Source: Escherichia phage LHE83
Reading direction: 5' to 3' (one strand)
Sequence record: OQ561750
DNA: 64,000 bases
Part shown: positions 1 to 64,000 of the stretch, one piece after another
Numbering within the stretch: position 1 is the stretch's first letter
How the letters are laid out: every line of letters begins with the position of its first letter
The notes under the pieces: model-generated
The model's database searches: none
What the model was told of the DNA's origin: nothing
What the model saw: only the letters and a program-made list of their open reading frames with translations
Made by a program: the position numbers and the translations under genes

Positions 1-16
1 CCTTTAAGGAATCCGT

Positions 17-613
17 ATGAAAACGTATAAAGAATTTATCGCCGAAGCTTCTGTAGGAAAGGTCCAAGGCATTAATAAAGATGAGTGGACTTACAAAGGA
101 AACGGCGTTGACAACCCAGGAAACGGTTTTGACGCTAAAACAGCTCCTATTGAACGGTATTTAGCTACAAAGGCTTCTGATTTTAAAGCTTTCGCCTGGG
201 AAGGACTTCGCTGGCGTAACGACCTAAATATTGAAGCTGATGGACTTAAATTTGCCCATATCCAAGATGTTGTTGCTAGTAACTTGGACGCAGCTTTTGT
301 TAAAGCTGACGGTGACCTTCGTCGCTGGAATTTAAAACTGTTCTCTAAACAGAAAGGTCCTGTATTTGTACCTAAAGCAGGTAAATGGACTATTGATAAT
401 AAATTGGCTAAGGCGGTCAACTTCGCCGGTCTTGAATTTGCCAAGCACAAATCAGCATGGAAAGGTCTCGATGCAATGACTTTCCGTAAAGAATTTGCCG
501 ATGTTATGGCTAAAGGCGGCTTTAAGGCAGAAATAGATACCTCTAAAGGTACGTTTAAAGACGCTAATATTCAGTACGCTTACGCCGTTGCTAATGCTGC
601 CCGTGGTAATTAA
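17..613 (+). CDS. ipIII: internal head protein IPIII-like
   Basis: ORF track; N-terminal MKTYKEFIAEA capsid-targeting motif shared by T4 internal proteins; length and sequence resemble T4 IPIII (memory). Confidence 0.8.
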   Translation: MKTYKEFIAEASVGKVQGINKDEWTYKGNGVDNPGNGFDAKTAPIERYLATKASDFKAFAWEGLRWRNDLNIEADGLKFAHIQDVVASNLDAAFVKADGDLRRWNLKLFSKQKGPVFVPKAGKWTIDNKLAKAVNFAGLEFAKHKSAWKGLDAMTFRKEFADVMAKGGFKAEIDTSKGTFKDANIQYAYAVANAARGN

Positions 614-654
614 TAAAGCGAATACTCGGACCTATTTACATTTAAAGGAAACAT

Positions 655-957
655 ATGAAAACCTATCAAGAATTTATCACCGAAGCGCGAGTAAGTGCGG
701 GTAAATTAGAAGCCGCCGTAAATAAAAAGGCCCATTCATTTCATGATTTGCCCGATAAAGACCGTAAGAAACTTGTAAGCCTTTATATTGACAAAGAGCG
801 TATTCTCGCTCTCCCAGGCGCTAATGAAGGTAAACAGGCCAAGCCTTTGAATTCTGTCGAAAAGAAAATTGATAACTTTGCTTCTAAGTTCGGTATGTCT
901 ATGGATGACCTTCAGCAAGCGGCTACCGAAGCAGCTAAAGCAATTAAAGGTAAATAA
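655..957 (+). CDS. ipII: internal head protein IPII-like
   Basis: ORF track; MKTYQEFITEA capsid-targeting N-terminus; about 100 aa. Confidence 0.75.
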   Translation: MKTYQEFITEARVSAGKLEAAVNKKAHSFHDLPDKDRKKLVSLYIDKERILALPGANEGKQAKPLNSVEKKIDNFASKFGMSMDDLQQAATEAAKAIKGK

Positions 958-959
958 CG

Positions 960-990
960 GTTTATTTTTACGATAGTTGTGATATAGTGT
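960..990 (+). promoter_or_regulatory. early-type promoter upstream of denV
   Basis: GTTTAT then about 17 nt then TATAGT; inverted repeat AGTGTTCTC/GAGAACACT places the Shine-Dalgarno in the 3' arm. Confidence 0.4.
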
Positions 991-1017
991 TCTCATACAA
1001 ACATGGAGAACACTAAA

Positions 1018-1425
1018 ATGACTCGTATCAACCTTACCTTAGTATCTGAATTGGCTGACCAACACTTAATGGCTGAATATCGTGAATTACCACGTGTTTT
1101 CGGTGCAGTTCGTGAACGTATTGCCAAAGGGCAAGGCTTCTCTGATATCCCTAAAGACTTCCGCCTTGGTTCAGGGCACGTCAAGTTCTTTTATGACAAA
1201 ATTGGTTTTTTGTTCTTGCGACAAAATGCAATAATTGAGGAACTTCTGAAGCGTGGTTACCAGATTCAAAATACCCATGTAGACGTAGCGGATATTCCAT
1301 TACGGCTTATGAACGATTTCACTCCAACCGAAGCTGATATAGCTTTAAGCCAAGCTCGTCTGGACGAAAAAATTGCACAGCGTCCTACCTGGTACAAACA
1401 TTATGGCAAGGCTATTTACGCTTAA
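1018..1425 (+). CDS. denV: endonuclease V (pyrimidine-dimer DNA glycosylase)
   Basis: Start moved to internal ATG ([29 protein letters not shown]); near-identical to T4 DenV N- and C-termini from memory; track start is an upstream in-frame ATG. Confidence 0.85.
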
Positions 1426-1468
1426 TTAAATCCGTGATAGAATACTTCTATCAACTTAAGGAATAACA

Positions 1469-1768
1469 ATGAAAACTTATCAAGAATTTATCACAGAAGC
1501 CAAAGCTCCTAAAGCATTTCAAATTGGAGTTCAAGGCAATTTAGACCAAGAATATGTTGATGCTATTGTAGCAAGCCTCGGTAAACAGGGCGTACAAGTC
1601 GATTTTGTTGATTTTACCAAAGGTAATACTTTTAATATTGTTACATCTAAAGGTTCTTTAGCTAAAGTTAAAAAGGCCTTTGGCGTAGCACAAGCATATG
1701 AAATCGACCACTCCGAATTAGAAAATAAAGGTCGCCAGAACACAATTAGAGGTTCTGGTTCTTTCTAA
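1469..1768 (+). CDS. ipI: internal protein IPI-like (T4 IPI inhibits GmrSD-type restriction)
   Basis: MKTYQEFITEA capsid-targeting motif; 99 aa; CTATCAAC/AAGGA cassette upstream. Confidence 0.7.
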   Translation: MKTYQEFITEAKAPKAFQIGVQGNLDQEYVDAIVASLGKQGVQVDFVDFTKGNTFNIVTSKGSLAKVKKAFGVAQAYEIDHSELENKGRQNTIRGSGSF

Positions 1769-1929
1769 TAAAGGCAAGCCGGCCCTCTCCTCATGAACGT
1801 CGCGTCCTCTGAGTGATGGACCTTTCCCTACCTGTAATAAGGTCGAGCCCAAGTGCGGTAAAGGGTTTACATACGGATACATGGATGAATTATGTGCCAA
1901 GGAACGGCCCCACCAACTAAGAGACAATT

Positions 1930-2457
1930 ATGAAATTTTTAACTCCCATTTATCTAACCTTAATGCACGCCTTCGCTGAACGCGCCATTGAACGTTTAGA
2001 CTCAGACCAATACACCTGGTATGAACCCGCTTCAAGAATGCAAGAGTTTGGTACTCTGAGACTTGACGGTGGGCGACAAACAGGTAAAACAAGTGCCATT
2101 GCGCAGTTTGCTGCGGATTGGGTTTCCAAGGGTAATGATGTGATTGTTATGTCGAGTTCTTCGCATCGCTCGCGAGAAATTTGTAATGTAATAAAACAGG
2201 TTTCTAAGGCACACCCACATCTCCAAGTCGAAGGTCCTGGTTTTGTTGTCTATGATACTGTGCGCAGTTTCCTTGATGAAGACAATTTCCATAAGTATCG
2301 TGGACTATCTGTTACTCGATTATTGATTATTATCGAAGAGCCAATGCGCCTTCCAGCGATGGATAAGTTCTATGAAGCTTACCAGGTAATGATTAATAAA
2401 TTTATGTGCCAAGGCGACAAGCCTTTGCCTCTGTTCTTTGTGATAGGAATGCAATGA
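1930..2457 (+). CDS. hypothetical protein with P-loop-like motif (GGRQTGKTS)
   Basis: ORF track; Walker-A-like motif; follows a GC-rich noncoding island. Confidence 0.55.
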   Translation: MKFLTPIYLTLMHAFAERAIERLDSDQYTWYEPASRMQEFGTLRLDGGRQTGKTSAIAQFAADWVSKGNDVIVMSSSSHRSREICNVIKQVSKAHPHLQVEGPGFVVYDTVRSFLDEDNFHKYRGLSVTRLLIIIEEPMRLPAMDKFYEAYQVMINKFMCQGDKPLPLFFVIGMQ

Positions 2458-2750
2458 TGACTGATGAAGAACTTTTTGAGTTCTGTTATTTCTCACGTAA
2501 GGTTCGAAGAGAGGACCTTACTGCAAATTTCGAGTATGCTTATTTCTATCCATTAGAATATGTATTCATGACAGGGCCCTTTAAGGGCTCTCGTTTTAGA
2601 TGTCATGCCCCAAGCATCCGATTAATGAAACAGGTTCCTTACTTCACCCTCGAGTTCATCTCAGGGCCTTGTAAGGGTATTATAACTCGTAGTCTCTTGA
2701 CATATGACCAAGAGATTCATATGATTTCTGACTGGAAAAAATATGTCTAA
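2454..2750 (+). CDS. hypothetical protein
   Basis: ATGA overlap with upstream stop; track start 2406 lies inside the upstream gene. Confidence 0.45.
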   Translation: MMTDEELFEFCYFSRKVRREDLTANFEYAYFYPLEYVFMTGPFKGSRFRCHAPSIRLMKQVPYFTLEFISGPCKGIITRSLLTYDQEIHMISDWKKYV

Positions 2751-2961
2751 ATTGTCAATTGAAGGCTCTGATGAAGCTCTGAAGATGTTTGTTGATTGGT
2801 TCCACGAACAGGGCGAACAAGGCTTTTTGGAATGTTGGAATGGTGGACAATGGAACGGTAAAGAAACCGTTTATCCGAGCACATATATCTCTGTTCGTGG
2901 CGGACCCAACGGCCTTCGTTTAGTGGAATACGATATCGCAACTGGTGAGGAAGTAAAATGA
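2743..2961 (+). CDS. hypothetical protein
   Basis: ORF track; ATG overlapping the preceding stop. Confidence 0.5.
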   Translation: MSKLSIEGSDEALKMFVDWFHEQGEQGFLECWNGGQWNGKETVYPSTYISVRGGPNGLRLVEYDIATGEEVK

Positions 2962-3236
2962 TTGAAGATATCAAGGGTTACAAACCACATACCGACGATA
3001 AAATCGGTAAAGTGAATGCTATTAAAGATGCCGAAATTCGGTTAGGGCTGATGTTTAAAGCTCTAGAAGAAGAACATGTTACCTATTATATGAACTTAGA
3101 TACCGAAGAGGTTTCTGAACAAGAACTAGACCAGGCTCATGAACGCATTACCCAGATTCGTAATGCAATTGACCGTCTTAAAGAAGCTAGTATGTGGGCT
3201 TGTCGCTCTGTGTTCCAACCAGAAGAAAAGTACTAA
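2958..3236 (+). CDS. hypothetical small helical protein (vs-region)
   Basis: ORF track; ATGA overlap with upstream stop. Confidence 0.5.
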   Translation: MIEDIKGYKPHTDDKIGKVNAIKDAEIRLGLMFKALEEEHVTYYMNLDTEEVSEQELDQAHERITQIRNAIDRLKEASMWACRSVFQPEEKY

Positions 3237-3240
3237 AGCA

Positions 3241-3270
3241 GTTTACATCTCCTGTAGGTATGATACTATA
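3241..3270 (+). promoter_or_regulatory. early promoter cassette upstream of regB
   Basis: GTTTAC then 17 nt then TGATACTAT then CCTATCAAC; inverted repeat CTCCTGTAG/CTACAGGAG flanks the -10 and includes the Shine-Dalgarno. Confidence 0.55.
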
Positions 3271-3297
3271 AACCTATCAACTACAGGAGATTACAAA

Positions 3298-3756
3298 ATG
3301 TCAGAAATTAATTCAGAAGTATTCATCCGCCGCAATAAATTACGTCGTCAGTTCGAAACCGAATTCCGCGAACTGAATGCGTCCATCAAAAAAGCCGCCA
3401 TTAAGAGCGGAGTCCCAGCCTTCTTTATTAAGTACTCTAATCACTTGTTGGACCGTGCTATCCAACGTGAAATCGACGAAAAATACGTTTTTGCTTTATT
3501 CAAGCAACTCCATAACCATGTTAAAGAAATTCATGAATTTTTAATCCAGGAACCTCTGCCTGATGTAGAAGCCGAAATCATTCCTGGTAAAGTGTATCGC
3601 CCATTGCGTCTCGAAATTACCGATAAAACCTTATGGCTAGGTATGACTGTAGATCGTAAACATCCTGATAAAGGATACTCGTTAAAATGTCGTATGGCAT
3701 TTGTTAACTCTAAACGTTTAGAAGGTAAAACCAGCACGAAAGTAATCTATCTTTAA
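3298..3756 (+). CDS. regB: RegB site-specific endoribonuclease
   Basis: Internal ATG after the promoter cassette; MSEINSEVFIRRNKLRR...LLDRAIQREIDE resembles T4 RegB; track start 3139 runs through the promoter. Confidence 0.85.
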   Translation: MSEINSEVFIRRNKLRRQFETEFRELNASIKKAAIKSGVPAFFIKYSNHLLDRAIQREIDEKYVFALFKQLHNHVKEIHEFLIQEPLPDVEAEIIPGKVYRPLRLEITDKTLWLGMTVDRKHPDKGYSLKCRMAFVNSKRLEGKTSTKVIYL

Positions 3757-3768
3757 TAATGAGGTCTC

Positions 3769-4308
3769 ATGAAAAAAGTATTAGCCACTTTACTATTGAC
3801 AGTTAGTATGTCTGCCCATAGCGTAGAGCCTACTTTCAGTAATGAACAACTCGATAATTTACATTATGCGTATGCTTTCGGTGAACAATACCAAAAGTCG
3901 GGAAAGTTCAAAGAAACCCCTAATCAAAAAGGATTAGGATATATCATGGCCGGATTACTATGGCAGGAATCATCCGCCGGAATTAATCAAGGTTTAAATA
4001 AAGATAAGCACCATGCTTATGGCATGTTCCAAAATTACTTGCCTACGTTAAGAAGTCGTGTTCAACAGGTAGGTTGGAAGATGTCTGACAAAGAAATAAT
4101 TCGTATGGTCCAAAAACGACAGAACAGTGCCTCTTGGGCCTACATTGAACTGTCTTATTGGATTGATGTTCACAAAGGTGACCTGAGAAAAGCGATTGCT
4201 TCTTATAATGCGGGCTGGAACGCCAAAGCAGGCAGTAAATATGCTTCTGAAGTTCTAGAAAAGGCCAATTACCTAAAATCTAAAAAGATGTTTGAGGCGG
4301 TGTATTAA
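3769..4308 (+). CDS. secreted lytic transglycosylase-like protein
   Basis: N-terminal signal peptide; motifs LWQESSAG, AYGMFQ and SYNAGWN resemble the SLT-domain catalytic Glu-Ser and AYNAG motifs. Confidence 0.55.
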   Translation: MKKVLATLLLTVSMSAHSVEPTFSNEQLDNLHYAYAFGEQYQKSGKFKETPNQKGLGYIMAGLLWQESSAGINQGLNKDKHHAYGMFQNYLPTLRSRVQQVGWKMSDKEIIRMVQKRQNSASWAYIELSYWIDVHKGDLRKAIASYNAGWNAKAGSKYASEVLEKANYLKSKKMFEAVY

Positions 4309-4665
4309 ATGATTAAGCAGATGACTATAGCGCTTATGTTGATTGCTCCGGGAGTATTAGCGTCACAAGTTGATGATAGTAATAATTCAATTGTCGAGTA
4401 TGCTACCCGTACAGCAAAAGATTATTGTCATCCGAGTAATACTGAATGCATTATCGAATTCAGTTCAAAAATCACAGCTGCTTTTAAAGATGGCCAGAAC
4501 GACGTAGAGCATCGCCGAATGAAAGAGAAAACTCTTTCTAAAAGATACGAGCAACGTCTAAACGTTACTGAATGTATTCCATCTGATAAAAAGTACAAAG
4601 AAATGTGCGCGTCTATGGTAGACAGACTCGTTGATTCATACAACCGAGGATTAAACTCTAAATGA
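4309..4665 (+). CDS. secreted or periplasmic hypothetical protein
   Basis: ORF track; hydrophobic N-terminus; several Cys. Confidence 0.5.
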   Translation: MIKQMTIALMLIAPGVLASQVDDSNNSIVEYATRTAKDYCHPSNTECIIEFSSKITAAFKDGQNDVEHRRMKEKTLSKRYEQRLNVTECIPSDKKYKEMCASMVDRLVDSYNRGLNSK

Positions 4666-5129
4666 TTATTGATTATATTAAGGGCGATATCGTCGCCCTG
4701 TTTCTTCAAGGTAATAATGTTGCACACGGGTGCAACTGTTTCCACACAATGGGTTCAGGTGTAGCTGGGCAATTGGCTAAGGCTTATCCGCCTATTCTCG
4801 CTATCGATAAAACTACTTATTTAGGCAATTTGGCAAAACTTGGCACGTTTACTCAAGCTACAGGTAATAATGGCCAAATTTGCTATAATTTATATACCCA
4901 ATACGAACCAGGCCCTAATCTTGATTATGGTGCTTTAGTAAACTGTATGATAGAATTAAACCGTACCGCAAAAGGTCTTTTGTTTAAACCAAGAATTTAT
5001 ATTCCTCGCATTGGTTGTGGTATTGCTGGTGGTGATTGGGACAAGGTTTACCAATTGATTAATTTGTTTACTCCTGATATTAATTTAGTGGTGGTAGATT
5101 ATGAAAGCCCATTACCCGCATCCGTTTGA
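4662..5129 (+). CDS. macrodomain-like protein (putative ADP-ribose binding or hydrolase)
   Basis: GDIV...VAHGCNC...MGSGVAGQLAKA...IGCGIAGG pattern resembles macro-domain glycine-rich loops; ATGA overlap with upstream. Confidence 0.45.
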   Translation: MIIDYIKGDIVALFLQGNNVAHGCNCFHTMGSGVAGQLAKAYPPILAIDKTTYLGNLAKLGTFTQATGNNGQICYNLYTQYEPGPNLDYGALVNCMIELNRTAKGLLFKPRIYIPRIGCGIAGGDWDKVYQLINLFTPDINLVVVDYESPLPASV

Positions 5130-5313
5130 CCCTAAAAACAAAGCGGAAATTATTCGACGCTGGACCGAAACACGAGTAACTAAATGCCCTATAAAAAGTC
5201 AACACAACACCGATAAATGGTATATTGGTGAATATGTTGAATATACTTTTATAGATAAAAATAAACGTAAACAGCATGTAGAAGAATATTGCTTAAAGGT
5301 GCAATGGTTATGA
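5101..5313 (+). CDS. hypothetical protein
   Basis: ORF track; overlaps the 3' end of the previous gene. Confidence 0.4.
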   Translation: MKAHYPHPFDPKNKAEIIRRWTETRVTKCPIKSQHNTDKWYIGEYVEYTFIDKNKRKQHVEEYCLKVQWL

Positions 5314-5483
5314 GTCTGAGTAAAGAACAGAAAGATAAATTGTTTGAGCTTATCCATGAGCTTATGGAACTCAACATAGAATGTGAATTTGATAACTCTC
5401 TGGATTGGGATTGGAGAGGTGGTGAAGAGGATGAGTTTTCTAAAAAGGAAAATGAATTAATTGCTTATGTAAATAGTCTTTAA
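5310..5483 (+). CDS. hypothetical acidic protein
   Basis: ATGA overlap start chosen instead of track start 5289. Confidence 0.4.
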   Translation: MSLSKEQKDKLFELIHELMELNIECEFDNSLDWDWRGGEEDEFSKKENELIAYVNSL

Positions 5484-5492
5484 GAAGGTAAT

Positions 5493-6065
5493 ATGGCTCA
5501 ACTTTATTTTCATTATGCGGCGATGAATTCCGGGAAAACCGCTTCATTGCTAACGGCAGCTCATAACTACAAAGAACGTGGTATGGGCGTACTCCTTTTA
5601 AAGCCTGCGATAGACAATAGAGAATCAAGCCATAGCATTTCGTCTCGTATAGGGATTAGTCAAGAGGCTAATGCCGTGACTCCGGATATGGACCTATACG
5701 AGTTCTATCGTTGGGCTGAATCTCAAAAAGATATCCACTGCGTATTTGTGGATGAAGCACAGTTCTTAGAACCTGCACAGATAAAACAACTGGCAAAGAT
5801 AGTAGACAATTATAATGTTCCGGTTATGTGCTATGGGCTAAGAACTGATTTTCAGGGTAAACTGTTTCCTGGCTCTGCTGAATTACTCGCTACGGCAGAT
5901 AAACTCGTTGAGTACAAAGGTGTGTGCCATTGCGGCCGTAAAGCTACTATGACGGCTCGTATCCAAGATGGTATCGCAATTAAGGACGGAGCCCAAGTTT
6001 CTATAGGTGGCAACGATTCTTACGTGTCATTGTGCAGGAAGCACTGGATAGAAATAACGAGTTGA
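5493..6065 (+). CDS. tk: thymidine kinase
   Basis: AAMNSGKT P-loop, VFVDEAQF, Zn-ribbon CHCG...LCRKHW; near-identical to T4 Tk from memory. Confidence 0.9.
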   Translation: MAQLYFHYAAMNSGKTASLLTAAHNYKERGMGVLLLKPAIDNRESSHSISSRIGISQEANAVTPDMDLYEFYRWAESQKDIHCVFVDEAQFLEPAQIKQLAKIVDNYNVPVMCYGLRTDFQGKLFPGSAELLATADKLVEYKGVCHCGRKATMTARIQDGIAIKDGAQVSIGGNDSYVSLCRKHWIEITS

Positions 6066-6072
6066 GGGTACT

Positions 6073-6351
6073 ATGGACCTAAATTCAAAGATTTTAATTC
6101 TAGCGTTCGCTGTGGCTATTTCTTATATTGTTCTTTCGCCTATCATGGATGATGTGGCTTACAAAAGAGAGATAGAGGTTGTAGCAGCGACGTATAATGC
6201 TAATAATAAAGAGTGTCCTAATAAAAATGGGATGGATTTAATTAAAGCGCATTATATGCTTTCCATTACCTCGCCTATACAGAGGAATTGGGTTGAATAT
6301 AATTTTAACGACGTGTTCTATTCTTATTGTCGTAAGCTTAAAAAGCTATAA
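6073..6351 (+). CDS. hypothetical membrane protein
   Basis: ORF track; N-terminal transmembrane segment. Confidence 0.5.
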   Translation: MDLNSKILILAFAVAISYIVLSPIMDDVAYKREIEVVAATYNANNKECPNKNGMDLIKAHYMLSITSPIQRNWVEYNFNDVFYSYCRKLKKL

Positions 6352-6354
6352 ATA
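6347..6354 (+). promoter_or_regulatory. late-promoter-like TATAAATA
   Basis: Exact match to the T4 late -10 consensus, about 90 nt upstream of rI. Confidence 0.35.
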
Positions 6355-6443
6355 ATAATACTAACCGTAGAGCTTTAGCTTTTGGTAATCGCTATCGGTT
6401 AAGGCCGAAAGGCAAATAGTATAAAACAACAAAGGACTTTTGT

Positions 6444-6737
6444 ATGGATATTTTCCGTACAGCGGCTTGTATCCTTATGGCGGGATGTTTAAGCCCTACA
6501 GTTTCACTAGCAAATGACACCAACGATAAATTGATGGATGCATTTGCTAGTAGTGCGATGCCTGTTTATGCGCAAATGAGTAGACCTAGCATAAAGGCCT
6601 CCGAAGACTATTGGGCCTACCTTAATGCTTCTTGGAAGGTATCAAGTTGTCAGACTATAGAAGCGTGCTCAATTGAAGGTCGTGCCATCGGAGAGCGTTA
6701 TGCAAAACTAATGAAGGTGGAAGATGAAGTTCAATGA
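6444..6737 (+). CDS. rI: lysis inhibition regulator rI-like
   Basis: 97 aa; signal-anchor N-terminus; Cys pattern and size as T4 RI; sits between tk and the nrdC-region genes. Confidence 0.6.
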   Translation: MDIFRTAACILMAGCLSPTVSLANDTNDKLMDAFASSAMPVYAQMSRPSIKASEDYWAYLNASWKVSSCQTIEACSIEGRAIGERYAKLMKVEDEVQ

Positions 6738-7107
6738 TTTCGTACCCGGTCGAGGGTCTGAAGTGGATTCTTATATTGGTTGGCTACTGGTTTCTTTAGC
6801 CTATTTTAAGTCAGCCCATTTAGAAACCAAAAGCTATGCAAGACACAAAGCATATGACTTCTATTATGTAGAAGTTCAAGGACCACTGGACCAATTTAGT
6901 GAGCAATATCTTGGATTCAGTGGCAAAGAATATAAAGCATCATTACCGTCTGCTTCAGACTTGCCTAAGGACCCGGTAGATTTTCTTGACGAGCTTCTTA
7001 AAGCATCTGATAAAATCTATGATACACTTCCTAAGGCCATCCAGTCGACTTTGGACGATATCACTGGTGTCTTTTACCAGACTAAGTATTTGTTGACGTT
7101 AGAATAA
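6724..7107 (+). CDS. hypothetical protein
   Basis: ORF track. Confidence 0.5.
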   Translation: MKFNDFVPGRGSEVDSYIGWLLVSLAYFKSAHLETKSYARHKAYDFYYVEVQGPLDQFSEQYLGFSGKEYKASLPSASDLPKDPVDFLDELLKASDKIYDTLPKAIQSTLDDITGVFYQTKYLLTLE

Positions 7108-7110
7108 TCA

Positions 7111-7138
7111 AAGGTCTCACTTCGGTGGGACCTTTTTT
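7111..7138 (+). terminator. rho-independent terminator (UUCG-loop hairpin plus U-run)
   Basis: AAGGTCTCAC-TTCG-GTGGGACCTTTTTT. Confidence 0.6.
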
Positions 7139-7147
7139 CGTTTAGGT

Positions 7148-7180
7148 GTTTACATCCTCTAGGAACATGATACTATAGAC
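7148..7180 (+). promoter_or_regulatory. early promoter cassette
   Basis: GTTTAC...TGATACTATAGACCTATCAACT, then GAGGAG Shine-Dalgarno. Confidence 0.55.
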
Positions 7181-7204
7181 CTATCAACTAATGAGGAGAA
7201 CAGT

Positions 7205-7441
7205 ATGAAACTTACAAGTACTACGGTTTCATTAGAATATGAAATCAACGGTCGTATCCTTGAGATTAAGATATTCGACGACCGAAGTATCTTCGCTGAT
7301 TATCGAGGATACAGAATTCGTCTAGAAAAGGACGAGCTCAAGGAACCGTGGCTCCTTAAAGACACATTAAAGGGTTGTGGATGTAAACTGAAGACTACCC
7401 AAGCCCAAGAATTAATTTCTACTATCAACAAATACTGGTGA
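7205..7441 (+). CDS. hypothetical protein
   Basis: ORF track; canonical cassette and Shine-Dalgarno upstream. Confidence 0.55.
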   Translation: MKLTSTTVSLEYEINGRILEIKIFDDRSIFADYRGYRIRLEKDELKEPWLLKDTLKGCGCKLKTTQAQELISTINKYW

Positions 7442-7445
7442 TATT

Positions 7446-7628
7446 ATGTTAACTACTGAACAGATTGAACAAATCCTTAAACTAGCTACTGCTATTGAAC
7501 GTGATTCTTATGATAGTGCAGTAGAACATTGCGAAGGCTATTCATATTCCGGAATAGAGCAGTGTAAACGAGATTTGGCTAATTCTAAAGCGGCCTTGGT
7601 TGAGTATCTTAATGAGTTGAAAGCATAA
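7446..7628 (+). CDS. hypothetical protein
   Basis: ORF track. Confidence 0.45.
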   Translation: MLTTEQIEQILKLATAIERDSYDSAVEHCEGYSYSGIEQCKRDLANSKAALVEYLNELKA

Positions 7629-7749
7629 TGGCTGATGGCACAGGAGCCTGAAGATGATTTATTACTTAGAACCCTGGGCTTGGTCAACAATGATTATAGG
7701 CCCTATTTTAATCGGTTTATTCTTTTCATGGTTAGCGAGGAAATTGTAA

Positions 7750-7947
7750 ATGTTATACGATCCAAATGGTTGTTCTGAAGATGGTGTGATTGCCCTTTTA
7801 GCAGATGTTGAAGAATCTGACGATGACGTCTTTGTTAAAGATTGGGAAGAAAAAGGTGGAATTACGCTCCAACAAGAAAATGATATGATTTGTCTGAATG
7901 CAGACCAAGTCGAAGAGCTTTATAGTATTTTAAAACATAACCGTTGA
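7750..7947 (+). CDS. hypothetical acidic protein
   Basis: ORF track. Confidence 0.45.
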   Translation: MLYDPNGCSEDGVIALLADVEESDDDVFVKDWEEKGGITLQQENDMICLNADQVEELYSILKHNR

Positions 7948-7957
7948 GGAATAGAAA

Positions 7958-8518
7958 ATGATTATTGAAACAACTGAATTGTTTGGCGAACTGTCCGCTG
8001 AAGTAGTTAATAACGCAATTGAGCTTTCACAAGAAGACGATAAAATCGTACTGACTATCGCTGATATTAAACCGCTTTATGATTTAATGGTTTTAGATAG
8101 ACACGATTATCTTAACGGTCGACATAGCGCTCCTATCGATATCAATGATGGTGTGTTTGCCTATATCTATAAAAATGAAACTGGGTTTAATCTGGAAAAT
8201 GGTATTGAATGTCTGAGCATCAGCGATTCTGATAAATTCTTTGATTGTATTTTCAAACTGTTCCAGGAAGAATGCAAGCCAGAAGTTGAATGGAAAGTCC
8301 CAGGTCAAGATGCACTGATTCGTTCTAGTGAAACGTTTGAAGGCGATGAAGAGGAATTAGATTATAATACTGAACTGACTGTGCTTCAACATCAGGGTCG
8401 TGATTTGCTATCCTTGACCCAAAGACACGATGGTGAAAGTGAAGTGGTATTTACTAAGGATGAGCTCAAAGCTTTAGTCTCTTATCTGAACTCTGTTATC
8501 CCAACTATGAACTCTTAA
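7958..8518 (+). CDS. hypothetical acidic protein
   Basis: ORF track; GGAATAGAAAATG RBS. Confidence 0.55.
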   Translation: MIIETTELFGELSAEVVNNAIELSQEDDKIVLTIADIKPLYDLMVLDRHDYLNGRHSAPIDINDGVFAYIYKNETGFNLENGIECLSISDSDKFFDCIFKLFQEECKPEVEWKVPGQDALIRSSETFEGDEEELDYNTELTVLQHQGRDLLSLTQRHDGESEVVFTKDELKALVSYLNSVIPTMNS

Positions 8519-8528
8519 GGAAAATATT

Positions 8529-8981
8529 ATGATTATCAATGCAAACTCTTGGCACGTTAAATTACACGACCGTTTTTATGACCGTCATTCTCGACCACAC
8601 TCTTTGTGTGCTTACTTCTGGAAAATGGTTTGGGCTTGTTTTGCTTGTGCTGTTGTTGCAGGTAGTACGCTTTTTGGATTAACTGTTGCAGGTGTTGGTG
8701 TATTAGAGCATTTCTTTGTATTAAGTACCCCTGTTCTGTTGAGTCTAGGGTTTGTTTTAGGATTGGTTGCAATAGCTCTTATTATTGCGCTATCCATTGG
8801 TTTGGCATTCGGTGTGATGAATTTACACTCATGGTATGATTTACGTAAAGAAGAAAAGGAATGGCAACTAATTAAAGCTAAACGTGAAGGAAAGGAAATT
8901 AAAGAAAACATTGTTATCCAATATATCAAAGCTCGTAAATCTAAGGTCTGTCCGGTAATCCACTTCGAGGACAAAGAATGA
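8529..8981 (+). CDS. hypothetical membrane protein
   Basis: ORF track; multiple hydrophobic segments. Confidence 0.55.
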   Translation: MIINANSWHVKLHDRFYDRHSRPHSLCAYFWKMVWACFACAVVAGSTLFGLTVAGVGVLEHFFVLSTPVLLSLGFVLGLVAIALIIALSIGLAFGVMNLHSWYDLRKEEKEWQLIKAKREGKEIKENIVIQYIKARKSKVCPVIHFEDKE

Positions 8982-9988
8982 GAACAGTTATGAAAGGCTA
9001 CTTCGGTAGCCACCTTTATGGAACAAGTACTCCAGAATCTGATGTCGATTTTAAAGAAATCTTTGTTCCACATCCGCGTGATATTCTGTTAGGTACGGCT
9101 ATGAACCATACCAACCTGAACACGAATAACACTGCTTCCAAAAACACCAAAGATGATGTAGACCATGAGCTTTACAGTCTGAAATATTTCTTTAAACTAG
9201 CGGCTGAAGGTGAAACCGTTGCTCTGGATATGCTTCACACTCCACCTGAACTAGTGGTTAAATCTGATTTACCTGATGTATGGAAATTTATCCAAGACAA
9301 CCGTTCTCGGTTCTATACAACCAACATGAAAGCCTATTTAGGGTACGTCCGTAAGCAAGCTTCTAAATATGGTGTTAAAGGTTCTCGTCTGGCTGCTCTG
9401 CGTGGTGTACTGGCAATCGTTAACCAGATTCCTGAACAGTGGATTGATTACCAAGAAGATGGTTCTACTAAACAACGTCGCACTAAGGTAGAAGATATCA
9501 AACATCGACTCCCTGAAAATGAGTTCTGTGAATGGGCATTCCATAACCATGAGAAAACAGGTCCTCAAACGTTCTATACTGTTCTCGGACGTAAATACCA
9601 AACCACTCTGTCATTAATCGAGCTCAAGCAATCTCTGAATAAGCTTGATGCCGAATATGGTGAACGTGCTCGTAAGGCTGAAGCTAACGAAGGTATTGAC
9701 TGGAAAGCTCTGAGCCATGCTTATCGTGCTGGTTATCAGTTGAAGGAAATCTATCAAACTGGTGACCTTCAATATCCTTTACGTACAGCGCCGTTTATCC
9801 TTGAAATCAAACAAGGGCTTCATGCTTTTAAAGATGTACAGGCCGAACTTGAAGCTATCGTTGATGAAGTCGAAACTAATGCTATCTGGGCCGCTAAGAA
9901 CGGTATGCCTGAGAAGGTAGACATGAAGTTCTGGGACAAGTTCGTTGAGCAGGTTTACCTAGAAAACCATAACTCGTATTATAAATGA
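8978..9988 (+). CDS. nucleotidyltransferase-fold protein (Pol-beta superfamily)
   Basis: N-terminal GSHLYGTSTPESDVDFKEIFV matches the G-S...D-x-D nucleotidyltransferase motif; ATGA overlap start. Confidence 0.55.
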   Translation: MRTVMKGYFGSHLYGTSTPESDVDFKEIFVPHPRDILLGTAMNHTNLNTNNTASKNTKDDVDHELYSLKYFFKLAAEGETVALDMLHTPPELVVKSDLPDVWKFIQDNRSRFYTTNMKAYLGYVRKQASKYGVKGSRLAALRGVLAIVNQIPEQWIDYQEDGSTKQRRTKVEDIKHRLPENEFCEWAFHNHEKTGPQTFYTVLGRKYQTTLSLIELKQSLNKLDAEYGERARKAEANEGIDWKALSHAYRAGYQLKEIYQTGDLQYPLRTAPFILEIKQGLHAFKDVQAELEAIVDEVETNAIWAAKNGMPEKVDMKFWDKFVEQVYLENHNSYYK

Positions 9989-9990
9989 TA

Positions 9991-10010
9991 AAGGCCTTCG
10001 GGCCTTTTTT
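9991..10010 (+). terminator. rho-independent terminator
   Basis: AAGGCC-TTCG-GGCC followed by TTTTTT. Confidence 0.6.
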
Positions 10011-10029
10011 GGGTTTAGTGCAAAAAAGA

Positions 10030-10060
10030 GTTTACACTCTCGTAGAGCATGTTATTATGG
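10030..10060 (+). promoter_or_regulatory. early promoter cassette
   Basis: GTTTAC then 17 nt then TGTTATTAT, then CCTATCAAA. Confidence 0.5.
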
Positions 10061-10095
10061 ACCTATCAAATCTACTGAGTGAAATGGAGAATATA

Positions 10096-11076
10096 ATGTT
10101 AACTATCAAAATCAACAAAGGTATCTATCGCGGTAATGTAATCTCTGGTACGTTCATGAGTTCAGGTAAAACCTGGTTCCCTAATAAAATTCATGAATCA
10201 GAAGCTCACCTCGGTGACGGCAAGGTATTCGTACAGATTGATGGTGTTGAACGTGGTGTATGGGTGTTCAAATGTGACGTTGAAATGGAAGGTGCTGAAG
10301 CTCCTGCAGTTGTTACTGAATCCGCTGAAGAAATGAAACATCGCATTAACAAACGTTTTAAAGTAATGAACATGATGACCAACGGAATCATCGATGGTAA
10401 AATTCGTTCCCTTATCATCTCTGGTGCCGCAGGTATTGGTAAAACGTATTCTTTGGATAAAGCATTACAAAATGCCCACGAAAATGAAACTATCGAATAT
10501 AAATCAATCAACGGAAAGATTAGTGGAATCGGTCTTTACGAGCAGCTTTGGAATAACCGCGGCCCTAATAGTGTTCTTCTTATTGATGATGTTGATGTAT
10601 TCTCTGATATGGATATCCTGAACCTGTTAAAAGCAGCATTGGATACCGGTGAAAAACGTAAGGTGTGCTGGAGCACTTCAAGTTCTTACCTCGATGATAA
10701 AAACATCGATAAAGAATTCGAATACGAAGGCACCATCGTGTTCATCACCAACGTTGATATCGACCGTGAATTAGAGCGTGGAACTAAACTTGCTCCACAC
10801 CTCCAGGCTTTAGTATCTCGTTCAGTTTACTTAGACCTCGGAGTTCACTCTAACGAAGAGATTATGGTCCGTGTTGAAGACGTTATCCTGTCCACTGATA
10901 TGATGCAAAACCGTGGTCTGACTGATGCCGAGACTTATCAAGCACTGTCCTGGATGAAGGCTAATGTATCTCGTCTTCGTAACGTATCATTACGTACAGC
11001 TCTTTATCTGGCGGACTTCATTGCCACCGATAAAAATGACTGGAGCGAAATCGCTGAAGTTACACTTCTGAAATAA
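10096..11076 (+). CDS. P-loop NTPase (Walker A GAAGIGKT, Walker B LLIDDVD)
   Basis: Start moved to the ATG after the terminator/promoter; track start 9985 reads through the terminator. Confidence 0.55.
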   Translation: MLTIKINKGIYRGNVISGTFMSSGKTWFPNKIHESEAHLGDGKVFVQIDGVERGVWVFKCDVEMEGAEAPAVVTESAEEMKHRINKRFKVMNMMTNGIIDGKIRSLIISGAAGIGKTYSLDKALQNAHENETIEYKSINGKISGIGLYEQLWNNRGPNSVLLIDDVDVFSDMDILNLLKAALDTGEKRKVCWSTSSSYLDDKNIDKEFEYEGTIVFITNVDIDRELERGTKLAPHLQALVSRSVYLDLGVHSNEEIMVRVEDVILSTDMMQNRGLTDAETYQALSWMKANVSRLRNVSLRTALYLADFIATDKNDWSEIAEVTLLK

Positions 11077-11086
11077 AGGTGAAATT

Positions 11087-11428
11087 ATGTTCGAACAATT
11101 TATTTACAATCTTTATAACGCAGGTCAGACTTTTTCCAAAGCCATGAAACAGTCTGTTGAAGACTATATTAATGAATGTAGTACTAAGTTTTCTGAGAAA
11201 TTCTATAAAAATCCGTGTAGTGGAGGAGACTTCAGGAGACTGCGCTTGGCCGTTAACACCCGGGCCTTAATAAATCTAGACCGCAAGCAGGTAAAGTTGG
11301 CAGGCGACTTCCGAGATGAACTCTGCGCCATCAGGAATGAATATCGCATTCGTATTGAACACCAACGGAAAGAGAACACTCAATCCGCATGGTTTAGTGG
11401 TCAAGCCGGTGAAAAAAGTTTCTATTAG
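11087..11428 (+). CDS. hypothetical protein
   Basis: ORF track. Confidence 0.5.
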   Translation: MFEQFIYNLYNAGQTFSKAMKQSVEDYINECSTKFSEKFYKNPCSGGDFRRLRLAVNTRALINLDRKQVKLAGDFRDELCAIRNEYRIRIEHQRKENTQSAWFSGQAGEKSFY

Positions 11429-11430
11429 TT

Positions 11431-11460
11431 GTTTACATCTCCAGTAGAAATGATACTATA
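11431..11460 (+). promoter_or_regulatory. early promoter cassette
   Basis: GTTTAC...TGATACTATAGACCTATCAACT; inverted repeat CTCCAGTAG/CTACTGGAG. Confidence 0.55.
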
Positions 11461-11485
11461 GACCTATCAACTACTGGAGGTTATC

Positions 11486-12010
11486 ATGAACGCTAAAGAT
11501 ATTTTTTCACTGATTAATTTCAACAACGGTAATTTCAAATCTGAAAAACAAAGCAAGTTCTTTAATGATGTTGCTTGTGGTAATGAGATTACCGTATCTG
11601 GAGGAGAGATTTACAAAAGCCGTTGGAACTGGATTGTTATCATCGATTCAGTTGGTATTGTAGAGCTCTATAAAAACACTAACAAAAAACGTACTCTTCA
11701 CTGGAGTCGTGAAACCAATCAAGCTTATCAAGCTGAACGTAACAAACGTTTAATGCCTACCGAATCCGACCTGGCAAACGTTAAATCTGATATCGCTTAT
11801 TTCGATAATCTGATTGCAGAGGAACAAGCGGTTATTGATAAGTTTGACGAAATCAAAGCTTGTAAAGAGATTCCTGAATTTATGCGGGAATCAGTAAATG
11901 AACAGTACGCCCTCACTTCAGGTCGTATCGAGCAGTACAAATCGCAACGAGCTGAACGCCAAGCTCTGCTTCAGAAATTTGAAGAGCGTTTAAAGACGGT
12001 TCTCGCATAA
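11486..12010 (+). CDS. hypothetical protein with C-terminal coiled-coil tail
   Basis: ORF track. Confidence 0.5.
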   Translation: MNAKDIFSLINFNNGNFKSEKQSKFFNDVACGNEITVSGGEIYKSRWNWIVIIDSVGIVELYKNTNKKRTLHWSRETNQAYQAERNKRLMPTESDLANVKSDIAYFDNLIAEEQAVIDKFDEIKACKEIPEFMRESVNEQYALTSGRIEQYKSQRAERQALLQKFEERLKTVLA

Positions 12011-12073
12011 ACGCTTTATACCAAGGATGGTATAATGGTTTTAGGTTCTTAATTACTTACTGAGGAAATTATT

Positions 12074-12916
12074 ATGTCACAGGCAATTAATCAAATTCGT
12101 TCTGAAGTTAAAAAAGTTGTTAAATTTGGTCGTATTCCGAGTTCTAAAGAAGTGGTTGAAAAGGTTCTATATATGATGTGGGACAAGTTCAATGTTTGTA
12201 CTGTTAAAGATGACTTCACTAAAATCTTTGATAAGACCAGGTCGTTTACCTTAGAAGACCGGGTCATGAAAACTCTTCGTAAAACAGGTATGTTGTCTCG
12301 TGCTAATGCCAAAATTATTCTTAAAAATTATAACAAAGGCTACGACCTCTATGGTCGTTTAATCCCGGCGATGTCATTTGACGAAGTGGTTCAAGACCTT
12401 CATGCCAACCAACGACGTCTACTAGCACTAGGTGCTCGCCTTGCAAAAGGTCAAGATAAACAAATGACCTTTAAGACTAATGGTTCAGGTGATTGGATTA
12501 TCTTTAGTATTGTTAACCACCCCAGAAATGAAAATGAGTATACCATTTCAACTTTTAGTGGTTGTCAATATGACAACTGGAAGTTCCATCTCCGATTAGC
12601 CTTGTCCGAATTAGAACAGCACGGTGTTCTTGGTTTTGGTGATGCCGAAACTGGGGTGGGTCAGCGTATTAAACTTTATAAAATTAAAGACCTGGCTGAA
12701 GAGCATTCAGAACAAGCTCCTAAACCGGAACCTGTGCCAGTGCGCAGCAATGAGAAGCATCAAGCCCAGATTGAGTATTTTAGCAATTTGCTTACTTGCT
12801 TGAATGTTACAATTCAACAACAAGATGATGAGATTTTCCGACTCTCTGGTCTGAATGCTAAAGCCAAGGCTGAACGTCAAAAATATATCGATATCCTAAA
12901 TCTTCTTAAGGATTAA
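12074..12916 (+). CDS. hypothetical protein with C-terminal coiled-coil tail
   Basis: ORF track; start cassette duplicated at 19250-19283. Confidence 0.55.
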   Translation: MSQAINQIRSEVKKVVKFGRIPSSKEVVEKVLYMMWDKFNVCTVKDDFTKIFDKTRSFTLEDRVMKTLRKTGMLSRANAKIILKNYNKGYDLYGRLIPAMSFDEVVQDLHANQRRLLALGARLAKGQDKQMTFKTNGSGDWIIFSIVNHPRNENEYTISTFSGCQYDNWKFHLRLALSELEQHGVLGFGDAETGVGQRIKLYKIKDLAEEHSEQAPKPEPVPVRSNEKHQAQIEYFSNLLTCLNVTIQQQDDEIFRLSGLNAKAKAERQKYIDILNLLKD

Positions 12917-12918
12917 TT

Positions 12919-13134
12919 ATGGAAATTATTGGTTTTATTCTTGCTTATCTTGTGATAGGATTTATTACTGCTTTGATTGCGCATAAAACAGGCGCGTGGA
13001 ACCCGGTTAAAATTGAATCAAGCTATGATGCGGTATTCATTACATTTGTATGGCCAGTATTTTGCTTTGCCTGGTTATGTATGCTAATTCTGTGGCCTAT
13101 CGCTAAACTCTATGAAAAATTATTTGGACTCTGA
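12919..13134 (+). CDS. hypothetical small membrane protein
   Basis: ORF track; two hydrophobic segments. Confidence 0.5.
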   Translation: MEIIGFILAYLVIGFITALIAHKTGAWNPVKIESSYDAVFITFVWPVFCFAWLCMLILWPIAKLYEKLFGL

Positions 13135-13135
13135 T

Positions 13136-14005
13136 ATGAACATTAAAACACGTAAAGAATATTCCATCTATGACCATGACACGACTCGTCGTATCGCTAT
13201 CGATCGGCTGGCAGACTTTGGCCATATTTGTAATGGTAATTATACTTATGGTGTAGGTCGTAAAGGGACTTATATTAGTTCTTTGAACGATTATTGCCGT
13301 TGCCCTGCTCATTTATTTGGTGCAACACTGCGAGCTAATATCAAAGACCTCTTGGCTACCGCAGGACGTATTTCTACGGTTCCTGTCAATATCAAGAATA
13401 TTAATTTTACGGCTCGTAACCTAGTCATTAATATTCTGCCTGACGGTATTCAAGTTCGTTTCCGTCCCACCTCAAAAGGCAATAAGGCTCTTCGTGAAGC
13501 ATTCGAAACCTTATTCAGGGAAGCAATGACTCGTATTAAGGCAGTAGAATCATATAAAGTTACAACCGATGAATATGCTGATTGTTTTGAGCGGGCTGAT
13601 GCAGTTTATTTTAATATTAAACTAACTCGTGAATATCTTTTGTCTTATGCCCCTTATCAATCCCAACAAAAGGAACCACAAATGGAACGTCGTATCTCTG
13701 CAGTATCATGTGACAGCGTAGGCCAGTATGCAGCCTATGACAAATTCAAAACCACTGCTGTACCAAGCCCATTCAATTCCGAACCGTATCATTGGAAAAT
13801 TAAACCTGATAATTCTTTGGTTATTACTAACCCTACGATGAAACCTATCGAGAAGTATCATGAGGACCACCTCCAGGAATCAATCCACCGTTTAAACGGC
13901 CAGATCGAAGATGAGAAAAAGAGTATTCAAGACGTATTGATTCGCATCAAGAACATGGAACTCCAGCGTGACAAGCTCCGCGCGGCAGTATTAGCTCTAA
14001 AATAA
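13136..14005 (+). CDS. hypothetical protein with C-terminal coiled-coil tail
   Basis: ATG immediately after the upstream stop chosen over track start 13112. Confidence 0.55.
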   Translation: MNIKTRKEYSIYDHDTTRRIAIDRLADFGHICNGNYTYGVGRKGTYISSLNDYCRCPAHLFGATLRANIKDLLATAGRISTVPVNIKNINFTARNLVINILPDGIQVRFRPTSKGNKALREAFETLFREAMTRIKAVESYKVTTDEYADCFERADAVYFNIKLTREYLLSYAPYQSQQKEPQMERRISAVSCDSVGQYAAYDKFKTTAVPSPFNSEPYHWKIKPDNSLVITNPTMKPIEKYHEDHLQESIHRLNGQIEDEKKSIQDVLIRIKNMELQRDKLRAAVLALK

Positions 14006-14006
14006 T

Positions 14007-14040
14007 GTTTACATCCAAGGACGGATGGAGTATAATCTTT
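14007..14040 (+). promoter_or_regulatory. early promoter
   Basis: GTTTAC then TATAAT with about 19 nt spacing, then CTACTGAGGAG Shine-Dalgarno. Confidence 0.5.
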
Positions 14041-14063
14041 TTAAATCTACTGAGGAGAATATC

Positions 14064-15074
14064 ATGACTCGTACTGAATACATTAATGCCTTTACTACGT
14101 ATATCACTGCCAACACCCCTCCGTTAACCCCATACGAGGTAATAGTTTCTAATATCAATAAATGGGTCGACCAAATTGATGATGCATTATCGCGCTGTTT
14201 CAAAGCTGAAATCGAAAAGATTGCAGGCCGTTTGTGCATTCATGATATCATTAAAACATTTAAAGGTTCTCGACTGCTTTCGCGCCTGGTCAATAAGGAC
14301 ATCCTTTCTGAGTTCGGTAAAGAGAAATATCCAGGTTCCAACCGTGTTGTTAGCTACAAATGGTTTGGTGATACCATAAAAGGTTATATCAAAATTAAAG
14401 GTATGGACCCTAATAGTTTATTTCCGCAACGTTGGGTTAGCGAATTCAAGGCTAACTCTGCATTAATTCTCAAAGCGGCCTCTAAAACTATAGTTTCCGG
14501 TGATTGTCGTACTATTCACCCGATGGCTAATTGCATGATTAAAACAAATAGTTATAAAGGAAAAGCTATTATTTCTGTTATTTGGTCACCTAATAGGAAA
14601 CCTAAAGATGATGCGGAAGTTGTAAAGTATCAAGATATTGCTTACGATACCTTGAATACTATCGAACAAGCTTTAGCTCTGATGGATACCGTAGAGAAAT
14701 ATGAGACCCAAGAAGTTAAACACCACTTAGGCTGGAAAGGATATGAGGTCTTAGTAACAGTCCGTGAAATCAAATGTACCGTTCCAAAAACTGATGCTGA
14801 AATTTACAAAGAAAAATGTGAGGAAATTGTGAACACTGATAAAGAGCCTGCTACATTAGAAGATTTGATTAACGACTTGAACAGCCCTATCATGGCCCCT
14901 ACACCAATTACTAAATCCAAGTTACCGGAAGTCGTTGCCTTGGAAAAAGCGTATAAAGACGCCCTTGCTATCAACAAAAAACTGACTGGCCAATATACTG
15001 CTGCCAAGAAACTTTGGGAAGAGTCTACCAATCGTTTAGACCGTCTTGAACAGGCTCTGGAGCTGCTGAAATGA
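14064..15074 (+). CDS. hypothetical protein with C-terminal coiled-coil tail
   Basis: ATG after GAGGAG Shine-Dalgarno; track start 14025 lies inside the promoter. Confidence 0.55.
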   Translation: MTRTEYINAFTTYITANTPPLTPYEVIVSNINKWVDQIDDALSRCFKAEIEKIAGRLCIHDIIKTFKGSRLLSRLVNKDILSEFGKEKYPGSNRVVSYKWFGDTIKGYIKIKGMDPNSLFPQRWVSEFKANSALILKAASKTIVSGDCRTIHPMANCMIKTNSYKGKAIISVIWSPNRKPKDDAEVVKYQDIAYDTLNTIEQALALMDTVEKYETQEVKHHLGWKGYEVLVTVREIKCTVPKTDAEIYKEKCEEIVNTDKEPATLEDLINDLNSPIMAPTPITKSKLPEVVALEKAYKDALAINKKLTGQYTAAKKLWEESTNRLDRLEQALELLK

Positions 15075-15382
15075 AACAACGTTTAGCTGAAGATATTGCT
15101 TCAGCATCTAATACTGGTTTATTGAAATTTATTAAAGCCGCGGATGTTGAAGTTGAATTGGTTGGTAAAATTCATGGTTGTGATGATTATGATGATGCCG
15201 TTAATTGGGATGCTGTAATGGCTATGGTCGCACGACGAGAACAAGCTTCTAAGAATGTTCCTAACTGTCCTAAGTGCGGCACAGAACAGGTTCAATTGGT
15301 CCATTGGCAGACTAGTAATCTTCGTTACAAATGCCGCCATTGTAAACATAAATTTGAGCGAGAAGAAAATGGCAAAGCGTAA
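15071..15382 (+). CDS. hypothetical Zn-ribbon protein (CPKCG...CRHCKHKF)
   Basis: ORF track; ATGA overlap. Confidence 0.5.
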
Positions 15383-15605
15383 AGAATATGTAGAGGCTGC
15401 CGATAAGGCAGTCCGCGAACTTACTTTAGCTTATTATAAAGAGCATGGTAAATTTCCGGACAGTTATTCAGTATTGAAATCTGCTTTAACTCGCTCGTAT
15501 AATAATATACTATCTGATGTGTATAATTTAAAATATGAGCACATGGAAAAATATGGAACAGAACTTGACCGTTCTGAAGCATTCAAACAAATATTAGGAA
15601 TTTAA
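15369..15605 (+). CDS. hypothetical protein
   Basis: Internal ATG ([10 protein letters not shown]) of track ORF 15255..15605. Confidence 0.45.
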
Positions 15606-15606
15606 A

Positions 15607-15870
15607 ATGTTTAAAGTTTATGGTTATGATTCAAATATTCACCGTTGTGTTTTCTGTGATAATGCCAAACGTCTGCTTGATGTTAAGAAACAACCTTACG
15701 AATTCATTAACGTGATGCCGGAAAAAGGCGTATTTGATGATGAGAAGATTGCTCAACTCCTGGCTGCGCTTGGTCGCGAATCTCAAATCGGTTTGACCAT
15801 GCCGCAAGTATTTGCCCCTGATGGAAGTCATATCGGTGGCTTTGACCAACTGCGAGCGTATTTCAAATGA
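15607..15870 (+). CDS. nrdC: glutaredoxin/thioredoxin NrdC
   Basis: 87 aa; VFCDNAKRLL...QVFAPDGSHIGGFDQL near-identical to T4 NrdC from memory. Confidence 0.85.
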   Translation: MFKVYGYDSNIHRCVFCDNAKRLLDVKKQPYEFINVMPEKGVFDDEKIAQLLAALGRESQIGLTMPQVFAPDGSHIGGFDQLRAYFK

Positions 15871-16028
15871 TTGAATTAATGTTGGTTGTTTTGTATCTTA
15901 TCATCGGTATTGGTTATGCTAAGACCCTAGCTAAATTAGATGATTCAGGTGACTTTTGTTGGTGGTTGACGTCTATGATTTGTTGGCCTTTATTTCTGGT
16001 TGGTGCTTCATTCTGGAACTTCAAATGA
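15867..16028 (+). CDS. hypothetical small membrane protein (53 aa)
   Basis: Read by eye; ATGA overlap with the nrdC stop; hydrophobic; below the track length cutoff. Confidence 0.35.
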   Translation: MIELMLVVLYLIIGIGYAKTLAKLDDSGDFCWWLTSMICWPLFLVGASFWNFK

Positions 16029-16333
16029 TTGAATTAAACGAACAAACCATTTTTCTAGGTGATGGTACCGAAGATGACCTGGAATATAAACTATACGAAT
16101 ATATGGTTTGGTTGGCTAAAGCAGAAGGTATAGACTTTGCTGTAGCCCATCCATATGGCGAGAACACTGTTGTAATCGGCGGCACCGCTTACGAAGTCCA
16201 ATGGCAATACGTTGGCCTTGAATCTGAAGAATTTGAAGAAGATGAACACGGTGATTGGCATCCAGTCGGTCCTTGGTACTGGGAACACGGTGAACCTGAT
16301 TTTGAAGTAAGTAGTTGGTGGTGTGACCGTTAA
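16025..16333 (+). CDS. hypothetical acidic protein
   Basis: Internal ATG (MIELNEQ) of track ORF 15956..16333; ATGA overlap. Confidence 0.5.
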   Translation: MIELNEQTIFLGDGTEDDLEYKLYEYMVWLAKAEGIDFAVAHPYGENTVVIGGTAYEVQWQYVGLESEEFEEDEHGDWHPVGPWYWEHGEPDFEVSSWWCDR

Positions 16334-16390
16334 GCCATGGTATGTCGCTCGGTGGGATACGATAGAACCTACCGAGCCAGAGGAACCCGT

Positions 16391-16420
16391 TTACAACGAT
16401 TCCGAAATAGAGTATAATGA
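16391..16420 (+). promoter_or_regulatory. early promoter
   Basis: GTTTAC then 16 nt then TATAAT. Confidence 0.45.
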
Positions 16421-16452
16421 ACCTTCAAACAATGATTTAATTGATATGGAAT

Positions 16453-16650
16453 ATGGGTTTTACTATGAAAACTGAACTGATTTATACTGAAAAGTTAAAT
16501 GGCGGTAAAGTCTGGAAACTTCTTATTAAAGGAAGTCCTACTGATCAGTTTATGGCCACTTGTGTAGGGTTATACACCCGTCCTACTAAAAAGATGATTC
16601 GTCAATTTAAACGGTTGCATCGCTCGTTTTATAGTACATTTGAAAAATAA
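16453..16650 (+). CDS. hypothetical basic protein
   Basis: Track ORF starts with TTG at 16441; first in-frame ATG used; start uncertain (16465 is an alternative). Confidence 0.4.
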   Translation: MGFTMKTELIYTEKLNGGKVWKLLIKGSPTDQFMATCVGLYTRPTKKMIRQFKRLHRSFYSTFEK

Positions 16651-16655
16651 TAAAT

Positions 16656-16685
16656 ACCCTTATCTAATAATGGTAAGGGTTTATT
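16656..16685 (+). terminator. hairpin, possible terminator
   Basis: ACCCTTA...TAAGGGT inverted repeat followed by TTATT. Confidence 0.3.
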
Positions 16686-17159
16686 ATGTTGTTGACCGGC
16701 AAATTATACAAAGAAGAAAAACAAAAACTTTATGATGCACAATGTGGTAAGTGTTTGATTTGTAAACGTGAATTAAACCCTGATGTTCAAAGTAACCACC
16801 TTGACCACGACCATGAATTGAACGGGCCAAAAGCCGGTAAGGTTCGTGGTTTACTATGTAATCTGTGCAATGCTGCAGAAGGACAAATGAAGCATAAGTT
16901 CAACCGTTCTGGTCTTAAAGGTCAAAACGTTGACTACCTCGAATGGTTAGAGAATTTGCTGGTCTATCTGAAAGCTGATTATACTGAAAACAATATCCAT
17001 CCTAATTTCGTTCCTGATAAAACCAAAGAGTTCAGCAGGTTAGGTAAGGAAGAAATGATTGCTGAAATGCTTTCACATGGAATGACTTATAATGAATCTG
17101 ACACTAAGAAACAAATGGTCGATTCATTTAAAAAACAACTGAGGAAATCGCTTAAATGA
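16686..17159 (+). CDS. 49: endonuclease VII (Holliday-junction resolvase)
   Basis: 157 aa; MLLTGKLYKEEKQK...HLDHDHELNGPKAGKVRGLLCNLCNAAEG near-identical to T4 gp49 from memory. Confidence 0.9.
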   Translation: MLLTGKLYKEEKQKLYDAQCGKCLICKRELNPDVQSNHLDHDHELNGPKAGKVRGLLCNLCNAAEGQMKHKFNRSGLKGQNVDYLEWLENLLVYLKADYTENNIHPNFVPDKTKEFSRLGKEEMIAEMLSHGMTYNESDTKKQMVDSFKKQLRKSLK

Positions 17160-17265
17160 TTAATTTTTATGCCTTAACCGAATCCATGAATGATATTATC
17201 CGGCGCATGGGTGTTGAGTATCCTGCTCAATGGTTATTTGTTGTAACTAATACGTGGACTATCGT

Positions 17266-17481
17266 ATGAACAAATTTCGTAATGCTGTCTCTGATATCCT
17301 GGCCAATATTACATTTGTCTTGTTTATCGTGTGCCTTTTAATCCTGGTCGTCCCATTTGGATTGCTGTTTATGATTATTGGTGCCCTGAGTACTGAAAAA
17401 GGTCTTGAAGGGTCTGAGTTCGAAAAACGAATCCAGTCTGTCCATGGTGTTATTTCTAAAATGATGAAGGTGAAAGAATGA
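17266..17481 (+). CDS. hypothetical small membrane protein
   Basis: First ATG of track ORF 17254 (which starts at GTG); hydrophobic core. Confidence 0.45.
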   Translation: MNKFRNAVSDILANITFVLFIVCLLILVVPFGLLFMIIGALSTEKGLEGSEFEKRIQSVHGVISKMMKVKE

Positions 17482-17774
17482 AACGTTTTGAAGAATATGT
17501 AGCTACTAATTGGACCGCATGGGACAAATTCGGTGATGATTGGTACTTCCATGACTGTGACCTGAACCCGGAATTCTTTAAAGATAAGGAAGAAGACCTT
17601 AAAGACATCTATGTCCTGTCAGAGATTCATGGTATTAAACCGACTGTCTACTTCTCTTTTGATGACACCGGGTTCCTTATCCAGATTTACGTCCCGTATG
17701 GAACTAATGAGGACGAAGTTCTAAAAACCTGGGACTACCAAGGAGTTATTTCCTGTGGACCAAAAGTTAACTAA
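17478..17774 (+). CDS. hypothetical protein
   Basis: ORF track; ATGA overlap. Confidence 0.5.
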   Translation: MKRFEEYVATNWTAWDKFGDDWYFHDCDLNPEFFKDKEEDLKDIYVLSEIHGIKPTVYFSFDDTGFLIQIYVPYGTNEDEVLKTWDYQGVISCGPKVN

Positions 17775-18072
17775 AATTGAGATTTACGGTATCCCTGAGA
17801 CAGTCATGCGCTGTCCAGGGTGCATTGCTGTTCTATCGCTCCTAAATTCCCTTTCTATCCCACATACTTTCTATCCTGTGATTAATCAGACGCCGTCAGG
17901 CGCAGTATATGACAAGCCTCTTATAGTATCATTGGCCAAACGTGCAGGCTTCAAGAGCTTAGCGATACGCTATCCTGTCATATTTGTCGATAATAAGAAA
18001 ATAGAAAATATTCCTGCCTTCAAATCGCTTTTGATTGAACTTGGTTATGACCGAGATTTAATTGAAGATTAG
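17755..18072 (+). CDS. thioredoxin/glutaredoxin-fold protein (CPGC)
   Basis: GTG start with AAGGAG Shine-Dalgarno 9 nt upstream; CxxC after the first beta-strand. Confidence 0.45.
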   Translation: MDQKLTKIEIYGIPETVMRCPGCIAVLSLLNSLSIPHTFYPVINQTPSGAVYDKPLIVSLAKRAGFKSLAIRYPVIFVDNKKIENIPAFKSLLIELGYDRDLIED

Positions 18073-18131
18073 TATTTACTTCCTCTCCTCACGTGTTATA
18101 GTCTATCCTATCAACACATGAGGAGAACATT

Positions 18132-18314
18132 ATGACTATCCAAGATAAAGAAATTAAAGCCGACCAGTATTATTCAGTAAATGGCTACCCTGTTCAAATA
18201 ACAAAGGTAACAAATCTCGATGTATGGTATCAACCTTTGACTCACCCTGATGCTCCATTGATGGTGTGCGACCGTCCTTTATTTTGTTCAGTAGCTAAGG
18301 AAATTAAATCATGA
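18132..18314 (+). CDS. hypothetical protein
   Basis: ORF track; cassette with GAGGAG Shine-Dalgarno upstream. Confidence 0.5.
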   Translation: MTIQDKEIKADQYYSVNGYPVQITKVTNLDVWYQPLTHPDAPLMVCDRPLFCSVAKEIKS

Positions 18315-18565
18315 GCCTGAAATTACATTCAATGAAAAATGTCGTCACCCTTAATCTGGATGATGAGCGCCTGATTTTTCTCACCGTCACTGATAAGAAT
18401 ATTGAAATCGCCAACGGCCCGAAAACTTATTGCTGTCCTGTTAAGAATTGGAAACGTGTATCATTTCTTACTCTGACCGAACGCCTGAAAGATATTAAGT
18501 TAGATTTGGATGTCAAAGATGTCCAATACATTAAAAATCTTATTGGATACAAACTGCTGAGGTAA
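18311..18565 (+). CDS. hypothetical protein
   Basis: ORF track; ATGA overlap. Confidence 0.5.
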   Translation: MSLKLHSMKNVVTLNLDDERLIFLTVTDKNIEIANGPKTYCCPVKNWKRVSFLTLTERLKDIKLDLDVKDVQYIKNLIGYKLLR

Positions 18566-18567
18566 CT

Positions 18568-18861
18568 ATGGGTAAAACTATTCGTCGTAAAGAATTGTCT
18601 GTAAAAGATTTTTATTATTCCGGACGTCGTAAAGCACCGGACGGCGTAAGTCAGGAACTGGTTGAAGAAAATATCTTCCGTTCTGACAAGTGGAAACGTA
18701 TGCGCGGTGTTGATTCTGAAGTTAAGAACGAAATGAACCGCCAGCTTCGTAAAGAAGTGAGAAAGCTGAAAAAAGATGTTTACAATGACGATGAACCTGA
18801 TTACAATACTTCTCATCGAGTTGCAAAACGTAAATCAAACGAATGTTATCGTTATAGCTGA
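18568..18861 (+). CDS. hypothetical basic protein
   Basis: ORF track. Confidence 0.5.
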   Translation: MGKTIRRKELSVKDFYYSGRRKAPDGVSQELVEENIFRSDKWKRMRGVDSEVKNEMNRQLRKEVRKLKKDVYNDDEPDYNTSHRVAKRKSNECYRYS

Positions 18862-18868
18862 GGAAAAT

Positions 18869-19000
18869 ATGAATATCAAACGAATGCTTTTTAAGCAAGG
18901 ACTATACACTTTAAATGTTAGTCCAAAGGGCGATACAACCACGTGGTCAGTAAATGACTGGATTAAATTCATTGATAAACACGGAAACTGGAAAATTTAA
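18869..19000 (+). CDS. hypothetical small protein
   Basis: Internal ATG after GAGGAAAAT Shine-Dalgarno; track start 18776 lies inside the upstream gene. Confidence 0.4.
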   Translation: MNIKRMLFKQGLYTLNVSPKGDTTTWSVNDWIKFIDKHGNWKI

Positions 19001-19201
19001 ATGAATCCTGAATCTAAATTATCACAGCGAATTGCTGAAGCTCGTCGTCAGTTCTTTGAAAATATGATAGCCCAAGGTATTGATGACGAAGTTTTTCTGA
19101 ACTGGTTTTGGAACCACAAATATTCAAGTTGTTCAGGCGCTTTATTAATTTCAGCTGCATCTATGTACGAAGGCTGGAAAGGTGCAATGAGTCAAAAATA
19201 G
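19001..19201 (+). CDS. hypothetical protein
   Basis: ORF track. Confidence 0.5.
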   Translation: MNPESKLSQRIAEARRQFFENMIAQGIDDEVFLNWFWNHKYSSCSGALLISAASMYEGWKGAMSQK

Positions 19202-19232
19202 TTTACAAACTCTTGGGACCAGAGTATAATGG
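19201..19232 (+). promoter_or_regulatory. early promoter
   Basis: GTTTAC then 18 nt then TATAAT; GGACC/GGTCC inverted repeat flanks the -10. Confidence 0.5.
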
Positions 19233-19268
19233 TCCTACGGATTATAAATTTTAACTGAGGAAATTATT

Positions 19269-19598
19269 ATGTCACAAGCTATTAAAAACGTACTGAACTC
19301 TTTCGCTTTCGATAAAGTAAACGAACTGATGAAAACTGGTTTTGTAACTCCTCAGGTTCTTGACCAATGGGTTGCTGAACTGTTACCTATCATGCACTCT
19401 AAAGACCAGAAAATTGGTAAGAATGGTATTCGTGAAATCCTGGTTCAATATATCCTTGATGAATTCGATGTCGCTGCCTTTGGTGTCGAATCCAAAGCTT
19501 GGCACCCAGGTGAAATCACGGATAAAACTATCCGTCGTATGAAAAACCAACGTAAGAAAAAATTCGTTGACCTGAAAATTGTTAAGGCAGCGAAATGA
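19269..19598 (+). CDS. hypothetical protein
   Basis: ORF track; start cassette about 30 nt near-identical to that of 12074. Confidence 0.55.
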   Translation: MSQAIKNVLNSFAFDKVNELMKTGFVTPQVLDQWVAELLPIMHSKDQKIGKNGIREILVQYILDEFDVAAFGVESKAWHPGEITDKTIRRMKNQRKKKFVDLKIVKAAK

Positions 19599-19861
19599 TT
19601 AAAATAAAACTCTCTAATTACGATAAAAACTTGGAAATGATTGCTATGAAAGAAGAACTCTTGAATGATGTCCGCTTTACAGGTTATGCAGTTCAATTTA
19701 ATGGTGATGGGACTCTCCAGATTGAGGGTGACCACTTTATCATCGAATACGAATTTAAACAGTATTGGCTGTATGCAAAAGATGAGGTTGGCGGTGTTGA
19801 TTACGTCGACGAGTTCGATAACCTAGATGACGCATTGGAAGGAGCTCGATTCCTACAATGA
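19595..19861 (+). CDS. hypothetical acidic protein
   Basis: ORF track; ATGA overlap. Confidence 0.5.
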   Translation: MIKIKLSNYDKNLEMIAMKEELLNDVRFTGYAVQFNGDGTLQIEGDHFIIEYEFKQYWLYAKDEVGGVDYVDEFDNLDDALEGARFLQ

Positions 19862-20121
19862 AACCCATATCCACCACCCTCGCCTACGAAGGTCTCGGAT
19901 TTTTCTTAATAGATAACCGTATGGATGTTGAGTTTGTTTGTGGTGAGACTTCTTTAGTATGGAAGTCTCATATTTCCAAATACAACCATCGCGAATATCC
20001 AGGTCTTTTTAAAGAATTTTGTGGATATATGTCTGAACATGGATGTACTGATACAATTTCTTATTCCGAGTTCACACAAATCCTTGAAACCGTATTTCAG
20101 GCTTATTGCTTACTCCGTTGA
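19858..20121 (+). CDS. hypothetical protein
   Basis: ORF track; ATGA overlap. Confidence 0.5.
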   Translation: MKPISTTLAYEGLGFFLIDNRMDVEFVCGETSLVWKSHISKYNHREYPGLFKEFCGYMSEHGCTDTISYSEFTQILETVFQAYCLLR

Positions 20122-20178
20122 TGCTTTAAGCCAATTGGTATATAATAGATTCATTATTTAAATTAAAGATTAATCATT

Positions 20179-20874
20179 ATGCACTATTGTTATATGACCA
20201 CTATAAAATCCGAAAATGATACTTATTACTATTTCGGTAAACACACCGGATTTATAGATGACGGGTATGTCGGTAGTGGCAAATTCGTAGAAGATGCTAA
20301 GGCCTCAGGGAAATGCTCTTTTAATATAGAGGCCTTATGTTATTTTGAGACAAGTGAGCTTGCTTTTGAATTTGAAGAGCTTTTGGTAGAAAATGCCATG
20401 TCCGAAATAACTAACTGCGTCAATATGAAACCTGGTGGTATAGGTGGTTATGCTCCTCCGACACCGGAAAGACTTGAAGAACAGTCTAAAGAAGTTACCG
20501 AACGCTGGCAGGACCCTGAATATAAAGAGCGGGTTTCCAACTCTATTAAAAAGTCTTGGGAAAATGAAGAGCATCGAGAAATGATGCGTCGAATCCATAA
20601 AGAGTATAATGCTAATCCTGAAGTTAGAGAGGCCAAAAGTAAAAAGAACAAAGAATATTACTCTATAGAGAATTATTCCAAGTTTGCTAAAAATCCAACA
20701 TATGTATTATATGATGAGTTCCATGAACTTTGGATTAAGGAAGGACGCCCTAGTTATTCTAAATTCTGGCGCAAATGCTGTGAACTATGTTATCCATATA
20801 CGATAAATAATTTTAGACCACTAGTTGATAGGTTTAAGAGGGCTTATGAATCAGGTGAAGTTAACAAAAAATAA
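20179..20874 (+). CDS. GIY-YIG homing-endonuclease-like protein (Seg/Mob-like)
   Basis: YYYFGKHTG...YVGSGK GIY-(10 to 11 aa)-YIG spacing; basic C-terminal half; 3' end overlaps the gene 55 start. Confidence 0.55.
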
Positions 20875-21403
20875 TTATGTAAATAACAAGGAGCTTCTTA
20901 AAGCTATTACAAGTTGGAAGCAGGAATTATATGCTAACACCGACCCTAATAAAATCATTAGACAAAATGATACTATAGGATTGGCTATTATGCTTATAGC
21001 AGAAGGCCTCAGCAAGCGTTTCAACTTCTCAGGATATACCCAATCTTGGCGGCAGGAAATGATAGCTGATGGAATCGAAGCTTCGATTAAAGGTCTTCAC
21101 AATTTCGACGAAACAAAATACGACAACCCACATGCATATATCACTATGGCTTGTTTTAATGCCTTCGTTCAGCGTATCAAAAAAGAACGTAAAGAAATGG
21201 CAAAGAAATATAGCTACTTCGTCCATAATGTCTATGACAGTAATGATGACGACATGGTAGGTATTGCAGATGAAACCTTTATCCAAGATATCTACGACAA
21301 AATGACTCAGTATGAAACCTCTTTAACTAAAGCACCAGGGTCTGATAAGAGTGCCGAACCTAAAGTTGGTGAACTGGATTTTTTATATGGAACATCAGAT
21401 TAA
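20846..21403 (+). CDS. 55: late-transcription sigma factor gp55
   Basis: Internal ATG gives 185 aa; NYVNNKELL...[28 protein letters not shown] near-identical to T4 gp55 from memory. Confidence 0.9.
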
Positions 21404-21617
21404 TATCACTCCACTTTTAGATGGAATGGAAGACTTCGAAGCACTCCCTTATTTTATTAAATTGATATTACGGGATGTTAAAGGTCTTCCTATTGATATT
21501 GACCCACTTAACGTCAGGAATATTGAATTCACTTCTCCTGACAATAACGTAGATTATCGTTATCATGTTGAGAACGCTAATTTCTACTTCACTATTGAAT
21601 TGACTCCAAAGGATTAA
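21387..21617 (+). CDS. hypothetical protein
   Basis: Internal ATG of track ORF 21351; overlaps the gp55 3' end. Confidence 0.4.
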
Positions 21618-21618
21618 T

Positions 21619-21930
21619 ATGCAAAGCCATGACATTTCTCAATTGACTGATGAGCAAATTGAAGAAGCCCAGCAACGTTTAGAAGAGCACAATATTAAAG
21701 AAGCTAATTCTCAAGCGGCTAAGATTCTTAAGAAAAATGCTCGTGAAATCCGTCGTTTAAATCTCCATGCCCAAGGCGCTGTACTTGAAAACAACTTTGA
21801 AGCATATAAGTACGCTTTAATTAAATTACGTGGTATTTACCGTCAACCTGTTACTGATGAACTTGTTCAATTGATGTGGAAATCTACCCGCAAACAAATT
21901 TGGGAAATCGTCAATGGCCCTAGTAAATAA
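21619..21930 (+). CDS. hypothetical protein
   Basis: ORF track. Confidence 0.5.
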   Translation: MQSHDISQLTDEQIEEAQQRLEEHNIKEANSQAAKILKKNAREIRRLNLHAQGAVLENNFEAYKYALIKLRGIYRQPVTDELVQLMWKSTRKQIWEIVNGPSK

Positions 21931-22114
21931 ACCCTTTAAACGGCTTCTTATTGGAGCCGCCTTTAGACTTCGCTCATACGGTAATATCTGTATTAAGCAG
22001 TCCGAAACCGAATATAAAATGGTCGGCCAGTATTCCGATGGAATTTTTCGGATTGAGCCCGTAGCCAAGGTTTGGGTAGATTCTCATCAACTTAAGAAAT
22101 GGTGGCAACGATGA
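21914..22114 (+). CDS. hypothetical protein
   Basis: ORF track; weak RBS. Confidence 0.35.
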   Translation: MALVNKPFKRLLIGAAFRLRSYGNICIKQSETEYKMVGQYSDGIFRIEPVAKVWVDSHQLKKWWQR

Positions 22115-22172
22115 TAACGTGGACAGGCGGCTAATGAAAGACGAATACGAAAAAGTTTAAGAGGTTGTATGA

Positions 22173-22346
22173 ATGACGAATTCGATGGATTTTGATAAGA
22201 TTAAATCTGACAAAAATGAGATGATACTTCAATTTGAAGCCGCTCGTATTAAAGCAGAAAATGAAGGTACTATTACCTATAAGCCTATCAAGTTCAGGTC
22301 TTCTCACGAACCTCTGTACGGTGTATTGGTTGGTAAAGGAGCTTAG
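22173..22346 (+). CDS. hypothetical small protein (57 aa)
   Basis: Read by eye; AGAGG Shine-Dalgarno; stop codon sits in the terminator hairpin loop. Confidence 0.3.
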   Translation: MTNSMDFDKIKSDKNEMILQFEAARIKAENEGTITYKPIKFRSSHEPLYGVLVGKGA

Positions 22347-22358
22347 GCTCCTTTTTTG
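22336..22358 (+). terminator. rho-independent terminator
   Basis: AGGAGC-TTAG-GCTCCT followed by TTTTTT. Confidence 0.6.
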
Positions 22359-22400
22359 CTTTATATTTGGATGATAAAATGAACCAACTGAGGAGAACAT

Positions 22401-22544
22401 ATGGAACTACTTTTAGGATATGTCGTGTTATTCATGGCATTCTACACATTCACACGAGCTTGTTGGATAGGATTCTTTTCCACTCCTGACGGGTTCATTT
22501 CAATAATTTTATTTTGCATTGCAATAACGGCGCTTGGCTTATGA
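22401..22544 (+). CDS. hypothetical small membrane protein (47 aa)
   Basis: Read by eye; CTGAGGAGAACATATG Shine-Dalgarno; hydrophobic; ATGA overlap with the gene 47 start. Confidence 0.4.
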   Translation: MELLLGYVVLFMAFYTFTRACWIGFFSTPDGFISIILFCIAITALGL

Positions 22545-23563
22545 AAATATTAAACACAGGTGACTGGCACCTTGGAGTGAAGGCCGATGATGTGTGGGTA
22601 CAAAATATCCAACGTCAAGGTATCCAAGACGCTATTAATTATTCTAAAGCAAATGGCATTACTGTATGGATTCAATACGGTGATATCTTTGACGTTCGTA
22701 AAGCAATTACCCATAAGTGTATGGAATTCGCTCGCGAAATCTCCGATTTGCTTAAAGCCAACGGCATTACCATGTATACGGTCGTTGGTAACCATGATAT
22801 GCACTACAAAAACACATTGACTCCGAACGCTGCTTCTGAAGTTCTGGGTAAATACGACCATATCAAGGTTATTGAGAAACCTACTACGGTTAATTTTGAT
22901 GGTACAGAAATTGATTTGATTCCATGGATGTGTGAAGAAAACACGACCGATATCATGGACCATATCAAAAATACTACTGCCGATTTCTGTATTGGCCACT
23001 GGGAATTAAATGGTTTCTATTTCTATAAAGGAATGAAATCACATGGTTTAGAACCTGATTTCCTTAAGAAGTATAAGCAAGTATGGTCTGGTCACTTCCA
23101 CACCATTTCTGATGCAGCAAACGTCAAGTATATTGGTACGCCATGGACCCTGACTGCAGGTGATGAGAACGACCCTCGCGGCTTCTGGATTTTCGATACA
23201 GAAACCCATAAGATGGATTTCATCATCAATGAAACCTGTTGGCACCGTAAGATTCATTATCCAAATGCGACTATCGATTACAAAGATTTTACAAATATCG
23301 CAGTTCGTGTTATAGTCGATAAAATTGATGACGGCCTTACTAAGTTTGAATCAGAGCTTGAAAAGGTCGTCCATTCTTTACGTATTGTGTCTAAGGTAGA
23401 TAACAGTGTTGATATCGATGATTCTGAAGAGGAAGATGAAGTCAAGTCCCTCTTGGATATGATGTATGATTATATCGATGCTCTTCCTGATGGCCACACT
23501 GAAGACGATGTTAAAGCCCTTAAGACTATGGCTGCACAACTTTATAATGAGGTTACACGATGA
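22541..23563 (+). CDS. 47: recombination endonuclease subunit gp47 (Mre11-like)
   Basis: MKILNTGDWHLG phosphoesterase motif; internal ATG chosen; track start 22514 is TTG. Confidence 0.9.
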   Translation: MKILNTGDWHLGVKADDVWVQNIQRQGIQDAINYSKANGITVWIQYGDIFDVRKAITHKCMEFAREISDLLKANGITMYTVVGNHDMHYKNTLTPNAASEVLGKYDHIKVIEKPTTVNFDGTEIDLIPWMCEENTTDIMDHIKNTTADFCIGHWELNGFYFYKGMKSHGLEPDFLKKYKQVWSGHFHTISDAANVKYIGTPWTLTAGDENDPRGFWIFDTETHKMDFIINETCWHRKIHYPNATIDYKDFTNIAVRVIVDKIDDGLTKFESELEKVVHSLRIVSKVDNSVDIDDSEEEDEVKSLLDMMYDYIDALPDGHTEDDVKALKTMAAQLYNEVTR

Positions 23564-23823
23564 CTTTAGATGAATTCAAAAAATCAGGACTTGAACTGGA
23601 GCATGACTGCACAGTTATTGATGACGATAACCAAACGAATATCATTAAGTTCTGGTTTGAAGCCGTGAGCACTCGCGATACCAACGAGCTTATTAAAGTT
23701 TATGTTGCTACTGATTGGGCTGTGGAATTTAGCTTTAATGTAATGGTAGATGATACTCCAGAAACATTAATTCATATGGCTGAATCATGCATCAAGGATG
23801 CTTATAACGATGAAGACTTTTAA
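23560..23823 (+). CDS. hypothetical acidic protein
   Basis: ORF track; ATGA overlap. Confidence 0.5.
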   Translation: MTLDEFKKSGLELEHDCTVIDDDNQTNIIKFWFEAVSTRDTNELIKVYVATDWAVEFSFNVMVDDTPETLIHMAESCIKDAYNDEDF

Positions 23824-25492
23824 GTTAAAGAAAGTAACGTATAAAAATATTATGTCGGTAGGCCAGCAACCTATTACAATCCAACTTGACAAGGTCCAAA
23901 AGACCTTAGTCACCGGTAAAAATGGTGCTGGGAAATCTACGTTCCTTGAAGCCGTTACATTTGCTCTGTTCGGTAAGCCTTTTCGTGATGTTAAGAAAGG
24001 GCAGTTGATTAACTCAAGTAATAAGAAAGACCTTTTGGTCGAACTGTGGATGGAATATGATGGCAAAGAATACTATATCAAGCGCGGGCAAAAACCCAAT
24101 ATTTTTGAAATCTCTTGTGGCGGTGAACGTCTTGATGAATCTGCCAGCAGTAAAGACTTCCAAGCAGAATTTGAACAGCTTATCGGAATGTCATATACCA
24201 GTTTCAAACAGATTGTCGTACTTGGTACAGCAGGGTATACCCCTTTCATGGGTTTGTCGACCCCTGCGCGCCGAAAGCTTGTGGAAGACCTCTTAGAGGT
24301 TTCTGTATTAGCGGATATGGACAAGTTGAACAAATCTTTGATTCGTGAGACTAATAGCCAAATCCAAGTAATCGACGTTAAACAGGATTCTATTATCCAG
24401 CAAATTAAAATTTATAATGACAACGAAGAACGTCAGCGTAAATTATCAGGTGAGAACGCAGCACGTCTACAAACAATGTACGATGAGCTCGTTAAAGAAG
24501 CCAGGACTGCGAAGGGCAATATAGAAAAACTGACTGATGAATTACTCAATGTCATCGTCGATGATGACCCTAGCAACTCTATGAGTGACCTGAGCAATAA
24601 AGGATTTGCAATCAAGAATGATATGGCAACCTTTACTAAGGTCGTGAAATTATACGAAACAGGCGGCAGCTGTCCTACGTGTATGCAAGGATTGGAAGAG
24701 CATGGAAACATCCTTACTAAAATTAAGGATAAGAACTTTGAGCTTCAAAAATCTTTGGATAAGATTAATGAGCAGTACCAAGAACTCAAGCTCATTAAGG
24801 ACCAAGTAACCGAACAACGTAATAAAGCGCTGGCTATTAAATCTCAGATAGCTACTCATAAGCAACAGGCCATTACTGCTGTAGAGAAAGCTAAAAAAGT
24901 TAAAGTATTAATTGACCAAGCAGCTGCTGAGTTCGTAAGTAATGCCGAAGAGATTGCCGCGCTTCAAGCAGAGCTTGATAAAATCGTCTCTACCAAATCG
25001 TCCTTGGTAATGGAAAAATACCATCGTGGAATTCTGACAGAAATGTTGAAGGATACAGGTATTAAAGGTTCCATTATTAAGAAATACATTCCTATCTTTA
25101 ATAAGCAGATAAATTCTTATTTGAAGATTATGGAAGCCGACTACGTCTTTACCCTAGACGAAGAATTCAATGAGACGATTAAATCACGTGGACGTGAAGA
25201 CTTTAGTTATGCTTCATTTTCACAGGGTGAGAAAGCACGTATTGATATCGCACTACTTTTTACATGGCGCGATATTGCTTCTAAGGTATCAGGTGTTAAT
25301 ATCAGCACGTTAATTCTTGATGAGGTATTTGACAGTGCTACTGACGCTGAAGGCGTTAAGACCATTGCAACCATCTTGAATAGCCTTGAGGATACGAACG
25401 TGTTCATTATCTCTCACCGAGACCATGACCCACAAGCTTATGGCCAACATCTTCAAATGAAGAAAGTTGGACGATTCACGGTGATGGAATGA
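23810..25492 (+). CDS. 46: recombination endonuclease subunit gp46 (Rad50/SbcC-like ATPase)
   Basis: Walker A GKNGAGKST, coiled-coil middle, CPTC zinc hook, signature SFSQGEKAR, Walker B LILDEVFD; start at MKTFKLKKV by T4 alignment. Confidence 0.9.
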   Translation: MKTFKLKKVTYKNIMSVGQQPITIQLDKVQKTLVTGKNGAGKSTFLEAVTFALFGKPFRDVKKGQLINSSNKKDLLVELWMEYDGKEYYIKRGQKPNIFEISCGGERLDESASSKDFQAEFEQLIGMSYTSFKQIVVLGTAGYTPFMGLSTPARRKLVEDLLEVSVLADMDKLNKSLIRETNSQIQVIDVKQDSIIQQIKIYNDNEERQRKLSGENAARLQTMYDELVKEARTAKGNIEKLTDELLNVIVDDDPSNSMSDLSNKGFAIKNDMATFTKVVKLYETGGSCPTCMQGLEEHGNILTKIKDKNFELQKSLDKINEQYQELKLIKDQVTEQRNKALAIKSQIATHKQQAITAVEKAKKVKVLIDQAAAEFVSNAEEIAALQAELDKIVSTKSSLVMEKYHRGILTEMLKDTGIKGSIIKKYIPIFNKQINSYLKIMEADYVFTLDEEFNETIKSRGREDFSYASFSQGEKARIDIALLFTWRDIASKVSGVNISTLILDEVFDSATDAEGVKTIATILNSLEDTNVFIISHRDHDPQAYGQHLQMKKVGRFTVME

Positions 25493-25680
25493 GTGATTTT
25501 ATAACAGGCCAGCATTTGTTGGCCGTTCCTGAACTAAAGCGGTATGTTTTAGTTAATAACTTCTCTGGAGACGAACATCTTGTTACTGAAGATTATCTCC
25601 GAAATGCTTTTAAGTCGGAGTATGATAGAATCATGTCGAACAGGAATCCTGCCTGGTTCGTTTATGAATACTTTGATTAA
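25489..25680 (+). CDS. hypothetical protein
   Basis: ORF track; ATGA overlap. Confidence 0.5.
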   Translation: MSDFITGQHLLAVPELKRYVLVNNFSGDEHLVTEDYLRNAFKSEYDRIMSNRNPAWFVYEYFD

Positions 25681-25740
25681 ATTAAGTGCTTTAAAATATT
25701 GATTTATAATACATCTACCAACCAAATGAGAGAAAATATT

Positions 25741-26154
25741 ATGTTTGCTAACGCTATTACTGTTAAAGATATCCAAGTTAAAACCATTCGTACTGATTCC
25801 AACCCACATAATCAAAACCGTATCCGTAAATCATGGGTACTGAATATTGATACCGACTCTGCACGTCGTCTGCAGTCTCTTCCACAAGAAACTAAGTTCA
25901 TGCTCTACGGTATCATTGATAACGACGTATCCGATAAGTGGGTAGAAATTATGCGTCGCCACTATAATGATTCACTGGCCGCAGGTGCTAAACTGGTTAT
26001 CGACCGTGATGGTTCTGAACGTCTCGAAGATGATTATTGTGTAGATTTTGACGAACAACTGCTTGAAGCTGGTGCTATTGTTGCTTCCCAGATTCCAGAG
26101 TATATTGAATCTCTGCCTGAATCCATTCGTAAACAAATGATCGTTATTGCTTAA
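25741..26154 (+). CDS. rpbA: RpbA-like protein (by position between 46 and 45)
   Basis: Internal ATG after GAGAGAAAAT Shine-Dalgarno; syntenic with T4 rpbA; sequence not independently recognised. Confidence 0.45.
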   Translation: MFANAITVKDIQVKTIRTDSNPHNQNRIRKSWVLNIDTDSARRLQSLPQETKFMLYGIIDNDVSDKWVEIMRRHYNDSLAAGAKLVIDRDGSERLEDDYCVDFDEQLLEAGAIVASQIPEYIESLPESIRKQMIVIA

Positions 26155-26182
26155 TTAATTTTTGACTTGATAAGGAAACATT

Positions 26183-26881
26183 ATGAAATTCTCTAAAGAA
26201 ACTCTGAACATTCTGAAAAACTTCTCCAGTATTAACCCAGGTATCATGCTTAAGCCTGGTAACACTATTCTAACTCGTTCAGTAACGGGTGCAAGTTATG
26301 GTGAAGCTACTGTAAATGACACCTTTGATATCGAAGCCGCAATCTACGACCTGAACGGCTTCTTAAGTATTCTGTCATTGGTATCTGAAAGTGCTGAAGT
26401 TTCGGTAAGTGAAGACCAAACCACTCTAATTATTAAAGACCAACGTTCAACTATTAAGTGGCCTATTGCCGACCCAAGCACAATTGCATTCCCAAGCAAA
26501 GCTATTCCATTCCCGGTGGCTGAAGTTATTTTTGACCTTAAAGCCGAAGATTACCAGCAGTTGATGCGTGTGTCCTCTGGACTGAGTATTGATACATTTG
26601 CTATTACTGTAGACAATGGTAAAATTGTAATCAATGGCTACAAACAAGTTGATGATAAGGACCTGGCCCGTCCATTGTATTCCTTAGTGGTTGCAGACCA
26701 TGATGGCCCTGAATTCAAATTCATTATCAACAAAACTAATATGAAAATGATGCCTGCCGATTACCATGTATTGTTATGGGCCCGTGGTGAAGGCCAGGAC
26801 GCTCGTTTCGCAGCCAAGTTTGAAGGTTCACAAGCTTCTTATGTATTGGCTATGGAAGCAGGCTCAAGCCACTCGTTCTAA
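26183..26881 (+). CDS. 45: sliding clamp gp45
   Basis: About 230 aa; ILKNFSSINPGIMLKPG...PFPVA resembles T4 gp45 throughout. Confidence 0.9.
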   Translation: MKFSKETLNILKNFSSINPGIMLKPGNTILTRSVTGASYGEATVNDTFDIEAAIYDLNGFLSILSLVSESAEVSVSEDQTTLIIKDQRSTIKWPIADPSTIAFPSKAIPFPVAEVIFDLKAEDYQQLMRVSSGLSIDTFAITVDNGKIVINGYKQVDDKDLARPLYSLVVADHDGPEFKFIINKTNMKMMPADYHVLLWARGEGQDARFAAKFEGSQASYVLAMEAGSSHSF

Positions 26882-26887
26882 AGCATA

Positions 26888-26916
26888 GGGAGGAAATTCC
26901 TCCCTTGGAGTATAAT
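26888..26916 (+). promoter_or_regulatory. promoter region with perfect palindrome
   Basis: GGGAGGAAATTCCTCCC palindrome then TATAAT, upstream of gene 44. Confidence 0.4.
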
Positions 26917-26942
26917 GTAAAAACAAACCTGAGGAAATTAAT

Positions 26943-27902
26943 ATGCTTACAGTAAACAATAATGAATTCATGTGGGAACAGAAATATCGTCCAGGTACTT
27001 TATCTGAGTGTATTCTGCCTGCGCATGATAAAGAAACCCTCCAAGCCATTGTTAATAAGGGCCTAATCCCTAACATTATCCTAGTCTCTGCTTCACCAGG
27101 CACAGGTAAAACTACCGTAGCTAAAGCATTGTGTGCTGATACAAATTCAGACATGTTGTTTGTTAACGGTTCTGACTGCCGTATTGATTTCGTTCGTAAT
27201 GAACTTACTCGTTTTGCATCTTCCAAATCTATCGAAGGTAAGCGTAAGGTAATTGTTATCGACGAATTCGACCGCGCCGGTGTTGCTGAAGCTCAACGTC
27301 ACCTTCGTTCGTTCTTAGAAGCCTATTCCTCAAACTGTTCTGTAATTATTACAGCAAACAATATTGATGGTATTATCGGCCCACTTCAATCCCGTTGTCG
27401 TGTTATTAAATTTGGTGAAGCCACTCCAGCTGACCAAACATCCATGATGAAAGAAATGATTCATCGTGCTGTAGCGATCTGTAAAAACGAAAATATCGAA
27501 GTCGAAGACCTTAAAGTTATTGCTGCTTTAGTTAAACAAAACTTTCCTGACTTCCGTAAAACAGTTAACCAACTGGACCGTTACTCATCCAGTGGTAAAA
27601 TCGATACAGGCATTTTGAGTATTGTAATGAATACCAATTCGCCTATCGATGAAGTAGTGGCTGCACTTAAAGATAAAAACTTTAAAGAACTCCGTGCATT
27701 AGCTCCACGTCATGTCAACGATTATTCCAACTTTATTATGTCGCTGGCTAACGAACTCTATGGTAAATTGCCTGGGCCAAGCATTGTTAGAATGTACGAA
27801 ATTGTCGGTGAAAATAACCAATACCACGGTATTGCGGCTAACCCAGAAATTCACATGACTTATCTGTTCATCCAACTTGCTCTGGAGCTCCAATGGCTAT
27901 AA
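26943..27902 (+). CDS. 44: clamp-loader ATPase gp44
   Basis: 319 aa; SPGTGKTT Walker A, VIDEFDR, SRC motif; near-identical to T4 gp44 from memory. Confidence 0.9.
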   Translation: MLTVNNNEFMWEQKYRPGTLSECILPAHDKETLQAIVNKGLIPNIILVSASPGTGKTTVAKALCADTNSDMLFVNGSDCRIDFVRNELTRFASSKSIEGKRKVIVIDEFDRAGVAEAQRHLRSFLEAYSSNCSVIITANNIDGIIGPLQSRCRVIKFGEATPADQTSMMKEMIHRAVAICKNENIEVEDLKVIAALVKQNFPDFRKTVNQLDRYSSSGKIDTGILSIVMNTNSPIDEVVAALKDKNFKELRALAPRHVNDYSNFIMSLANELYGKLPGPSIVRMYEIVGENNQYHGIAANPEIHMTYLFIQLALELQWL

Positions 27903-28465
27903 GTCTTTTTGATGATGACGTTGAACTGAACGAACATGAAGTTGCTTGGAAATCACGTAACGACGCTGCAATTCAAGCCTTGGCCGATTCATTTAAAGAA
28001 AAGGCTGAAAACGAACTGTTCGCCATTATGAACGATATCACATATGGTAAGAACCAACGTAACTTGGCTCAGTCGGAAAACTACAATCAATTTTGGCTCG
28101 ATAATAGTTTGAGCCAACATGTGGATTGTATTATGCAGGCTGCAATGGTTAACTGTCTGAAACTTGATGACCAAAGTCATTTCAACTATCTTTTACACGC
28201 TGTTCCTAAGGGTAAGAGGTTTGGTAAATGGGCTAAGGCCCATGATGATGAAGTTAGTGTAGTTTTTATTACTCGTTTATTGATGAAATACCATTCAATT
28301 AATAATGATGACGCTTATCGTTATCTCGAGACTTATAAAATTAAAGGCCATCTTCCGGCAGTGCTTAAGAAGATGAAAGGGTTGGTTACGGACGAATTCC
28401 TGAAATCCGTAACTAAAAATGTTAAAGAACAAAAAGACTTGAAAAAGAAAGCATTGGAATGGTAA
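27893..28465 (+). CDS. 62: clamp-loader subunit gp62
   Basis: About 190 aa; overlaps the gp44 stop; C-terminal KNVKEQKDLKKKALEW as in T4 gp62. Confidence 0.85.
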   Translation: MAISLFDDDVELNEHEVAWKSRNDAAIQALADSFKEKAENELFAIMNDITYGKNQRNLAQSENYNQFWLDNSLSQHVDCIMQAAMVNCLKLDDQSHFNYLLHAVPKGKRFGKWAKAHDDEVSVVFITRLLMKYHSINNDDAYRYLETYKIKGHLPAVLKKMKGLVTDEFLKSVTKNVKEQKDLKKKALEW

Positions 28466-28471
28466 ATTAAA

Positions 28472-28834
28472 ATGATTGAAATTACTCTGAAACAACCTGA
28501 AGACTTCTTGAAAGTTAAAGAGACCCTAACTCGTATGGGTATCGCTAATAATAAAGAAAAGAAACTATATCAATCCTGTCACATTCTGCAAAAGCAAGGG
28601 CTATACTATATCGTCCACTTTAAAGAGATGTTGCGTATGGATGGCCGCCAAGTTGATATCGATGGTGAAGACTATCAACGTCGAGATTCAATTGCCCAGC
28701 TTCTTAAGGAGTGGGGACTGATTGATATCGTAGACGACTCTGAGCTGTTCGAAATCACTAATAATTTCCGTGTCATTTCCTTTAAGCAGAAAAATGACTG
28801 GGAACTACTGTCTAAGTATACCATCGGTAATTAA
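28472..28834 (+). CDS. regA: translational repressor RegA
   Basis: MIEITLKQPEDFLKVKETLTRMGIANNKEKKLYQSCHILQK near-identical to T4 RegA. Confidence 0.85.
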   Translation: MIEITLKQPEDFLKVKETLTRMGIANNKEKKLYQSCHILQKQGLYYIVHFKEMLRMDGRQVDIDGEDYQRRDSIAQLLKEWGLIDIVDDSELFEITNNFRVISFKQKNDWELLSKYTIGN

Positions 28835-28835
28835 T

Positions 28836-29051
28836 ATGATTCTTGAAATTGAAATGTGTGAACGTCTTAAAGAGGTATACGGACTTTCCCCAACTCAAAC
28901 TGTTTTTGACCTTTCCGAAGAGCTCCAAATAGAATTTCAAAAAGAACTCCATAAGTTGCTACATCCGGGTCAGAAAGTCTTCCAGGCTATGATTAAAACT
29001 AAAGACGAAGATGGTAATTCAACCATTAAACGTCAAACAATAGAAATTTAA
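28836..29051 (+). CDS. hypothetical protein
   Basis: ATG one nt after the regA stop; track start 28770 lies inside regA. Confidence 0.45.
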   Translation: MILEIEMCERLKEVYGLSPTQTVFDLSEELQIEFQKELHKLLHPGQKVFQAMIKTKDEDGNSTIKRQTIEI

Positions 29052-29054
29052 GCA

Positions 29055-29075
29055 AAGGGACTTCGGTCCCTTTTT
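29055..29075 (+). terminator. rho-independent terminator
   Basis: GGGAC-TTCG-GTCCC followed by TTTTT. Confidence 0.6.
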
Positions 29076-29133
29076 GGAGTATAATGATTCATCAACAAAC
29101 AAAAGACAATCACTCGTCTATAAAGGAAATGAA

Positions 29134-31845
29134 ATGCAAGAATTCTATTTGACAGTCGAACAAATCGGTGATAATATTCTCGAACGTTACATCGATAAAA
29201 ATGGTAACGAACGTAGTCGTGAAGTTCCATACAAGCCTACAATGTTTATGCATGCTAATCCAGAGCAAGCCGTAAAATACATTGATATCTATGGTAAGGG
29301 TTGTGTTAAGAAAGAATTCGATTCTATGCGTGATGCATCCCAATGGATGAAACGTATGGATGATATGGGTCTCGAAGCCCTGGGTATGGACGACTATAAA
29401 TTAGCCTATTTGTCTGATACCTATCGTAAAGAAATCAAATATGATTCTTCTAAGATTCGTATTGCTAACTTCGACATCGAGGTAACATCTCCTGATGGAT
29501 TCCCTGAACCAGCTCAGGCTAAACATCCTATCGATGCCATTACCCACTACGACTCGATTGACGATAAATTCTATGTATTCGACCTTTTAGTTTCGCCTTA
29601 TGGTACTGTCGAAGAGTGGTCGATTAAAATCGCTGAGAAACTCCAAGACGAAGGCGGTGACGAAGTTCCACAAGAAATCATTGACAAAATCGTTTATCTT
29701 CCGTTTAATTCTGAAGAAGAAATGATGCTTGAGTACTTGAATTTCTGGCAACAGAAAACTCCTGTGATTTTGACTGGATGGAACGTTGAGTCGTTTGACG
29801 TACCATACGTTTATAACCGTCTGAAAAATCTGTTCGGTGAGAACACTGCTAAGCGATTAAGCCCACATCGTAAAACTCGTGTTAAAGTTATCGAGAACAT
29901 GTACGGTGCTCGTGAAATCATTACATTGTTCGGTATCTCTGTTCTGGATTATATCGACCTGTATAAAAAATTCAGCTTTACCAACCAGCCTTCTTATTCT
30001 CTGGATTATGTTTCTGAATATGAATTGAAAGTAGGTAAGTTGAAATATGATGGCCCAATCTCCAAGTTACGTGAGACGAACCACCAACGATATATTTCCT
30101 ATAACATTATCGACGTATATCGTGTAGTGCAGATTGATATGAAGCGTCAGTTCATTCTTCTGAGTTTGGACATGGGTTATTATGCCAAGATGCAGATTCA
30201 GTCGGTGTTCAGCCCAATTAAGACTTGGGACGCTATTATCTTTAATAGCCTTAAAGAACAAGGCAAGGTAATTCCACAAGCTCGCTCACACGTGGTCCAA
30301 CCTTATCCTGGTGCTTTCGTTAAGGAACCGATTCCTAACGCTTACAAATATGTAATGAGTTTCGACCTTACATCTCTGTACCCGAGTATCATTCGACAAG
30401 TGAATATAAGCCCAGAGACCATCGCAGGGACATTCGCTAACGCACCGATACATGAATATATTGCCGGAACTGCTCAGCGTCCTAGCGACACCTACAGTTG
30501 CTCTCCTAACGGCATGATGTACTATAAAGACCGTGAAGGTGTGATTCCGACAGAAATCACCAAGGTATTCTTGCAGCGTAAAGAACATAAAGGTTACATG
30601 CTTGCAGCTCAACGTAATGGTGAGTTAATTAAAGAAGCATTGGAAAATCCTAATCTCTCAGTTGATAGTCCACTGGATATCGATTATCGTTTTGACTTCT
30701 CTGACGAAATCAAAGCCCAGATTAAAGCACTGTCAGCGCCTTCTTTAAGAGAAATGTTGAAGAAAGCCGAGCTCACTGAAGTTGCAGGTAACACTGCTCA
30801 GATTAACCGTAAGTTGCTTATCAACTCCCTTTATGGTGCACTTGGTAACGTATGGTTCCGTTACTATGACCTCAGGAACGCAACTGCAATCACATTGTTT
30901 GGTCAAATGGCCCTCCAATGGATTGAACGTAAGGTTAACGAATATCTGAATAGCGTGTGTAAGACTGAAAACCAGAAGTTCGTGCTCTACGGTGATACTG
31001 ACTCCATTTATGTTAAGGCAGATGCAATCATCAATAAAGTAGGCGAAGATAAATTCCGTGATACTAACCACTGGGTCGACTTCTTAGATAAATTTGCACG
31101 TGAACGTATGGAACCAGCTATTGATGCAGGCTTCCGTGAGATGTGCGAATACATGAACAACAAACAACACTTGATGTTCATGGACCGAGAAGCTATCGCA
31201 GGTCCTCCACTTGGTTCTAAAGGCCTTGGTGGATTCTGGACAGGCAAGAAACGTTATGCACTTAACGTTTGGGACATGGAAGGTACTCGTTATGCTGAAC
31301 CACACTTGAAAATCATGGGTCTCGAAACTCAGAAATCAAGTACACCTAAAGCAGTTCAGAAAGCTCTGAAGGAATGTATCCGTCGTATGCTTCAGGAAGG
31401 CGAGGCATCTTTGCAAGAATATTTCAAACAGTTTAATAAGGAATTTAACGAACTCGATTATGTAAGCATTGCAGCAGTATCCAGTGCTAACAACATCGAG
31501 AAATATAATGAAGGTGGATTCCCGGGTTCTAAATGTCCATACCACATCAAAGGTTGCTTAGCTTACATGCGTGCTTCTGCAGGTGATTTGACTATGCCTC
31601 GTATCGTTGATGGTGAAAAGGTATATGTACTGCCACTTAAAGAAGGCAACCCGTTTGGTGAAGCTTGTATGGCATGGCCGTCAGGTATTGAACTTCCGGT
31701 TCAGATTCGTGACCAAGTCCTCCGTTGGATGGACTACAACGTACTGTTCCAAAAGACCTTTATCAAACCTCTGACCGGTTTTACTGAGTCTGCTAAAATC
31801 GACTACGAGAAAAAAGCAACATTATTTGATATGTTCGACTTTTAA
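29134..31845 (+). CDS. 43: DNA polymerase gp43 (family B)
   Basis: Start at internal ATG (MQEFYLTVEQIGDN) after AAAGGAAATGAA RBS, giving 903 aa; exo motifs FDIEV and YNIIDV; pol motifs SLYPSI, KILINSLYGALG, YGDTDS; track start 29074 is TTG. Confidence 0.95.
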   Translation: MQEFYLTVEQIGDNILERYIDKNGNERSREVPYKPTMFMHANPEQAVKYIDIYGKGCVKKEFDSMRDASQWMKRMDDMGLEALGMDDYKLAYLSDTYRKEIKYDSSKIRIANFDIEVTSPDGFPEPAQAKHPIDAITHYDSIDDKFYVFDLLVSPYGTVEEWSIKIAEKLQDEGGDEVPQEIIDKIVYLPFNSEEEMMLEYLNFWQQKTPVILTGWNVESFDVPYVYNRLKNLFGENTAKRLSPHRKTRVKVIENMYGAREIITLFGISVLDYIDLYKKFSFTNQPSYSLDYVSEYELKVGKLKYDGPISKLRETNHQRYISYNIIDVYRVVQIDMKRQFILLSLDMGYYAKMQIQSVFSPIKTWDAIIFNSLKEQGKVIPQARSHVVQPYPGAFVKEPIPNAYKYVMSFDLTSLYPSIIRQVNISPETIAGTFANAPIHEYIAGTAQRPSDTYSCSPNGMMYYKDREGVIPTEITKVFLQRKEHKGYMLAAQRNGELIKEALENPNLSVDSPLDIDYRFDFSDEIKAQIKALSAPSLREMLKKAELTEVAGNTAQINRKLLINSLYGALGNVWFRYYDLRNATAITLFGQMALQWIERKVNEYLNSVCKTENQKFVLYGDTDSIYVKADAIINKVGEDKFRDTNHWVDFLDKFARERMEPAIDAGFREMCEYMNNKQHLMFMDREAIAGPPLGSKGLGGFWTGKKRYALNVWDMEGTRYAEPHLKIMGLETQKSSTPKAVQKALKECIRRMLQEGEASLQEYFKQFNKEFNELDYVSIAAVSSANNIEKYNEGGFPGSKCPYHIKGCLAYMRASAGDLTMPRIVDGEKVYVLPLKEGNPFGEACMAWPSGIELPVQIRDQVLRWMDYNVLFQKTFIKPLTGFTESAKIDYEKKATLFDMFDF

Positions 31846-31847
31846 GT

Positions 31848-31880
31848 GTTTACATACCACAAGGAACGTGGTAGTATCCT
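31848..31880 (+). promoter_or_regulatory. early promoter cassette
   Basis: GTTTAC...GTAGTATCC...CCTATCAAC; TACCAC/GTGGTA inverted repeat. Confidence 0.5.
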
Positions 31881-31907
31881 TCCTATCAACTACATGAGGA
31901 AATTACA

Positions 31908-32144
31908 ATGGAAGCTTTAATCGTTAGTGCTGGTGTTTTAGGATTCGGTTCTCTGGTTATTATGTTCATCGGTTACTTTTTACCATGGATTCTGGCTCTT
32001 CTGCGAGGCACTCGTAGTAATGTCGGAATTTTCTTCCTTAATCTCCTGTTAGGCTGGACGATGATTGGTTGGGTAGTGGCTTTAATCTGGGCTATCGTCG
32101 CTGAACGTAAATCAAACGCACAAATCATTATTGTTAAGCAATGA
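31908..32144 (+). CDS. imm: superinfection immunity protein Imm-like
   Basis: 78 aa, two transmembrane segments; FFLNLLLGWTMIGWVVALIWA resembles the Imm family signature; syntenic with T4 imm downstream of 43. Confidence 0.65.
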   Translation: MEALIVSAGVLGFGSLVIMFIGYFLPWILALLRGTRSNVGIFFLNLLLGWTMIGWVVALIWAIVAERKSNAQIIIVKQ

Positions 32145-32285
32145 AAATAATTATTTTATTTCTTATAATGACTGCCTTTACCATTTATTGGGCAGTGGCA
32201 ATTCCGCCAATGATTCCGACACTCATCATTGGATGGATTATTCTTATAGCACAAATTAAGTATAACTGTTTTAATTGAGGATATT

Positions 32286-32786
32286 ATGAAAAAGTTAATT
32301 ATCGCAATGAGTATGCTCCTATCAGGTTGCGCGGTCCAATATGGTGATACAGTTTCGGCTGATGAAGTTGGTAAAGCTCGTATCGCAGCTGAACAGAAAC
32401 AATTCGATGGCGAAATGAAATTCCGTGCAGGTTCTGGACTTGTGTACACCCGAGCTAATAATCAATGCGGTAATAACTGTGCAAAATATGCTCAACAAGA
32501 AATCGAATTCCAACGTGAACAAGAGTCCAAGCGTGAAGCGGTACTAGCCAAACACCAGGCAGAAATGAAGCGTCAAGATGATTTGTACAAAAAGCAGAAA
32601 CTGTATGCGATGTGCGTAAACCATATCAATCTACAGATTTCCATCCACGAGGCTCGTTATTACGAAATGCTCGAAACCGAGAGCTTCGGTAAAGCTCGTG
32701 ATTATAAGAAACAAATCGATAAGCTCAAGACCAAAGCACCGGCGGCAATAGAACAGTGTATTGAAATCGGTAAAGATAAGATTTAA
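32286..32786 (+). CDS. hypothetical lipoprotein
   Basis: Signal peptide with LSGC lipobox; charged helical remainder. Confidence 0.55.
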   Translation: MKKLIIAMSMLLSGCAVQYGDTVSADEVGKARIAAEQKQFDGEMKFRAGSGLVYTRANNQCGNNCAKYAQQEIEFQREQESKREAVLAKHQAEMKRQDDLYKKQKLYAMCVNHINLQISIHEARYYEMLETESFGKARDYKKQIDKLKTKAPAAIEQCIEIGKDKI

Positions 32787-32846
32787 GCAATACCAATTTA
32801 TTAAAAATAGTGTATAATGTACCTACATTCACTTGAGGAACAGATA

Positions 32847-34520
32847 ATGAAAAAGGTTGTTATTTTAGGCGCGGGTCTTGGCTCACGGTTGTATCCAATT
32901 ACCAACGAAATCCCGAAGGTACTGGTTAACTACAAACAACATACTGTATTAAAACATTTGTATGATTTGTATAGTAATCAATCAGATGAAATTATTCTGG
33001 TTATTCACAGCAAATTTAACGACCTCGTTAAAGGCTATATTAAATCCATTAACATGATTAATAGTGATAAGCCTAAATTCACTATTCGTAACGTTGATGT
33101 TGCCAATGGTTCGGCTCATGCTATCGATTGCATTGCCGAAGATATCATTGGGCACAATGTCTTGTTTAACTGGTGTGATATTATTCCTGAAGGTCATAAA
33201 GTTGAGTGGGATAACGACTACTGTTATACCTATGGGACCGACTGTCGTTTTACATTTGAAGAACCGTACTTGCGTGAAATTGGTACCGGTGGTGGCGTAG
33301 TTGGCTTGTATCAGGTGGCTAATTGGACAGGTTTCGACCGTTCTAATTATGGTGAAGACCTTGCTGACAACCTGGATTCAATGGTCCATTTGACTGAACG
33401 TAAGTTAGACTTTGTAGTTGATGTTGGTGACAAACTGAAACTGGCTAAGGCCCATGAAGATTCTGAAATTAACCGTGAATTTAATAAATTAGAGTTCACT
33501 GAGAATCTAGCTATTAAAGTACCTACAAACGAATTAGGTAAAGAAATCCAATCTAAAGAAATCAATTGGTACAATTCTATTGATTCTGAATTCGTTCCTA
33601 GCATTGTAGACTTTGCTCCAGGTGAATTCATTAAAATGGAACGTATCTTTGGTCGAACCATGGCAGATGCCTACCGGTTTATGTCTAAAGAAACTAAAGT
33701 CCTAATGGTTTATAAGGTTATTAGTGCATTACGTTCGTTCGGTGGAACTATCGATAATCCGTCCGATGAGCAATGGTATTCTGATGTTAAGAAAGAAGTA
33801 TTGGACAAGGTCCTTATTCGTAATGCTTCTATTGCCGGATTGATTGAAGGCTTTGCTCCACAGGGTATTACCCATGTTAACGACTTCAAGGTAGGCGACC
33901 CAGAAAAACTTCTTCGTCACGCCTTAGAAATTCTGTCTGAACATAAAGAACCGTACCAACTTATTCATGGCGACCCGCACTACAGTAATATTATGTTGTC
34001 GGACGAAGGTAATATTAAAATCATCGACCCACGTGGTTATTTTGGTAATAGTTCTAAAGGCCCTGCGATTTATGATGAAGCTAAGGTGCTTTATTCTATC
34101 GATGGTTATGACAAATTTAACTCTGACCCTCTATGGGGTGGCTTAACTCGTAACGGAACTCGTGTATTCGTTGATATTGAAAAGGTTATGCCTTTAGATG
34201 ATATTCCGATGTGTACATTTAAGCACAAGCTCTGGATTGCCGTTATTTGGATGGCATTGGCAGGTTACTTTAAAAATAACCCTCTGAAAGCTCTGGGCGC
34301 TTATTACAATGGGCTATATCAACTGAGTGTGCTGCTGAAGCGGCATCCTCGTAAGCGTAAGCTTATCACAGGTGAATTCGTTGATGAAGTTCGCGACCCT
34401 ATCACGGCTCAAATTATCACTCGTTGTCCTGATAAGTGGGTTTTGCTTGACCAGGAAACTGGTGTAAAATATAAACCTACAGGTTCTACCGAACTCCACA
34501 AACAATGGAAGAAAATTTAA
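32847..34520 (+). CDS. bifunctional nucleotidyltransferase / kinase (LicC- or MurU-like N-terminus, APH/choline-kinase-like C-terminus)
   Basis: ATG after GAGGA Shine-Dalgarno; N-terminal KVVILGAGLGSRLYPIT sugar-phosphate nucleotidyltransferase motif; C-terminal IHGDPHYSNIML...IIDPRGY kinase catalytic-loop pattern. Confidence 0.7.
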   Translation: MKKVVILGAGLGSRLYPITNEIPKVLVNYKQHTVLKHLYDLYSNQSDEIILVIHSKFNDLVKGYIKSINMINSDKPKFTIRNVDVANGSAHAIDCIAEDIIGHNVLFNWCDIIPEGHKVEWDNDYCYTYGTDCRFTFEEPYLREIGTGGGVVGLYQVANWTGFDRSNYGEDLADNLDSMVHLTERKLDFVVDVGDKLKLAKAHEDSEINREFNKLEFTENLAIKVPTNELGKEIQSKEINWYNSIDSEFVPSIVDFAPGEFIKMERIFGRTMADAYRFMSKETKVLMVYKVISALRSFGGTIDNPSDEQWYSDVKKEVLDKVLIRNASIAGLIEGFAPQGITHVNDFKVGDPEKLLRHALEILSEHKEPYQLIHGDPHYSNIMLSDEGNIKIIDPRGYFGNSSKGPAIYDEAKVLYSIDGYDKFNSDPLWGGLTRNGTRVFVDIEKVMPLDDIPMCTFKHKLWIAVIWMALAGYFKNNPLKALGAYYNGLYQLSVLLKRHPRKRKLITGEFVDEVRDPITAQIITRCPDKWVLLDQETGVKYKPTGSTELHKQWKKI

Positions 34521-34879
34521 TGCATCTGTGTTTTGATATCGATAATACCATTACTCACTGGCAAGATGACCGTGATTACGAAAACTTTAAACCGGACACC
34601 GAAATGGTGTCCATGATTAATAAGCTTTATGATGAAGGGTACGAGATTACCTTGTTCACTGCCCGTGGTATGACTTCATGCGGCCCGGGTCGAATCTTGG
34701 TTGAAGTAGTTCCTGCATTAGTTAAGAACCTTGAAAAGATTGGATTGAAATATCACAATCTGCTTACACATAAGCCGAGTTATACTTTTATCATCGATGA
34801 CCGAGCAATCCGTCCTGACCACTTTAAAGAAATGGTTCGTGAAGGAACTCTTGAAACCTATAAGGCATATCATCCGTGA
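34520..34879 (+). CDS. HAD-superfamily phosphatase
   Basis: TAATG coupling to the upstream gene; motif I FDIDNTIT (DxDxT) near the N-terminus; LFTARG motif II-like. Confidence 0.6.
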   Translation: MHLCFDIDNTITHWQDDRDYENFKPDTEMVSMINKLYDEGYEITLFTARGMTSCGPGRILVEVVPALVKNLEKIGLKYHNLLTHKPSYTFIIDDRAIRPDHFKEMVREGTLETYKAYHP

Positions 34880-35412
34880 AACCAAAAATCATTGTTATCG
34901 ACGGCCCGGATAATTCCGGGAAGTCTACTTTAATTGAATCACTTTTATCTGATAAGAAATATCGTCTTATTGATTTCCCTAAAAAGATTAATGGCAAATG
35001 CATTTCATTAGGGACCGATAATGACAAGGCTTTAGTCGAGACGTTGTATAAGTTTTTAGACCCTAATTTCGTTTACATCCTTGACCGTGGTTATCCAAGT
35101 AATATTGTTTACTCGGGATTCCTTCGCGGTGAAATGGACCCTTATGTAGAACTGGAAGATTGGAAAAGGTTTAAATCTGAATTCAATATTATTGAGGTTA
35201 TTTTAACCCGTAATCCACTGGATAAAGACTTTGAAGATGACCTTATTAAATTAACCAAAGATGAGTTCAACCTAACTATCCGGCAATATGAAACATGTTT
35301 TGAAAACGTGTTTAAAATCTTAAATCACGACGGCCATAATAACTTGCTTAACGTCGATATGGTAGAATTAAAACGTCTGAATGAATATATTGAAAATAAG
35401 GTGAATAAATGA
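34876..35412 (+). CDS. P-loop kinase (nucleoside/nucleotide-kinase-like)
   Basis: GTG start overlapping the upstream stop; KIIVIDGPDNSGKSTL Walker A resembles dNMP or small-molecule P-loop kinases. Confidence 0.55.
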   Translation: MKPKIIVIDGPDNSGKSTLIESLLSDKKYRLIDFPKKINGKCISLGTDNDKALVETLYKFLDPNFVYILDRGYPSNIVYSGFLRGEMDPYVELEDWKRFKSEFNIIEVILTRNPLDKDFEDDLIKLTKDEFNLTIRQYETCFENVFKILNHDGHNNLLNVDMVELKRLNEYIENKVNK

Positions 35413-36107
35413 AACACATTACCGCTGTTAGTTTTGAAAACGCGTTTAAGCAAATGAACGAAGAAATCCTGGAAGCTCCACAGTTTGCAGTTGATTCTCG
35501 TATCGGCCGTTGTTATGAAATTGGTTCTGCTTCGGTAGAAGTACTGGATGCAAGCACCTATAAATTCACCGACCCTCGTATTAATCGTATCAACTATGAT
35601 TATGCCGAATCTTTCTGGAAGTTTATGATTTCTGGTGGTACTGACGCCGCCGAAGCATTTAAGGAATACCCTAATGTTGCTAAGTTCATTGATAAGCCGA
35701 AAAGTGACGTATTGCCTGCAAACTTCAACACTTTCTATGGACCTAGAATTGTGGCCCAACTCCCAGCCTTACTTAAAGAGCTTAAAGAGAAGCCTAACTC
35801 AAGACGAGTTGTGTTCCAAATTCTCCAAGAACAAGACCAAGCCCTCCTTGATTCTGACGAATCCTTAGAATATCCATGTACTGATTCAGTGACATATTAT
35901 ATTCGTGATGGACGTCTTTATGCACATACCCATATGCGTTCACAGAACTGTGCTATTGTTATGCAGCTGGATTTCTATCTGCAGGGTAAACTGATGGCCT
36001 TTATTGCTGAACAGTGTGGTGTTGGTCTGGGTACGTATTCCCATACTATGGTTAGTGCACACGTATTTGAACGTGATTTTGACTACGTTCGAGGATTCCT
36101 GAAATGA
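35409..36107 (+). CDS. 42: dCMP hydroxymethylase (thymidylate-synthase fold)
   Basis: KPNSRRVVF, YPCTDSVTYYIRDG...HMRSQN and VSAHVFER align with T4 gp42 active-site segments from memory; syntenic position. Confidence 0.75.
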   Translation: MKHITAVSFENAFKQMNEEILEAPQFAVDSRIGRCYEIGSASVEVLDASTYKFTDPRINRINYDYAESFWKFMISGGTDAAEAFKEYPNVAKFIDKPKSDVLPANFNTFYGPRIVAQLPALLKELKEKPNSRRVVFQILQEQDQALLDSDESLEYPCTDSVTYYIRDGRLYAHTHMRSQNCAIVMQLDFYLQGKLMAFIAEQCGVGLGTYSHTMVSAHVFERDFDYVRGFLK

Positions 36108-36997
36108 GTTTGTTTATCGTTCCTATTTTCAGTATGCGTAGTTACGAAACAGGTGAATATGCCGTCCTTAAGGACGGTAATTTTCAACTCCATTTAAACC
36201 GTGCTTGCCCAGGTGATTATCTGGCTTATCCTAGAAATTCGAGCGATATCAAAGAATGCATTGAATTATTTCCTGAACTGAATTTTGTACCTCTTTGGTA
36301 TAAAGAAAATGCTTATGAAACTCGTAAACATTTTTGGTCTGAAAATGAGTTCGTTGTTGATTCGTTAATCGAATACTATGACTGCTCAGGATTGGTAACC
36401 GATATCACAGGTTATGATGGTGCTCATACCGTACAATTCAACTTTAACATTACAATGGACCCTGAAGTTCCTCGTTATTACATCGATGAGTTTATTGATA
36501 CCGACGTGGGTTCAGTTGAACGTTCGATTTATACCACAGTCCTGAATCAATGCCAGAAAGACGTCCTGGTGTCACGAGGTGCGTCCTCTGATAAGATTTT
36601 TGTAGACCAAAAGGTAATTAATCCGGCAGTAATTGAGCGTTACTCTGAAGGCCTAGCGCCTATTAAAATTGATGGTATTTTCCATCCATTCCGTATCTCT
36701 GATAAATGTTATCAATTCGAAAGAGTTGTAGACCAAGCTGCGGCTGAAGGTTCTCGCCTTTATATCACCGATCCGAATGATTCATTTAAGCGTGAAGACT
36801 ATCGTCCTGATGTAGAGATTATTAAATTCAAACCGAGTAAGGTTGAATATTATCAGATTCTGAAATCAAGACCTCATATCATTTATCATGAGAATCCCAG
36901 TTTAGTATTTCATCCTGGTCTAGCTGAATTCATTTATTTCGGTGCCCATATCCATTCTGAGCACGAAATGCCAAGTTATGAGGACGTGGTCCTTTAA
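36104..36997 (+). CDS. hypothetical protein in the beta-glucosyltransferase slot (putative DNA glycosyltransferase)
   Basis: ATGA-coupled to gene 42 and directly upstream of uvsX, where T4 carries beta-gt; no recognisable similarity to T4 beta-gt. Confidence 0.45.
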   Translation: MSLFIVPIFSMRSYETGEYAVLKDGNFQLHLNRACPGDYLAYPRNSSDIKECIELFPELNFVPLWYKENAYETRKHFWSENEFVVDSLIEYYDCSGLVTDITGYDGAHTVQFNFNITMDPEVPRYYIDEFIDTDVGSVERSIYTTVLNQCQKDVLVSRGASSDKIFVDQKVINPAVIERYSEGLAPIKIDGIFHPFRISDKCYQFERVVDQAAAEGSRLYITDPNDSFKREDYRPDVEIIKFKPSKVEYYQILKSRPHIIYHENPSLVFHPGLAEFIYFGAHIHSEHEMPSYEDVVL

Positions 36998-37074
36998 CGC
37001 TGTAAATGTGAAGTGATATAATTACCCTATCTTAAAACGTGAGTAAAATATAATGATGCCTATGGAAAAATATA

Positions 37075-38247
37075 ATGTCTGATTTAAAATCCCGTTTGAT
37101 TAAAGCTTCTACTTCTAAAATGACTGCCGACCTGACCAAATCTAAATTGTTTAATGGTCGTGACGAAGTTCCTACTCGTATCCCTATGCTGAATATTGCA
37201 TTAGGCGGTGCGTTGAATGCAGGCTTACAATCAGGTTTGACAATCTTTGCTGCTCCATCTAAACACTTTAAAACGTTGTTTGGACTTACCATGGTTGCGG
37301 CATATATGAAGAAATATCCAGACGCAATTTGTTTGTTCTACGACTCTGAGTTTGGTGCTTCAGAATCTTATTTCCGTTCGATGGGTGTTGATTTAGAACG
37401 TGTGGTTCATACACCAATCCAGTCAGTCGAACAGCTTAAAGTTGATATGACCAACCAATTAGAAGAAATTACTCGTGGCGAAAAGGTTATTATCTTTATC
37501 GACTCCATCGGTAACACTGCTTCTAAGAAAGAAACCGAAGATGCTTTGAACGAGAAAGTTGTAGGTGATATGACTCGTGCTAAATCACTGAAATCTCTGT
37601 TCCGTATCGTAACACCTTATCTGACCATCAAGGATATCCCTTGTGTAGCAATTAACCACACGGCTATGGAAATTGGTGGAATGTACCCTAAAGAGATTAT
37701 GGGTGGTGGTACTGGTATTCTGTACTCTGCTTCTACCGTGTTCTTTATCTCTAAACGTCAGGTTAAAGATGGTACTGAGCTCACTGGTTATGACTTCACA
37801 CTGAAGGCCGAGAAATCTCGTACGGTTAAAGAGAAATCAACGTTCCCGATTACAGTGAACTTCGAAGGTGGTATCGACCCATTCAGTGGATTGCTTGAAA
37901 TGGCTACTGATATTGGCTTTGTCGTGAAACCTAAAGCTGGCTGGTATAATCGTGCATTCCTTGACGAAACCACAGGCGAAATGGTTCAAGAAGAAAAAGC
38001 ATGGCGTGCTAAAGCTACTGATTGTGTTGAGTTCTGGGGACCACTGTTTAAACATGCTCCGTTCCGTGAAGCAATCGAGAATAAGTATAAGCTTGGTGCA
38101 ATTAATTCTATTAAAGAAGTTGACGATGCGGTTAATGACCTTATTAACTCTCGTGTCTCTAAGAACGTTGCTGTTAAATTAGGTGGTAATGCCCAAAGCG
38201 CCGCTGATATCGAAAACGATTTGGAAGAGATGGATTTAGATGACTGA
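37075..38247 (+). CDS. uvsX: RecA-like recombinase UvsX
   Basis: 390 aa; MSDLKSRLIKASTS...; Walker A APSKHFKT region; near-identical to T4 UvsX from memory. Confidence 0.9.
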   Translation: MSDLKSRLIKASTSKMTADLTKSKLFNGRDEVPTRIPMLNIALGGALNAGLQSGLTIFAAPSKHFKTLFGLTMVAAYMKKYPDAICLFYDSEFGASESYFRSMGVDLERVVHTPIQSVEQLKVDMTNQLEEITRGEKVIIFIDSIGNTASKKETEDALNEKVVGDMTRAKSLKSLFRIVTPYLTIKDIPCVAINHTAMEIGGMYPKEIMGGGTGILYSASTVFFISKRQVKDGTELTGYDFTLKAEKSRTVKEKSTFPITVNFEGGIDPFSGLLEMATDIGFVVKPKAGWYNRAFLDETTGEMVQEEKAWRAKATDCVEFWGPLFKHAPFREAIENKYKLGAINSIKEVDDAVNDLINSRVSKNVAVKLGGNAQSAADIENDLEEMDLDD

Positions 38248-38569
38248 TTTATCTGATTTAGATAATTTCGTTAAAGATACCGAAGAGGGTCCTAGTGACC
38301 CTCGTTATTATGAGAAATCGTTAGATATAATCCGTAAGTCAATGGGGTCTGTTAAGCAGGAAATTATGCTTACTTTACCCGATGGCACTGCTCACATCGT
38401 TTATGTGATGAATATTGTTATTGAGAAAGATGGAAAAGTGTCGGTTGATTTCGGAACACCTTCCGAAGACCGAAAAGAAGAGCTAGCGCTTCATGTAGAA
38501 AAATGTGTTACAATGCAAATACAAGAAGAACTGGATAAAATTAAATCTAAGAGGTGGTGGAAGTGGTAG
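38240..38569 (+). CDS. 40: gp40-like head vertex assembly chaperone (by position)
   Basis: ORF track; syntenic between uvsX and 41; size as T4 gp40. Confidence 0.55.
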   Translation: MTDLSDLDNFVKDTEEGPSDPRYYEKSLDIIRKSMGSVKQEIMLTLPDGTAHIVYVMNIVIEKDGKVSVDFGTPSEDRKEELALHVEKCVTMQIQEELDKIKSKRWWKW

Positions 38570-39993
38570 AAACTATTTTGGCTCAACTGCTAGGCAATAG
38601 TGATTATTTCACTAAGGTCTGGCCTTATATGAATGATTCTTATTTTGACCAGGGTCCTGCAAAGACCCTTTTCAAAGAAATTAAAAAACACGTCAATGAA
38701 TATAATGCAGTGCCTTCTAAGAACGCGCTGAGCATTGCATTAGATAACAGCACGCTTTCAGAAGTTGAACACCAAGGCGCTAAAGAGCTTTTAAGTTCAC
38801 TGAATGCCGGACCTGAAGACCAAGAATGGTTGGTTAAAGAGACGGAGAAATACGTTCAGAAAGCAGCGATGTATAATGCAACTTCAAAAATCATTGAAAT
38901 CCAAACTAATGCAGACCTTCCGGTTGAGCAACAAAATAGAAAACTTCCAGGTATTGGTGCTATTCCAGATATCATGCGTGATGCATTATCGATTTGTTTC
39001 GATTCTGAATTAGGTCATGACTGGATGGATGACTATGAAGAACGTTTCAAAAGTTATTCTGATAAAGCACGTAAGGTTCCGTTCCGTCTTAATATTCTGA
39101 ATAAGATTACCAAAGGTGGTGCCGAGTTTGGTACTGAAAACGTATTGTTGGCAGGAACAAACGTAGGTAAGTCTCTTGGTCTTTGTTCATTGGCTGCTGA
39201 TTATCTTCAATCTGGTTACGATGTTCTTTATATCTCCATGGAGATGGCAGAGGAAGTATGTGCTAAGCGTATCGATGCCAACCTTCTGGATGTGTCACTG
39301 GATGATATCGATGACGGCCATGTCTCTTGGCCTGAATATAAAGCTAAGATGGATAAATGGCGTTCAACTGCTACTTTAGGTCGTTTAAAGATTAAACAGT
39401 ACCCTACCGGTGGCGCTAATGCCGATACATTCCGTGCATTATTAAACGAATACAAACTCAAACAAAACTTTGTTCCACAGGTCGTTATCGTCGACTACTT
39501 GGCCATCTGTGCATCATCTCGTACGAAAGTTTTCTCTGAAAACAGTTACGGATTGATTAAGATGGTAGCCGAAGAACTACGTGGACTTGCAGTAGAAAAG
39601 AAATTATTGTTGTGGACTGCAGCCCAGACTACTCGTGGTGCGAACGTTGCAGCCGAAATCGATATGGCTGATATTGCTGAATCCTTTGGTATTGCACATA
39701 CTGCAGACTTCATGTTAGGTGTGGTCGAGACAGAAGAGTTTGCTCAGATGGGTATGCAGATGGTTAAGCAGCTTAAATCTCGTTATGGTGATAAGAGCTA
39801 CTACAACAAATTTAAGATTGGTGTTAAGAAAGGAAATCAACGTTGGTACGAAGTTGAAGACGATTCCAACCCAGGCCAGGTGAACACCGTTCGTGAGGCT
39901 ACAGGTGAGATGAATCGTCAAGCCGAGGTCAATCGACAGACGCTTGTTAATAGAAGTGATTTGGACGATTTAGCAGCATCTATCAAATTTTAA
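38563..39993 (+). CDS. 41: replicative DNA helicase gp41 (DnaB-like)
   Basis: GTG start chosen by alignment to the T4 gp41 N-terminus (MVE.IL); AAGAGGTGG Shine-Dalgarno; Walker A GTNVGKS; C-terminus as T4. Confidence 0.9.
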   Translation: MVETILAQLLGNSDYFTKVWPYMNDSYFDQGPAKTLFKEIKKHVNEYNAVPSKNALSIALDNSTLSEVEHQGAKELLSSLNAGPEDQEWLVKETEKYVQKAAMYNATSKIIEIQTNADLPVEQQNRKLPGIGAIPDIMRDALSICFDSELGHDWMDDYEERFKSYSDKARKVPFRLNILNKITKGGAEFGTENVLLAGTNVGKSLGLCSLAADYLQSGYDVLYISMEMAEEVCAKRIDANLLDVSLDDIDDGHVSWPEYKAKMDKWRSTATLGRLKIKQYPTGGANADTFRALLNEYKLKQNFVPQVVIVDYLAICASSRTKVFSENSYGLIKMVAEELRGLAVEKKLLLWTAAQTTRGANVAAEIDMADIAESFGIAHTADFMLGVVETEEFAQMGMQMVKQLKSRYGDKSYYNKFKIGVKKGNQRWYEVEDDSNPGQVNTVREATGEMNRQAEVNRQTLVNRSDLDDLAASIKF

Positions 39994-40013
39994 GGAGCTT
40001 CGGCTCCTTTTTT
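39992..40013 (+). terminator. rho-independent terminator
   Basis: AGGAGC-TTCG-GCTCCT followed by TTTTTT. Confidence 0.6.
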
Positions 40014-40022
40014 GTTTTAAGG

Positions 40023-40052
40023 GTTTACATCTCCTGTAGGCGTGATACTATA
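40023..40052 (+). promoter_or_regulatory. early promoter cassette
   Basis: GTTTAC...GTGATACTATAGACCTATCAACT. Confidence 0.55.
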
Positions 40053-40075
40053 GACCTATCAACTTGGAGAACAAA

Positions 40076-40393
40076 ATGAAAACCATCGACTGTAAAGCAG
40101 AATATAAAGTGTATTATCATGGAAGTTGTAGTGTCGCTAATATCGGTAATATGCTTTGTCCTCCTGAGGAAACAGGAGTTTTGTCTGAAACCGGTCGTAA
40201 GAAAAACCTAAATCGTGTGTTCTTTACTGAAGATATCGGTTTGGCTAAGATTTATGCTGGACGTGCAGCCCGTTCAGTGGGAGGAGAACCTCGTCTTTAT
40301 CGTGTAATTGCTCCGGTGGATGTGGTTTGTTTAAATGATACTAAAGGCGCTACGGTTTATCATGCTGAATGGGCCTTCTGTGAGGAAATCTAA
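40076..40393 (+). CDS. hypothetical protein
   Basis: First ATG of track ORF 40064 (TTG). Confidence 0.5.
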   Translation: MKTIDCKAEYKVYYHGSCSVANIGNMLCPPEETGVLSETGRKKNLNRVFFTEDIGLAKIYAGRAARSVGGEPRLYRVIAPVDVVCLNDTKGATVYHAEWAFCEEI

Positions 40394-40597
40394 ATGCCTA
40401 AATTAGAGAAAGTAGTGTTTATTGGTTGGTTTGAAAATGGTAATATGTTTACCAAAGAAACCGTTCTGGATGTTAGTGACCAAAATATGATTGAATGGGT
40501 TACAGTGCAGTATGCAGAAGTGAATAATGCGCTGGTGAAAGCCTTTGTTGATGACAATAAAGTTTTTGAGTGTGATTACCGTTCTAACGAAAAATAA
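40394..40597 (+). CDS. dmd: Dmd (antitoxin against RnlA/LsoA-type RNases)
   Basis: KVVFIGWFENGNMFTKE...QYAEVNNALVKAFVDDNKVFECD resembles T4 Dmd from memory. Confidence 0.75.
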   Translation: MPKLEKVVFIGWFENGNMFTKETVLDVSDQNMIEWVTVQYAEVNNALVKAFVDDNKVFECDYRSNEK

Positions 40598-40599
40598 CA

Positions 40600-40635
40600 G
40601 TTTACATCAAAGGGATAATGCAGTATATTATCCCT
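40600..40635 (+). promoter_or_regulatory. early promoter cassette
   Basis: GTTTAC...GCAGTATATTATCCCTATCAACT; GGGATAAT/ATTATCCC inverted repeat. Confidence 0.5.
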
Positions 40636-40657
40636 ATCAACTACCGAGGAGAACATT

Positions 40658-40951
40658 ATGAAAAAGTTATTAATCGCAGCAATTCTTGCCGTAGCATCAT
40701 GTGGTACAGCTCCAGTTACTGCTGGACTTGATAAAGACCTTTGTGAATGGTCTATGACTGCAGACCAAGAATCGGTCGAACATCAGATTTATGCTGATAT
40801 CATGAACATCACTAAACGTGACCGCCCTGATATGGTTAAAGAAGTGTCAGACCAATTGGCTTCAAGCGGCGTTATGCAGTATAACTATGTTCTGTATTGT
40901 GACGCTAATTTCGATAACAAAAACATCGTTAAAGAGGTGACAGGTGAATAA
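40658..40951 (+). CDS. sp: Spackle (periplasmic superinfection-exclusion protein)
   Basis: 97 aa; signal peptide; DKDLCEWSMTADQ...GVMQYNYVLYCD near-identical to T4 Sp from memory. Confidence 0.75.
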   Translation: MKKLLIAAILAVASCGTAPVTAGLDKDLCEWSMTADQESVEHQIYADIMNITKRDRPDMVKEVSDQLASSGVMQYNYVLYCDANFDNKNIVKEVTGE

Positions 40952-41384
40952 GATTAACAGAAATTTGGTTATCAAAAAACTTCGTTGTAAAAATCCAAAT
41001 GCACAAGCATACAGGATGTTTTGGAGCGACGACCACCAATACCTAGGTTATTTTCTTGTTGATAGCGATGATCGAATTACAATGGCTCATAAACTTCTTA
41101 ACAGAGAATTAAACCATTGGCAAGAACTTATTGCGGTGAGGTCTAAATTATTTTCATGCAATACAATGCACCAATTGGTTTATTTTTTCGCCGATGGTAT
41201 TCCTGACAAGGTTGAGTTTGATGGGTTTGAATTTAAAGATATCCACCCGGACAACGAATTGAACGACCGCGTTAATATAGATATCCCTAGCAAGTATATC
41301 AAAAACAGTCTGTTGAAAATTCTGGAAGCTCCGGTTTATTCAATTGACGACCAGATTTTTAATGCCTTTATGAATCGAGGTTAA
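40944..41384 (+). CDS. hypothetical protein
   Basis: ORF track (GTG start); start uncertain. Confidence 0.45.
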   Translation: MNKINRNLVIKKLRCKNPNAQAYRMFWSDDHQYLGYFLVDSDDRITMAHKLLNRELNHWQELIAVRSKLFSCNTMHQLVYFFADGIPDKVEFDGFEFKDIHPDNELNDRVNIDIPSKYIKNSLLKILEAPVYSIDDQIFNAFMNRG

Positions 41385-41385
41385 T

Positions 41386-41607
41386 ATGTTTGTTTTAACT
41401 CAATTCTCTAAAGCGGTATATGGTTACTCCTGCCAGTGGGAAGTCTTTATCGATTCTCCTTCACCTAAGTACGGTGTTTTTGGACGAGTAACTACTCAAG
41501 CTTATGTTGCACGGCCTACTAAGCGCCAGCTTCGTAAACTTAAAAAGGCCCATCGCCAACTGATTGAAAGAAGGGAACAATATGAGTGCAATGTGTACGG
41601 GCTCTAA
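41386..41607 (+). CDS. hypothetical basic protein
   Basis: ORF track. Confidence 0.5.
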   Translation: MFVLTQFSKAVYGYSCQWEVFIDSPSPKYGVFGRVTTQAYVARPTKRQLRKLKKAHRQLIERREQYECNVYGL

Positions 41608-41773
41608 GATTTCTGTATTCGAGTTATTCGAAGAATATGAAATCATATCAAAAGACCAAGAAGCTATCCATATTATTGCTGATGATGGTGTGACTTGGAT
41701 TATTCCACTTTACCACGAAGATACCTATGAAGTCACTGATGCAAATGGTGATAAAGCTATTTTCGTAATATAA
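41582..41773 (+). CDS. hypothetical protein
   Basis: Internal ATG after AGGGAA Shine-Dalgarno of track ORF 41564. Confidence 0.4.
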   Translation: MSAMCTGSKISVFELFEEYEIISKDQEAIHIIADDGVTWIIPLYHEDTYEVTDANGDKAIFVI

Positions 41774-41776
41774 ATA
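41769..41776 (+). promoter_or_regulatory. late promoter TATAAATA
   Basis: Exact T4 late consensus, 14 nt upstream of AGGAG and a small ORF. Confidence 0.4.
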
Positions 41777-41789
41777 AGGCCAGGAGCCT

Positions 41790-41951
41790 ATGAAATCTTT
41801 TAAAGAAGTTATGAACGAAGATATGGTCGCAGGCGATGCAGGTGGTAATCCTACTGCTATTGCCTCCGGAACTACCTCAGGCGCAGTCGTCAATAAAGGG
41901 CCTGAACAAATCCCATCTAAAAAGCGTAAAGAAAAATCCGAAAACGAATGA
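41790..41951 (+). CDS. hypothetical small Gly/Ala-rich protein (53 aa)
   Basis: Read by eye; AGGAG Shine-Dalgarno; below the track length cutoff. Confidence 0.4.
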   Translation: MKSFKEVMNEDMVAGDAGGNPTAIASGTTSGAVVNKGPEQIPSKKRKEKSENE

Positions 41952-41989
41952 TATAATGGCTCTATTAATTTAGAGCCTAAGGAAAAATA

Positions 41990-43018
41990 ATGTCATATGT
42001 CGATAGAGAATTTGCTGTACGTGCCTTGAATTACCAACCTAAATTCAGACAAGTAACTGGTAGTGATTTTAAATTAAACTGTCGTTGTCGTGTATGTGGC
42101 GACTCCCAAAAAGATGAGAACAAAGCTCGTTTTTGGGCCTATCCGGCTAATGACGGCTCCGTAATGCTGCACTGTTTTAACTGTGACTATTCAGCAGGAA
42201 TTAAGAAGTATCTATACGAATATGAGCCTGATTTATATCGCGAATATATTCTTGAGAAACATAAAGAGCAATCGTTCGGGAGACAAGCGGCACCTAAGGT
42301 GGAGATATCAGAAAAGATTAAAGCCAAGATGCCTGTCATCGAAAAGCTTAATTTCTGTGAACGTCTGGATAGAATGCCAAACGACCATCCTATTATCAAA
42401 TATGTAACACTACGTTGCATTCCTGAAAACAAATGGAATCGGCTGTGGTTTACTAAAGAATGGCCTGCATTAGTTAACTCTGTCAATCCAGGGACCTATT
42501 CTAAAGAAATGCCTGAGCCTCGTTTGGTTATTCCTATTTTCAATAAGGATAAACAAATAGAAAGTTTTCAAGGTCGAGCCTTGCGTAAAGATGCTCCACA
42601 AAAATATATTACAATAAAGGCTCATGACCAAGCTACAAAAATATATGGAATGGATACAGTTGACGAACGTCAGTTGGTGTGGGTAATGGAAGGTCCTATT
42701 GATTCATTATTCGTACCGAATGCAATAGCAATTACTGGCGGGTCGTTGGACTTGGCTATGGTTCCATGTAAAGAAACTCGTGCCTGGGTAATGGACAATG
42801 AACCCCGCCATCCCGACACAATTAAGCGTATGCAACGATTAGTTGATGCTGGCGAAAGGGTTCTATTCTGGGACAAGGCTCCATGGCCTTCTAAAGATAT
42901 AAATGATATGATTATGAAAGATAAAGCTGATATAAATGATGTACTGGCATATATGAAAGCTAATATAGCCCAAGGTCTAATGGCTAAAATGAGACTTTCA
43001 AAATATTCTAAAATTTAG
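41990..43018 (+). CDS. 61: DNA primase gp61
   Basis: 342 aa; Zn-ribbon CRCRVCGDS...CFNCDY; TOPRIM; C-terminal QGLMAKMRLSKYSKI as T4 gp61. Confidence 0.9.
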   Translation: MSYVDREFAVRALNYQPKFRQVTGSDFKLNCRCRVCGDSQKDENKARFWAYPANDGSVMLHCFNCDYSAGIKKYLYEYEPDLYREYILEKHKEQSFGRQAAPKVEISEKIKAKMPVIEKLNFCERLDRMPNDHPIIKYVTLRCIPENKWNRLWFTKEWPALVNSVNPGTYSKEMPEPRLVIPIFNKDKQIESFQGRALRKDAPQKYITIKAHDQATKIYGMDTVDERQLVWVMEGPIDSLFVPNAIAITGGSLDLAMVPCKETRAWVMDNEPRHPDTIKRMQRLVDAGERVLFWDKAPWPSKDINDMIMKDKADINDVLAYMKANIAQGLMAKMRLSKYSKI

Positions 43019-43215
43019 GCAGGAACTCCGCTAAAGAATCCAATTATGCTTAATACGTGTTCCATTGTAACCGCTGGTAAAATTATCCCTTGGCTAGCGG
43101 CTACAGGGACTACTAGAAGATTCCAAAGGAATACGTCTAGCGCAAGAAAACCTAACATCATTTTCTTGTCTTTCTTTTCGGCCAATTTCCAGATTTGGTA
43201 AAAAATACTGCCCAT
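43015..43215 (-). CDS. hypothetical small membrane protein (antisense to the early-gene direction)
   Basis: ATG preceded by AGGAGG with a 5-nt spacer on the minus strand; lies in a 288-bp + strand coding gap between 61 and 56; hydrophobic. Confidence 0.4.
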   Translation of the reverse strand: MGSIFYQIWKLAEKKDKKMMLGFLALDVFLWNLLVVPVAASQGIILPAVTMEHVLSIIGFFSGVPA

Positions 43216-43306
43216 GTTATCCTCCTGTTAAATTAATATTTATTCGCTTTAATCTAACAGTTTATAATTATCTAACTTACTAATGAATTGAAAAGGAAAA
43301 AATATA

Positions 43307-43828
43307 ATGGCACACTTTAACGAATGCTCACAACTTATTGCTGGTGTTGATAAAGCTGAGGAAGCTTATTTTAATGCTCTGATTCACGAAGATAAAGACC
43401 CTCTGCAGGTTATGCTTGATATGCAGAAATCATTACAGGTCCGTTTGGCTAAAGATAAACCTGAATATAACCGTCATCCTGATGACTTGGCTACTGCAGG
43501 TGAAGTTGTTGATTGGTTGCGCAATCAGAAAGATTATATTGATGATGAATTCCGCGAACTTCTGACTTCTCTTGGTGGCATGAGCAATGGCGAAAAAGAT
43601 GCGAGCGCTGTATGGAAGCCTTGGAAAGCTCAACATGCTGAACGTCGTGAAACCCTGATTAACGATTTGTCTCCTGAAGACCAGCTCGAAATTAAATTCG
43701 AAATGATTGATATTCTGCACTTTGTTCTGAATATGTTCCAAGGTCTTGGACTGACTGCTGAAGAAATCTTTAAACTGTATTACCTGAAAAATGCCGAGAA
43801 CTTTGCTCGCCAGGACCGAGGTTATTAA
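43307..43828 (+). CDS. 56: dCTPase/dUTPase gp56
   Basis: MAHFNECSQLIAGVDKAEE...DPLQVMLDMQ...EIFKLYYLKNAENFARQDRGY near-identical to T4 gp56 from memory. Confidence 0.9.
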   Translation: MAHFNECSQLIAGVDKAEEAYFNALIHEDKDPLQVMLDMQKSLQVRLAKDKPEYNRHPDDLATAGEVVDWLRNQKDYIDDEFRELLTSLGGMSNGEKDASAVWKPWKAQHAERRETLINDLSPEDQLEIKFEMIDILHFVLNMFQGLGLTAEEIFKLYYLKNAENFARQDRGY

Positions 43829-43830
43829 GT

Positions 43831-43838
43831 TATAAATA
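43831..43838 (+). promoter_or_regulatory. late promoter TATAAATA upstream of soc
   Basis: Exact late consensus about 30 nt upstream of the soc ATG. Confidence 0.55.
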
Positions 43839-43869
43839 CACCTGTAATTAAACAACAAAGGAGTTAATT

Positions 43870-44103
43870 ATGGGTGGTTTCGTTAATATTAAAACCTTTA
43901 CGCATCCGGCTGGTGAAGGTAAAGAAGTTAAAGGTGTTGAAGTATCTGTCCCGTTTGAAATCTATTCAAACGAGCATCGTATTGCGAATGCACACTATCA
44001 GACATTTCCTTCTGAAAAGGCGGCATACACTACTGTAGTAACTGATGCAGCCGATTGGCGAACTAAGAACGCGGCGATGTTTACGCCTACCCCAGTAGTT
44101 TAA
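43870..44103 (+). CDS. soc: small outer capsid protein Soc
   Basis: 77 aa; VNIKTF...AHYQTFPSEKAAY as T4 Soc; late promoter upstream. Confidence 0.85.
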   Translation: MGGFVNIKTFTHPAGEGKEVKGVEVSVPFEIYSNEHRIANAHYQTFPSEKAAYTTVVTDAADWRTKNAAMFTPTPVV

Positions 44104-44107
44104 TTAT

Positions 44108-44131
44108 AAGGAACCTTCGGGTTCCTTTTTT
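44108..44131 (+). terminator. rho-independent terminator
   Basis: AAGGAACC-TTCG-GGTTCCTT followed by TTTT. Confidence 0.6.
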
Positions 44132-44141
44132 GGTTTTAAGG

Positions 44142-44175
44142 GTTTACTTTCTAAGAAGGTTATGTTAAGATGGTC
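44142..44175 (+). promoter_or_regulatory. early promoter
   Basis: GTTTAC then downstream -10-like TATGTTAAGAT. Confidence 0.4.
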
Positions 44176-44197
44176 TTATCTTATAGAGGAGAATGCT

Positions 44198-44407
44198 ATG
44201 TTAAATCGTTGGATTAAACCAAATAAAACTTTAGATGAAATTATCGCTAACCACGTATTGAAAAAGTACTTTTATACGCCTTGGTATACCGAAGTTATTG
44301 TCCATTCATTTATGATGCATGAAGACGGTTCTATCGAATTTAATGCCGAAATCCGTCACGAGACTGATGATATTGATAAAGTTGAATTTAAACGAGGTTT
44401 CCTATGA
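44198..44407 (+). CDS. hypothetical protein
   Basis: Internal ATG after GAGGAGAATGCT Shine-Dalgarno of track ORF 44162. Confidence 0.45.
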   Translation: MLNRWIKPNKTLDEIIANHVLKKYFYTPWYTEVIVHSFMMHEDGSIEFNAEIRHETDDIDKVEFKRGFL

Positions 44408-44727
44408 TTCGTTGGCTTAAGAATTTTTTCAAGACCAAACCTGGTGAAGGGGTGGTTCCTATCTCAGGTCTGAAGGAATATGTTTATGTGGGCGATGGTA
44501 TGATGGAAGAAGTTATCCGTCAACCTGAAAAAGCCGGTAATGTAGGCCCGGGTGCCCTTCCTTTGAATTCTAAAAAGTTTAAAGAGCATCTAGAAGCTCG
44601 TCGCACAAGCCATATTGATACTACTCCTATTATGGTTGCGGCTGCTGTCAGTTCTTGGACTGGTGATTCTTCTTATTCGTCTTATGACTCAGGAAGCTGT
44701 GACTCATCGTCCGGCTCGTGTGATTAA
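44404..44727 (+). CDS. hypothetical protein with Ser/Cys-rich C-terminal tail
   Basis: ORF track; ATGA overlap. Confidence 0.5.
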   Translation: MIRWLKNFFKTKPGEGVVPISGLKEYVYVGDGMMEEVIRQPEKAGNVGPGALPLNSKKFKEHLEARRTSHIDTTPIMVAAAVSSWTGDSSYSSYDSGSCDSSSGSCD

Positions 44728-44927
44728 TGAAACCTTTATCATGGCTTAAAGATTGGCTGGACCGTCCTGGTGATTATCTTGATGACGGGTGGTTGGACCA
44801 AGCTAATGCAGAAATGAAACGCGAGTCCGAAGAATGGATTCTTAAAGGTATCCGTGAAGAACGCGAAAAGAAATTAGAACGCGAAGCTCTTAGAATTATG
44901 CGTGACATCTATGGGGATAAATCATGA
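44727..44927 (+). CDS. hypothetical protein
   Basis: ORF track; TAATG coupling. Confidence 0.5.
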
Positions 44928-45091
44928 CTACTGAAGAGGCCGAAAAACAAGCTAAAGAGGCACTGGATTTGCTTCTTAAAATTGGTAGTAAAATGATGAA
45001 AGAAAACGAGAAATACATCCAAGAAAATAAAATTCCGGATGGTCCTTTAGTAGGTAAACTAAGAAGAGGAAATCATAATGAAAGTTTATGA
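44924..45091 (+). CDS. hypothetical small protein (55 aa)
   Basis: Read by eye; ATGA overlap with the upstream stop. Confidence 0.35.
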
Positions 45092-45566
45092 ACTAGAATT
45101 CCATGTACGTGATTCATCTGGACAGACACGTCCTTATGATGCTACAGTGTGTCTTATCTTTGTCGACAATGGTACGAATTCTATAACCCAGTTAGAAACA
45201 CGATTAAAAGATATTAAGCTTCCAGAAAATATTATGATGAAGGCTTACCATAACAAAAATGTTGATGTTGCTGAAGATTGTCCTTTTAGCCTGGCTGAAG
45301 CATTACATATCAAGGGTTATCGCCATCCGGACCCGTATGGCGAAGGAACAATGGACATTTTCTATAAAGATACCGATAGAATGTCCAACGAACGTCTTAA
45401 AGGTCGTACTTATCTTATTTCCGCTACCGAAGACCTTATTGAAGTTGAACGTCAGATTTGGAAGCACTTTGATATTGGATTGCGCTTTACCATGACTGAA
45501 GACGCTATTCGTGATGCTAAGGTACGAGCTCGTATGTACGAGTACGGTCCTATCGGTGGTTACTAA
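45078..45566 (+). CDS. hypothetical protein (Mrh-like by position)
   Basis: ORF track; 162 aa, between soc and the ADP-ribosyltransferase pair as T4 mrh; sequence not independently recognised. Confidence 0.5.
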
Positions 45567-45754
45567 TGGACTTATTTGATATGTTTGTCATTCCGGACCC
45601 TGAGCCTGAAACAACTCAGGAGCCGCCTGTTGACCTTGTCAACGAACTTGATATGATTATACAGAAGCATGGTTTTAAGTTGCCTAAAGATGTTCTTAGT
45701 GACCTAGCTTCTTATTACTTAGACCCTCCACCCTGGGCTCCTTGGGTAAAATAA
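45566..45754 (+). CDS. hypothetical Pro-rich acidic protein
   Basis: ORF track. Confidence 0.5.
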   Translation: MDLFDMFVIPDPEPETTQEPPVDLVNELDMIIQKHGFKLPKDVLSDLASYYLDPPPWAPWVK

Positions 45755-45809
45755 AGTTTTACACCTCCTCCCTTCATGTTATAATGACCTCTAAATCACT
45801 GGAGGTCAT

Positions 45810-46379
45810 ATGAACATCGAACAAAAATGTCTTTATCAAGACCGAATCAATTCCAAATTCTCAAAACACGAACAGAATCTTTTAGAAAAATGTCTAGATG
45901 CTAAAAAGGACCCTAACTTCCATTACGACCTTGATAAGCTAGTTCGTAAGCATGTTACTTCAGCGGTTCCGGTAGAGCTTTATCGTGGGATTACCGCTAT
46001 GGAACTTGAGCAACTTGAAGTTCTTTCTGTTGGGTGCCAGTGGTCTCCTGGCCGGGTTACTTCTTTTAGTACACAATACTCACAGGCTCGTCAGTTCGCA
46101 GGGGCATGGGAATATGGAACCAGAACCATTTTAAGTCTCAGGAATGCACCGTTCATTTTCGACTACTATAACCATGCTATCGACCTTGTTCTTGCAGGGA
46201 ATGTAGATGAGCTTGAAATAGATGAAACCCGTATAGACCTCTACGATATGGTCGAAACTGAATGTGAGTTCATGGTCTCCAGCCAATCACGATTTGAGAT
46301 TGTGGAAATCGAAACTATCAAAAGGGACCCGTACGAAATCGAGTACAAAACAATTCATTTAAAAATGTTGGATTTTTAG
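45810..46379 (+). CDS. ModA/ModB-family ADP-ribosyltransferase
   Basis: R-S-E signature: YRG, SFS(T), acidic catalytic segment; syntenic with T4 modA/modB. Confidence 0.6.
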   Translation: MNIEQKCLYQDRINSKFSKHEQNLLEKCLDAKKDPNFHYDLDKLVRKHVTSAVPVELYRGITAMELEQLEVLSVGCQWSPGRVTSFSTQYSQARQFAGAWEYGTRTILSLRNAPFIFDYYNHAIDLVLAGNVDELEIDETRIDLYDMVETECEFMVSSQSRFEIVEIETIKRDPYEIEYKTIHLKMLDF

Positions 46380-46410
46380 TTTACAGGCAAGGAAGCTTGT
46401 GGTACTATCT
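46379..46410 (+). promoter_or_regulatory. early promoter cassette
   Basis: GTTTAC...GTGGTACTATCTTTCTATCAACT. Confidence 0.5.
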
Positions 46411-46433
46411 TTCTATCAACTGAGGAGAATAAT

Positions 46434-47048
46434 ATGTTATATCCAAGCCATAAATTAGCAGAATTTATCAACAACGCCAAATGCGATGATTTCCGTGAGA
46501 ATACTCAGATAGAAATTGATGAGGTGTATTCTGATTTAGAACAGAGCACGCTCTGGCAGTGTATGGAAAATAAACCAGATACTATCCAGGAAACTCTGAA
46601 CAAAATTATTCGTAAGAACCTGACTTCTGCAGTGCCTGATAAGTTGTATCGCGGAATTTCTAAGAAGACTATGGCATATCTTGAATCTACGATGTGCGTA
46701 GGTGCTGTAATTGAATTCGACCGTGTGATGAGCTTCTCAAAAGATTTCAATGTAGCTCGTAACTTCGCATCTTATAACTTCTACGGCACATTTAATATCT
46801 TTTGTATTAATGATGCACCATTTGTGTACAATTATCAGGAAGAAATCTTTAAAATGTTATGTGCCGCGCCCCCTGAAGAGTTCCCAGGTGCATTTCCTGA
46901 ATCTACCCGTGTAGCAAACTTACAATTAATCAATGATGAAGATGAGATGATGTTCCCTGCGGGAACTACGCTGAGCGTAGACTCTATTGAGAGAAATCCT
47001 AAATGGAATAATTACACCATTTGGAATCTTTCCGTTCTTTCTTACTGA
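46434..47048 (+). CDS. ModA/ModB-family ADP-ribosyltransferase (paralog)
   Basis: YRG, SFSK and EDEMMF (E-x-E-like) motifs; paralog of 45810. Confidence 0.6.
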   Translation: MLYPSHKLAEFINNAKCDDFRENTQIEIDEVYSDLEQSTLWQCMENKPDTIQETLNKIIRKNLTSAVPDKLYRGISKKTMAYLESTMCVGAVIEFDRVMSFSKDFNVARNFASYNFYGTFNIFCINDAPFVYNYQEEIFKMLCAAPPEEFPGAFPESTRVANLQLINDEDEMMFPAGTTLSVDSIERNPKWNNYTIWNLSVLSY

Positions 47049-47116
47049 ACCACCCGGTTTAATTGAAAGGCAAAGTCCTTGATTCATTATACCGTCGAAA
47101 ATTTAAAGCAAAAAAG

Positions 47117-47148
47117 TGTTTACTTTACCGAGCAACATGATACTATAG
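47117..47148 (+). promoter_or_regulatory. early promoter cassette
   Basis: GTTTAC...CATGATACTATAGACCTATCAGCT. Confidence 0.55.
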
Positions 47149-47186
47149 ACCTATCAGCTAATCGTCCGTAAGATGAGAAAAATATT

Positions 47187-47936
47187 ATGCCTACTATTAA
47201 AACTAACGATGAATTTGAGTTAAAGGTTTACAAACGTCGCGAACACACTAAAGCCTCTGCCAAAAAACGTGGTAAGGACTTTAACCTGTCTAGTAAGTAC
47301 GTTCGTAGACTTCTTGAACAAAAAGTGTGTGCATATTCAGGCGAGCGCTTTGATGAGAATTCAGATAAAGATAAGATTTCGTTTGAACGCTTTAACAACG
47401 ATATAGGTTATATCGAAGGTAATGTAATCCCGGTTAAAGTTAAGTACAACGGGTTGCGAGCTGATTTGTCTTTAGATGAATTGAAACGTGCACAGACTCG
47501 TTTAGCGTCCCGTATTTCAGGTGGTTCTAAAATGCCTAATAGTTTTAAAGTTACCCCAGATAATTATTATAAAATTCGTAAAATAGTTAAAAATATTAAA
47601 GATACCCAAAGAGGTCTTAAAAAGCGTGAAAAACGTCTTAAGGACCTTATTAAATCAGGAGCCACTGATAATACCCCTTCTGTCATCGCGGTTAAGGCCC
47701 GTATCCATGGTTCTAACGCTTCAATAGGTACTATGGAAAAGGGTCTTAAATCTTTAATTGGTGGGCCTGATTGGCGTGTCAAGTTTAAATTGTCTGAAGC
47801 AGAAACGCGTTACGATATGTATGATAAAATTATTCAAGGTCTGGAGCGTTTAGAACACCTTTCTTTTATTGACAAAATGAAGTTGAAAAAAGGTCTTCCG
47901 CTGAATGCTTCAATTTTTTCACTGATTAGAGGTTAA
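47187..47936 (+). CDS. srd: Srd-like protein (by position and size)
   Basis: 249 aa, basic; sits between the ADP-ribosyltransferases and dda as T4 srd. Confidence 0.5.
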   Translation: MPTIKTNDEFELKVYKRREHTKASAKKRGKDFNLSSKYVRRLLEQKVCAYSGERFDENSDKDKISFERFNNDIGYIEGNVIPVKVKYNGLRADLSLDELKRAQTRLASRISGGSKMPNSFKVTPDNYYKIRKIVKNIKDTQRGLKKREKRLKDLIKSGATDNTPSVIAVKARIHGSNASIGTMEKGLKSLIGGPDWRVKFKLSEAETRYDMYDKIIQGLERLEHLSFIDKMKLKKGLPLNASIFSLIRG

Positions 47937-47940
47937 CGTG

Positions 47941-48237
47941 ATGTACTATGCATACGTATTAGTTCACAAGGACAAAGACGGGTACGAAATTCCATTAGAA
48001 GAGGCCGGTGAAGTGACTTTGTATTCGACAAAGATTGGAGCCGATACCGCTCTATCCGTTTATGAAATGTCAACAAAAAGATATCTTCGGCTTGGACGCC
48101 TTGAAACGGTGTGCACACCTAGAAAATGGTGGTTTGATAAGTGGGAAACTAAAACAGTATATCCTACCGAAGAACGAGCCCGAGAACTTAAATTAGTTTT
48201 AGACACTTTATATGTTAAGCGAGTAAAATTGGCATGA
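47941..48237 (+). CDS. hypothetical protein
   Basis: ATG after AGAGG Shine-Dalgarno (track start 47938 is GTG). Confidence 0.5.
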   Translation: MYYAYVLVHKDKDGYEIPLEEAGEVTLYSTKIGADTALSVYEMSTKRYLRLGRLETVCTPRKWWFDKWETKTVYPTEERARELKLVLDTLYVKRVKLA

Positions 48238-49565
48238 TTACATTTGAAGACTTGAACAACGGCCAGAGGACGGCCTTTAAAGAAATCATTGAAGCTATTA
48301 AACGACGTAAGGGTGAATGGATTACATTGAACGGTCCTGCTGGTACAGGTAAAACAACCCTTACCAAATTTATTCTTGACCATCTAGTCAAGAATGGTGA
48401 ACTCGGAGTTATTTTGACTGCGCCTACTCATGCGGCCAAAAAGGTATTGTCGAAACTCGCAGGTCAAGAAGCATCAACAATTCATAGAATTCTAAAAATT
48501 AACCCTACTACGTACGAAGACCAGGACATCTTTGAACAACGCGAAGCTCCTGACTTGAGCAAATGTAATGTTCTAGTTGTTGACGAAGGCTCGATGATTG
48601 ACGGTAAGCTGTTTAAGATTATTGAATCCTCCGTGCCACCATGGTGTACTGTATTAGGGATTGGCGACAGAGCTCAGCTACAGCCAGTGGAACCTGGAAG
48701 TGATGGTAGCCCTCAGTTGTCTCCATTCTTTACACATCCAAAAATCAAACAATTACATTTGACTGAAGTGATGCGTAGTAATGCTCCTATCATTGAGGTG
48801 GCTACTGAAATCCGTAATGGTGGGTGGTTTAGAGATTGTGTATTCGAAGGACATGGTGTCCATGGTTTTAAATCCCAAACAGCATTAAAAGATTTTATGA
48901 TGAATTATTTTTCCATTGTAAAAGATGCTGATGCCCTGTTTGAGAATAGGATGTTTGCTTATACCAATAAATCGGTTGAAAAGCTGAATAGCATTATTCG
49001 TAAAAAGCTTTATGAAACCGATGCACCTTATATCAAGGGCGAAATCCTAGTGATGCAAGAGCCTTTTATGAAGGAACTTGAATACGATGGTAAGAAATTC
49101 TCTGAAACCATTTTTAATAACGGACAAATGGTTCGTATTCTGGATGTGAACCATACCTCGTTGTTTTTGTCTGCTAAGGATGTAGGCACTCGTCAAATGA
49201 TTAATTACTGGGACCTGCAAGTAGAATCTGTTGATGAAGACGACGAGTACTATGTAGAGCATTTAAAGGTTATCGATGAGGCTTCAGTTGAGAAGTTCCA
49301 TTATTTCTTGGCTAAGGTTGCTACAGAGTACAAAGCCATGCGTGGTAGTGGTAAGAAACCTAAGTGGGCTGATTTCTGGAAAGCCAAGCGAATGTTCAGT
49401 AAGGTTCGAGCTCTTCCTGTGAGCACTGTTCATAAATCCCAAGGACTTACAGTCCAAAACAGTTTCATCTATACTCCATGCATGCATATGGCTGATGCGA
49501 ATTTAGCTTCACAGCTGGCTTATGTTAGTATTACTCGTGCTCGTACTGACGCCTACTACGTTTGA
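48234..49565 (+). CDS. dda: Dda DNA helicase (SF1B)
   Basis: 443 aa; Walker A GPAGTGKTT, VDEGSM; C-terminal VSITRAR; syntenic. Confidence 0.9.
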   Translation: MITFEDLNNGQRTAFKEIIEAIKRRKGEWITLNGPAGTGKTTLTKFILDHLVKNGELGVILTAPTHAAKKVLSKLAGQEASTIHRILKINPTTYEDQDIFEQREAPDLSKCNVLVVDEGSMIDGKLFKIIESSVPPWCTVLGIGDRAQLQPVEPGSDGSPQLSPFFTHPKIKQLHLTEVMRSNAPIIEVATEIRNGGWFRDCVFEGHGVHGFKSQTALKDFMMNYFSIVKDADALFENRMFAYTNKSVEKLNSIIRKKLYETDAPYIKGEILVMQEPFMKELEYDGKKFSETIFNNGQMVRILDVNHTSLFLSAKDVGTRQMINYWDLQVESVDEDDEYYVEHLKVIDEASVEKFHYFLAKVATEYKAMRGSGKKPKWADFWKAKRMFSKVRALPVSTVHKSQGLTVQNSFIYTPCMHMADANLASQLAYVSITRARTDAYYV

Positions 49566-49572
49566 GGAAAAT

Positions 49573-49812
49573 ATGATTAAAGTAACTAAAGACCAATTTT
49601 ATAAGTTGAAATTCGAAACCGAACATATTATTAAAGTCAACCAAAATAATATCAGCATTAGGCAAAAGGCCCATACTGTCCTGAACTCTCTTAAAGAGAT
49701 TGAAAGTGATTTTATTGCAGTACAAAATCTGATGGACGACAATATCTCTTCGGTTTATATTGAAGACTACACCGTTGGCCAAATCCGAGACCTTATGAGG
49801 TACGTTAAATGA
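49573..49812 (+). CDS. hypothetical protein
   Basis: Internal ATG after GAGGAAAAT Shine-Dalgarno of track ORF 49522. Confidence 0.45.
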   Translation: MIKVTKDQFYKLKFETEHIIKVNQNNISIRQKAHTVLNSLKEIESDFIAVQNLMDDNISSVYIEDYTVGQIRDLMRYVK

Positions 49813-50483
49813 AAGATATAATTATTGACTTTGAAACCTTTGCCACTACTCAAAATGCAGCGGTTATCGACCTAGCCGTAATTGCTTACGACCCTAATCC
49901 AGAGGTTGTAGAAACGTTTGAAGAGCTTACTAAACGAGGCCTTCGTATTAAATTTGACCTCGCTTCTCAACGTGATAAACGACTGTTTTCTAAAAGCACG
50001 TTGCAGTGGTGGAAAGAGCAAGGGCCTGAAGCGCGTAAAAACCTGGCTCCATCTGAAATTGATGTGTCCACTTCTATTGGTCTCGGTAATTTCCTGGAAT
50101 ACTGTCGTAAAAACGAAGTAGACCAATGGAAATCCCAGATGTGGTGTCGTGGAATGTCCTTTGACTTTCCTATCTTAGTCGACCTTATTCGTGATGCTTA
50201 TCGTTCTGAAGGGGTTCCTGAGAATGAAATCGATACCAGTAAATTAGAACCGGTTAAATTCTGGAACCAACGTGACATCCGTACAGCTATTGAAGCATAT
50301 TCACTAACTCGTGGATTGAGCATGTGTCCTCTGCCTAACGGAACATTGAACGGCTTTGTTGCTCATGACTCCATCCATGACTGTGCTAAGGATATCTTGA
50401 TGCTGAAATATGCCCAACGTTATGCCTTAGGCCTGGAAGATGTCCCTGAGAATCCGGACCCATTAAGTATAAAAAATCGATAA
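49809..50483 (+). CDS. dexA: exonuclease A (DexA)
   Basis: 224 aa; N-terminal IIDFETF DEDD-type exonuclease motif; syntenic. Confidence 0.8.
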   Translation: MKDIIIDFETFATTQNAAVIDLAVIAYDPNPEVVETFEELTKRGLRIKFDLASQRDKRLFSKSTLQWWKEQGPEARKNLAPSEIDVSTSIGLGNFLEYCRKNEVDQWKSQMWCRGMSFDFPILVDLIRDAYRSEGVPENEIDTSKLEPVKFWNQRDIRTAIEAYSLTRGLSMCPLPNGTLNGFVAHDSIHDCAKDILMLKYAQRYALGLEDVPENPDPLSIKNR

Positions 50484-50487
50484 AAGT

Positions 50488-50520
50488 GTTTACTTCTCCT
50501 CATGACATGTTATTATCTAC
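50488..50520 (+). promoter_or_regulatory. early promoter cassette
   Basis: GTTTAC...TGTTATTATCTACCCTATCAAC; CTCCTCATG/CATGAGGAG inverted repeat includes the Shine-Dalgarno. Confidence 0.55.
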
Positions 50521-50543
50521 CCTATCAACATGAGGAGAACAAA

Positions 50544-51053
50544 ATGAAAATTTATCGAGTCGAGTCATCGTTCAGTATCTTAGATAACAGCGATGTTATA
50601 GCAATCACTCACCAACAGTGCCGCCAATTAACACCGTATAGAGGCTCGTTTGATGAATGGAGCGAAGGTTGGTTATTAGAAGTAGGTTTCGACAGACCCA
50701 ATTTTAGGCACCACCATACCAATAATAAAAATATTCCGCTACCAGGTCAAGACAAGTTGTTGGTGGAAAATTCTAATAAAAGCATTAGAACTAAGTGGAA
50801 CCAGCCTGATTATGAAGGCTGTGATGATTATATTCCAGGTTGGTTTGTTAATCTCTACCATTTTGCTTTTGCCAGTGAGTATGATATGATGCGCTGGTTC
50901 ACTCGTGAAGAGCGTGAAGAATTATCTTCTAAAGGATTCTATCTTGCCGTTTACGAAATCCCTGAAGATGAGGTTGTCATTGGTGGCCGCCAAGTAATGT
51001 TCCGCAAATCCCATGCTGAACTCGTAGATTTTATTGAATTGAGAACAATATGA
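50544..51053 (+). CDS. hypothetical protein
   Basis: ATG after GAGGAGAAC Shine-Dalgarno; track start 50502 lies inside the promoter. Confidence 0.5.
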   Translation: MKIYRVESSFSILDNSDVIAITHQQCRQLTPYRGSFDEWSEGWLLEVGFDRPNFRHHHTNNKNIPLPGQDKLLVENSNKSIRTKWNQPDYEGCDDYIPGWFVNLYHFAFASEYDMMRWFTREEREELSSKGFYLAVYEIPEDEVVIGGRQVMFRKSHAELVDFIELRTI

Positions 51054-51598
51054 AATTTAATTACAACCCTAAATACACCCCGAATCCGGCAGCTAAACTG
51101 ATTGATTTTGATGTTTTAAGCACTTATGTATGCCCTGTTAAACCACTGGAAATTAAGGAACCTGCTATGAATACTCAGACTATCGAAATCGGCAAAACCT
51201 ACAAACTGGTTGAACCTGAAATTAAAACTAAGGCCTTGATTTCCGGCCATAAAACCCTGACTGATGTTTTTGGTGAAGGCGAATTTATTGTTGAAGAATT
51301 TGCCAAAAGTGAGTGGTTCTCTAAAGCCTATATTCTCCACGGCCGTCGTTTAGACAATAACAAAATTGAGCAAACCCTGGTTTATGAAGATGAGTTCATC
51401 CTGTTCCAAGAAGTTGAAGAACAAGACCCTACCGACCTTCTAACTCGTGCTGTGTCTATCCGTCGTCCTTTTGATAATCCTATCTGTGGATGGGTAACAG
51501 ACCAGTGGGTTGAAGACGGTGTTGAGCTGCTGAACGTTGTACATGCTGGTGATTTTAGCGTAGTACCTCGTAGTGCAGTGGTTAATGTATTGAATTAG
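51050..51598 (+). CDS. hypothetical protein (tandem paralog A)
   Basis: ORF track; C-terminal TDQWVEDGVELLNVV shared with the next gene. Confidence 0.55.
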   Translation: MKFNYNPKYTPNPAAKLIDFDVLSTYVCPVKPLEIKEPAMNTQTIEIGKTYKLVEPEIKTKALISGHKTLTDVFGEGEFIVEEFAKSEWFSKAYILHGRRLDNNKIEQTLVYEDEFILFQEVEEQDPTDLLTRAVSIRRPFDNPICGWVTDQWVEDGVELLNVVHAGDFSVVPRSAVVNVLN

Positions 51599-51600
51599 TA

Positions 51601-51630
51601 GTTTACTTTATCGAGAGCCATGTTATAATG
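51601..51630 (+). promoter_or_regulatory. early promoter
   Basis: GTTTAC then 17 nt then TATAAT; GAGAGCCAT/ATGGCTCTC inverted repeat. Confidence 0.55.
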
Positions 51631-51671
51631 GCTCTCATGGAGAATAAACTTATTAACCAAGAGAGAAAATT

Positions 51672-52223
51672 ATGATTACTATCGGTGAAATTGTTCGTGT
51701 ATCCAAAGAATCTCGCTCAAAAGCCGCAGGTCGTTTTGTTGAAGTTGCAGGTATTCGTACTAATTTAGTAGGCGGAATTAAAGAAGTTAAAGTGCGTATT
51801 ATTCCTAAAAATGGCCATACCGAAACCGAATTTGCCTATGTGCATCCTAAATTCTTGGAATCGACTGAATTTACTGGACACATCGCTCCTGTAGTTGAAG
51901 AAGTTGAATCCCATGATGGGTATGTATGTGAAAGCAATGATATCCGTGGCGTAGTAGCTCAAGACGTTGAAACTATTGACCAATCTCATGTTGGTGTTGA
52001 TTTCAAATGGAAATTAGGTAAAGGTGTCTTTTTCGTTTCACCTAAACCGTTTGAATACAATTGCAAGTATGGCCCGACTTATGAAACCACTAGTATGTCC
52101 GGTTACATCACAGACCAATGGGTTGAAGAAGGTGTTAAGCTGTATAACATCGTGTTCCTTGGCACCTTTAAAGTAGTTCCTGAAAGTTTTATTGTTGAGT
52201 ACGCTGATATTCATTTTGCATAA
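51672..52223 (+). CDS. hypothetical protein (tandem paralog B)
   Basis: ORF track; C-terminal TDQWVEEGVKLYNIV. Confidence 0.55.
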   Translation: MITIGEIVRVSKESRSKAAGRFVEVAGIRTNLVGGIKEVKVRIIPKNGHTETEFAYVHPKFLESTEFTGHIAPVVEEVESHDGYVCESNDIRGVVAQDVETIDQSHVGVDFKWKLGKGVFFVSPKPFEYNCKYGPTYETTSMSGYITDQWVEEGVKLYNIVFLGTFKVVPESFIVEYADIHFA

Positions 52224-52295
52224 AGTTTAAAAACAGTATACACTATGGTAGGGTAGTGATACTATTACCCTATCAACAAATGAGAGGAAAATAAA

Positions 52296-52514
52296 ATGGC
52301 TAAAGTTACTGTGAACTCGACTCGTGAAGAATTTGAAGATGTTCTGTTCAACCCTGATTTAATCGTGGTTCAAAAGGAACATTCTGATACGTTTTCTCAT
52401 TTATCGTCGGTTTATGTATACGAAAACCAAGGTGACAAAAATCCTATCTATGCAGTGTTCCGTGAAATCACTGCTGAAGGCATTGACTACTGGAAGGAGA
52501 CTTATAATGTCTAA
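52296..52514 (+). CDS. hypothetical protein
   Basis: ORF track. Confidence 0.5.
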   Translation: MAKVTVNSTREEFEDVLFNPDLIVVQKEHSDTFSHLSSVYVYENQGDKNPIYAVFREITAEGIDYWKETYNV

Positions 52515-52911
52515 TGAAGCTAAATTTGAAGCCGGTAAATGGTACTATTTTAAAGATGAGGCGGCCGAAGCTGAATTCCGTCGTAGAGATATCAATAATA
52601 TTGTAGCCGATGTTATTATTGAAGGTGAAGGTTTTTCCCCGGTTAAAATTTCAAATGGATGTGTAATCAACTTCGACCTGGTTTACGGCGATAATAAAGA
52701 TATGGTTATATACGCTAGTGAGAGGAAATTTTTTACCGAAATGGTTGAAGTTGAGTGCGACGAAGAATTGGATGAAGACCGTGATTATGGCTACGATGAT
52801 AGTGATGATCTGTCCGAACTAAGTGATTTCCCTTTGACTAAAATCACTATCTCTAATAATTCTGAAGCCTGGTCAGTTTACCAGATGTTGAAAGCTCACT
52901 TTAAGGAATAA
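52507..52911 (+). CDS. hypothetical acidic protein
   Basis: Internal ATG after AGGAGA Shine-Dalgarno of track ORF 52414. Confidence 0.5.
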   Translation: MSNEAKFEAGKWYYFKDEAAEAEFRRRDINNIVADVIIEGEGFSPVKISNGCVINFDLVYGDNKDMVIYASERKFFTEMVEVECDEELDEDRDYGYDDSDDLSELSDFPLTKITISNNSEAWSVYQMLKAHFKE

Positions 52912-52912
52912 T

Positions 52913-53089
52913 ATGCCACTTTATGATTACAAATGCCAATCTGAAGACTGTGCAAAAGAATACGAAAAAATCAAGAAAATCTCTGAAAGAGATAATGATG
53001 TTTGTCCTGATTGCCATCGGCTGGCTGTTCGGTTAGTCTCGGCTCCTAAACATGTTAATGGCGGTTTTTACGACCTGCTGACTAAGTGA
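52913..53089 (+). CDS. FmdB-type zinc-ribbon protein (58 aa)
   Basis: Read by eye; MPLYDYKCQSEDC...CPDCH pattern; AAGGAA Shine-Dalgarno. Confidence 0.5.
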   Translation: MPLYDYKCQSEDCAKEYEKIKKISERDNDVCPDCHRLAVRLVSAPKHVNGGFYDLLTK

Positions 53090-53095
53090 GAAATT

Positions 53096-53356
53096 ATGAA
53101 ATATATTAATCGTTCTATTGCAGCTCTCGTATTAGCAGTTTCTTTGGTTGGATGTACTGATGCCGATAATGCTACCCGTGTATTGGATGCAAATGGCTAC
53201 GAACAAATCCAAATCACAGGATACAACCTATTTGGCTGCTCTGAAGATGATTTCCAACGTACAGGCTTTATTGCTGTGGGTCCGACAGGTAAAAGGGTTG
53301 AAGGAACTGTTTGTTCTGGATTATTCTTTAAAAAGTCGACCATTCGATTTGATTAA
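53096..53356 (+). CDS. hypothetical lipoprotein
   Basis: Signal peptide plus LVGC lipobox. Confidence 0.55.
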   Translation: MKYINRSIAALVLAVSLVGCTDADNATRVLDANGYEQIQITGYNLFGCSEDDFQRTGFIAVGPTGKRVEGTVCSGLFFKKSTIRFD

Positions 53357-53373
53357 GGGCTTCGGCCCTTTTA
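53355..53373 (+). terminator. rho-independent terminator
   Basis: GGGC-TTCG-GCCC followed by TTTTAT. Confidence 0.5.
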
Positions 53374-53422
53374 TGCTTTAAGTGAAATGGGATAATATTC
53401 TCCTACTACATGAGGAAATAAC

Positions 53423-55240
53423 ATGATTAAGAATGAAATTAAAGTACTGTCCGACATTGAACATATCAAAAAACGTAGTGGGATGTATATTGGCTCAAGT
53501 GCTAATGAAGCTCACGGTCGATTCCTGTTTGGTAATTTTACACAGGTAAACTATGTTCCTGGACTGGTTAAATTAATTGATGAAATCATTGATAACTCTG
53601 TCGATGAAGCTATTCGTACCAATTTTAAATTCGCAAATAAAATTGATGTTCAAATTAAGAATAACCAGGTTTCAGTTTCTGATAATGGTCGTGGTATTCC
53701 ACAAGCAATGGTCACCGACCAAAATGGTGAACAGATTCCAGGTCCTGTAGCTGCATGGACTATTCCAAAGGCAGGTGGTAACTTTGGAGATGACGCTGAG
53801 CGTAAGACAGGCGGCATGAATGGTGTCGGTAGTAGTTTAACTAATATCTTCTCTGTTTTGTTCACCGGCATCACCTCTGATGGTGAGAATGAGATTACTG
53901 TTAACTGTTCAAACGGAATGGAAAACAAAGGTTGGTCTACTAAGAAATCTAAAGGTAAGGGTACTTCGGTTATATTCACCCCAGACTTTAATCATTTCGA
54001 AGAAAATAGCCTGTCACAAATTTATCTGGATATTACATTAGACCGATTGCAAACTCTGGCCGTAGTTTATCCTGATATTCAATTTACTTTTAATGGTAAA
54101 AAAGTAGATGGCAACTTTAAAAAGTATGCTAAGCAATTTGGTGAAGACTTTGTAATCCAAGAAACCGATAATGTTTCGATGGCATTTACTCCTTCTCCGG
54201 ATGGATTCCGTCAACTGACTTATGTAAACAATATCCACACCAAGAATGGTGGCCACCACGTTGAATGTGTATTCGATGATATTTGTGAACACCTTCTGCC
54301 AGGCATTAAAAAGAAATACCGTGGAATTGAAGTAACTAAAGCTCGTGTTAAAGAATGCCTTACGATGGTGATGTTCATTCGTGATATGAGCAACATGCGT
54401 TTTGATTCACAGACTAAAGAACGTTTGACCTCTCCTTTTGGTGAGATTCGCAATCATATCCAAATTGATGCTAAGAAAATTGCTCAAGCCATTCTTAAAG
54501 TTGATGGGTTGATTATGCCTATCGTTGAAGCTGCTTTAGCACGTAAATTAGCAGCTGAAAAGGCTGCCGAAACTAAAGCCGCTAAGAAAGCTTCTAAAGC
54601 CAAGGTCCATAAGCATATTAAAGCTAACCTATACGGCAAAGATGCTGATACAACCCTGTTCCTAACCGAAGGTGATTCCGCTATGGGTCCTTTCATTGAA
54701 GTTCGTAATAAAGACCTTCAAGGTGGTTACCCATTGCGTGGTAAGGTTATGAATACCTGGGGAATGACAGCAACAGATATCATGAAGAACAAGGAACTAT
54801 TTGATATCTGTGCAATCACTGGATTGGTTATTGGTGAACCCGCAGATAAAACCAACTATCGTAATATTGCTATTATGACCGATGCCGATGTGGATGGTAC
54901 TGGTTCGATTTATCCATCATTGCTAGCCTTCTTTAGTCAATGGCCCGAATTGTTCGAACAAGGCCGAGTACGGTTCTGTAAAACTCCGGTGATTATTGCT
55001 CAGGTTGGTAAAGAACAGGAATGGTTCTATGATGTGCCTAGTTATACCAAAGCTAAGGACTCTCTACCAAAACACTCCATTCGTTATATCAAAGGACTGG
55101 GTTCTCTTGAGAAGGCTGAATACCGTCGAATGATTCAAGACCCTAAATTTGATGTGGTTCAATTACCTGAAGATTGGAAAGAACAGTTCGAAATGCTCCT
55201 TGGTAATGACCCACAACTCCGTAAGGCCTGGATGTCGTAA
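53423..55240 (+). CDS. 39: DNA topoisomerase II large subunit gp39, full length (GyrB-like; unsplit 39+60)
   Basis: 605 aa continuous ORF; GHKL ATPase motifs (IDNSVDEA, GMNGVGSS) and TOPRIM (EGDSA); C-terminal part corresponds to T4 gp60. Confidence 0.9.
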   Translation: MIKNEIKVLSDIEHIKKRSGMYIGSSANEAHGRFLFGNFTQVNYVPGLVKLIDEIIDNSVDEAIRTNFKFANKIDVQIKNNQVSVSDNGRGIPQAMVTDQNGEQIPGPVAAWTIPKAGGNFGDDAERKTGGMNGVGSSLTNIFSVLFTGITSDGENEITVNCSNGMENKGWSTKKSKGKGTSVIFTPDFNHFEENSLSQIYLDITLDRLQTLAVVYPDIQFTFNGKKVDGNFKKYAKQFGEDFVIQETDNVSMAFTPSPDGFRQLTYVNNIHTKNGGHHVECVFDDICEHLLPGIKKKYRGIEVTKARVKECLTMVMFIRDMSNMRFDSQTKERLTSPFGEIRNHIQIDAKKIAQAILKVDGLIMPIVEAALARKLAAEKAAETKAAKKASKAKVHKHIKANLYGKDADTTLFLTEGDSAMGPFIEVRNKDLQGGYPLRGKVMNTWGMTATDIMKNKELFDICAITGLVIGEPADKTNYRNIAIMTDADVDGTGSIYPSLLAFFSQWPELFEQGRVRFCKTPVIIAQVGKEQEWFYDVPSYTKAKDSLPKHSIRYIKGLGSLEKAEYRRMIQDPKFDVVQLPEDWKEQFEMLLGNDPQLRKAWMS

Positions 55241-55284
55241 TAAATATGTATGGTACTAATTGGTGCCATACAAAAGGAGACTTT

Positions 55285-55446
55285 ATGAGAAAGTACTGGG
55301 TTACGCTCGTCACCGGTGAATACGGTTATATCTGGACTGATACTAGACCTCAGTTTGCAGAATACGTGACTATTACAGTCGAGACATGGGACGGCGAAGT
55401 TTACCAAACCCGCGGACAAGTCTATAAGGTCGATTCAAGTAACTAA
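55285..55446 (+). CDS. hypothetical small protein
   Basis: Internal ATG after AAGGAG Shine-Dalgarno of track ORF 55246. Confidence 0.45.
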   Translation: MRKYWVTLVTGEYGYIWTDTRPQFAEYVTITVETWDGEVYQTRGQVYKVDSSN

Positions 55447-55447
55447 T

Positions 55448-55467
55448 AAGGGCCTTCGGGCCCTTTT
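55448..55467 (+). terminator. rho-independent terminator
   Basis: AAGGGCC-TTCG-GGCCCTT followed by TT. Confidence 0.55.
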
Positions 55468-55471
55468 CGGG

Positions 55472-55500
55472 GTTTACAACTGATTAAAAGTATGATACGA
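55472..55500 (+). promoter_or_regulatory. early promoter
   Basis: GTTTAC then downstream TATGATACGAT. Confidence 0.45.
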
Positions 55501-55519
55501 TTCTCTAAGAGGTGAGAAT

Positions 55520-55843
55520 ATGATTATGCAAGATAACAGTATAGTGAACACTGACAACCTGGCTCTATCCTTTATGGAAGCAGCCATTCGTAACTGTAAG
55601 GACGAAGGAGTAGTGACTACAAGCGGTAAGGGACTTGAATACCTTAAGGCTGTAAAATCTATTGCCTTAAAGATTAAAGATAACCAGGCGCTCTCTCCTG
55701 TTGTCCAGGAAAAGGTTTTAGAGATAATGTATCGCCACAGAGAGCACAAAAGTACAATAGGTTCTATGAGAAGAATTCTGGCTGAACTAGGTTCTACCAG
55801 AGAATATGTTCAACATGAGGTAGTTAAAAATGACAAACTTTAA
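55520..55843 (+). CDS. hypothetical protein
   Basis: ORF track. Confidence 0.5.
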   Translation: MIMQDNSIVNTDNLALSFMEAAIRNCKDEGVVTTSGKGLEYLKAVKSIALKIKDNQALSPVVQEKVLEIMYRHREHKSTIGSMRRILAELGSTREYVQHEVVKNDKL

Positions 55844-56033
55844 AGTGAATATTGATTTGTTTGATAAAGCTGTTCATAAAGAATTCCGGTTAATCCAGCG
55901 ATTTTTTGATATCAATGCAGCTGAGGATTTTAAAGAACGCTTTAAAGAAATCAGATATAAAATACTCAACGACATCGCTACTAAGGACGAGCTCCTTGAA
56001 GTGGCAAATATTTTCAAACGTAACCTGAATTGA
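55830..56033 (+). CDS. hypothetical protein
   Basis: ORF track; overlaps the upstream 3' end. Confidence 0.5.
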   Translation: MTNFKVNIDLFDKAVHKEFRLIQRFFDINAAEDFKERFKEIRYKILNDIATKDELLEVANIFKRNLN

Positions 56034-56040
56034 GAAAAAT

Positions 56041-58251
56041 ATGATTATTGAAACCGAAAAAGAACAAATCATTGGTAATGGTGCTAAGTCCACAGGCTTT
56101 ACTATCCAGGCATCGCCTAAGGTCTTTAAAATTTTGTCATCAGACCTTTATAGTAATAAAGTACGTGCTGTAGTACGTGAACTAATTACCAACATGATTG
56201 ATGCCCATATTCTGAATGGTAATAAAGAACGTTGGAAAGTACAGGTCCCTGGTAAACTGGACCCTCGTTTCGTGTGTCGTGATTTCGGTCCGGGTATGAG
56301 TGATTTCCAAATTCGTGGTGATGAAAACGAAACAGGTTTGTACAACTCTTATTTCGCATCATCCAAAACGGCTTCTAATGATTTCATCGGCGGCTTTGGC
56401 CTTGGTTCAAAATCTCCGTTCAGTTATACCGAAACGTTTAATATCACCTCATGGCACAATGGCGAAGTTCGCGGTTATGTAGCATATATGGATGGTGATG
56501 GCCCGCAGATTAAACCTACTTTCGTAGAACCTATGCAGCCAGGTGATAAAACAGGTATCGAAATCACGGTTCCTGTTGATGAAGAAGATTTCCGTAAGTT
56601 TGAAACTGAAGTTCGTTATATCATGCGGCCTTTCATTGGTCTTGGTGATGTAGACGGTGTTGAAGTTGATTATTTCCCTGAATTTGACGATTACCATCCT
56701 GTAACCACTACAAATTATGGCAGCTTCGAACGTTCAGGACTTTATGCAGTTTATGGTGGTATTGTTTATCCATTGGATTCCGCCTATAATAAAGGCACGT
56801 GGATGCGTACTCGCCATGATGTAGTTTATATTAAGTTCCCTATGGGTTCACTGGATATTGCTCCTTCTCGTGAAGTGTTGTCTCTTGATAAACGTACGAT
56901 GGAAAATATTGCAACCCGTATCGAAGCACTGGACGCAGTGGTCTTTAAAAACGATACACAGGAATGGGTTGAATCTGATAATCCACGCCATGTTTATCGT
57001 GACCTTTCTAACCTTGGTTACAGTGCTCGTGACTATCTTACCAAAAAAGGTGGAACTAGCCTGTTTACTACAGAAAAATTGACATATGAGAAATTATACC
57101 AGCGTTATACCCTTCAAAACGACCTTATTAATTTAGGTGTGGTTTACGAAGTCGTTTCAGACCCACGTTTGAAACGAATTAAGTCAAGTGGTAATACTTC
57201 TTCGGTAGCAGGACTTAGTAATTTATTAGGCATTAATAAGAAAGAAATCCATGTTGTTTATGATGATGAAAAAGGTCGTGTGCCATTAGTTCGAGGTCTT
57301 TGGGCTCTGGCAATGGACAACAGTGCTTCGGCTAAGAAAATTGTTAAAGAGAACAATATTCCTAAATACGGAACTGACCTTATTTTTGTCGACCCAAATT
57401 CAATGTTGCAAATGCAACAACTTGAAAAGGTTAAAGAACTTTTTAAAGGTGACACAATTCATTTTTATAAAGTCTCTGAACTGAATAAAATTGTTAAGCC
57501 ATGGATTCCGGTTACTGTCCGTTCATCAGAACCGCGTCCTAAAACACCGAGTGCTTATCGTTGGTTCATTAAAGACGGGCGCTGGCAACAAGAGACCATG
57601 TATTTGACTGCTGCCGAAGCAGAAGAAATTACAGGTTATGTTCTGTTTGGCAGTCGTTCTGATATTATGGGAATGGATGAAGCTTATGGTATCTTTGACA
57701 TCAATACCATTACCATGTGTCGTATGGCTAATTTGATTGGTGCTACCGAATTCCATATCATTCGCCCTCAGATTGCCAAAAAGATTAAAAAGTTAGGCCA
57801 ATGCGAATGCTTGATGGAAGCTACATTAGAAGCTTATGCTGAAGCCTTAGACGCGGTAGATGTTGATGACTACCTTGGTAGCAATACTCGAGCTCGGTAT
57901 TACCTTGAAATCATTGCTAAGTTCCCTCAGCTTAATTTCATGACCAAGTATTTCAGTGATAAGCCGGTAACTGAAGCATATACTCGTCTGAGTAATTTCT
58001 ATGATATATTCCGTTATATGAATTTCCATGGTTATATCACTGATGATAAGCTTTCCGTTATCAAGAAAATTTGTAACAATACTTTTTTTAAGTTGACTGA
58101 TAATGCTTCAAGCAACAATGATAAAATGACTGTACAGTTTGAATCTGATTACCATTTAGTTTCGGACTACATGTATCGTCGTGGAACATCCATTACCGAG
58201 GCTTCTGTAGCTCAAATTGTTAAATTCATGAAAGCCGTGGAAGCGGCTTAA
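56041..58251 (+). CDS. rIIA: rIIA protein (GHKL-ATPase-like membrane-associated protein)
   Basis: 736 aa; MIIETEKE...VRELITNMIDAH, FVCRDFGPGMSDF, GGFGLGSKSPFSY as T4 rIIA. Confidence 0.9.
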   Translation: MIIETEKEQIIGNGAKSTGFTIQASPKVFKILSSDLYSNKVRAVVRELITNMIDAHILNGNKERWKVQVPGKLDPRFVCRDFGPGMSDFQIRGDENETGLYNSYFASSKTASNDFIGGFGLGSKSPFSYTETFNITSWHNGEVRGYVAYMDGDGPQIKPTFVEPMQPGDKTGIEITVPVDEEDFRKFETEVRYIMRPFIGLGDVDGVEVDYFPEFDDYHPVTTTNYGSFERSGLYAVYGGIVYPLDSAYNKGTWMRTRHDVVYIKFPMGSLDIAPSREVLSLDKRTMENIATRIEALDAVVFKNDTQEWVESDNPRHVYRDLSNLGYSARDYLTKKGGTSLFTTEKLTYEKLYQRYTLQNDLINLGVVYEVVSDPRLKRIKSSGNTSSVAGLSNLLGINKKEIHVVYDDEKGRVPLVRGLWALAMDNSASAKKIVKENNIPKYGTDLIFVDPNSMLQMQQLEKVKELFKGDTIHFYKVSELNKIVKPWIPVTVRSSEPRPKTPSAYRWFIKDGRWQQETMYLTAAEAEEITGYVLFGSRSDIMGMDEAYGIFDINTITMCRMANLIGATEFHIIRPQIAKKIKKLGQCECLMEATLEAYAEALDAVDVDDYLGSNTRARYYLEIIAKFPQLNFMTKYFSDKPVTEAYTRLSNFYDIFRYMNFHGYITDDKLSVIKKICNNTFFKLTDNASSNNDKMTVQFESDYHLVSDYMYRRGTSITEASVAQIVKFMKAVEAA

Positions 58252-58265
58252 TCTAAGGAAATATT

Positions 58266-59231
58266 ATGTACAATATTAAGTGTTTGACCTCCGCTGAGCA
58301 AGTTGAAATCGTTAAGTTATATATTTCTGGTAATTATACTCAGAATGAGTTGGCTGACTGGTACAGTGTATCAGTTGATACAATCCGTAAAGTCCTGAAA
58401 AATGCTAAAGGAGCTGGACAGGCCCAGGTAGTTATTACCGGAAATATCAAAGTAACAGTTCCTAACGAGCCTCGTGAAGTTCCCGTTGAAGTTACTATTG
58501 GCGGCTCTCGCCCTGAAATTATCTGGAACGCGAGTTCTAAATTCGTATCCATCACTGAAGGTCGTACAGTATGGAACACCACTAATAAGAACAAACATTT
58601 TGATGCCATCGTACAGGCCCTTAAAGAATCCCGTTTTGACGACGCGATTAAACTGATTTCCATTAAAGAAGCTGTTAAGGCCTTCGTCAAAGGTAACGTT
58701 CGTATTGAAGGTGGTCGTCTGGTTTACCAAGGCATCGAATTGCGTTCAGGGTTGATTGACCGTATTATTACTTCAATGGAAAATGGTGAAGACTTCGAAT
58801 TCTACCTGCCTTTCCTTGAAAACCTGTTAGAAAACCCAAGCGAAAAAGCTGTACAACGTTTGTTCGACTTCCTGGTTGCAAACGACATCAAAATTACTGA
58901 AGATGGCCACTTTATTACGTGGAAGGTAGTTAACTCCGATTACACCGACTGCCGTACTGGTACGTTTGATAACTCACCAGGCAAACCGGTTAAAATGCCT
59001 CGTTCACGTGTAAACGATGACGATACAGTAACTTGTTCAAGAGGTCTGCACGTTTGCTCTCGTAGCTATATCGGTGCATTCGGTAATTCAAACAACCGTG
59101 TAGTTTCATGTAAAGTTAACCCACGTGATGTTGTTAGTATTCCTGTTGATTATGGTGATGCTAAAATGCGCGTATGTTATTATGAAGTTCTGGAAGACGT
59201 TACCGATCAGTTTAAATCAGATTTACGTTAA
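58266..59231 (+). CDS. rIIB: rIIB protein
   Basis: 321 aa directly downstream of rIIA; syntenic; MYNIKCLTSAEQVEIVKLY N-terminus. Confidence 0.85.
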   Translation: MYNIKCLTSAEQVEIVKLYISGNYTQNELADWYSVSVDTIRKVLKNAKGAGQAQVVITGNIKVTVPNEPREVPVEVTIGGSRPEIIWNASSKFVSITEGRTVWNTTNKNKHFDAIVQALKESRFDDAIKLISIKEAVKAFVKGNVRIEGGRLVYQGIELRSGLIDRIITSMENGEDFEFYLPFLENLLENPSEKAVQRLFDFLVANDIKITEDGHFITWKVVNSDYTDCRTGTFDNSPGKPVKMPRSRVNDDDTVTCSRGLHVCSRSYIGAFGNSNNRVVSCKVNPRDVVSIPVDYGDAKMRVCYYEVLEDVTDQFKSDLR

Positions 59232-59267
59232 AATTAAACGGAGGCTTCGGCCTCCTAAGAGGAAATT

Positions 59268-59465
59268 ATGTTAGATTACCAAGCACGTGTAGTTGAAGAA
59301 TACGACCAGTTGGTTCTTAAAATTAATGCTCTCGAAGAGTTTATTAAAGGCGGTGTTTTTGAAACTCTTGATATCCGTCAACAAGGGTTACTGATTTCAC
59401 AACTGGATGCGATGGGTGCTTATGCTCATTGTTTAGAGGTTCGTATTTCTTATTTCGGTGAGTAA
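59268..59465 (+). CDS. hypothetical protein
   Basis: ORF track; GAGGAAATTATG RBS. Confidence 0.5.
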   Translation: MLDYQARVVEEYDQLVLKINALEEFIKGGVFETLDIRQQGLLISQLDAMGAYAHCLEVRISYFGE

Positions 59466-59466
59466 A

Positions 59467-59766
59467 ATGATTAATTACCTGAATGTCGGTGAACGTGATA
59501 TCAAGATTTCCAATTTGCGTGGGTTCCATCGTGCAGGTACTGTTTATTGTGCTAAGCTCGTTAAACACCCTGGTGATGTTCATTACGCTTTTCTAGAATG
59601 CGATGAGGTGGTTGAAGGCGAGTTTCCTTTAGTAGATTCTGATACTTTAGAACCCGACGACCGAATTTATTACGGTGAACTTCATATTCGAGGCATTTAT
59701 GGTGAAGACGAACCCGGGACTACTCCGATTGGCAGCGATGCCGACATTTACCCTGAAGACATCTGA
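59467..59766 (+). CDS. hypothetical acidic protein
   Basis: First ATG of track ORF 59458 (GTG). Confidence 0.5.
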   Translation: MINYLNVGERDIKISNLRGFHRAGTVYCAKLVKHPGDVHYAFLECDEVVEGEFPLVDSDTLEPDDRIYYGELHIRGIYGEDEPGTTPIGSDADIYPEDI

Positions 59767-59779
59767 TTTAACAGGCGAA

Positions 59780-60256
59780 ATGAAGGTCAAGATTAAGGAT
59801 ACCGTATTGTATTCCTTAAGTCAAGACCCGTCCCAAGATAAGAAAGAAGTATTGACTCGGTGTGTCATTGCAACGTACGCCGAGTACATGGTTGCAGATT
59901 GGTTGAAAGGATATGTTAACAGTGGTCTGGAAGACCATGACGACCCTTATACCTATGCATGGGATGTTTTAGCTCATCCTATGTACTGTGGACTACGCGT
60001 AGAGGTCAAGACCCATCAGTCGGATTCTAAGTGGATTTCCTGCACTACAGGATACTCCGGTGACTTCCCTTATGGAACAGGGATTAACCTGGGCCCGCTC
60101 TTGAATCATAAAGTTGCAGACTGTATAATTATATTCGACACTTCAGTAAATGAGGCAGGCGACGTCCTGTTCACTCCTAAGTTCTCTGGCGACAGAGAAG
60201 CCATCAAAAAACTAGTCCGTAAGAGTAATTTCAACGGCTGGTATCTCGCCTTATAA
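59780..60256 (+). CDS. hypothetical protein
   Basis: Internal ATG after the upstream stop; track start 59675 lies inside the upstream gene. Confidence 0.5.
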   Translation: MKVKIKDTVLYSLSQDPSQDKKEVLTRCVIATYAEYMVADWLKGYVNSGLEDHDDPYTYAWDVLAHPMYCGLRVEVKTHQSDSKWISCTTGYSGDFPYGTGINLGPLLNHKVADCIIIFDTSVNEAGDVLFTPKFSGDREAIKKLVRKSNFNGWYLAL

Positions 60257-60271
60257 ATTTTTTAAATAAGT

Positions 60272-60305
60272 GTTTACATACACCAAGGATGGTGTTACTA
60301 TCTTC
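60272..60305 (+). promoter_or_regulatory. early promoter cassette
   Basis: GTTTAC...GTGTTACTATCTTCCTATCAACT; CACCA/TGGTG inverted repeat. Confidence 0.5.
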
Positions 60306-60329
60306 CTATCAACTTGAGAGGAAAACAAA

Positions 60330-60587
60330 ATGAAATTCTATTACGCCAAACATAAAATTACCCGTGAGTTTGTATCGTTTTCAACCTTTTCAGATGAAGA
60401 AGACTTTTGCATCACTGGTCTGGATTTATCTAAATATGAAACCGACCAGCCTTATTTGACCACTCATGACGAGATTCAACGTTTGGTGAACGGTGAGCTA
60501 AATAATTCTTACTGCACTCAAATTTACCCTGCTTTGAAAAAAGCTATCAATGCTAATCAGATTGAAATCATTGAGGTGGAATTGTGA
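60330..60587 (+). CDS. hypothetical protein (tandem paralog)
   Basis: ORF track; KFYYAKHK N-terminus shared with the next gene. Confidence 0.5.
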   Translation: MKFYYAKHKITREFVSFSTFSDEEDFCITGLDLSKYETDQPYLTTHDEIQRLVNGELNNSYCTQIYPALKKAINANQIEIIEVEL

Positions 60588-60850
60588 ATATCAAATTATA
60601 TTACGCTAAACACAAAGTTACGGGTACGGTTGTTGCCGCCATGTATGACGCGTCAGGTGATGGTGACGATATTACTACAGAGTTATCTCTTTCTGAATGT
60701 AAATTTCTCCGTCCTTTAATCGCATCAAAGGAAGATTTACAAAAACTTATCGATGGAAAACTGGATAATGTTGATGGCATAGATATTCTTTATGACCTTC
60801 GCACTGCATTGTACAGAGGATTGATTGAAATTAAAGAGGTAGTATTTTGA
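60584..60850 (+). CDS. hypothetical protein (tandem paralog)
   Basis: GTG start with GAGGTGG Shine-Dalgarno; KLYYAKHK N-terminus. Confidence 0.5.
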   Translation: MNIKLYYAKHKVTGTVVAAMYDASGDGDDITTELSLSECKFLRPLIASKEDLQKLIDGKLDNVDGIDILYDLRTALYRGLIEIKEVVF

Positions 60851-60995
60851 GTAGCAAAATGTGGTGCCTTATTTGGTTGACCTGTATCCCAGTGATTTGC
60901 GTATGTTTTAGTTTATTGTTGTGAAAATTGGCATAAAACAGTGTACATCTCCATTAATCATGATATTATAGACCTATCAACTAATGGAGATGATT

Positions 60996-61106
60996 ATGAA
61001 AAACTTACTTAAAGCAATTTGGAACATGTTTGTGTTGTTAATGGTATTGAGCATTTTCCCAATCGTTTTTATGATTGACCATGTACGTGTATTCTTTAAT
61101 TTCTGA
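60996..61106 (+). CDS. hypothetical small membrane peptide (36 aa)
   Basis: Read by eye; follows the promoter cassette at 60941-60990. Confidence 0.35.
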   Translation: MKNLLKAIWNMFVLLMVLSIFPIVFMIDHVRVFFNF

Positions 61107-61116
61107 GGAAAATATT

Positions 61117-61329
61117 ATGAAACTTTTTAAAGATGTCGCAGTTGGTGAGAGCTTTGTATTACATAACGGCCAACAACTGATTCGCATTTCTCCTTTGCAA
61201 GTTGGTACTGAATTACAACCTGTTAATGCCACAGACCTTTATGATTCAACTAAGCGTTTTTGTGTAGGCCCTAGTGTGCAATGCCTTACTGTTGATGAAC
61301 TGATGGCTATTTCTGTTGACGCTGAATAA
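61117..61329 (+). CDS. hypothetical protein
   Basis: Internal ATG after GAGGAAAAT Shine-Dalgarno of track ORF 61075. Confidence 0.5.
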   Translation: MKLFKDVAVGESFVLHNGQQLIRISPLQVGTELQPVNATDLYDSTKRFCVGPSVQCLTVDELMAISVDAE

Positions 61330-61339
61330 GGAAAATATT

Positions 61340-61684
61340 ATGTCTAAATTATTTTTTGGTAATCGCAACATTATGTTCTTTAAACAACTCAGCCTCCAAG
61401 ATGCATCGGTGGCATTCAATCAAAGTATGATTCCCGGTGTAGATTCAAAAATTATGACGAGTGCTGATTTCGTTTTCGTTCAAGACCCAGAAACAGGCTT
61501 TTATCGGTTCATTAAATTTCGTATGAGTATGGACCCAGGTTATCATAGTGCTTACTACGTGAGTTATGAAAACGTTATCAAAGAATTACGTGATACCTAT
61601 GGACGCGCTTTGAACCCGCTGAACAAGGTTTATAATGCTTCTTTTTATACGAGCGGATTTATTTTAGAACAGCTACAAAAATAG
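61340..61684 (+). CDS. hypothetical protein
   Basis: Internal ATG after AAGGAAAAT Shine-Dalgarno of track ORF 61316. Confidence 0.5.
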   Translation: MSKLFFGNRNIMFFKQLSLQDASVAFNQSMIPGVDSKIMTSADFVFVQDPETGFYRFIKFRMSMDPGYHSAYYVSYENVIKELRDTYGRALNPLNKVYNASFYTSGFILEQLQK

Positions 61685-61712
61685 TTTACAACCTCGAGAA
61701 TCGTGTTATAAT
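61684..61712 (+). promoter_or_regulatory. early promoter
   Basis: GTTTAC then 17 nt then GTTATAAT; inverted repeat around the -10. Confidence 0.5.
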
Positions 61713-61761
61713 GGTTCTCGTTGACTGGATAACAAAACATTAATCTACTGAGGAAATTGAT

Positions 61762-62211
61762 ATGAATACTTATATGACTCGCCGTAACGTTCTGTCTGCT
61801 GGTGCTACTACTGTTGCTTATGTTAAGAACGGTGAATACCAAAATGGTAAACCTTCTAAAGAAATCTCTGCTCAGCCAGGCTTCTACTTCTTTGTTAAAG
61901 GTGGTGCTGATTCTCGTGTCGTAGCGGCTCGTTTTTATGTCGGTAATCAACGTTCGGCCCAAGGGCTCGACGGTATCGTGGCTAACATTCGTAAGAAACG
62001 TTCTCAATCAGCTCGCACTATGGCAGTGAACGGTGTTGTGTATGAAGTTCTTTATGTACCGGCTTCTAAGATGAAACCCCTGACTACAGGTTTTGGTAAG
62101 GGTCAAATTGCAATGGCTTTCACTCGTAATCATAGTTCCGACCTCCAGACACTGGAAGAAATGAACCGTATGTTGGCTGATAACTTTAAATTCATCCTGC
62201 AGGCTTACTAA
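61762..62211 (+). CDS. ndd: Ndd-like nucleoid disruption protein (tentative)
   Basis: 149 aa; position upstream of stp; FYVGNQRS...[12 protein letters not shown]...MLADNFKF recalled as Ndd-like; unverified. Confidence 0.5.
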
Positions 62212-62288
62212 TGAGTAATTTCCATAACGAGCATGTGATGCAGTTCTATCGTAACAATCTTAAAACTAAAGGCGTCTTCGGACGCTAA
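62211..62288 (+). CDS. stp: Stp peptide (activator of host PrrC anticodon nuclease)
   Basis: 25-aa [28 protein letters not shown] matches the T4 Stp sequence as recalled; TAATG coupled. Confidence 0.7.
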
Positions 62289-62298
62289 TGAGGAAAAT

Positions 62299-62460
62299 AT
62301 GGTTATCCTAGTTTTTATTGAACTTATTATGGCTATAGTCTGTTCAGTTTGCTTCTTTTTAGGTGTGTGGGCCCCTCGTCCGATATTCTTAAGTTTTCTG
62401 CTTATTGGTTGGGTTCTTTCTACTTTTGTCGGTTTACTTAAGACGATTAAAAATGATTAA
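62299..62460 (+). CDS. hypothetical small membrane protein (Ac-like by position and size)
   Basis: Read by eye; 53 aa, hydrophobic; GAGGAAAAT Shine-Dalgarno. Confidence 0.4.
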   Translation: MVILVFIELIMAIVCSVCFFLGVWAPRPIFLSFLLIGWVLSTFVGLLKTIKND

Positions 62461-62593
62461 TAAAATCCTGGGCTACTCGTTAGCCCTTGCTGCTTTATTA
62501 GTAGCGCTGTATTACGGAGTAATGTTCGGACTTATCCAAGTTGTGCTTTTTATTTCCGATGTTATTATGGCTATTCATTCACTAGTATGGTAA
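62453..62593 (+). CDS. hypothetical small membrane protein
   Basis: Internal ATG of track ORF 62405; ATGA overlap. Confidence 0.4.
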   Translation: MINKILGYSLALAALLVALYYGVMFGLIQVVLFISDVIMAIHSLVW

Positions 62594-62597
62594 AATT

Positions 62598-63977
62598 ATG
62601 GCTGATGTAATTGATACCCTTTTTAAACAGGCTTTAGATGTTTACGATGATTCTTTCACTCGTCGTGACTTAAAAAGTATTATCGACAACGAAGCATTGG
62701 CTTATGCAATGTATACTGTCGAAAACCGAGCCATTCCAAATATGATTGATGGCTTTAAACCTGTACAACGTTTTGTAGTGGCTCGTTGTCTTGATATGGC
62801 TCGTGGTAATAAAGAAAAATTCCACAAACTGGCTTCTATCGCTGGTGGTGTAGCCGACCTCGGATATCACCACGGTGAAGGTTCTGCTCAGGAAGCAGGG
62901 GCTTTGATGGCTAACACATGGAACAACAACTATCCATTGTTAGACGGTCAAGGTAACTTCGGTTCTCGATTGGTTCAAAAGGCTGCAGCCTCTCGTTATA
63001 TTTTTGCTCGTATCGGAAGTAACTTTGCAAAAGTTTATAAGGACACAGAATATGCTCCGGTTCATGCGGATGTCGAACATAAGCCACCGGCTTTTTATCT
63101 GCCTATTATTCCTACTGTTCTTCTTAATGGCGTTTCCGGTATTGCAACTGGTTATGCAACTAATATTCTTCCTCATAGTTTTGATTCTGTTAAGAAAGCT
63201 GTACTGCAAGTTCTTCAGGAAAAACGAGTAACCAAACCCAAAGTGGCTTATCCTGAATTCCGTGGTGAAGTTGTTGAGATTGAACCTGGTAGTTATGAGA
63301 TTCGTGGAACGTATAAGTTCACATCCCGAACCCAAATGCATATCACGGAAATCCCATACAAATACGACCGTGAAACATATGTGGCTAAGGTATTAGACCC
63401 TCTGGAAGACAAAGGGTATATCACATATGATGATGACTGTGACGAGAACGGTTTTGGCTTCAAGGTTAAGATTCGTAAAGAATACGAATTGCCTACCGAA
63501 GAAAACAAGAAGCATGAAAAAATCATGAAGGACTTCGGGTTAATCGAACGTCGTTCACAAAACCTGACCGTCATTAATGAAAAAGGTAAACTTAAGGTTT
63601 ACGAAGATGCAGTTGAACTGATTCGTGATTTCGTTGAGGTCCGTAAGACCTTTGTACAAAAACGTATTGATGGTAAAATCATCGAAACCGAAGAAGCTTT
63701 TAAACTAGCATTGGCTAAAGCCACATTCATCAAAGATGTTATTGACGGGACTGTAGTTATCCAAGGTAAGACTCGTAAGGTTTTAACTGAGGAATTGGCT
63801 GGTAATAAAGTCTACGGCGAATACGCTGATAAACTGGTTGCAATGAACATTTTCCATATCACATCCGATGAAGCCAAGAAACTGGCCCTCGAAGCCAAGG
63901 CTAAGAAAGAAGAGCATCAATACTGGAAATCTACTGATGTGGTAACTGAGTATGTTAAAGATTTGGAGGCTCTATGA
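62598..63977 (+). CDS. 52: DNA topoisomerase II medium subunit gp52 (GyrA-like)
   Basis: 459 aa; N-terminus YAMYTVENRAIPNMIDGFKPVQRF (GyrA signature); active-site region SRYIFARI. Confidence 0.9.
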   Translation: MADVIDTLFKQALDVYDDSFTRRDLKSIIDNEALAYAMYTVENRAIPNMIDGFKPVQRFVVARCLDMARGNKEKFHKLASIAGGVADLGYHHGEGSAQEAGALMANTWNNNYPLLDGQGNFGSRLVQKAAASRYIFARIGSNFAKVYKDTEYAPVHADVEHKPPAFYLPIIPTVLLNGVSGIATGYATNILPHSFDSVKKAVLQVLQEKRVTKPKVAYPEFRGEVVEIEPGSYEIRGTYKFTSRTQMHITEIPYKYDRETYVAKVLDPLEDKGYITYDDDCDENGFGFKVKIRKEYELPTEENKKHEKIMKDFGLIERRSQNLTVINEKGKLKVYEDAVELIRDFVEVRKTFVQKRIDGKIIETEEAFKLALAKATFIKDVIDGTVVIQGKTRKVLTEELAGNKVYGEYADKLVAMNIFHITSDEAKKLALEAKAKKEEHQYWKSTDVVTEYVKDLEAL

Positions 63978-64000
63978 GCCTTGGAGTCGAGTTCTTGTTA

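Follow-up and report, generated by a model that had tools for sequence, protein, structure and literature searches.

The internal proteins of T-even phages are a diverse set of packaged proteins in which the capsid-targeting sequence (CTS) is the sole conserved part (PMC3012670). In T4, each of the proteins Ip1, Ip2 and Ip3 inhibits a GmrSD nuclease variant of its own, and the authors of that work propose that all proteins of both Ip loci act likewise (PMC12373910). T4 IPII inhibits a nuclease of the GmrSD-ECOR21/BrxU type, and IPIII inhibits the two-gene nuclease of the GmrS1/GmrSD2-ECOR17 type (PMC12373910). Ip7 was screened, along with ip4-10, against a panel of GmrSD enzymes, and an apparent interaction between ip7 and CLS_011 was not reproducible; the phages in that screen were T2, T4 and T6, all of them glucosylated (PMC12373910 supplement).

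The locus considered here comes from a 64,000-nucleotide stretch of Escherichia phage LHE83 (sequence record OQ561750), referred to below as the window, and its source is a Dhakavirus, a T-even phage resembling JS98 and MX01. The leader MKTY(K/Q)EFI(A/T)EA stands at the start of exactly three ORFs in the window, all on the plus strand, as are the other features given below. It reads MKTYKEFIAEA in the ORF at 17-613 (leader at 17-46) and MKTYQEFITEA in those at 655-957 (655-684) and 1469-1768 (1469-1498). A degenerate DNA pattern for the leader, with three mismatches allowed, finds exactly these three sites in the 64 kb and has no matches in 100 shuffles, with none expected by chance, which bears out the earlier note's report of three ORFs with a capsid-targeting leader. 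The (L/I)xE motif of the prohead protease occurs once in each protein and ends at residue 10. By analogy with T4, the 10-residue leader would dock all three proteins in the prohead scaffold, the gp21 protease would then remove it after Glu10, and the mature proteins of 188, 90 and 89 aa, all predicted to be basic (pI 9.0-9.7), would remain in the head and enter the cell together with the ejected DNA. The region is best read as the standard e-proximal ip locus of Dhakavirus (probability roughly 0.8), made up of ipIII, ipII, denV and an extra gene of the Ip7 family, the product of which would be an injected nuclease inhibitor. The IPIII, IPII and Ip7-type genes are already catalogued, being annotated in many deposited genomes, JS98, JS10 and MX01 among them.

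The first ORF (17-613, 198 aa) encodes the IPIII orthologue, 87% identical to T4 IPIII over its full length (E=7e-128; also found by tblastn) and matching phrog_5341, "internal virion protein" (E=4e-115). Its single IxE motif at residue 10 gives a predicted mature protein with a pI of 9.5. The second (655-957, 100 aa) is the IPII orthologue, with 95% identity to T4 IPII by BLASTP and 94% over 100 aa by tblastn, a match to phrog_7857 (E=2e-54) and a predicted mature pI of 9.7. With 87-95% identity as the basis for transfer from T4, this IPII would block a BrxU-type GmrSD nuclease and this IPIII a two-gene GmrS/GmrSD nuclease. The gene that follows is denV (1018-1425), encoding endonuclease V, a pyrimidine-dimer glycosylase (Pfam Pyr_excise, E=1e-14; phrog_1183, E=2e-52); the mechanical ORF runs from 1003, and the T4-homologous start (MTRINL) at 1018 is the probable one. 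The order e - ipIII - ipII - denV is as in T4, with gene e outside the window and present in relatives, and denV splits the ip cluster as it does there, in synteny with the annotation of T4, MX01 and JS10. The interval 17-1768, described in the earlier note as a cluster of internal-protein genes, therefore stands as such for the three leader-bearing ORFs but not for denV, which lies inside it and is not an internal protein. That the cluster encodes capsid-targeted internal proteins is upheld, as a prediction from sequence, by the leaders, by the IPIII and IPII orthology and by the Ip7 family match.

The third leader-bearing ORF (1469-1768) encodes a 99-aa internal head protein that is a member of the small Ip7 family (PHROG 2667). 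Its residues 1-99 align with positions 1-101 of the phrog_2667 profile, "internal head protein" (E=7e-43), it is 47-53% identical to T2 ip7, RB69 ORF156c and MX01 gp140 ("Ip7"), and in a viral structure search the only significant match to its model is the MX01 Ip7 model (Foldseek E=2.5e-10). The predicted mature protein has a pI of 9.0 and a net charge of about +2, versus +6 and +8 for IPII and IPIII. Identical copies of the 99-aa protein are present in databases, Pfam has no family for the ORF, and a literature search on Ip7 function brought up only papers on inositol phosphates. A search of 1.84 billion representatives with the Ip7 profile yields two true clusters and no characterised member; its weak profile matches are HEAT or RTX repeat proteins and were judged spurious, and a weak PDB match of the Ip7-type protein to a flagellin-hook repeat protein was dismissed, as were the other repeat-protein matches. 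The predicted fold, beta-alpha-beta-beta-alpha-beta with a mean pLDDT of 75, is of the generic ferredoxin/ACT/RRM-like kind and, as modelled, says nothing about the target. MX01, the nearest relative examined, carries Ip9 and Ip7 beside 57B in addition to a counterpart of the ORF at 1469-1768. As far as sequence comparison can tell, that ORF is a second copy of Ip7, diverged (about 50% identity) from the one found beside 57B in close relatives.

The earlier note had called this third gene "IPI-like", and it might then be a relative of the T4 inhibitor of GmrSD(CT596) retargeted to a nuclease that recognises a modification other than glucose. In favour of such a relationship are the N-terminal leader, which is of the same kind, the comparable size and the location of the gene in an ip locus, and also the fact that T2 Ip7 occupies exactly the locus of T4 ipI, so that in some phages Ip7 takes the genomic place of IPI. 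As a claim of homology it has already been refuted, and the reading as a whole is very improbable. When the cluster is aligned with T4 IPI, IPII and IPIII, two of its ORFs prove to be IPIII and IPII, whereas no alignment with any of the three is obtained for the remaining ORF. BLASTP of the 99-aa protein against T4 IPI recovers residues 1-7 only (MKTxxEF, E=0.035), a multiple alignment has no similarity to T4 IPI past the leader, and tblastn with T4 and RB69 IPI finds no match in the window. PDB searches with the 99-aa sequence, or with the Ip7 family profile at E<=10, do not find IPI* (2JUB), whose fold of two beta sheets with flanking N- and C-terminal helices is absent from the predicted Ip7-type model. 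The position also differs, with the ORF at 1469-1768 sitting between denV and vs.8 and not in the interval from 57B to trna.4 that is the place of ipI. The window does not reach the 57B locus, which in MX01 contains Ip9 and Ip7 but no ipI. The sequence likeness of the third gene to IPI comes down to the leader.

The suggestion that this phage does not glucosylate its DNA holds up as very probable. With T4 a-gt and b-gt as the tblastn queries (T2-type beta-alpha-gt not among them), no homologue is found in the window, although it covers the loci of both genes in T4, gp55-gp47 and gp42-uvsX, and homologues of the RB69 arabinosylation proteins gp48, gp46:47, gp51, gp52:53 and gp45 are present. 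Pfam and PHROG scans, together with tblastn with RB69 and T4 proteins, place a cytosine-arabinosylation gene cluster at 32817-36997. It encodes a sugar nucleotidyltransferase and a kinase (32817-34520), a gp51-like protein (34505-34879; 62% identity to RB69 gp51), a nucleotide kinase (34876-35412), a thymidylate-synthase-fold enzyme (35409-36107) with 79% identity to RB69 gp48, the 5-hydroxy-dCMP synthase, and only 25% to T4 gp42, and a 297-aa arabinosyltransferase like RB69 gp46:47, arabinosyltransferase 1 (36104-36997; 64-70%). Of the RB69 genes that supply UDP-arabinose (gp51, gp52:53 and gp55), gp52:53 likewise has a homologue, at 41-44% identity. RB69 gp55 (arabinose-5-P isomerase), gp50 and gp3 have no tblastn homologue within the 64-kb window and may be encoded elsewhere in the genome or be dispensable. 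The functions of these proteins are those described for the RB69 arabinosyl-5-hydroxycytosine pathway (PMC13326640). Homology with that pathway suggests that the DNA of this phage is probably arabinosylated, not glucosylated. In place of the decorated hmC proposed in the earlier note, the base is probably arabinosylated 5-hydroxycytosine (PMC13326640). RB69, with arabinosylated DNA, still has a true ipI, so that IPI is not confined to glucosylating phages.

A GC-rich spacer at 1769-1929, pointed out in the earlier note, is real: its GC content is 0.45-0.49, and the ip7-like gene and intergenic DNA on its flanks have about 0.32-0.43. It contains a candidate conserved structured RNA (about 1766-1908) that is adjacent to the ip genes and not part of them. 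The element comprises P1 (1770-1774 with 1821-1825), a variable hairpin P2 (1784-1818), P3 (1826-1829 with 1862-1865), an invariant 32-nt core with two hairpins within it (1830-1861), a possible pseudoknot (1779-1781 with 1874-1876) and a 3' hairpin (1895-1897 with 1906-1908). It is conserved in some 1,000 genomes of T-even phages, with 985 phage records matched by blastn; T4 is one of them, and there an over-long annotation of vs.8 conceals it. Large phages that are unrelated have distant copies, and the core has no copy in 185,579 bacterial and archaeal genomes. The helices covary (score 0.304 versus 0.110 for shuffles, none of 500 shuffles scoring as high, and at most 0.09 for slid controls), and a covariance model has a single match in the window, at 1766-1870 (E=6e-27). 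The pseudoknot helix, which has 3 bp in the window's copy and is weak in copies of the T4 type, has positional covariation as its only support; in an alignment-free test (longest complementary run versus shuffles) it is not significant for individual sequences.

Several other identities for the element were considered. An in-frame TAA at 1918-1920 rules it out as vs.8 coding sequence, its variants differ in length by numbers that are not multiples of three, and most genomes annotate nothing there. A known RNA was rejected, since no Rfam family matches even at E<=10 on 221 nt, a terminator search found no intrinsic terminator, and a strong single-sequence fold is excluded by an MFE z-score of -0.36. 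At about even odds the element represents an undescribed class of structured RNA, pseudoknotted and about 110-145 nt long, with a regulatory leader, a stable small RNA and a catalytic RNA as possible identities. On its 3' side, the swappable internal-protein cassette is bounded by this element.

The gap between denV and vs.8 is a hypervariable cassette slot. Its downstream limit is the vs.8 homologue (1930-2457), a 175-aa terminase-ATPase-like P-loop protein (phrog_1488, E=2e-69) that also weakly matches the terminase large subunit (phrog_2, 5e-4), and the annotation of relatives agrees with this assignment. In Dhakavirus the slot holds an Ip7-like gene or, in WG01, two other leader-bearing genes. 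The gap between ipIII and denV may contain IPII or, as in JS98 and JS10, a 132-aa protein with the leader, and in WG01 it is empty; in RB69, denV is flanked on either side by still different leader-bearing genes. Homology between the window and WG01 spans the intergenic DNA between denV and the ip gene and continues through the leader, is lost after the leader and returns in the downstream element. RB69 ORF125c and ORF127c, JS98 gp114 and WG01 gp114 and gp115 have the same leader and the same positions flanking denV, but in the mature part none of them is related to the Ip7-like protein. The shared leader and positions mark these genes and those of the window as parts of the same cassette system.

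Within this system the Ip7-type protein would most likely have the same kind of function, as an inhibitor that is injected and acts stoichiometrically on a single early-acting host nuclease, probably a type IV enzyme of the GmrSD family; membership of the ip cassettes is the sole ground for this role. Arabinosylation need not make such an inhibitor superfluous. A GmrSD-type enzyme of UTI89 restricts RB69, an arabinosylated phage (PMC6024577), and BrxU cleaves and restricts 5-ara-dC phages, being the only one of the cognate nucleases of IPII and IPIII with known action on arabinosylated DNA (PMC13390438). Since enzymes of the GmrSD type act on arabinosylated phage DNA, a phage with such DNA still needs inhibitors. 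Targeting of some modification-dependent nuclease is a plausible, if putative, role for the 99-aa protein.

It is quite unlikely that the Ip7-type protein is mainly a structural, charge-neutralising head component that aids DNA packaging or ejection and has no specific host target. The basic pI of all three predicted mature proteins would suit such a role, internal-protein lysines touch DNA phosphates in T4 heads (PMC3012670), and the published screen gave no reproducible Ip7 target (PMC12373910). The net charge of the Ip7-type protein is, however, low beside those of IPII and IPIII, and its gene comes and goes between near-identical phages, a pattern more in keeping with arms-race cargo than with a structural requirement; all three of the characterised internal proteins are moreover specific inhibitors (PMC12373910). 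An injected effector directed at something other than GmrSD, such as another early-acting defence or a host process, is also unlikely, if a real possibility. It would account for the negative result of ip7 on the GmrSD panel (PMC12373910 supplement), and the ferredoxin/ACT/RRM-like fold is common in ligand- and RNA-binding modules. The locus also adjoins vs.8, which triggers Avs2 when co-expressed (bioRxiv 10.64898/2026.04.30.721860), so that the ip neighbourhood concerns more than type IV restriction. Against this, there is no positive evidence for any other target, and in all three precedents from this cassette system the target is a GmrSD enzyme. An injected nuclease inhibitor is thus the preferred reading of the Ip7-type protein.

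The cluster itself adds little, its genes being known; its value lies in pointing to the question of the Ip7-type target, in a phage that combines IPII, IPIII and an Ip7-type protein with probably arabinosylated DNA, where the published Ip7 screen used glucosylated phages. The RNA-like element is more unusual than the ip genes and would matter more if confirmed: the best-studied family of phages would gain a new, conserved structured RNA, and the T4 vs.8 gene model would be corrected.

Among described systems, T4 IPII and IPIII are the closest counterparts of the ORFs at 655-957 and 17-613, with the same order, the same neighbours and 94-95% and 87% identity; their carrier is glucosylated, whereas the orthologues in the window belong to a phage with probably arabinosylated cytosines. 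The Ip7 proteins of T2, MX01 (gp140) and RB69 (ORF156c) have their leader, length (99-108 aa), PHROG profile and predicted structure in common with the third protein, but their genes are at the classical ipI locus, from 57B to trna.4, and not between denV and vs.8. The third gene belongs to an Ip7 sub-group (at least 58% identity) found in Dhakavirus and in T4-like phages of Klebsiella, where the gene can stand across the RNA-like element, on its other side. T4 IPI, the inhibitor of GmrSD from E. coli CT596, is likewise a small protein with an MKT(Y/F)xEF N-terminus, encoded in a hypervariable ip locus, packaged, processed and injected, but its propeptide has 19 residues versus 10 for the Ip7-type protein, and the mature parts of the two are without similarity.

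Three open reading frames on the plus strand begin with the capsid-targeting sequence MKTY(K/Q)EFI(A/T)EA: ORF1 (17-613; 198 aa, N-terminus MKTYKEFIAEA), ORF2 (655-957; 100 aa, MKTYQEFITEA) and ORF3 (1469-1768; 99 aa, MKTYQEFITEA). The earlier note's claim of three such leaders is borne out by ORF reading and by a degenerate, back-translated pattern search (up to three mismatches allowed), which found exactly three sites in the 64-kb window, namely the three ORF starts, and none in 100 shuffles. Each of the three proteins has a single (L/I)xE motif, which ends at residue 10 and is of the kind that the T4 prohead protease cleaves. The interval assigned to the cluster also contains denV (ORF 1003-1425, plus strand; Pfam Pyr_excise). 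By Megablast, 774 phage records match positions 1-2400, and the best are Dhakavirus genomes at 94-98% identity (C6, MX01, UGJNEcP3/4, AnYang, JS10, JS98, QL01 and WG01); what is the plus strand in the window is the minus strand on the T4 map. These are real genes, though of families already known and in an already known phage genus.

T4 IPIII aligns with ORF1 over its full length (87% identity) and T4 IPII with ORF2 at 94-95% identity. Matching PHROG profiles cover both proteins end to end, and the gene order ipIII-ipII-denV is common to the window and T4.

The third gene had been labeled "IPI-like", which is wrong; on sequence grounds it is a member of the Ip7 family. PHROG 2667, "internal head protein", matches ORF3 at full length (7e-43), and "Ip7 protein [phage MX01]" is its only significant match in a viral structure library. 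Homologues were found by tblastn in 283 phage records. About 67, mostly Dhakavirus, are at least 90% identical to ORF3 (the protein is identical in IME540 and vB_EcoM_FB), about 57, from Klebsiella T4-like phages, lie at 60-80%, and 155 fall below 60%, including T2 ip7 (50%) and RB69 ORF156c (47.5%). The T2 gene, annotated ip7, lies in the order 57B-ip5-ip7-trna.4, the RB69 homologue adjoins a genuine ipI, and MX01 carries an "Ip9" and an "Ip7" (50% identical to ORF3) at its 57B locus besides the denV-adjacent copy. T2 glucosylates its DNA and RB69 arabinosylates, so the family does not follow DNA modification type. It is also tiny: searching 1.84 billion cluster representatives with a profile gave two strong clusters, the weaker matches being to repeat proteins, which were rejected.

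Sequence, profile, predicted fold and locus all show ORF3 to be something other than IPI. Only MKTxxEF aligns between T4 IPI and the ORF3 protein, and neither T4 IPI nor RB69 IPI as tblastn query found a match in the window. The NMR structure 2JUB is recovered by T4 IPI itself at 1e-44, but not at E<=10 by the 99-aa protein or by a 16-sequence family profile. An AlphaFold2 model built on the 16-sequence family alignment (mean pLDDT 75, core 80-90) has a beta-alpha-beta-beta-alpha-beta order with a C-terminal helix, whereas the IPI* fold consists of two beta sheets with terminal helices on either side (PMC3012670). The T4 ipI locus lies between 57B and trna.4, while ORF3 lies between denV and vs.8.

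The suggestion that this phage does not glucosylate its DNA is supported, since T4 a-gt and b-gt homologues were not found in the window by tblastn, although their flanking loci are covered, and an RB69 gp48-type cluster is present. In T4, a-gt is flanked by gp55 (20867-21400 in the window) and gp47 (22541-23560), and b-gt by the gp42-like gene (35409-36107, plus strand) and uvsX (37075-38247). No glycosyltransferase occurs in the gp55-gp47 interval (21400-22541), which spans only about 1.1 kb here and about 3 kb in T4, with a-gt, mobB and several small genes. The gp42-like protein is 79% identical to RB69 gp48 and only 25% to T4 dCMP hydroxymethylase; neighboring core genes are 66-87% identical to those of T4. 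It is followed by an RB69 gp46:47 homologue (36104-36997, plus strand; 64-70% identity), with homologues of RB69 gp51, gp52:53 and gp45 adjacent, while tblastn found no homologue of RB69 gp55 (arabinose-5-P isomerase), gp50 or gp3 within the window. RB69 gp48 makes 5-hydroxy-dCMP, RB69 DNA contains arabinosylated 5-hydroxycytosine, and the same has been predicted for Dhakavirus DNA from synteny (Lee et al. 2026, PMC13326640). The gp48-like gene and the surrounding region (32817-36997) point to arabinosyl-5-hydroxycytosine DNA in LHE83, and its modified base is thus probably not the hmC that had been assumed.

Even between phages that are nearly identical, the contents of both gaps flanking denV differ. 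The ipIII-denV gap holds IPII in the window and MX01, a 132-aa protein in JS98 and JS10, and nothing in WG01; the denV-vs.8 gap holds the Ip7-like gene in the window, MX01, JS10 and JS98, two genes (119 and 85 aa) in WG01, and no gene in T4. RB69 has other leader-bearing genes again on either side of denV. The alternative slot proteins of WG01, JS98 and JS10 all start with MKTY(N/Q)(E/Q)FI(A/T)E. Those of 119, 85 and 132 aa (1653-2278 in the retrieved WG01 stretch, L006; 1152-1550 in that of JS98, L007) are annotated as hypothetical and are unrelated to Ip7, IPI, IPII or IPIII. That the conserved ip leader is a recombination anchor for swapping ip genes is a long-standing idea. Window and WG01 DNA are alike from the denV-ip intergenic region through the leader, then diverge fully, and similarity returns in a GC-rich element downstream, which suggests that leader and element together act as anchors for such swaps. 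A promoter-like site (1415-1443, plus strand) overlaps the end of denV, with TTTACG and TAGAAT separated by 17 nt, a TG, and, 12 nt before the -10 element, a CGCTTAA that resembles a T4 MotA box. WG01 has an identical segment ahead of a different ip gene, and the site may be a shared promoter for any cassette in the slot.

The GC-rich element is the most interesting item found, and its segment at 1766-1908 (plus strand) is a candidate conserved structured RNA. The 161-nt spacer 3' of ORF3 is non-coding; an in-frame TAA at 1918-1920, just before the start codon of vs.8 (ATG, 1930), rules it out as vs.8 coding sequence in the window. As read from alignments of 24-28 distinct copies, every one of the five pairs in helix P1 shows compensatory change (AAAGG/CCUUU, GGGAA/UUCCC, AAAGC/GCUU, AAAGA/UCUUU). 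P1 encloses the hairpin P2, whose length varies between copies; three sequences lack both bases of one of its pairs. One P3 pair appears as UA, AU, UG and CG and is never mismatched. The 32-nt core, ACCUGUAAUAAGGUCGAGCCCAAGUGCGGUAA, is invariant and contains two small hairpins. Of all cells, 88.8% are paired. Covariation scores 0.304; 500 shuffles gave 0.110 +/- 0.011 and never reached that value, and sliding the partners gave 0.09 at most. Because the sequences are phylogenetically clustered, the score reflects few independent changes. Invariant G-U pairs favor the plus (mRNA) strand. In a possible pseudoknot, the loop inside P1 would pair with bases located 3' of P3, and one of these pairs is seen as CG, UA, AU and GC without a mismatch. 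The pseudoknot helix amounts to only 3 bp in the window and is weaker still as evidence elsewhere, being weak among T4-type copies and not significant in an alignment-free test. The single-sequence fold of the element is unremarkable.

By blastn the element occurs in 985 phage records, including T4, and is almost always unannotated. Its hosts are Tequatrovirus, Mosigvirus, Dhakavirus, Karamvirus, Moonvirus, Tegunavirus, Kanagawavirus, Winklervirus and Klebsiella phages. It stays in the denV/ip-vs.8 interval whichever gene lies 5' of it: ip7-like in the window, denV in T4, PG7 and PEi26, ipIII in Moon and TG1. In most cases vs.8 follows it directly, but Klebsiella phages have an ip7-like gene in between. 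The T4 copy (2780-2945, minus strand, of the NC_000866 stretch L003; T4 ~64,780-64,940) falls within the 5' end of vs.8 as annotated (219 aa). Other Tequatroviruses begin vs.8 at a downstream ATGAGAACA, and given also the in-frame stop in the window, the T4 annotation probably starts the gene about 44 codons too early. In the window, a covariance model gives one hit (1766-1870, E=6e-27). Kanagawavirus and PEi26-type phages have a second, tandem copy with a variant core, GGCCAGUCCGCGACGGUAA (E ~1e-9; L011 397-501 and 532-612; also L034 and L039). The model also finds distant copies in non-T4 contigs (L044 1889-1962, minus; L050 1917-1993, plus), one after a GH24 lysozyme/holin cassette and one before an HNH endonuclease gene. 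Metagenome copies from a 138-kb phage (L058 ~1225-1345, plus), read by eye, keep the helix arrangement with different sequences (P1 GGGG/CCCC, long-range helix GCCAGC/GCUGGU), and 39-nt blastn matches occur in 136-139-kb coliphages (naswa, EPFV3). No Rfam 15 family matches the element, and none of 185,579 bacterial and archaeal genomes contains its core. The vs.8 gene itself (1930-2457, plus strand) encodes a terminase-ATPase-like P-loop protein with a weak PHROG terminase match. Co-expression of T4 vs.8 and the immune sensor EcAvs2 is reported to be toxic (2026 preprint, bioRxiv 10.64898/2026.04.30.721860), and the ip cassette and RNA-like element therefore adjoin a possible immune trigger or decoy.

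Leaders, cleavage motifs, orthology, family membership and cassette behavior are established here; what the internal proteins do is suggested by work on other phages. An apparent effect of ip7 on CLS_011, seen when ip4-10 were tried against a GmrSD panel, was not reproducible (PMC12373910), which counts against an inhibitor role for Ip7; the test phages in that screen were glucosylated. The computed net charge of the mature Ip7-like protein is only +2 (weakly basic; IPII +6, IPIII +8), so that a pure DNA-counterion role is mildly disfavored. Type IV enzymes of the GmrSD family do act on arabinosylated DNA, as the UTI89 enzyme restricts RB69 (PMC6024577), and BrxU restricts Mosigvirus phages and cleaves their 5-ara-dC DNA (PMC13390438). 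In T4, Ip1 inhibits GmrSD of strain CT596, Ip2 the BrxU-type GmrSD of ECOR21, and Ip3 the two-gene GmrS1/GmrSD2 of ECOR17, with no cross-protection among them (PMC12373910). The Ip7-type protein is probably one more inhibitor that is injected and acts on a target of its own, and the targets of such proteins in phages with arabinosylated DNA are a testable question; IPII and IPIII would do the same nuclease-inhibitor job in LHE83 as in T4.

Follow-up and report, generated by a model that had tools for sequence, protein, structure and literature searches.

GOLLD and ROOL are orphan structured RNAs of unknown function that are often phage-borne and adjacent to tRNA genes. With lengths of 400–800 nt, they assemble into homo-oligomers and are known chiefly from Firmicutes and from rumen or lake metagenomes. 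Bacteriophage T4 is among the best-studied viruses, and beyond its tRNAs two small RNAs have been recognized in it, species 1 and species 2 (rnaC and rnaD), neither with an assigned function. Both are small stable RNAs encoded together with tRNAs on the same strand, and a T4 omics study names RNAC and RNAD as the only small RNAs of this phage (PMC9697503). The RNA described here, from the T4-like Escherichia phage LHE83, likewise occurs with tRNA genes on the same strand in phages outside the T4 group. By comparative analysis, the element is shown to be a conserved, folded, non-coding RNA of the + strand, whose family is not in any catalogue searched. Like GOLLD and ROOL it is an orphan RNA of phages that is found near tRNA genes, but it shares neither sequence nor fold with them: its common core is about 44 nt, set in RNAs of 100–170 nt in phages of Gram-negative hosts, and has no match in Rfam. 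It is also far more widespread across phage families than rnaC and rnaD, and lacks the tRNA-like T-arm of rnaC.

The analysed window is a stretch of 64,000 nt of LHE83 (record OQ561750), whose closest relatives are SP18, QL01, and IME540. A preliminary description of this window pointed to an island at positions 1769–1929 that was GC-rich, lay in AT-rich surroundings and had no + strand ORF, and the sequence strings that it quoted are found where it placed them. The composition is borne out: the G+C content of the 161-nt island is 0.503, against a mean of 0.393 for the window (sd 0.04 across stretches of that length); no more than 0.17% of them are as GC-rich, which places it in the top 0.2%. 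The conserved part (1771–1911) reaches 0.532, in the top 0.01% of the window, and the flanking genes have values of 0.357 (1469–1768) and 0.424 (1930–2457). There is indeed no long + strand ORF in the island, merely short mechanical ones (1813–1920, 35 aa with a GTG start, and 1881–1979, 32 aa), and a mechanical ORF of 69 aa on the minus strand (1718–1927) spans it; none of the short mechanical ORFs across the island is conserved in relatives. The downstream gene is vs.8. The upstream gene encodes an internal-protein-like product with the N-terminus MKTYQEFITEA; the label ipI given to it in the preliminary description is not supported, and relatives annotate this gene as "internal head protein" or "hypothetical." Ahead of it, a consensus scan finds an early-promoter-like site at 1415–1443 on the + strand (TTTACG, a 17-nt spacer, and TAGAAT, with TG). 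No terminator-like site was found between this site and vs.8, nor within 1769–1929; a transcript carrying the element would probably originate at this promoter-like site.

The whole conserved element occupies positions 1771–1911 (about 140 nt) on the + strand. It appears as a block of conservation in alignments of 25 and 41 T4-like versions, is conserved far more than the flanking genes, and runs from immediately behind the upstream gene's stop codons as far as GGCCCC. At its 5′ end, helix P0 (AAGG 1771–1774 with CCUU 1821–1824) encloses the hairpin Pa (1790–1813), which has an outer stem of CUCA (1790–1793) with UGAG (1810–1813) and an inner stem of ACG (1797–1799) with CGU (1803–1805). The core is a three-way junction (1827–1865), composed of helices P1, P2, and P3 and joining strands of 0, 0, and 3 nt. 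P1 pairs C1827, C1828, and U1829 with A1862, G1864, and G1865, leaving G1863 (G in 58 of 63 sequences) as a bulge; P1 drawn without the bulge would be paired in 68% of cases, against 79–100% with the bulged G, and this version was discarded. P2 (1830–1843) is a stem of ACCU and AGGU (A1830–U1833 with A1840–U1843) closed by the hexaloop GUAAUA (1834–1839). P3 (1844–1858) contains C1844-G1858, an A1846·G1857 mismatch, G1847-C1856, C1848-G1855, and C1849-G1853, with U1854 bulged and a CAA loop. The joining strand UAA (1859–1861) is present in 63 of 63 sequences. A tentative pseudoknot pairs UUAC of the tail (1867–1870) with GUAA of the P2 loop (1834–1837). The 3′ tail, UGGAU...AUGUGCCAAGGAACGGCCCC (1882–1911), is nearly invariant in T4-like versions, and no pairing with compensatory change was found in it, neither in the candidate hairpin GCCA/UGGC nor in long-range pairs proposed by RNAalifold. 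Positions 1912–1932, which hold a spacer, a weak ribosome-binding site (AAGAGA), and the ATG of vs.8 (1930–1932), lie outside the RNA, and the spacer is free to vary in length and sequence among relatives; the conserved N-terminus of Vs.8 begins at this ATG.

A blastn search with the 161-nt island matched 985 phage records (about 1,000 phage genomes including T4), and a 61-nt core query matched 987. Identity is 80–88% in genera whose flanking genes have diverged, namely Mosigvirus, Tequatrovirus, Klebsiella T4-like phages, Karamvirus, Kanagawavirus, and Erwinia phages, and a 39-nt core is also found in the 138-kb genomes of Vequintavirus (rV5-like). Two exact-pattern scans of IMG/VR returned 33 and 119 loci, from which chance matches were sorted out by inspection. 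True members occur in T4-like and rV5-like phages, in a 46–70-kb group that includes Klebsiella phages Pylas and KpCHEMY26, in a 360-kb jumbo contig, and in about eight uncultivated lineages; Pseudomonas phage PsgM04F also carries the motif. Three of the uncultivated subfamilies had no BLAST match among isolated phages. Tandem duplicates of the motif are present in PEi26-like phages and in one further locus (L075). Two records named "Campylobacter phage" (A147 and D1, 137–143 kb) contain an rV5-type element at 90–93% identity, and these are not counted as evidence for a Campylobacter host. The island has no match in E. coli genomes, and a pattern scan of bacteria and archaea (one genome for each of 185,579 species) gave 13 matches, all low-scoring (≤25.5 bits), coding-like, and attributable to chance. 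The motif is thus confined to phages in the collections searched. The only protein neighbor common to the families is the large terminase subunit, which is uninformative, and no Pfam family was found for Vs.8 or its neighbors.

The fold is supported by an alignment (A2) of 63 distinct core sequences. Standard pairs occupy 90.4% of the pair cells, against 31–43% when the partners are slid by one to three columns, and the covariation score is 0.366, against 0.04–0.09 in the slid controls. None of 500 shuffles reached the observed values, a statistic that overstates independence because the sequences are related. The three central pairs of P1 are unbroken in 63 of 63 sequences, each formed by three to five pair types (A-U 29, U-A 18, C-G 8, U-G 7, and G-C 1; C-G 46, G-C 8, A-U 4, U-A 4, and G-U 1; C-G 44, G-C 12, and A-U 7). 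The closing pair of P2 is A-U in 59, G-C in 3, and C-G in 1, and is never unpaired. The inner pair of P3, C1848-G1855, is C-G in 46, U-A in 13, and G-C in 2, while G1847-C1856 remains G-C in 61 of 63; P3 itself varies in length (13, 14, or 15 nt). The P2 loop is also variable: GUAAUA (27), GUAACA (15), GUAAAA (12), GUGAAA (4), GUAGCA (3), GUAGAA (1), and GUAGUA (1), with GCAAAA in the second motif copy of L075. In the helices, 25 cells are G·U and 7 are A·C, and this excess favors the + strand as the one that folds. Many of the sequences were gathered with a pattern that fixes CCTGT, AAGG, and CGGTAA, so that the three inner P2 pairs and CGGUAA are uninformative and the covariation evidence rests on the free positions only; the pattern-free BLAST matches of the 161 nt show the same core. 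Near-invariant nucleotides of the junction loop and joining strands (CCUGURNNAAGG, C(N)AG...CGG, UAA, and the bulged G) include the letters fixed by the pattern, so their invariance in the alignment is partly by construction. Compensatory changes are found in T4-like, rV5-like, and several uncultivated lineages, giving the covariation across related phages that the preliminary description had proposed to look for.

A covariance model (R1) built from the 63 distinct cores gives the window a score of 71.1 bits (E about 7e-26) at 1822–1871 on the + strand, as the sole match in 64 kb. The model separates members (48.6–71.3 bits) from all other collected loci (≤25.5 bits). The window thus has all the features by which the motif family is recognized: the P1-P2-P3 junction, the UAA joining strand, the bulged G, and a score in the range of the members. 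When applied to 12 kb of T4 that include rnaC and rnaD, the model has one match, at positions 1855–1904 of the locus upstream of vs.8. Neither the model nor side-by-side reading found any kinship of sequence or structure between the motif and rnaC or rnaD.

The peripheral parts were read from 41 distinct T4-like sequences. In P0, each of the four pairs is kept in 39–40 of the 41, through five compensated sets: AAGG:CCUU, AAGC:GCUU, AAGA:UCUU, GGAA:UUCC in T4, and GGAG:CUCC in L033. All subfamilies have a hairpin at the position of Pa, and its sequence differs from one to the next (CCUCAU/AUGAGG in T4, CCUCA/UGAGG in L033, CACAU/AUGUG in rV5, and GAAUG/CAUUC or GAGUG/CACUC in the 46-kb type), and the C and G of one Pa pair have been lost together in L035, L064, L070, and L078. 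The four pairs of the tentative pseudoknot are kept in 33–41 of the 41 sequences. Both of its sides are changed in PG7 (GUGA:UCAC), and four other sequences have GUGA:UUAC with a G·U pair. A corresponding pairing, GUAAC:GUUAC, is present in family A of the uncultivated phages, and pairing of the GUAA:UUAC type between the P2 loop and the tail was found in no family other than this one and the T4-like phages. The other families carry different peripheral domains on the same junction, including long closing stems, and loop-tail pseudoknots of their own, such as GGGUA:UACCC versus GGGAG:CUCCC.

The supported fold of the window is energetically weak, at +0.9 kcal/mol, or −10.7 kcal/mol when completed, against a minimum free energy of −41.7 kcal/mol for an unrelated fold. 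Single-sequence folding is no better than that of shuffled sequences on either strand (z = −0.11 and +0.78), and RNAalifold applied to the T4-like sequences only gives a weak consensus of −5 kcal/mol, which contains almost nothing. Because the helices are short and the fold is weak, tertiary contacts, stacking, or a bound partner are presumably needed. Several further pairings were considered and not adopted. The long-range pairs of RNAalifold (GGUC:GGCC and GUGCG:UGUGC) show no compensatory change, the tail hairpin GCCA[AGGAA]UGGC is either invariant or broken (A·C in the window), and a pairing of CCUCUCC with the ribosome-binding site of vs.8 is absent from the T4 type.

In T4 itself, where the core is situated at 64,854–64,903 of NC_000866 on the complement, it falls inside the annotated vs.8 ORF, as it also does in RB55, the annotated start ATG lying within the hairpin Pa and giving MRDSRQPVIRSSPSAV.... 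Such annotation raises the question whether the element codes for protein, be it the N-terminus of Vs.8 (genuine or decayed) or a small ORF on one of the two strands. In the vs.8 frame of the window the same peptide string, PVIRSSPSAV, can be read, but the frame is interrupted by two stops; the 69-aa ORF of the minus strand covers the island, and small ORFs are annotated there in some records. Among 36 T4-like loci with a recognizable vs.8, an in-frame stop separates the core from the vs.8 start in 32 and the frame is open in only 4, and the phase of vs.8 relative to the core is 0, 1, and 2 in 12, 11, and 13 loci. In GADS24 the DNA is conserved and the frame is shifted. The conserved Vs.8 protein always starts at M(K/R)(F/T/Y)(L/F). 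Indels of one and two nucleotides, not multiples of three, occur within the most conserved part, and substitutions track base-pair partners rather than codon positions. The variable frame, the stops, and the fixed protein start imply selection on the nucleotides and not on a peptide, and a coding role is scarcely credible. The refuting condition named in the preliminary description, a degenerate coding remnant in relatives, fails, since the reading frame is not conserved. The N-terminal extension of T4 vs.8, about 40 codons that cover the RNA, is probably an annotation artifact. A mini-ORF that opens with ATGTGCC... and whose final ATGA overlaps the start of vs.8 was also considered, and it is not conserved.

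The element is no member of the known classes searched. ARAGORN finds no tRNA gene in the whole 64-kb window, and between 1600 and 2100 there is no match to RF00005, either at the gathering score or at E values up to 10, in agreement with the failure to draw a cloverleaf by eye in the preliminary description; a tRNA, a tRNA remnant, and a tmRNA were therefore all set aside. The 4227 models of Rfam 15 give no match on the window at gathering thresholds, and a permissive scan gives two chance matches outside the core. Rfam models applied to 24 loci of other subfamilies find tRNAs and one abiF RNA only, none of them over the motif. A structured small RNA, as had been proposed, is thus supported by compensatory changes across lineages, in a form that is neither a tRNA nor a catalogued RNA; the additional proposal of a "remnant" is not supported, as the element is intact and under selection. 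In a literature search the core sequence appeared in no paper, and keywords gave nothing on the locus. The family may be among the unnamed candidates of large screens, for example the IMG/VR catalogue of 10,006 candidate RNAs. Judged by the catalogues and papers that can be searched, we take the element to define a new family within a known kind of molecule, the small structured RNAs that virulent phages carry.

The genomic setting of the element differs between T4-like and other phages. In T4-like phages it is situated immediately after the stop codon of any preceding gene and is followed by vs.8, it has neither a promoter nor a terminator of its own, and the tRNA cluster lies 6–8 kb upstream on the same strand. 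The position upstream of vs.8 is kept in most T4-like phages, but not in those of Klebsiella, where another gene lies between the element and vs.8, and not in other phage families. Outside the T4 group, a tRNA gene is found 27–1034 nt away in 28 of 38 members, and the motif is on the tRNA strand in all 28 cases. It lies between tRNA-Thr and tRNA-Gly in PsgM04F, and starts 46–53 nt past a tRNA 3′ end in L047 and L102. GC hairpins with U-runs, read by eye, follow the motif in L046, L102, and L108, and a simple terminator scan with a U-run rule did not call those after L046 and L102. In the type represented by the 46-kb phages, Pylas, and PsgM04F, the motif is closed by stems of 7–9 bp shared with neighboring units, which look like processing stems. 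The next gene of rV5 has an annotated sigma-70 promoter, placed directly downstream of the element. The relation to the tRNAs and stable RNAs of T4 that the preliminary description invoked therefore holds in part: the motif does lie inside the tRNA clusters of non-T4 phages, and the kinship with rnaC and rnaD is absent.

The arrangement in T4-like phages brings forward the main rival reading, in which vs.8 would have the element as its cis-acting leader, a riboswitch-like aptamer or a protein-binding operator in the 5′ UTR that tunes the translation or stability of the vs.8 message. In nearly all T4-like genera, 20–30 nt separate the element from the downstream ribosome-binding site of vs.8, whatever gene lies upstream, and having no promoter or terminator of its own is consistent with a leader. 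Invariant junction nucleotides with variable helices are typical of aptamers, and three-way-junction riboswitch aptamers such as the purine class are similar in their compact junction, invariant loop and joining nucleotides, variable helices, and possible loop-tail pairing. Unlike these riboswitches, however, the motif has no cellular homologs, is not consistently in a 5′ UTR, and has no expression platform: the spacer from GGCCCC to the start codon varies freely, and there is neither a conserved helix that sequesters the ribosome-binding site nor a terminator. The extra gene in Klebsiella phages and the separate promoter of the next gene in rV5 argue against a leader as well, and elsewhere the motif is flanked by tRNAs or followed by terminator-like hairpins, and no homolog of vs.8 is near it. 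No bacterial genome was found to carry the motif, unlike every widespread riboswitch class. Altogether, a leader function appears rather unlikely.

The neighborhood of tRNA genes admits a further possibility, that the element is an RNA-processing device, either a new self-cleaving ribozyme or a recognition site of a host RNase, that cuts polycistronic tRNA or early transcripts. The adjoining tRNAs need excision from long precursors, a small junction with about 20 invariant nucleotides is reminiscent of small ribozymes, and the long closing stems around the motif in one subfamily resemble RNase III substrates. The 5′ and 3′ ends of tRNAs are nevertheless made by RNase P and by RNase Z or exonucleases, with no such signals required, and the T4-like copies are 6–8 kb away from the tRNA genes. 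None of the Rfam ribozymes (hammerhead, twister, pistol, hatchet, HDV-like) matches the motif, and the lengths of its joining strands are unlike those of the hammerhead core. We consider a processing role quite improbable.

A nearly identical core of 31–40 bp that is common to unrelated phage families might also be kept by phage exchange as DNA, whether as a promoter, as a hotspot of recombination, or as the target of a homing endonuclease. Phage tRNA genes do have free-standing endonucleases clustered with them, SegB being one example (PMC13096335), and a promoter-like sequence (GTTTACA, a 16-nt spacer, and AATTAT) is present at 1866–1893. A function at the level of DNA leaves the compensatory changes in four helices and the excess of G·U over A·C unexplained, and this reading is very improbable. 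The published cleavage motif of SegB, RAWTSGAAC (PMC13096335), is absent from the core (1822–1871), and the string that comes closest, CATGAAC in Pa, carries a T at the position of the required S. GTTTACA is lacking in T4, so that the promoter at 1866 is not conserved there, and neither is its −10 part.

In most phages the element appears to behave like a gene of its own within tRNA operons, and the junction is the one part shared by every version, which suggests a stable RNA that acts in trans. On balance we regard it as probable, with real room for doubt, that the island encodes such an RNA and that its junction binds a single partner that the hosts of all these phages share. In LHE83, the element would be transcribed early, on the message that the promoter-like site (1415–1443) initiates, and would fold after the ribosome leaves the upstream stop codon; it would then work as RNA, probably after excision. 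Its settings in other phages, where it directly follows the 3′ end of a tRNA, is enclosed by long closing stems, or precedes terminator-like hairpins, would be those of a discrete small RNA. The partner of the invariant junction would most likely be a defense factor or else a protein involved in tRNA metabolism or translation, and the RNA would be a decoy, a sponge, or a cofactor, not a leader of vs.8. If the partner is indeed a defense or translation factor, the invariant junction of 44 nt is small enough for direct biochemistry and structural work. The family also provides a testable handle on the non-tRNA cargo of phage tRNA clusters, regions that are now linked to escape from tRNA-cleaving defenses. 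The element is of clear interest because it is found in T4 itself, because the vs.8 gene model would be corrected there and in many genomes annotated after T4, and because it is small and conserved enough for experiments. It would represent a third small RNA of T4, hidden under an ORF annotation that is probably over-extended; it is clearly backed by covariation and is common to unrelated phage families, in which it accompanies tRNA genes.

A more specific version of the trans-acting RNA is that it is an anti-defense decoy, an imitation of the anticodon arm (and perhaps also of the variable arm) in tRNAs with GUN anticodons (Tyr/His type). Retron-associated PtuAB targets tRNA-Tyr. This tRNA is also a known target of the Septu defense system (PMC13096335). 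P2 and its flanks read C-U-G-U-A-A-N, like the anticodon loop CUGUAAA of tRNA-Tyr, a lead of seven letters, and all P2 variants obey the anticodon-loop rule Y-U-NNN-R-N, with GUA, GUG, and, in one copy, GCA at the central positions. In several families a GUC-NNN-GAC hairpin directly follows P2, like the variable arm of tRNA-Tyr. Presented on a rigid junction, C-U-G-U-A-A-N might titrate or block the host nucleases or other tRNA-recognizing enzymes by which such tRNAs are attacked or read. The likeness is limited, as the supported stem of P2 carries a loop of 6 nt and not of 7 nt and there is no D-arm, T-arm, or CCA end, and a GNRA-like loop geometry accounts for most P2 variants equally well. 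The decoy function is improbable as it stands; if true, it would define a new class of RNA counter-defense common to T4-like, rV5-like, jumbo, and other virulent phages. Known phage decoys, namely pseudo-ToxI repeats and abiF-type antitoxin RNAs, are likewise non-coding and situated in accessory regions of virulent phages. They copy a host antitoxin RNA, whereas the motif has no host counterpart in the genomes searched. In one contig (L059), an abiF RNA (RF03085, 45.4 bits) is encoded in the same tRNA cluster as the motif.

Second copies of the three-way junction (helices P1-P2-P3), which forms the core of the structured RNA, are known from Kanagawavirus-like phages, Karamvirus-like phages and one uncultivated lineage. 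These tandem copies occur in loci L005 (1262-1292 and 1375-1403), L025, L029 and L075 (829-878 and 915-963); their helices are compensated independently, and one of the copies carries a GCAAAA loop. In the Karamvirus-type versions, an additional inserted hairpin, UCAG-GGUC-CUAGC...GCUAG-CUGA, separates the junction from the conserved tail (1296-1345 in the PG7 locus, L004; also in L024 and L040). The stem of this hairpin is compensated as well, being CUAGC/GCUAG in PG7-like phages versus CCAUC/GAUGG in PEi26-like phages.

In Pseudomonas phage PsgM04F (L142, 1370-1660), and around the motif in L011, L013, L018, L027, L032 and L080, successive structured RNA units, each with a long closing stem, form an array located between tRNAs. 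The closing stems reuse the same repeated arms, AAGAGCAC/GUGCUCUU and GUUGUGA/UCACAAC. One such unit in L013 resembles an odd tRNA and is not called by ARAGORN. In the uncultivated phage contig L059, an abiF RNA (Rfam RF03085; 3624-3655, minus strand; 45.4 bits, where the family's gathering score is 37) adjoins tRNA genes and shares its strand with the motif, which follows ~480 nt downstream. This RNA may be an antitoxin-type decoy inside a phage tRNA cluster.

Two records titled "Campylobacter phage", MG065644 (A147) and MG065646 (D1), 137-143 kb in size, show 90-93% identity to the version of the motif found in rV5-like phages. Both look like Vequintavirus-type genomes, so that the Campylobacter host label seems doubtful.

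The annotated vs.8 open reading frames of T4 (NC_000866 64,253-64,912; L041 1254-1913, minus strand) and RB55 (L001 1487-2137) traverse the structured RNA and start ~40 codons upstream of the start codon that is kept in 32 of 36 relatives. The annotation in these two phages is probably over-extended; gene models of this style have propagated to many T4-like records. In the window, a mini-ORF of 13 codons, ATGTGCCAAGGAACGGCCCCACCAACTAAGAGACAATTATGA (1892-1933), overlaps the vs.8 start at its end as ATGA. Among the relatives it is not kept except in GADS24, where a similar ATGA-type overlap is found. Vs.8 itself (1930-2457) possesses a Walker A-like motif (GGRQTGKT) and a Walker B-like motif (LLIIIEEP), with no matching Pfam family. 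Relatives variously name it "terminase large subunit" or "endoribonuclease", and these labels are apparently unfounded.

Three internal-protein-like genes of the window (17-613, 655-957 and 1469-1768), which flank denV (1003-1425), share the N-terminus MKTY(K/Q)EFI(A/T)EA, a capsid-targeting-type leader. Each has a separate early-promoter-like site, e.g., at 1415-1443, and a further promoter-like site, GTTTACA...TGATACTATAAA, is situated near 3241-3272.

Follow-up and report, generated by a model that had tools for sequence, protein, structure and literature searches.

We find that a cassette combining an early promoter with a ribosome-binding site (RBS) is repeated about 23 times in the window (the whole 64-kb stretch of Escherichia phage LHE83, sequence record OQ561750, that was analyzed), and that in about one third of the copies, including that of regB, the promoter spacer is complementary to the Shine-Dalgarno (SD) region of the same cassette. 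The source is a Dhakavirus, a T4-type coliphage resembling JS98, JS10, and QL01. Every credible copy lies on the + strand, and the cassette reads, in order, GTTTAC, 17-18 nt, (TG)n-TAnnnT, CCTATCAAC, GGAG or GAGG, and ATG. We propose, with roughly even confidence, that the hairpin embedded in these promoters would hide the RBS and the cleavage site of the nuclease RegB in RNA that reads through from upstream. Masking of the SD is confined to about one third of the cassettes and is not a property of the whole family.

Copies were identified by a rule that combines a -35-like hexamer, a spacer of 16-18 nt, TAnnnT, an SD, ATG or GTG, and an ORF of at least 35 codons. The scan of the window returned 26 sites on the + strand versus 1 on the - strand, with about 23 credible; the doubtful sites (2696, 18778, and 49732) each fall within an ORF. 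A preliminary description of this DNA had reported the shared architecture at 20 or more intergenic regions; all 17 of its listed positions proved genuine, and six further credible copies came to light (1414, 14007, 44142, 45757, 52236, and 55472). A repeat search without prior input also recovers the family, as repeats D1 (6 copies of 60 nt), D2 (8 copies), and D3 (9 copies). The pattern GTTTAC-N15-19-TATACT has no match in the window, the actual -10 element being TACTAT- or TATAAT-like, with T-12, A-11, and T-7 present in 23/23 copies and TG at T-15/G-14 in 20/23. The full copy consensus is T-15, G-14, T-12, A-11, A-8, T-7, C-3, C-2, T-1, A+1, T+2, C+3, A+4, A+5, and C+6. The 15 nt 5' of the -35, which overlap upstream stop codons and terminator tails, are modestly enriched in AT (0.68 versus 0.61 genome-wide) and in A (0.40 versus 0.31). 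A search of the whole window against Rfam gave no family at the gathering threshold.

These elements are T4-type early (host sigma-70) promoter and RBS cassettes. GTTTAC is the published -35 consensus of T4 early promoters (PMC1524935), which bears out the earlier reading of the cassette as a sigma-70-type promoter joined to an SD. T4 early promoters have, besides GTTTAC at -35, a TGn-extended -10 and an A-rich UP region (PMC1524935, PMC2988021), and share with the window cassettes the -35 hexamer, the spacing, the TG extension, and the strand. The downstream genes are orthologs of T4 early genes, with regB, denV, modA, modB, srd, motB, cef, and 55.2 served in T4 and here alike. Cassettes cluster mostly in the ipIII-nrdC-55, dmd-motB, and post-rIIB regions, and the block occupied by replication genes and other large genes (about 20-31.8 kb and 32-40 kb) has none.

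The motif CCTATCAAC is also strongly enriched: with at most one mismatch it occurs 32 times versus 13.1 +/- 3.5 expected, a count reached in 0 of 100 shuffles, and 12 of its 13 exact copies lie on the + strand, always 3-4 nt 3' of the -10 hexamer. When +1 is placed by sigma-70 geometry, 7 nt after the -10, the predicted 5' end falls within the motif (C-3 C-2 T-1 A+1 T+2 C+3 A+4 A+5 C+6), and transcription is predicted to start at its A. The preliminary description had suggested a transcript 5' end here, and the motif does straddle the predicted one; the invariance that it ascribed to ACCTATCAAC downstream of the -10 does not hold, as the consensus base at each position (-3 to +6, plus +7 and +8) is held by just 12-18 of the 23 copies. 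Predicted own-promoter leaders are 18-24 nt long in most copies, and 19/23 have no G between +1 and the SD. Pairing of TGATA with TATCA in the loop was rejected as the cause of CCTATCAAC, the motif persisting where the -10 region is TGTTATTAT (10030 and 50488). The start region differs from the CCTACAC type of Klebsiella T4-like phages, and T4's own early promoters have several start regions, among them CCTATCAAC at denV; in RB69, RB49, and 44RR early promoters, C is preferred at -3 to -1 (PMC1524935, PMC2988021). We found no genome-wide start-site data set for T4 or JS98 in the literature searched.

The copy at 3241-3300 (+ strand) is the regB early promoter. Its -35 hexamer GTTTAC (3241-3246), in synteny with JS10 regB, is the T4 early consensus (PMC1524935) and is followed by the left arm of the inverted repeat, ATCTCCTGTAG (3247-3257), which lies in the promoter spacer upstream of the predicted +1 and includes the anti-SD CTCC. 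Then come the extended -10 (3261-3269; TG at 3261-3262, one base, and TACTAT at 3264-3269), the start motif CCTATCAAC (3273-3281, with +1 predicted from sigma-70 geometry at A3276), and the right arm CTACAGGAGAT (3281-3291), which carries the SD GGAG (3286-3289). The coding sequence of the endoribonuclease RegB spans 3298-3756 (+ strand), as identified by synteny with JS10 and by 97-99% protein identity to Dhakavirus RegB; protein matches at 98% and above include the QL01 locus. The arms form an 11-bp inverted repeat that joins spacer to SD (3247-3257/3281-3291; duplex -18.7 kcal/mol) and contains the inner repeat CTCCTGTAG (3249-3257)/CTACAGGAG (3281-3289) exactly as first described. The read-through RNA is predicted to fold at -19.8 kcal/mol (z -3.96).

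Stem placement varies among the other copies, all of them on the + strand: the stem lies within the spacer, around the -10, between spacer and SD, or between spacer and start-site region. Strong spacer-SD stems occur in the nrdC.8 cassette (11431-11488; 11 bp, 11437-11447/11471-11481, -17.8 kcal/mol; z -3.66 for the read-through fold versus +0.97 for its own RNA), the 55.6 cassette (18074-18134; 18084-18096/18114-18126, 12 pairs and one C.A mismatch, -18.3 kcal/mol, z -3.77), the motB.2 cassette (50488-50546; 11 bp, 50494-50504/50529-50539, -18.1 kcal/mol, z -5.08), whose SD matches the RegB consensus GGAGAACAAAA, and a cassette with a GTGTAC -35 that serves a 36-aa hydrophobic ORF (60941-60998; 11 bp, 60946-60956/60982-60992, -16.3 kcal/mol, z -3.19). 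In the modB cassette (45757-45812), ACCTCC (45763-45768) pairs with GGAGGT (45801-45806), and the SD has a predicted unpaired probability of 0.00 in read-through RNA. The left arm of the denV cassette (960-1020), GTGTTCTC (987-994), spans the -10 and discriminator, and its right arm GAGAACAC (1006-1013) overlaps the SD, which is predicted to be unpaired with probability 0.16 in read-through RNA versus 0.55 in own RNA. The copy at 7148-7207 has weak two-tier pairing (CCTC/GAGG and TAGG/CCTA), that at 40023-40078 has the spacer of regB with a shortened right arm, and in the nrdC.10 cassette (10030-10098) the spacer pairs with the leader (10071-10081).

Hairpins within the spacer are found in the nrdC.4 cassette (14007-14066; ATCC-AAGGAC-GGAT, where read-through RNA is predicted to mask the SD), in the cassette after gene 43 (31848-31910; ACCAC-AAGGAAC-GTGGT), at 60272-60332 (ACACCA-AGGA-TGGTGT; repeat family D18), and in the modA cassette (46379-46436). 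Stems around the -10 characterize the cassettes of 55.2 (19201-19271; GGGACCA/TGGTCC, SD open), sp (40600-40660; GGGATA/TATCCC, at an indel and mosaic junction), cef (52236-52298; GGTAGGGTA/TACCCTATC, SD open), and motB (51601-51674; GAGAGCCAT at 51613-51621 pairing with ATGGCTCTC at 51628-51636, -18.7 kcal/mol, with the SD outside the stem at a predicted unpaired probability of 0.82), as well as a copy with a 43-nt leader (61684-61764; CGAGAA/TTCTCG). No notable stem is present in the cassette 5' of an internal-head-protein gene (1414-1471) or in that of srd (47118-47189), which has the CCTATCAGC variant and a 34-nt leader. A hairpin terminator stands directly 5' of five cassettes: a UUCG terminator (7110-7135) at 7148, others at 10030 (9990-10007), 40023 (39992-40009), and 44142-44200 (44108-44127), and a UUCG terminator at 55472-55522, a copy with a 12-nt leader that belongs to repeat family D6.

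The complementarity between spacer and SD that had been described is real. Duplexes of each spacer with its own downstream segment average -11.3 kcal/mol, compared with -7.8 kcal/mol for non-cognate pairs, a result matched in 0/20000 permutations (p<5e-5), and the anti-SD tetramers CTCC or CCTC occur in 9/23 spacers versus 4.6% of random 17-nt windows (p = 5e-7); a recount adds a tenth such spacer, at 61684. The preliminary description had the sequence after GTTTAC as the reverse complement of the SD segment in many copies: the repeats at 3249/3281, 11439, 50494, and 51613 are where it placed them, but "many" comes down to true spacer-SD pairing in about 7-9 of 23 copies, about a third, and the repeat at 51613, rather than carrying the SD of its gene, has its arms on either side of the -10 and extends as far as the predicted +1. 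The arm sequences vary between cassettes but remain complementary, as expected for base pairing and not for a sequence-specific dimer; we therefore rejected a reading of the arms as a protein operator.

Predicted folds separate the two kinds of transcript. The left arm, at about -29 to -19 or ending at -2 to +1, lies upstream of the start predicted for the promoter, so that transcripts made by the cassette itself would lack it; since both arms would occur only in read-through RNA, the hairpin could act only there or at the DNA level. The earlier idea that the nascent 5' UTR of the cassette itself folds over the RBS is thus unsupported, the left arm being located between -35 and -10. In the folding that it called for, own leaders do not surpass shuffled controls (z -0.35 to +1.7), compared with z -3.2 to -5.1 for RNA that includes the promoter. 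On average, the SD is predicted to be unpaired with probability 0.30 when the RNA reads through, compared with 0.60 in own RNA (Wilcoxon p = 1.5e-4); in read-through RNA the value falls to 0.00-0.06 at 3241, 7148, 11431, 14007, 18074, 45757, 50488, and 60941. Across 119 nonredundant cassettes, the SD is predicted to be masked (<0.1 unpaired) in 37 read-through RNAs and 3 own RNAs. Chimeras with the promoter of another cassette mask the SD equally well on average (0.27 versus 0.30 for cognate RNA, permutation p = 0.80), because the anti-SD is common to many spacers; cognate specificity is seen only in the duplex-energy test. Strong SD-masking stems were also considered as substitutes for upstream terminators and rejected, the two showing no association among the 119 cassettes (Fisher p = 1.0).

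The arms covary, pairing being retained across lineages as they diverge. A cognate excess is found in 8/9 other locus sets from at least five other T4-type lineages (T4 was left out of the permutation), which by BLAST include CC31-, STML-198-, phiE142-, and Klebsiella phage Potts1-like phages, loci L026-28 being the Klebsiella phages of Potts1 type. The T4 regB and denV promoters carry a stem of the same kind. At regB, the arms are ATCTCCTGTAG/CTACAGGAGAT in Dhakavirus, TTTCTCCTCTTTATG/CATAAAGAGGAGAAA in STML-198-like phages, and TTTTCCTCTTGACTG/CAGTTAAGAGGAGAA, with two G.U pairs, in T4, and at denV six lineages have six differing sequences; some lineages whose arms differ have perfect helices of 13-15 bp. 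Uncompensated loss of pairs is seen in some orthologs, such as the L025 copy of the 11431 cassette and the L036 copy of the regB cassette.

In the mechanism that we propose, each cassette would be a self-contained unit for the next gene, made of an early promoter, a short G-poor leader, and a GGAG or GAGG RBS. In about one third of the copies, regB included, the 5' part of the spacer carries an anti-SD with a flank complementary to the surroundings of the SD. A transcript of the cassette itself would start at the A of CCTATCAAC, between the arms, giving an mRNA that lacks the left arm and leaves the SD free for immediate translation and exposed to the GGAG-specific nuclease RegB; any RNA arriving from an upstream promoter, in whatever amount it may exist, would hold both arms and bury the SD in a helix of 11-15 bp. 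Translation and RegB cleavage would thus be tied to the gene's own immediate-early start and shielded from read-through. In other copies the spacer would form a local hairpin, either around the -10 or ahead of it, and leave the SD open. The near-identical cores may also provide the homology through which cassettes are exchanged, an idea put forward for promoter-early stem-loops (PeSLs). Against the proposal stand the equal average masking in chimeras, the limitation of masking to about a third of the cassettes, the almost purely Watson-Crick helices, the uncompensated loss of pairs in some orthologs, and the chance that ribosomes terminating 8-11 nt 5' of the left arm would melt part of the helix.

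This arrangement has precedents in T4, where McPheeters in 1986 and Gott in 1988 reportedly described RBSs that are sequestered in long transcripts and freed in transcripts from internal promoters. For e, soc, 49, and I-TevI of T4, the RBS lies in a helix, and transcripts from the internal promoter omit its 5' strand (PMC3014915). Both there and, by prediction, here, the SD and/or AUG is in the 3' strand of the helix, the promoter lies where transcription from it leaves out the 5' strand (given the start sites that we infer here), and translation would depend on the promoter of origin. The internal promoter of the T4 genes is a late one (TATAAATA) that delays expression, whereas here it is an immediate-early sigma-70 promoter, with the opposite predicted effect of limiting expression to the earliest phase; the arrangement here also recurs at many genes and is not peculiar to one. 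By analogy, the elements would work like the e/soc/49/I-TevI family, but they are not members of it, because the embedded promoter is early sigma-70 and not late.

Further precedents concern RegB. RegB sites are GGAG motifs in early-gene SDs with the consensus GGAGRAYARAA, and GGAG can be shielded from RegB by RNA structure (PMC3014915, PMC1702504). The cassette SDs resemble these targets in having GGAG or GAGG followed by A-rich sequence, exact consensus matches being found in two cassette SDs (40066 and 50534). In T4 relatives RegB is known to act on the regB SD itself, and the 3241 cassette drives regB, which is tightly controlled and served by an early promoter (PMC3014915); in T4, extension of early transcripts by read-through is among the normal modes (PMC2988021). 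In the published work, RegB resistance is attributed to 3' context or terminator-like structures and not to promoter-spacer pairing (PMC3014915, PMC1702504).

The cassettes are members of the PeSL class described by Arbiol et al. in 2010 (PMC2839356) and Comeau et al. in 2014 (PMC4122927), to which the preliminary description had also likened them. In the available text of these papers, PeSLs, like the window cassettes, are intergenic, measure about 60-100 bp, number in the tens per genome, have a strong sigma-70-like early promoter and an SD plus ATG at the 3' end, carry stem-loops at variable positions relative to the -35 and -10, and are concentrated in plastic regions tied to indels and gene replacement; the T4/PST PeSL consensus given there, TTTACW-N17-TAYWAT, fits the window copies. 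The stems treated in that text are terminators or attenuators (GGGG..CCCC in RB49, AGNA..TCNT in T4/PST) that sit upstream of, between, or over the promoter boxes, and a long-range spacer-SD helix with -10 and start in its loop, or a translational effect, is not among its descriptions. JS98-type phages receive only brief mention there, for PeSL-like sequences at the g43 locus (PMC2839356). We found no description of spacer-SD pairing at early promoters in the literature, our coverage of which is incomplete, making this weak evidence.

One alternative, which we consider unlikely, follows from this literature: the stem-loops would act as terminators or attenuators of incoming transcription, each cassette resetting it, and their overlap with the SD would be incidental. 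One RB49 PeSL stem-loop cut lacZ expression as strongly as rrnB T1, and stems between -35 and -10 or over the -10 have been described (PMC2839356). In the window, the modA spacer hairpin is followed by a T-rich -10 and was flagged as terminator-like by a consensus scan (46381-46402), and the in-spacer hairpins at 14007, 31848, and 60272 run into UA-rich -10 boxes. The spacer-SD helices, however, have loops of 21-24 nt without a T-run after the 3' arm, and none was called terminator-like; the window has a separate family of canonical terminators (UUCG tetraloop and T-run), several of them directly 5' of cassettes; and the anti-SD enrichment is left unexplained.

To a similarly small degree of probability, the hairpins or cruciforms may form in single-stranded or supercoiled DNA and serve, with the core, mainly as recombination hot spots (mini-circles, cassette exchange) without any function in RNA. 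Recombinational shuffling of cassettes, raised in the preliminary description and part of our own reading as well, is supported: the denV cassette has been replaced among Dhakaviruses, a crossover at the dmd-sp indel junction among close relatives falls inside CCTATCAAC in the cassette core, the regB cassette and the T4 denV promoter share 98% identity in genomes that are only about 70% identical, and PeSL mini-circles have been demonstrated in RB49/phi1 (PMC2839356). Alignment breakpoints are enriched in cassettes (11/131 versus 3.5% expected, p = 0.007), a modest excess that is expected anyway for intergenic DNA, where breakpoints gather. Over 114 cassettes, pairing is as strong in the antisense strand as in the sense strand, which holds for the regB cassette too, and the helices are almost purely Watson-Crick (internal G.U wobbles 4 versus A.C 1), so that a DNA-level role is compatible with them. 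Yet the shared core would suffice for homologous exchange with no need of a gene-specific inverted repeat, arm differences between cassettes reduce homology, and loops of 21-24 nt are unfavorable to cruciform extrusion. T4 regB, the one informative case for this comparison of strands, needs its two G.U pairs, so that the sense strand alone folds well (-23.1 kcal/mol, z -3.9, versus -14.0 kcal/mol, z -1.0, for the antisense).

Translational coupling, in which the downstream SD stays closed until a ribosome at the upstream stop melts the left arm, making downstream output in read-through RNA proportional to upstream output, seems to us very improbable. The upstream stop ends 8-11 nt before the left arm in 4/5 strong copies (3241, 11431, 18074, and 50488), and at 60941 the listed upstream ORFs end at least 21 nt before it. 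Ribosome footprints put a spacing of 8-11 nt near the leading edge of a terminating ribosome, which could contact no more than the one or two outermost pairs of an 11-bp helix, and coupling would make the embedded promoter redundant. Least probable of all is an absence of function, with the complementarity a by-product of cassette ancestry (a duplicated, partly palindromic promoter) and of low-complexity purine/pyrimidine content in SD and spacer, a reading favored by the cassettes that are plainly copies of each other (D1-D3), by the equal average masking in chimeras, and by the uncompensated changes in some orthologs, but opposed by the cognate-specific pairing excess here and in the other locus sets, by the perfect helices formed from differing arms, and by the regB and denV orthologous promoters, which keep the helix despite complete arm turnover.

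The components were already known, namely the early promoters of T4, PeSLs, and hairpins over the RBS that internal promoters relieve, and the gain from a promoter-embedded hairpin that masks the RBS in read-through RNA would be incremental. A wider generalization, which we offer tentatively and hold to be somewhat doubtful, is that across the Tevenvirinae, T4 regB and denV included, a sizeable subset of immediate-early promoters lies inside an SD-burying helix, own-promoter RNA being translatable and RegB-sensitive and read-through RNA silent and RegB-resistant; this would amount to a general sequence-encoded device that sorts immediate-early from delayed-early and middle RNA for ribosomes and RegB, in mobile cassettes that carry their own translational insulation. 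If the predicted masking holds, phage engineering would gain small modules of about 60 bp in which expression responds to no promoter but the local one, and mobile promoter cassettes, which are believed to shuffle genes, would have built-in insulation from their transcriptional context. Such masking would also help to explain why early and longer transcripts of the same genes are treated differently by RegB and ribosomes, and would partly explain how products such as the toxic nuclease RegB are confined to the first minutes of infection.

The window has a G+C content of 39% over its 64 kb and carries essentially all of its genes on the + strand. By sequence, we assign it to the Dhakaviruses, i.e., the JS98/JS10/QL01 group of T4-type coliphages; over its DNA polymerase gene (29074-31845) it shares 99.8% identity with phage QL01, which matches the first 20 kb of the window at 96.6% identity over 97% of the length. 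Synteny with annotated JS10 gives the gene order ipIII, denV, regB, tk, nrdC, 49, 55, 46/47, 45, 44, 62, regA, and 43, followed by uvsX, 41, dmd, 61, soc, modA/B, srd, dda, dexA, motB, cef, 39, rIIA, rIIB, and then the region beyond. The focal element (3241-3300) sits between the vs.4 stop codon (3234-3236) and the regB start codon. Three genes share an N-terminal start of ~10 residues, MKTY[KQ]EFI..EA (17-48, 655-686, and 1469-1500). It matches the leader known to target T4 internal proteins to the capsid, so the three would be tandem internal-protein genes, interleaved with denV.

The focal element is one copy of a cassette family that belongs to the T4-type early promoters. On the + strand it comprises the -35 hexamer GTTTAC (3241-3246), a left arm ATCTCCTGTAG (3247-3257), an extended -10 (TG at 3261-3262, TACTAT at 3264-3269), a start-site motif CCTATCAAC (3273-3281), a right arm CTACAGGAGAT (3281-3291) containing GGAG (3286-3289), and the regB ATG (3298). 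A rule-based scan (GTTTAC-like hexamer, 16-18 nt, TAnnnT, Shine-Dalgarno [SD], and an ORF start with no fewer than 35 codons to follow) returned 26 sites on the + strand vs. 1 on the - strand; three within ORFs (2696, 18778, and 49732) are doubtful, leaving ~23 cassettes. All 17 positions named in the preliminary description are genuine copies, its inverted repeats are found where it placed them, and six further credible cassettes (1414, 14007, 44142, 45757, 52236, and 55472) extend its list. An unguided repeat search independently recovers the family, with 6 copies of 60 nt, 8 of 40 nt, and 9 of 25 nt. Allowing up to 1 mismatch, CCTATCAAC occurs 32 times vs. 13.1 +/- 3.5 expected, and 12 of its 13 exact copies lie on the + strand within cassettes, invariably 3-4 nt past the -10 hexamer.

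Several other sites touch on this family. The end of nrdC.11 contains a good match to the promoter (9953-10007; GTTTAC, 18 nt, TATTAT), whose predicted start coincides with the foot of the 9990 terminator hairpin; it may be what is left of a half-cassette, or it may give rise to a tiny RNA. A strong promoter-like site in the 49.x region (16389-16420; GTTTAC, 18 nt, TATAAT, then GAACCTTCAAAC) lacks a convincing SD or ORF immediately after it. The ORF driven by cassette 60941 (60996-61106; MKNLLKAIWNMFVLLMVLSIFPIVFMIDHVRVFFNF) has 36 codons and is strongly hydrophobic, likely encoding, from its sequence, a small membrane peptide of a size missed by short-ORF filters. The published consensus for strong RegB sites, GGAGRAYARAA (PMC3014915, PMC1702504), occurs exactly in the window only at 40066-40076 and 50534-50544, both cassette SDs, and many other cassette SDs are 1 or 2 positions away from it.

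Aligned cassettes share the consensus T-15, G-14, T-12, A-11, A-8, T-7, C-3, C-2, T-1, A+1, T+2, C+3, A+4, A+5, and C+6, where the predicted +1, from the usual sigma-70 geometry, is the A of CCTATCAAC; the motif would therefore span the end of the discriminator and the six bases transcribed first, in line with an early guess that it marks a transcript 5' end. This placement is also consistent with other T4-like early promoters, for which C has been reported to be preferred at -3 to -1 (PMC1524935). Most cassettes have predicted leaders of 18-24 nt, and in 19 of the 23 the stretch from the predicted +1 up to the SD is free of G (AUCAACUA-type leader); start regions in other lineages differ and are likewise G-free (ACACCAA, AUACCAAA).

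The cassettes fall into four structural types. In type A (3241 regB, 11431 nrdC.8, 18074 55.6, 50488 motB.2, 60941, and 45757 modB), the spacer pairs with the SD region, so that a loop of 21-24 nt contains the -10 and the start site; 10030 is similar, with the leader upstream of the SD as the partner of its spacer. In type B (19201, 40600, 51601, 52236, and 61684), the spacer pairs around the -10 with the discriminator and start region. The repeat previously noted at 51613 is present and of this type, so that its supposed engagement of the SD does not hold for the motB cassette (51601). Type C (14007, 31848, 60272, and 46379) has a hairpin entirely within the spacer, with an AAGGA-type loop, and in type D (960 denV) the -10/discriminator pairs with the SD; 7148 and 40023 are weak two-tier versions.

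Decisive for the mechanism is the position of the left arm: it spans about -29 to -19, or in types B and D ends at -2 to +1, and would therefore, with the predicted +1, never be part of the cassette's own RNA. For five type-A copies, the folding energies of promoter-containing RNAs range from -17.8 to -24.1 kcal/mol (z -3.2 to -5.1), whereas RNAs of the same copies beginning at +1 are no more stable than shuffled sequence (z -0.35 to +1.7). The proposal that the nascent 5' UTR sequesters or presents the ribosome-binding site thus fails for the cassette's own mRNA. The mean unpaired probability of the SD is 0.30 in read-through RNA, entering from upstream, vs. 0.60 in own RNA (Wilcoxon p = 1.5e-4), and in a set of 119 non-redundant cassettes drawn from 12 genomes, 37 read-through vs. 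3 own RNAs have a masked SD (<0.1 unpaired). One result that weakens a masking role is that chimeras joining one promoter half to another leader mask the SD, on average, as well as cognates do (0.27 vs. 0.30, permutation p = 0.80), because many spacers share an anti-SD; cognate specificity resides in the helix extensions. The SDs of types B and C are more open than in chimeras, which, together with their local spacer hairpins, suggests a choice made gene by gene.

Pairing of each spacer with each downstream segment (-10 end through ATG) gives a mean duplex energy of -11.3 kcal/mol for cognate vs. -7.8 for non-cognate pairs, with 0 of 20000 permutations matching the cognate mean. The excess recurs in 8 of 9 other locus sets, centred on regB and modA of other T4-type phages and including, by BLAST, Enterobacter phage CC31-like, Salmonella phage STML-198-like, Escherichia phage phiE142-like (RB69 group), and Klebsiella phage Potts1-like sets. 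Anti-SD tetramers (CTCC/CCTC) occur in 9 of 23 spacers (a recount adds a tenth, 61684) vs. 4.6% of random 17-nt windows (p = 5e-7). At orthologous promoters, the helix is kept though the arm sequences turn over completely: the regB arms are ATCTCCTGTAG/CTACAGGAGAT in Dhakaviruses, TTTCTCCTCTTTATG/CATAAAGAGGAGAAA (15 bp) in STML-198-like phages, two-tiered in CC31-like phages (TCTCC/GGAGA plus GGGCTAT/ATAGCCC), GTGTAGGAGTA/TACTTCTACAC in Klebsiella phages, and TTTTCCTCTTGACTG/CAGTTAAGAGGAGAA in T4 (NC_000866, locus L049, 62741-62800, minus strand), where spacer and SD form a 15-bp helix that includes two G.U pairs. The denV promoters of six lineages have six distinct arm pairs.

The inverted repeats may instead have a purely recombinational role in DNA, as exchange of cassettes among relatives would suggest. 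The denV cassette type GTGTTCTC/GAGAACAC is found in this window and one relative (locus L021), and four other Dhakaviruses have a regB-type cassette at denV. The focal cassette (3241-3293) is 98% identical over 52 nt to the T4 denV promoter (65364-65415), a match restricted to T4, T4T, RB55, and RB59; such identity at a different gene, with flanking genes far more diverged, suggests inter-genus or inter-locus transfer. At the dmd-sp junction (40394-40660), two small ORFs present in QL01, JS98, and JS10 (one being 61.4) are missing, the dmd allele and dmd-sp cassette resemble a more distant lineage (L045/46), and the right-hand crossover falls inside the CCTATCAAC core, with QL01 the reciprocal chimera. 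Such swaps support the suspected recombinational module shuffling and agree with published work on promoter-early stem-loops (PeSLs; PMC2839356, PMC4122927). Across 12 Dhakavirus loci, 11 of 131 alignment breakpoints fall within cassettes vs. 3.5% expected (p = 0.007), a modest excess, uncorrected for the breakpoints that intergenic DNA generally collects. Pairing is also symmetric, the sense and antisense strands of 114 cassettes pairing equally well, because the helices are almost purely Watson-Crick; internal G.U vs. A.C counts (4 vs. 1) are too small to be decisive. The sole informative case is T4 regB, with a folding energy of -23.1 kcal/mol (z -3.9) for the sense vs. -14.0 (z -1.0) for the antisense RNA. 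A purely recombinational role leaves both the gene-specific arms and the anti-SD enrichment unaccounted for.

The cassettes have the structure that defines PeSLs, whose stems were published as terminators or attenuators, with JS98 PeSL-like sequences mentioned solely at the g43 locus (PMC2839356), the counterpart of cassette 31848. That function fits the spacer hairpins, which precede U-rich -10 boxes and one of which is flagged terminator-like; from the predicted folds it looks unlikely for type-A stems, which are long-looped, lack a T-run, and include none so flagged. The genome has, moreover, a separate family of near-identical CTTCGG (UUCG tetraloop) terminators with T-runs (7110-7135, 9990-10007, 29055-29072, 39992-40009, 44108-44127, 53355-53370, and 55448-55465), five of which directly abut cassettes, with the -35 ~8-25 nt downstream, forming terminator-promoter composites. 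Translational coupling and absence of function are less likely.

We give about an even chance to the reading that the promoter-embedded helix masks the SD in read-through RNA, tying translation to the gene's own promoter. It builds on well-known parts and has sound statistics and cross-lineage covariation behind it; these and the cassette anatomy are shown directly, and the start site, the read-through RNA, and the effect on translation are inferred. A search of an incomplete body of literature, lacking older T4 regB/denV work, found neither a helix joining spacer to SD at early promoters nor its consequences described. In T4, it is a normal mode for early transcription to run on into downstream genes (PMC2988021), and only ~7 canonical terminators are seen in the window. 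Helices of types A and D would bury the SD in read-through RNA, and own-promoter RNA, without the 5' strand, would leave it free. The cassettes are thus predicted to work like the hairpins of T4 e, soc, 49, and I-TevI, where long early transcripts keep the ribosome-binding site within a helix and it is free in transcripts whose promoter position leaves the 5' strand untranscribed (PMC3014915); they are not members of that group, because their embedded promoter is early and theirs is late. RegB cuts GGAG in SDs and is blocked by RNA structure (PMC3014915, PMC1702504), so a helix burying the SD would also shield GGAG from RegB in long RNAs. Translation would be tied to each gene's own immediate-early promoter, and hence to the first minutes of infection, a restriction that would fit regB at the focal cassette, described as an early-promoter gene turned off 2-3 min after infection and otherwise tightly controlled (PMC3014915).
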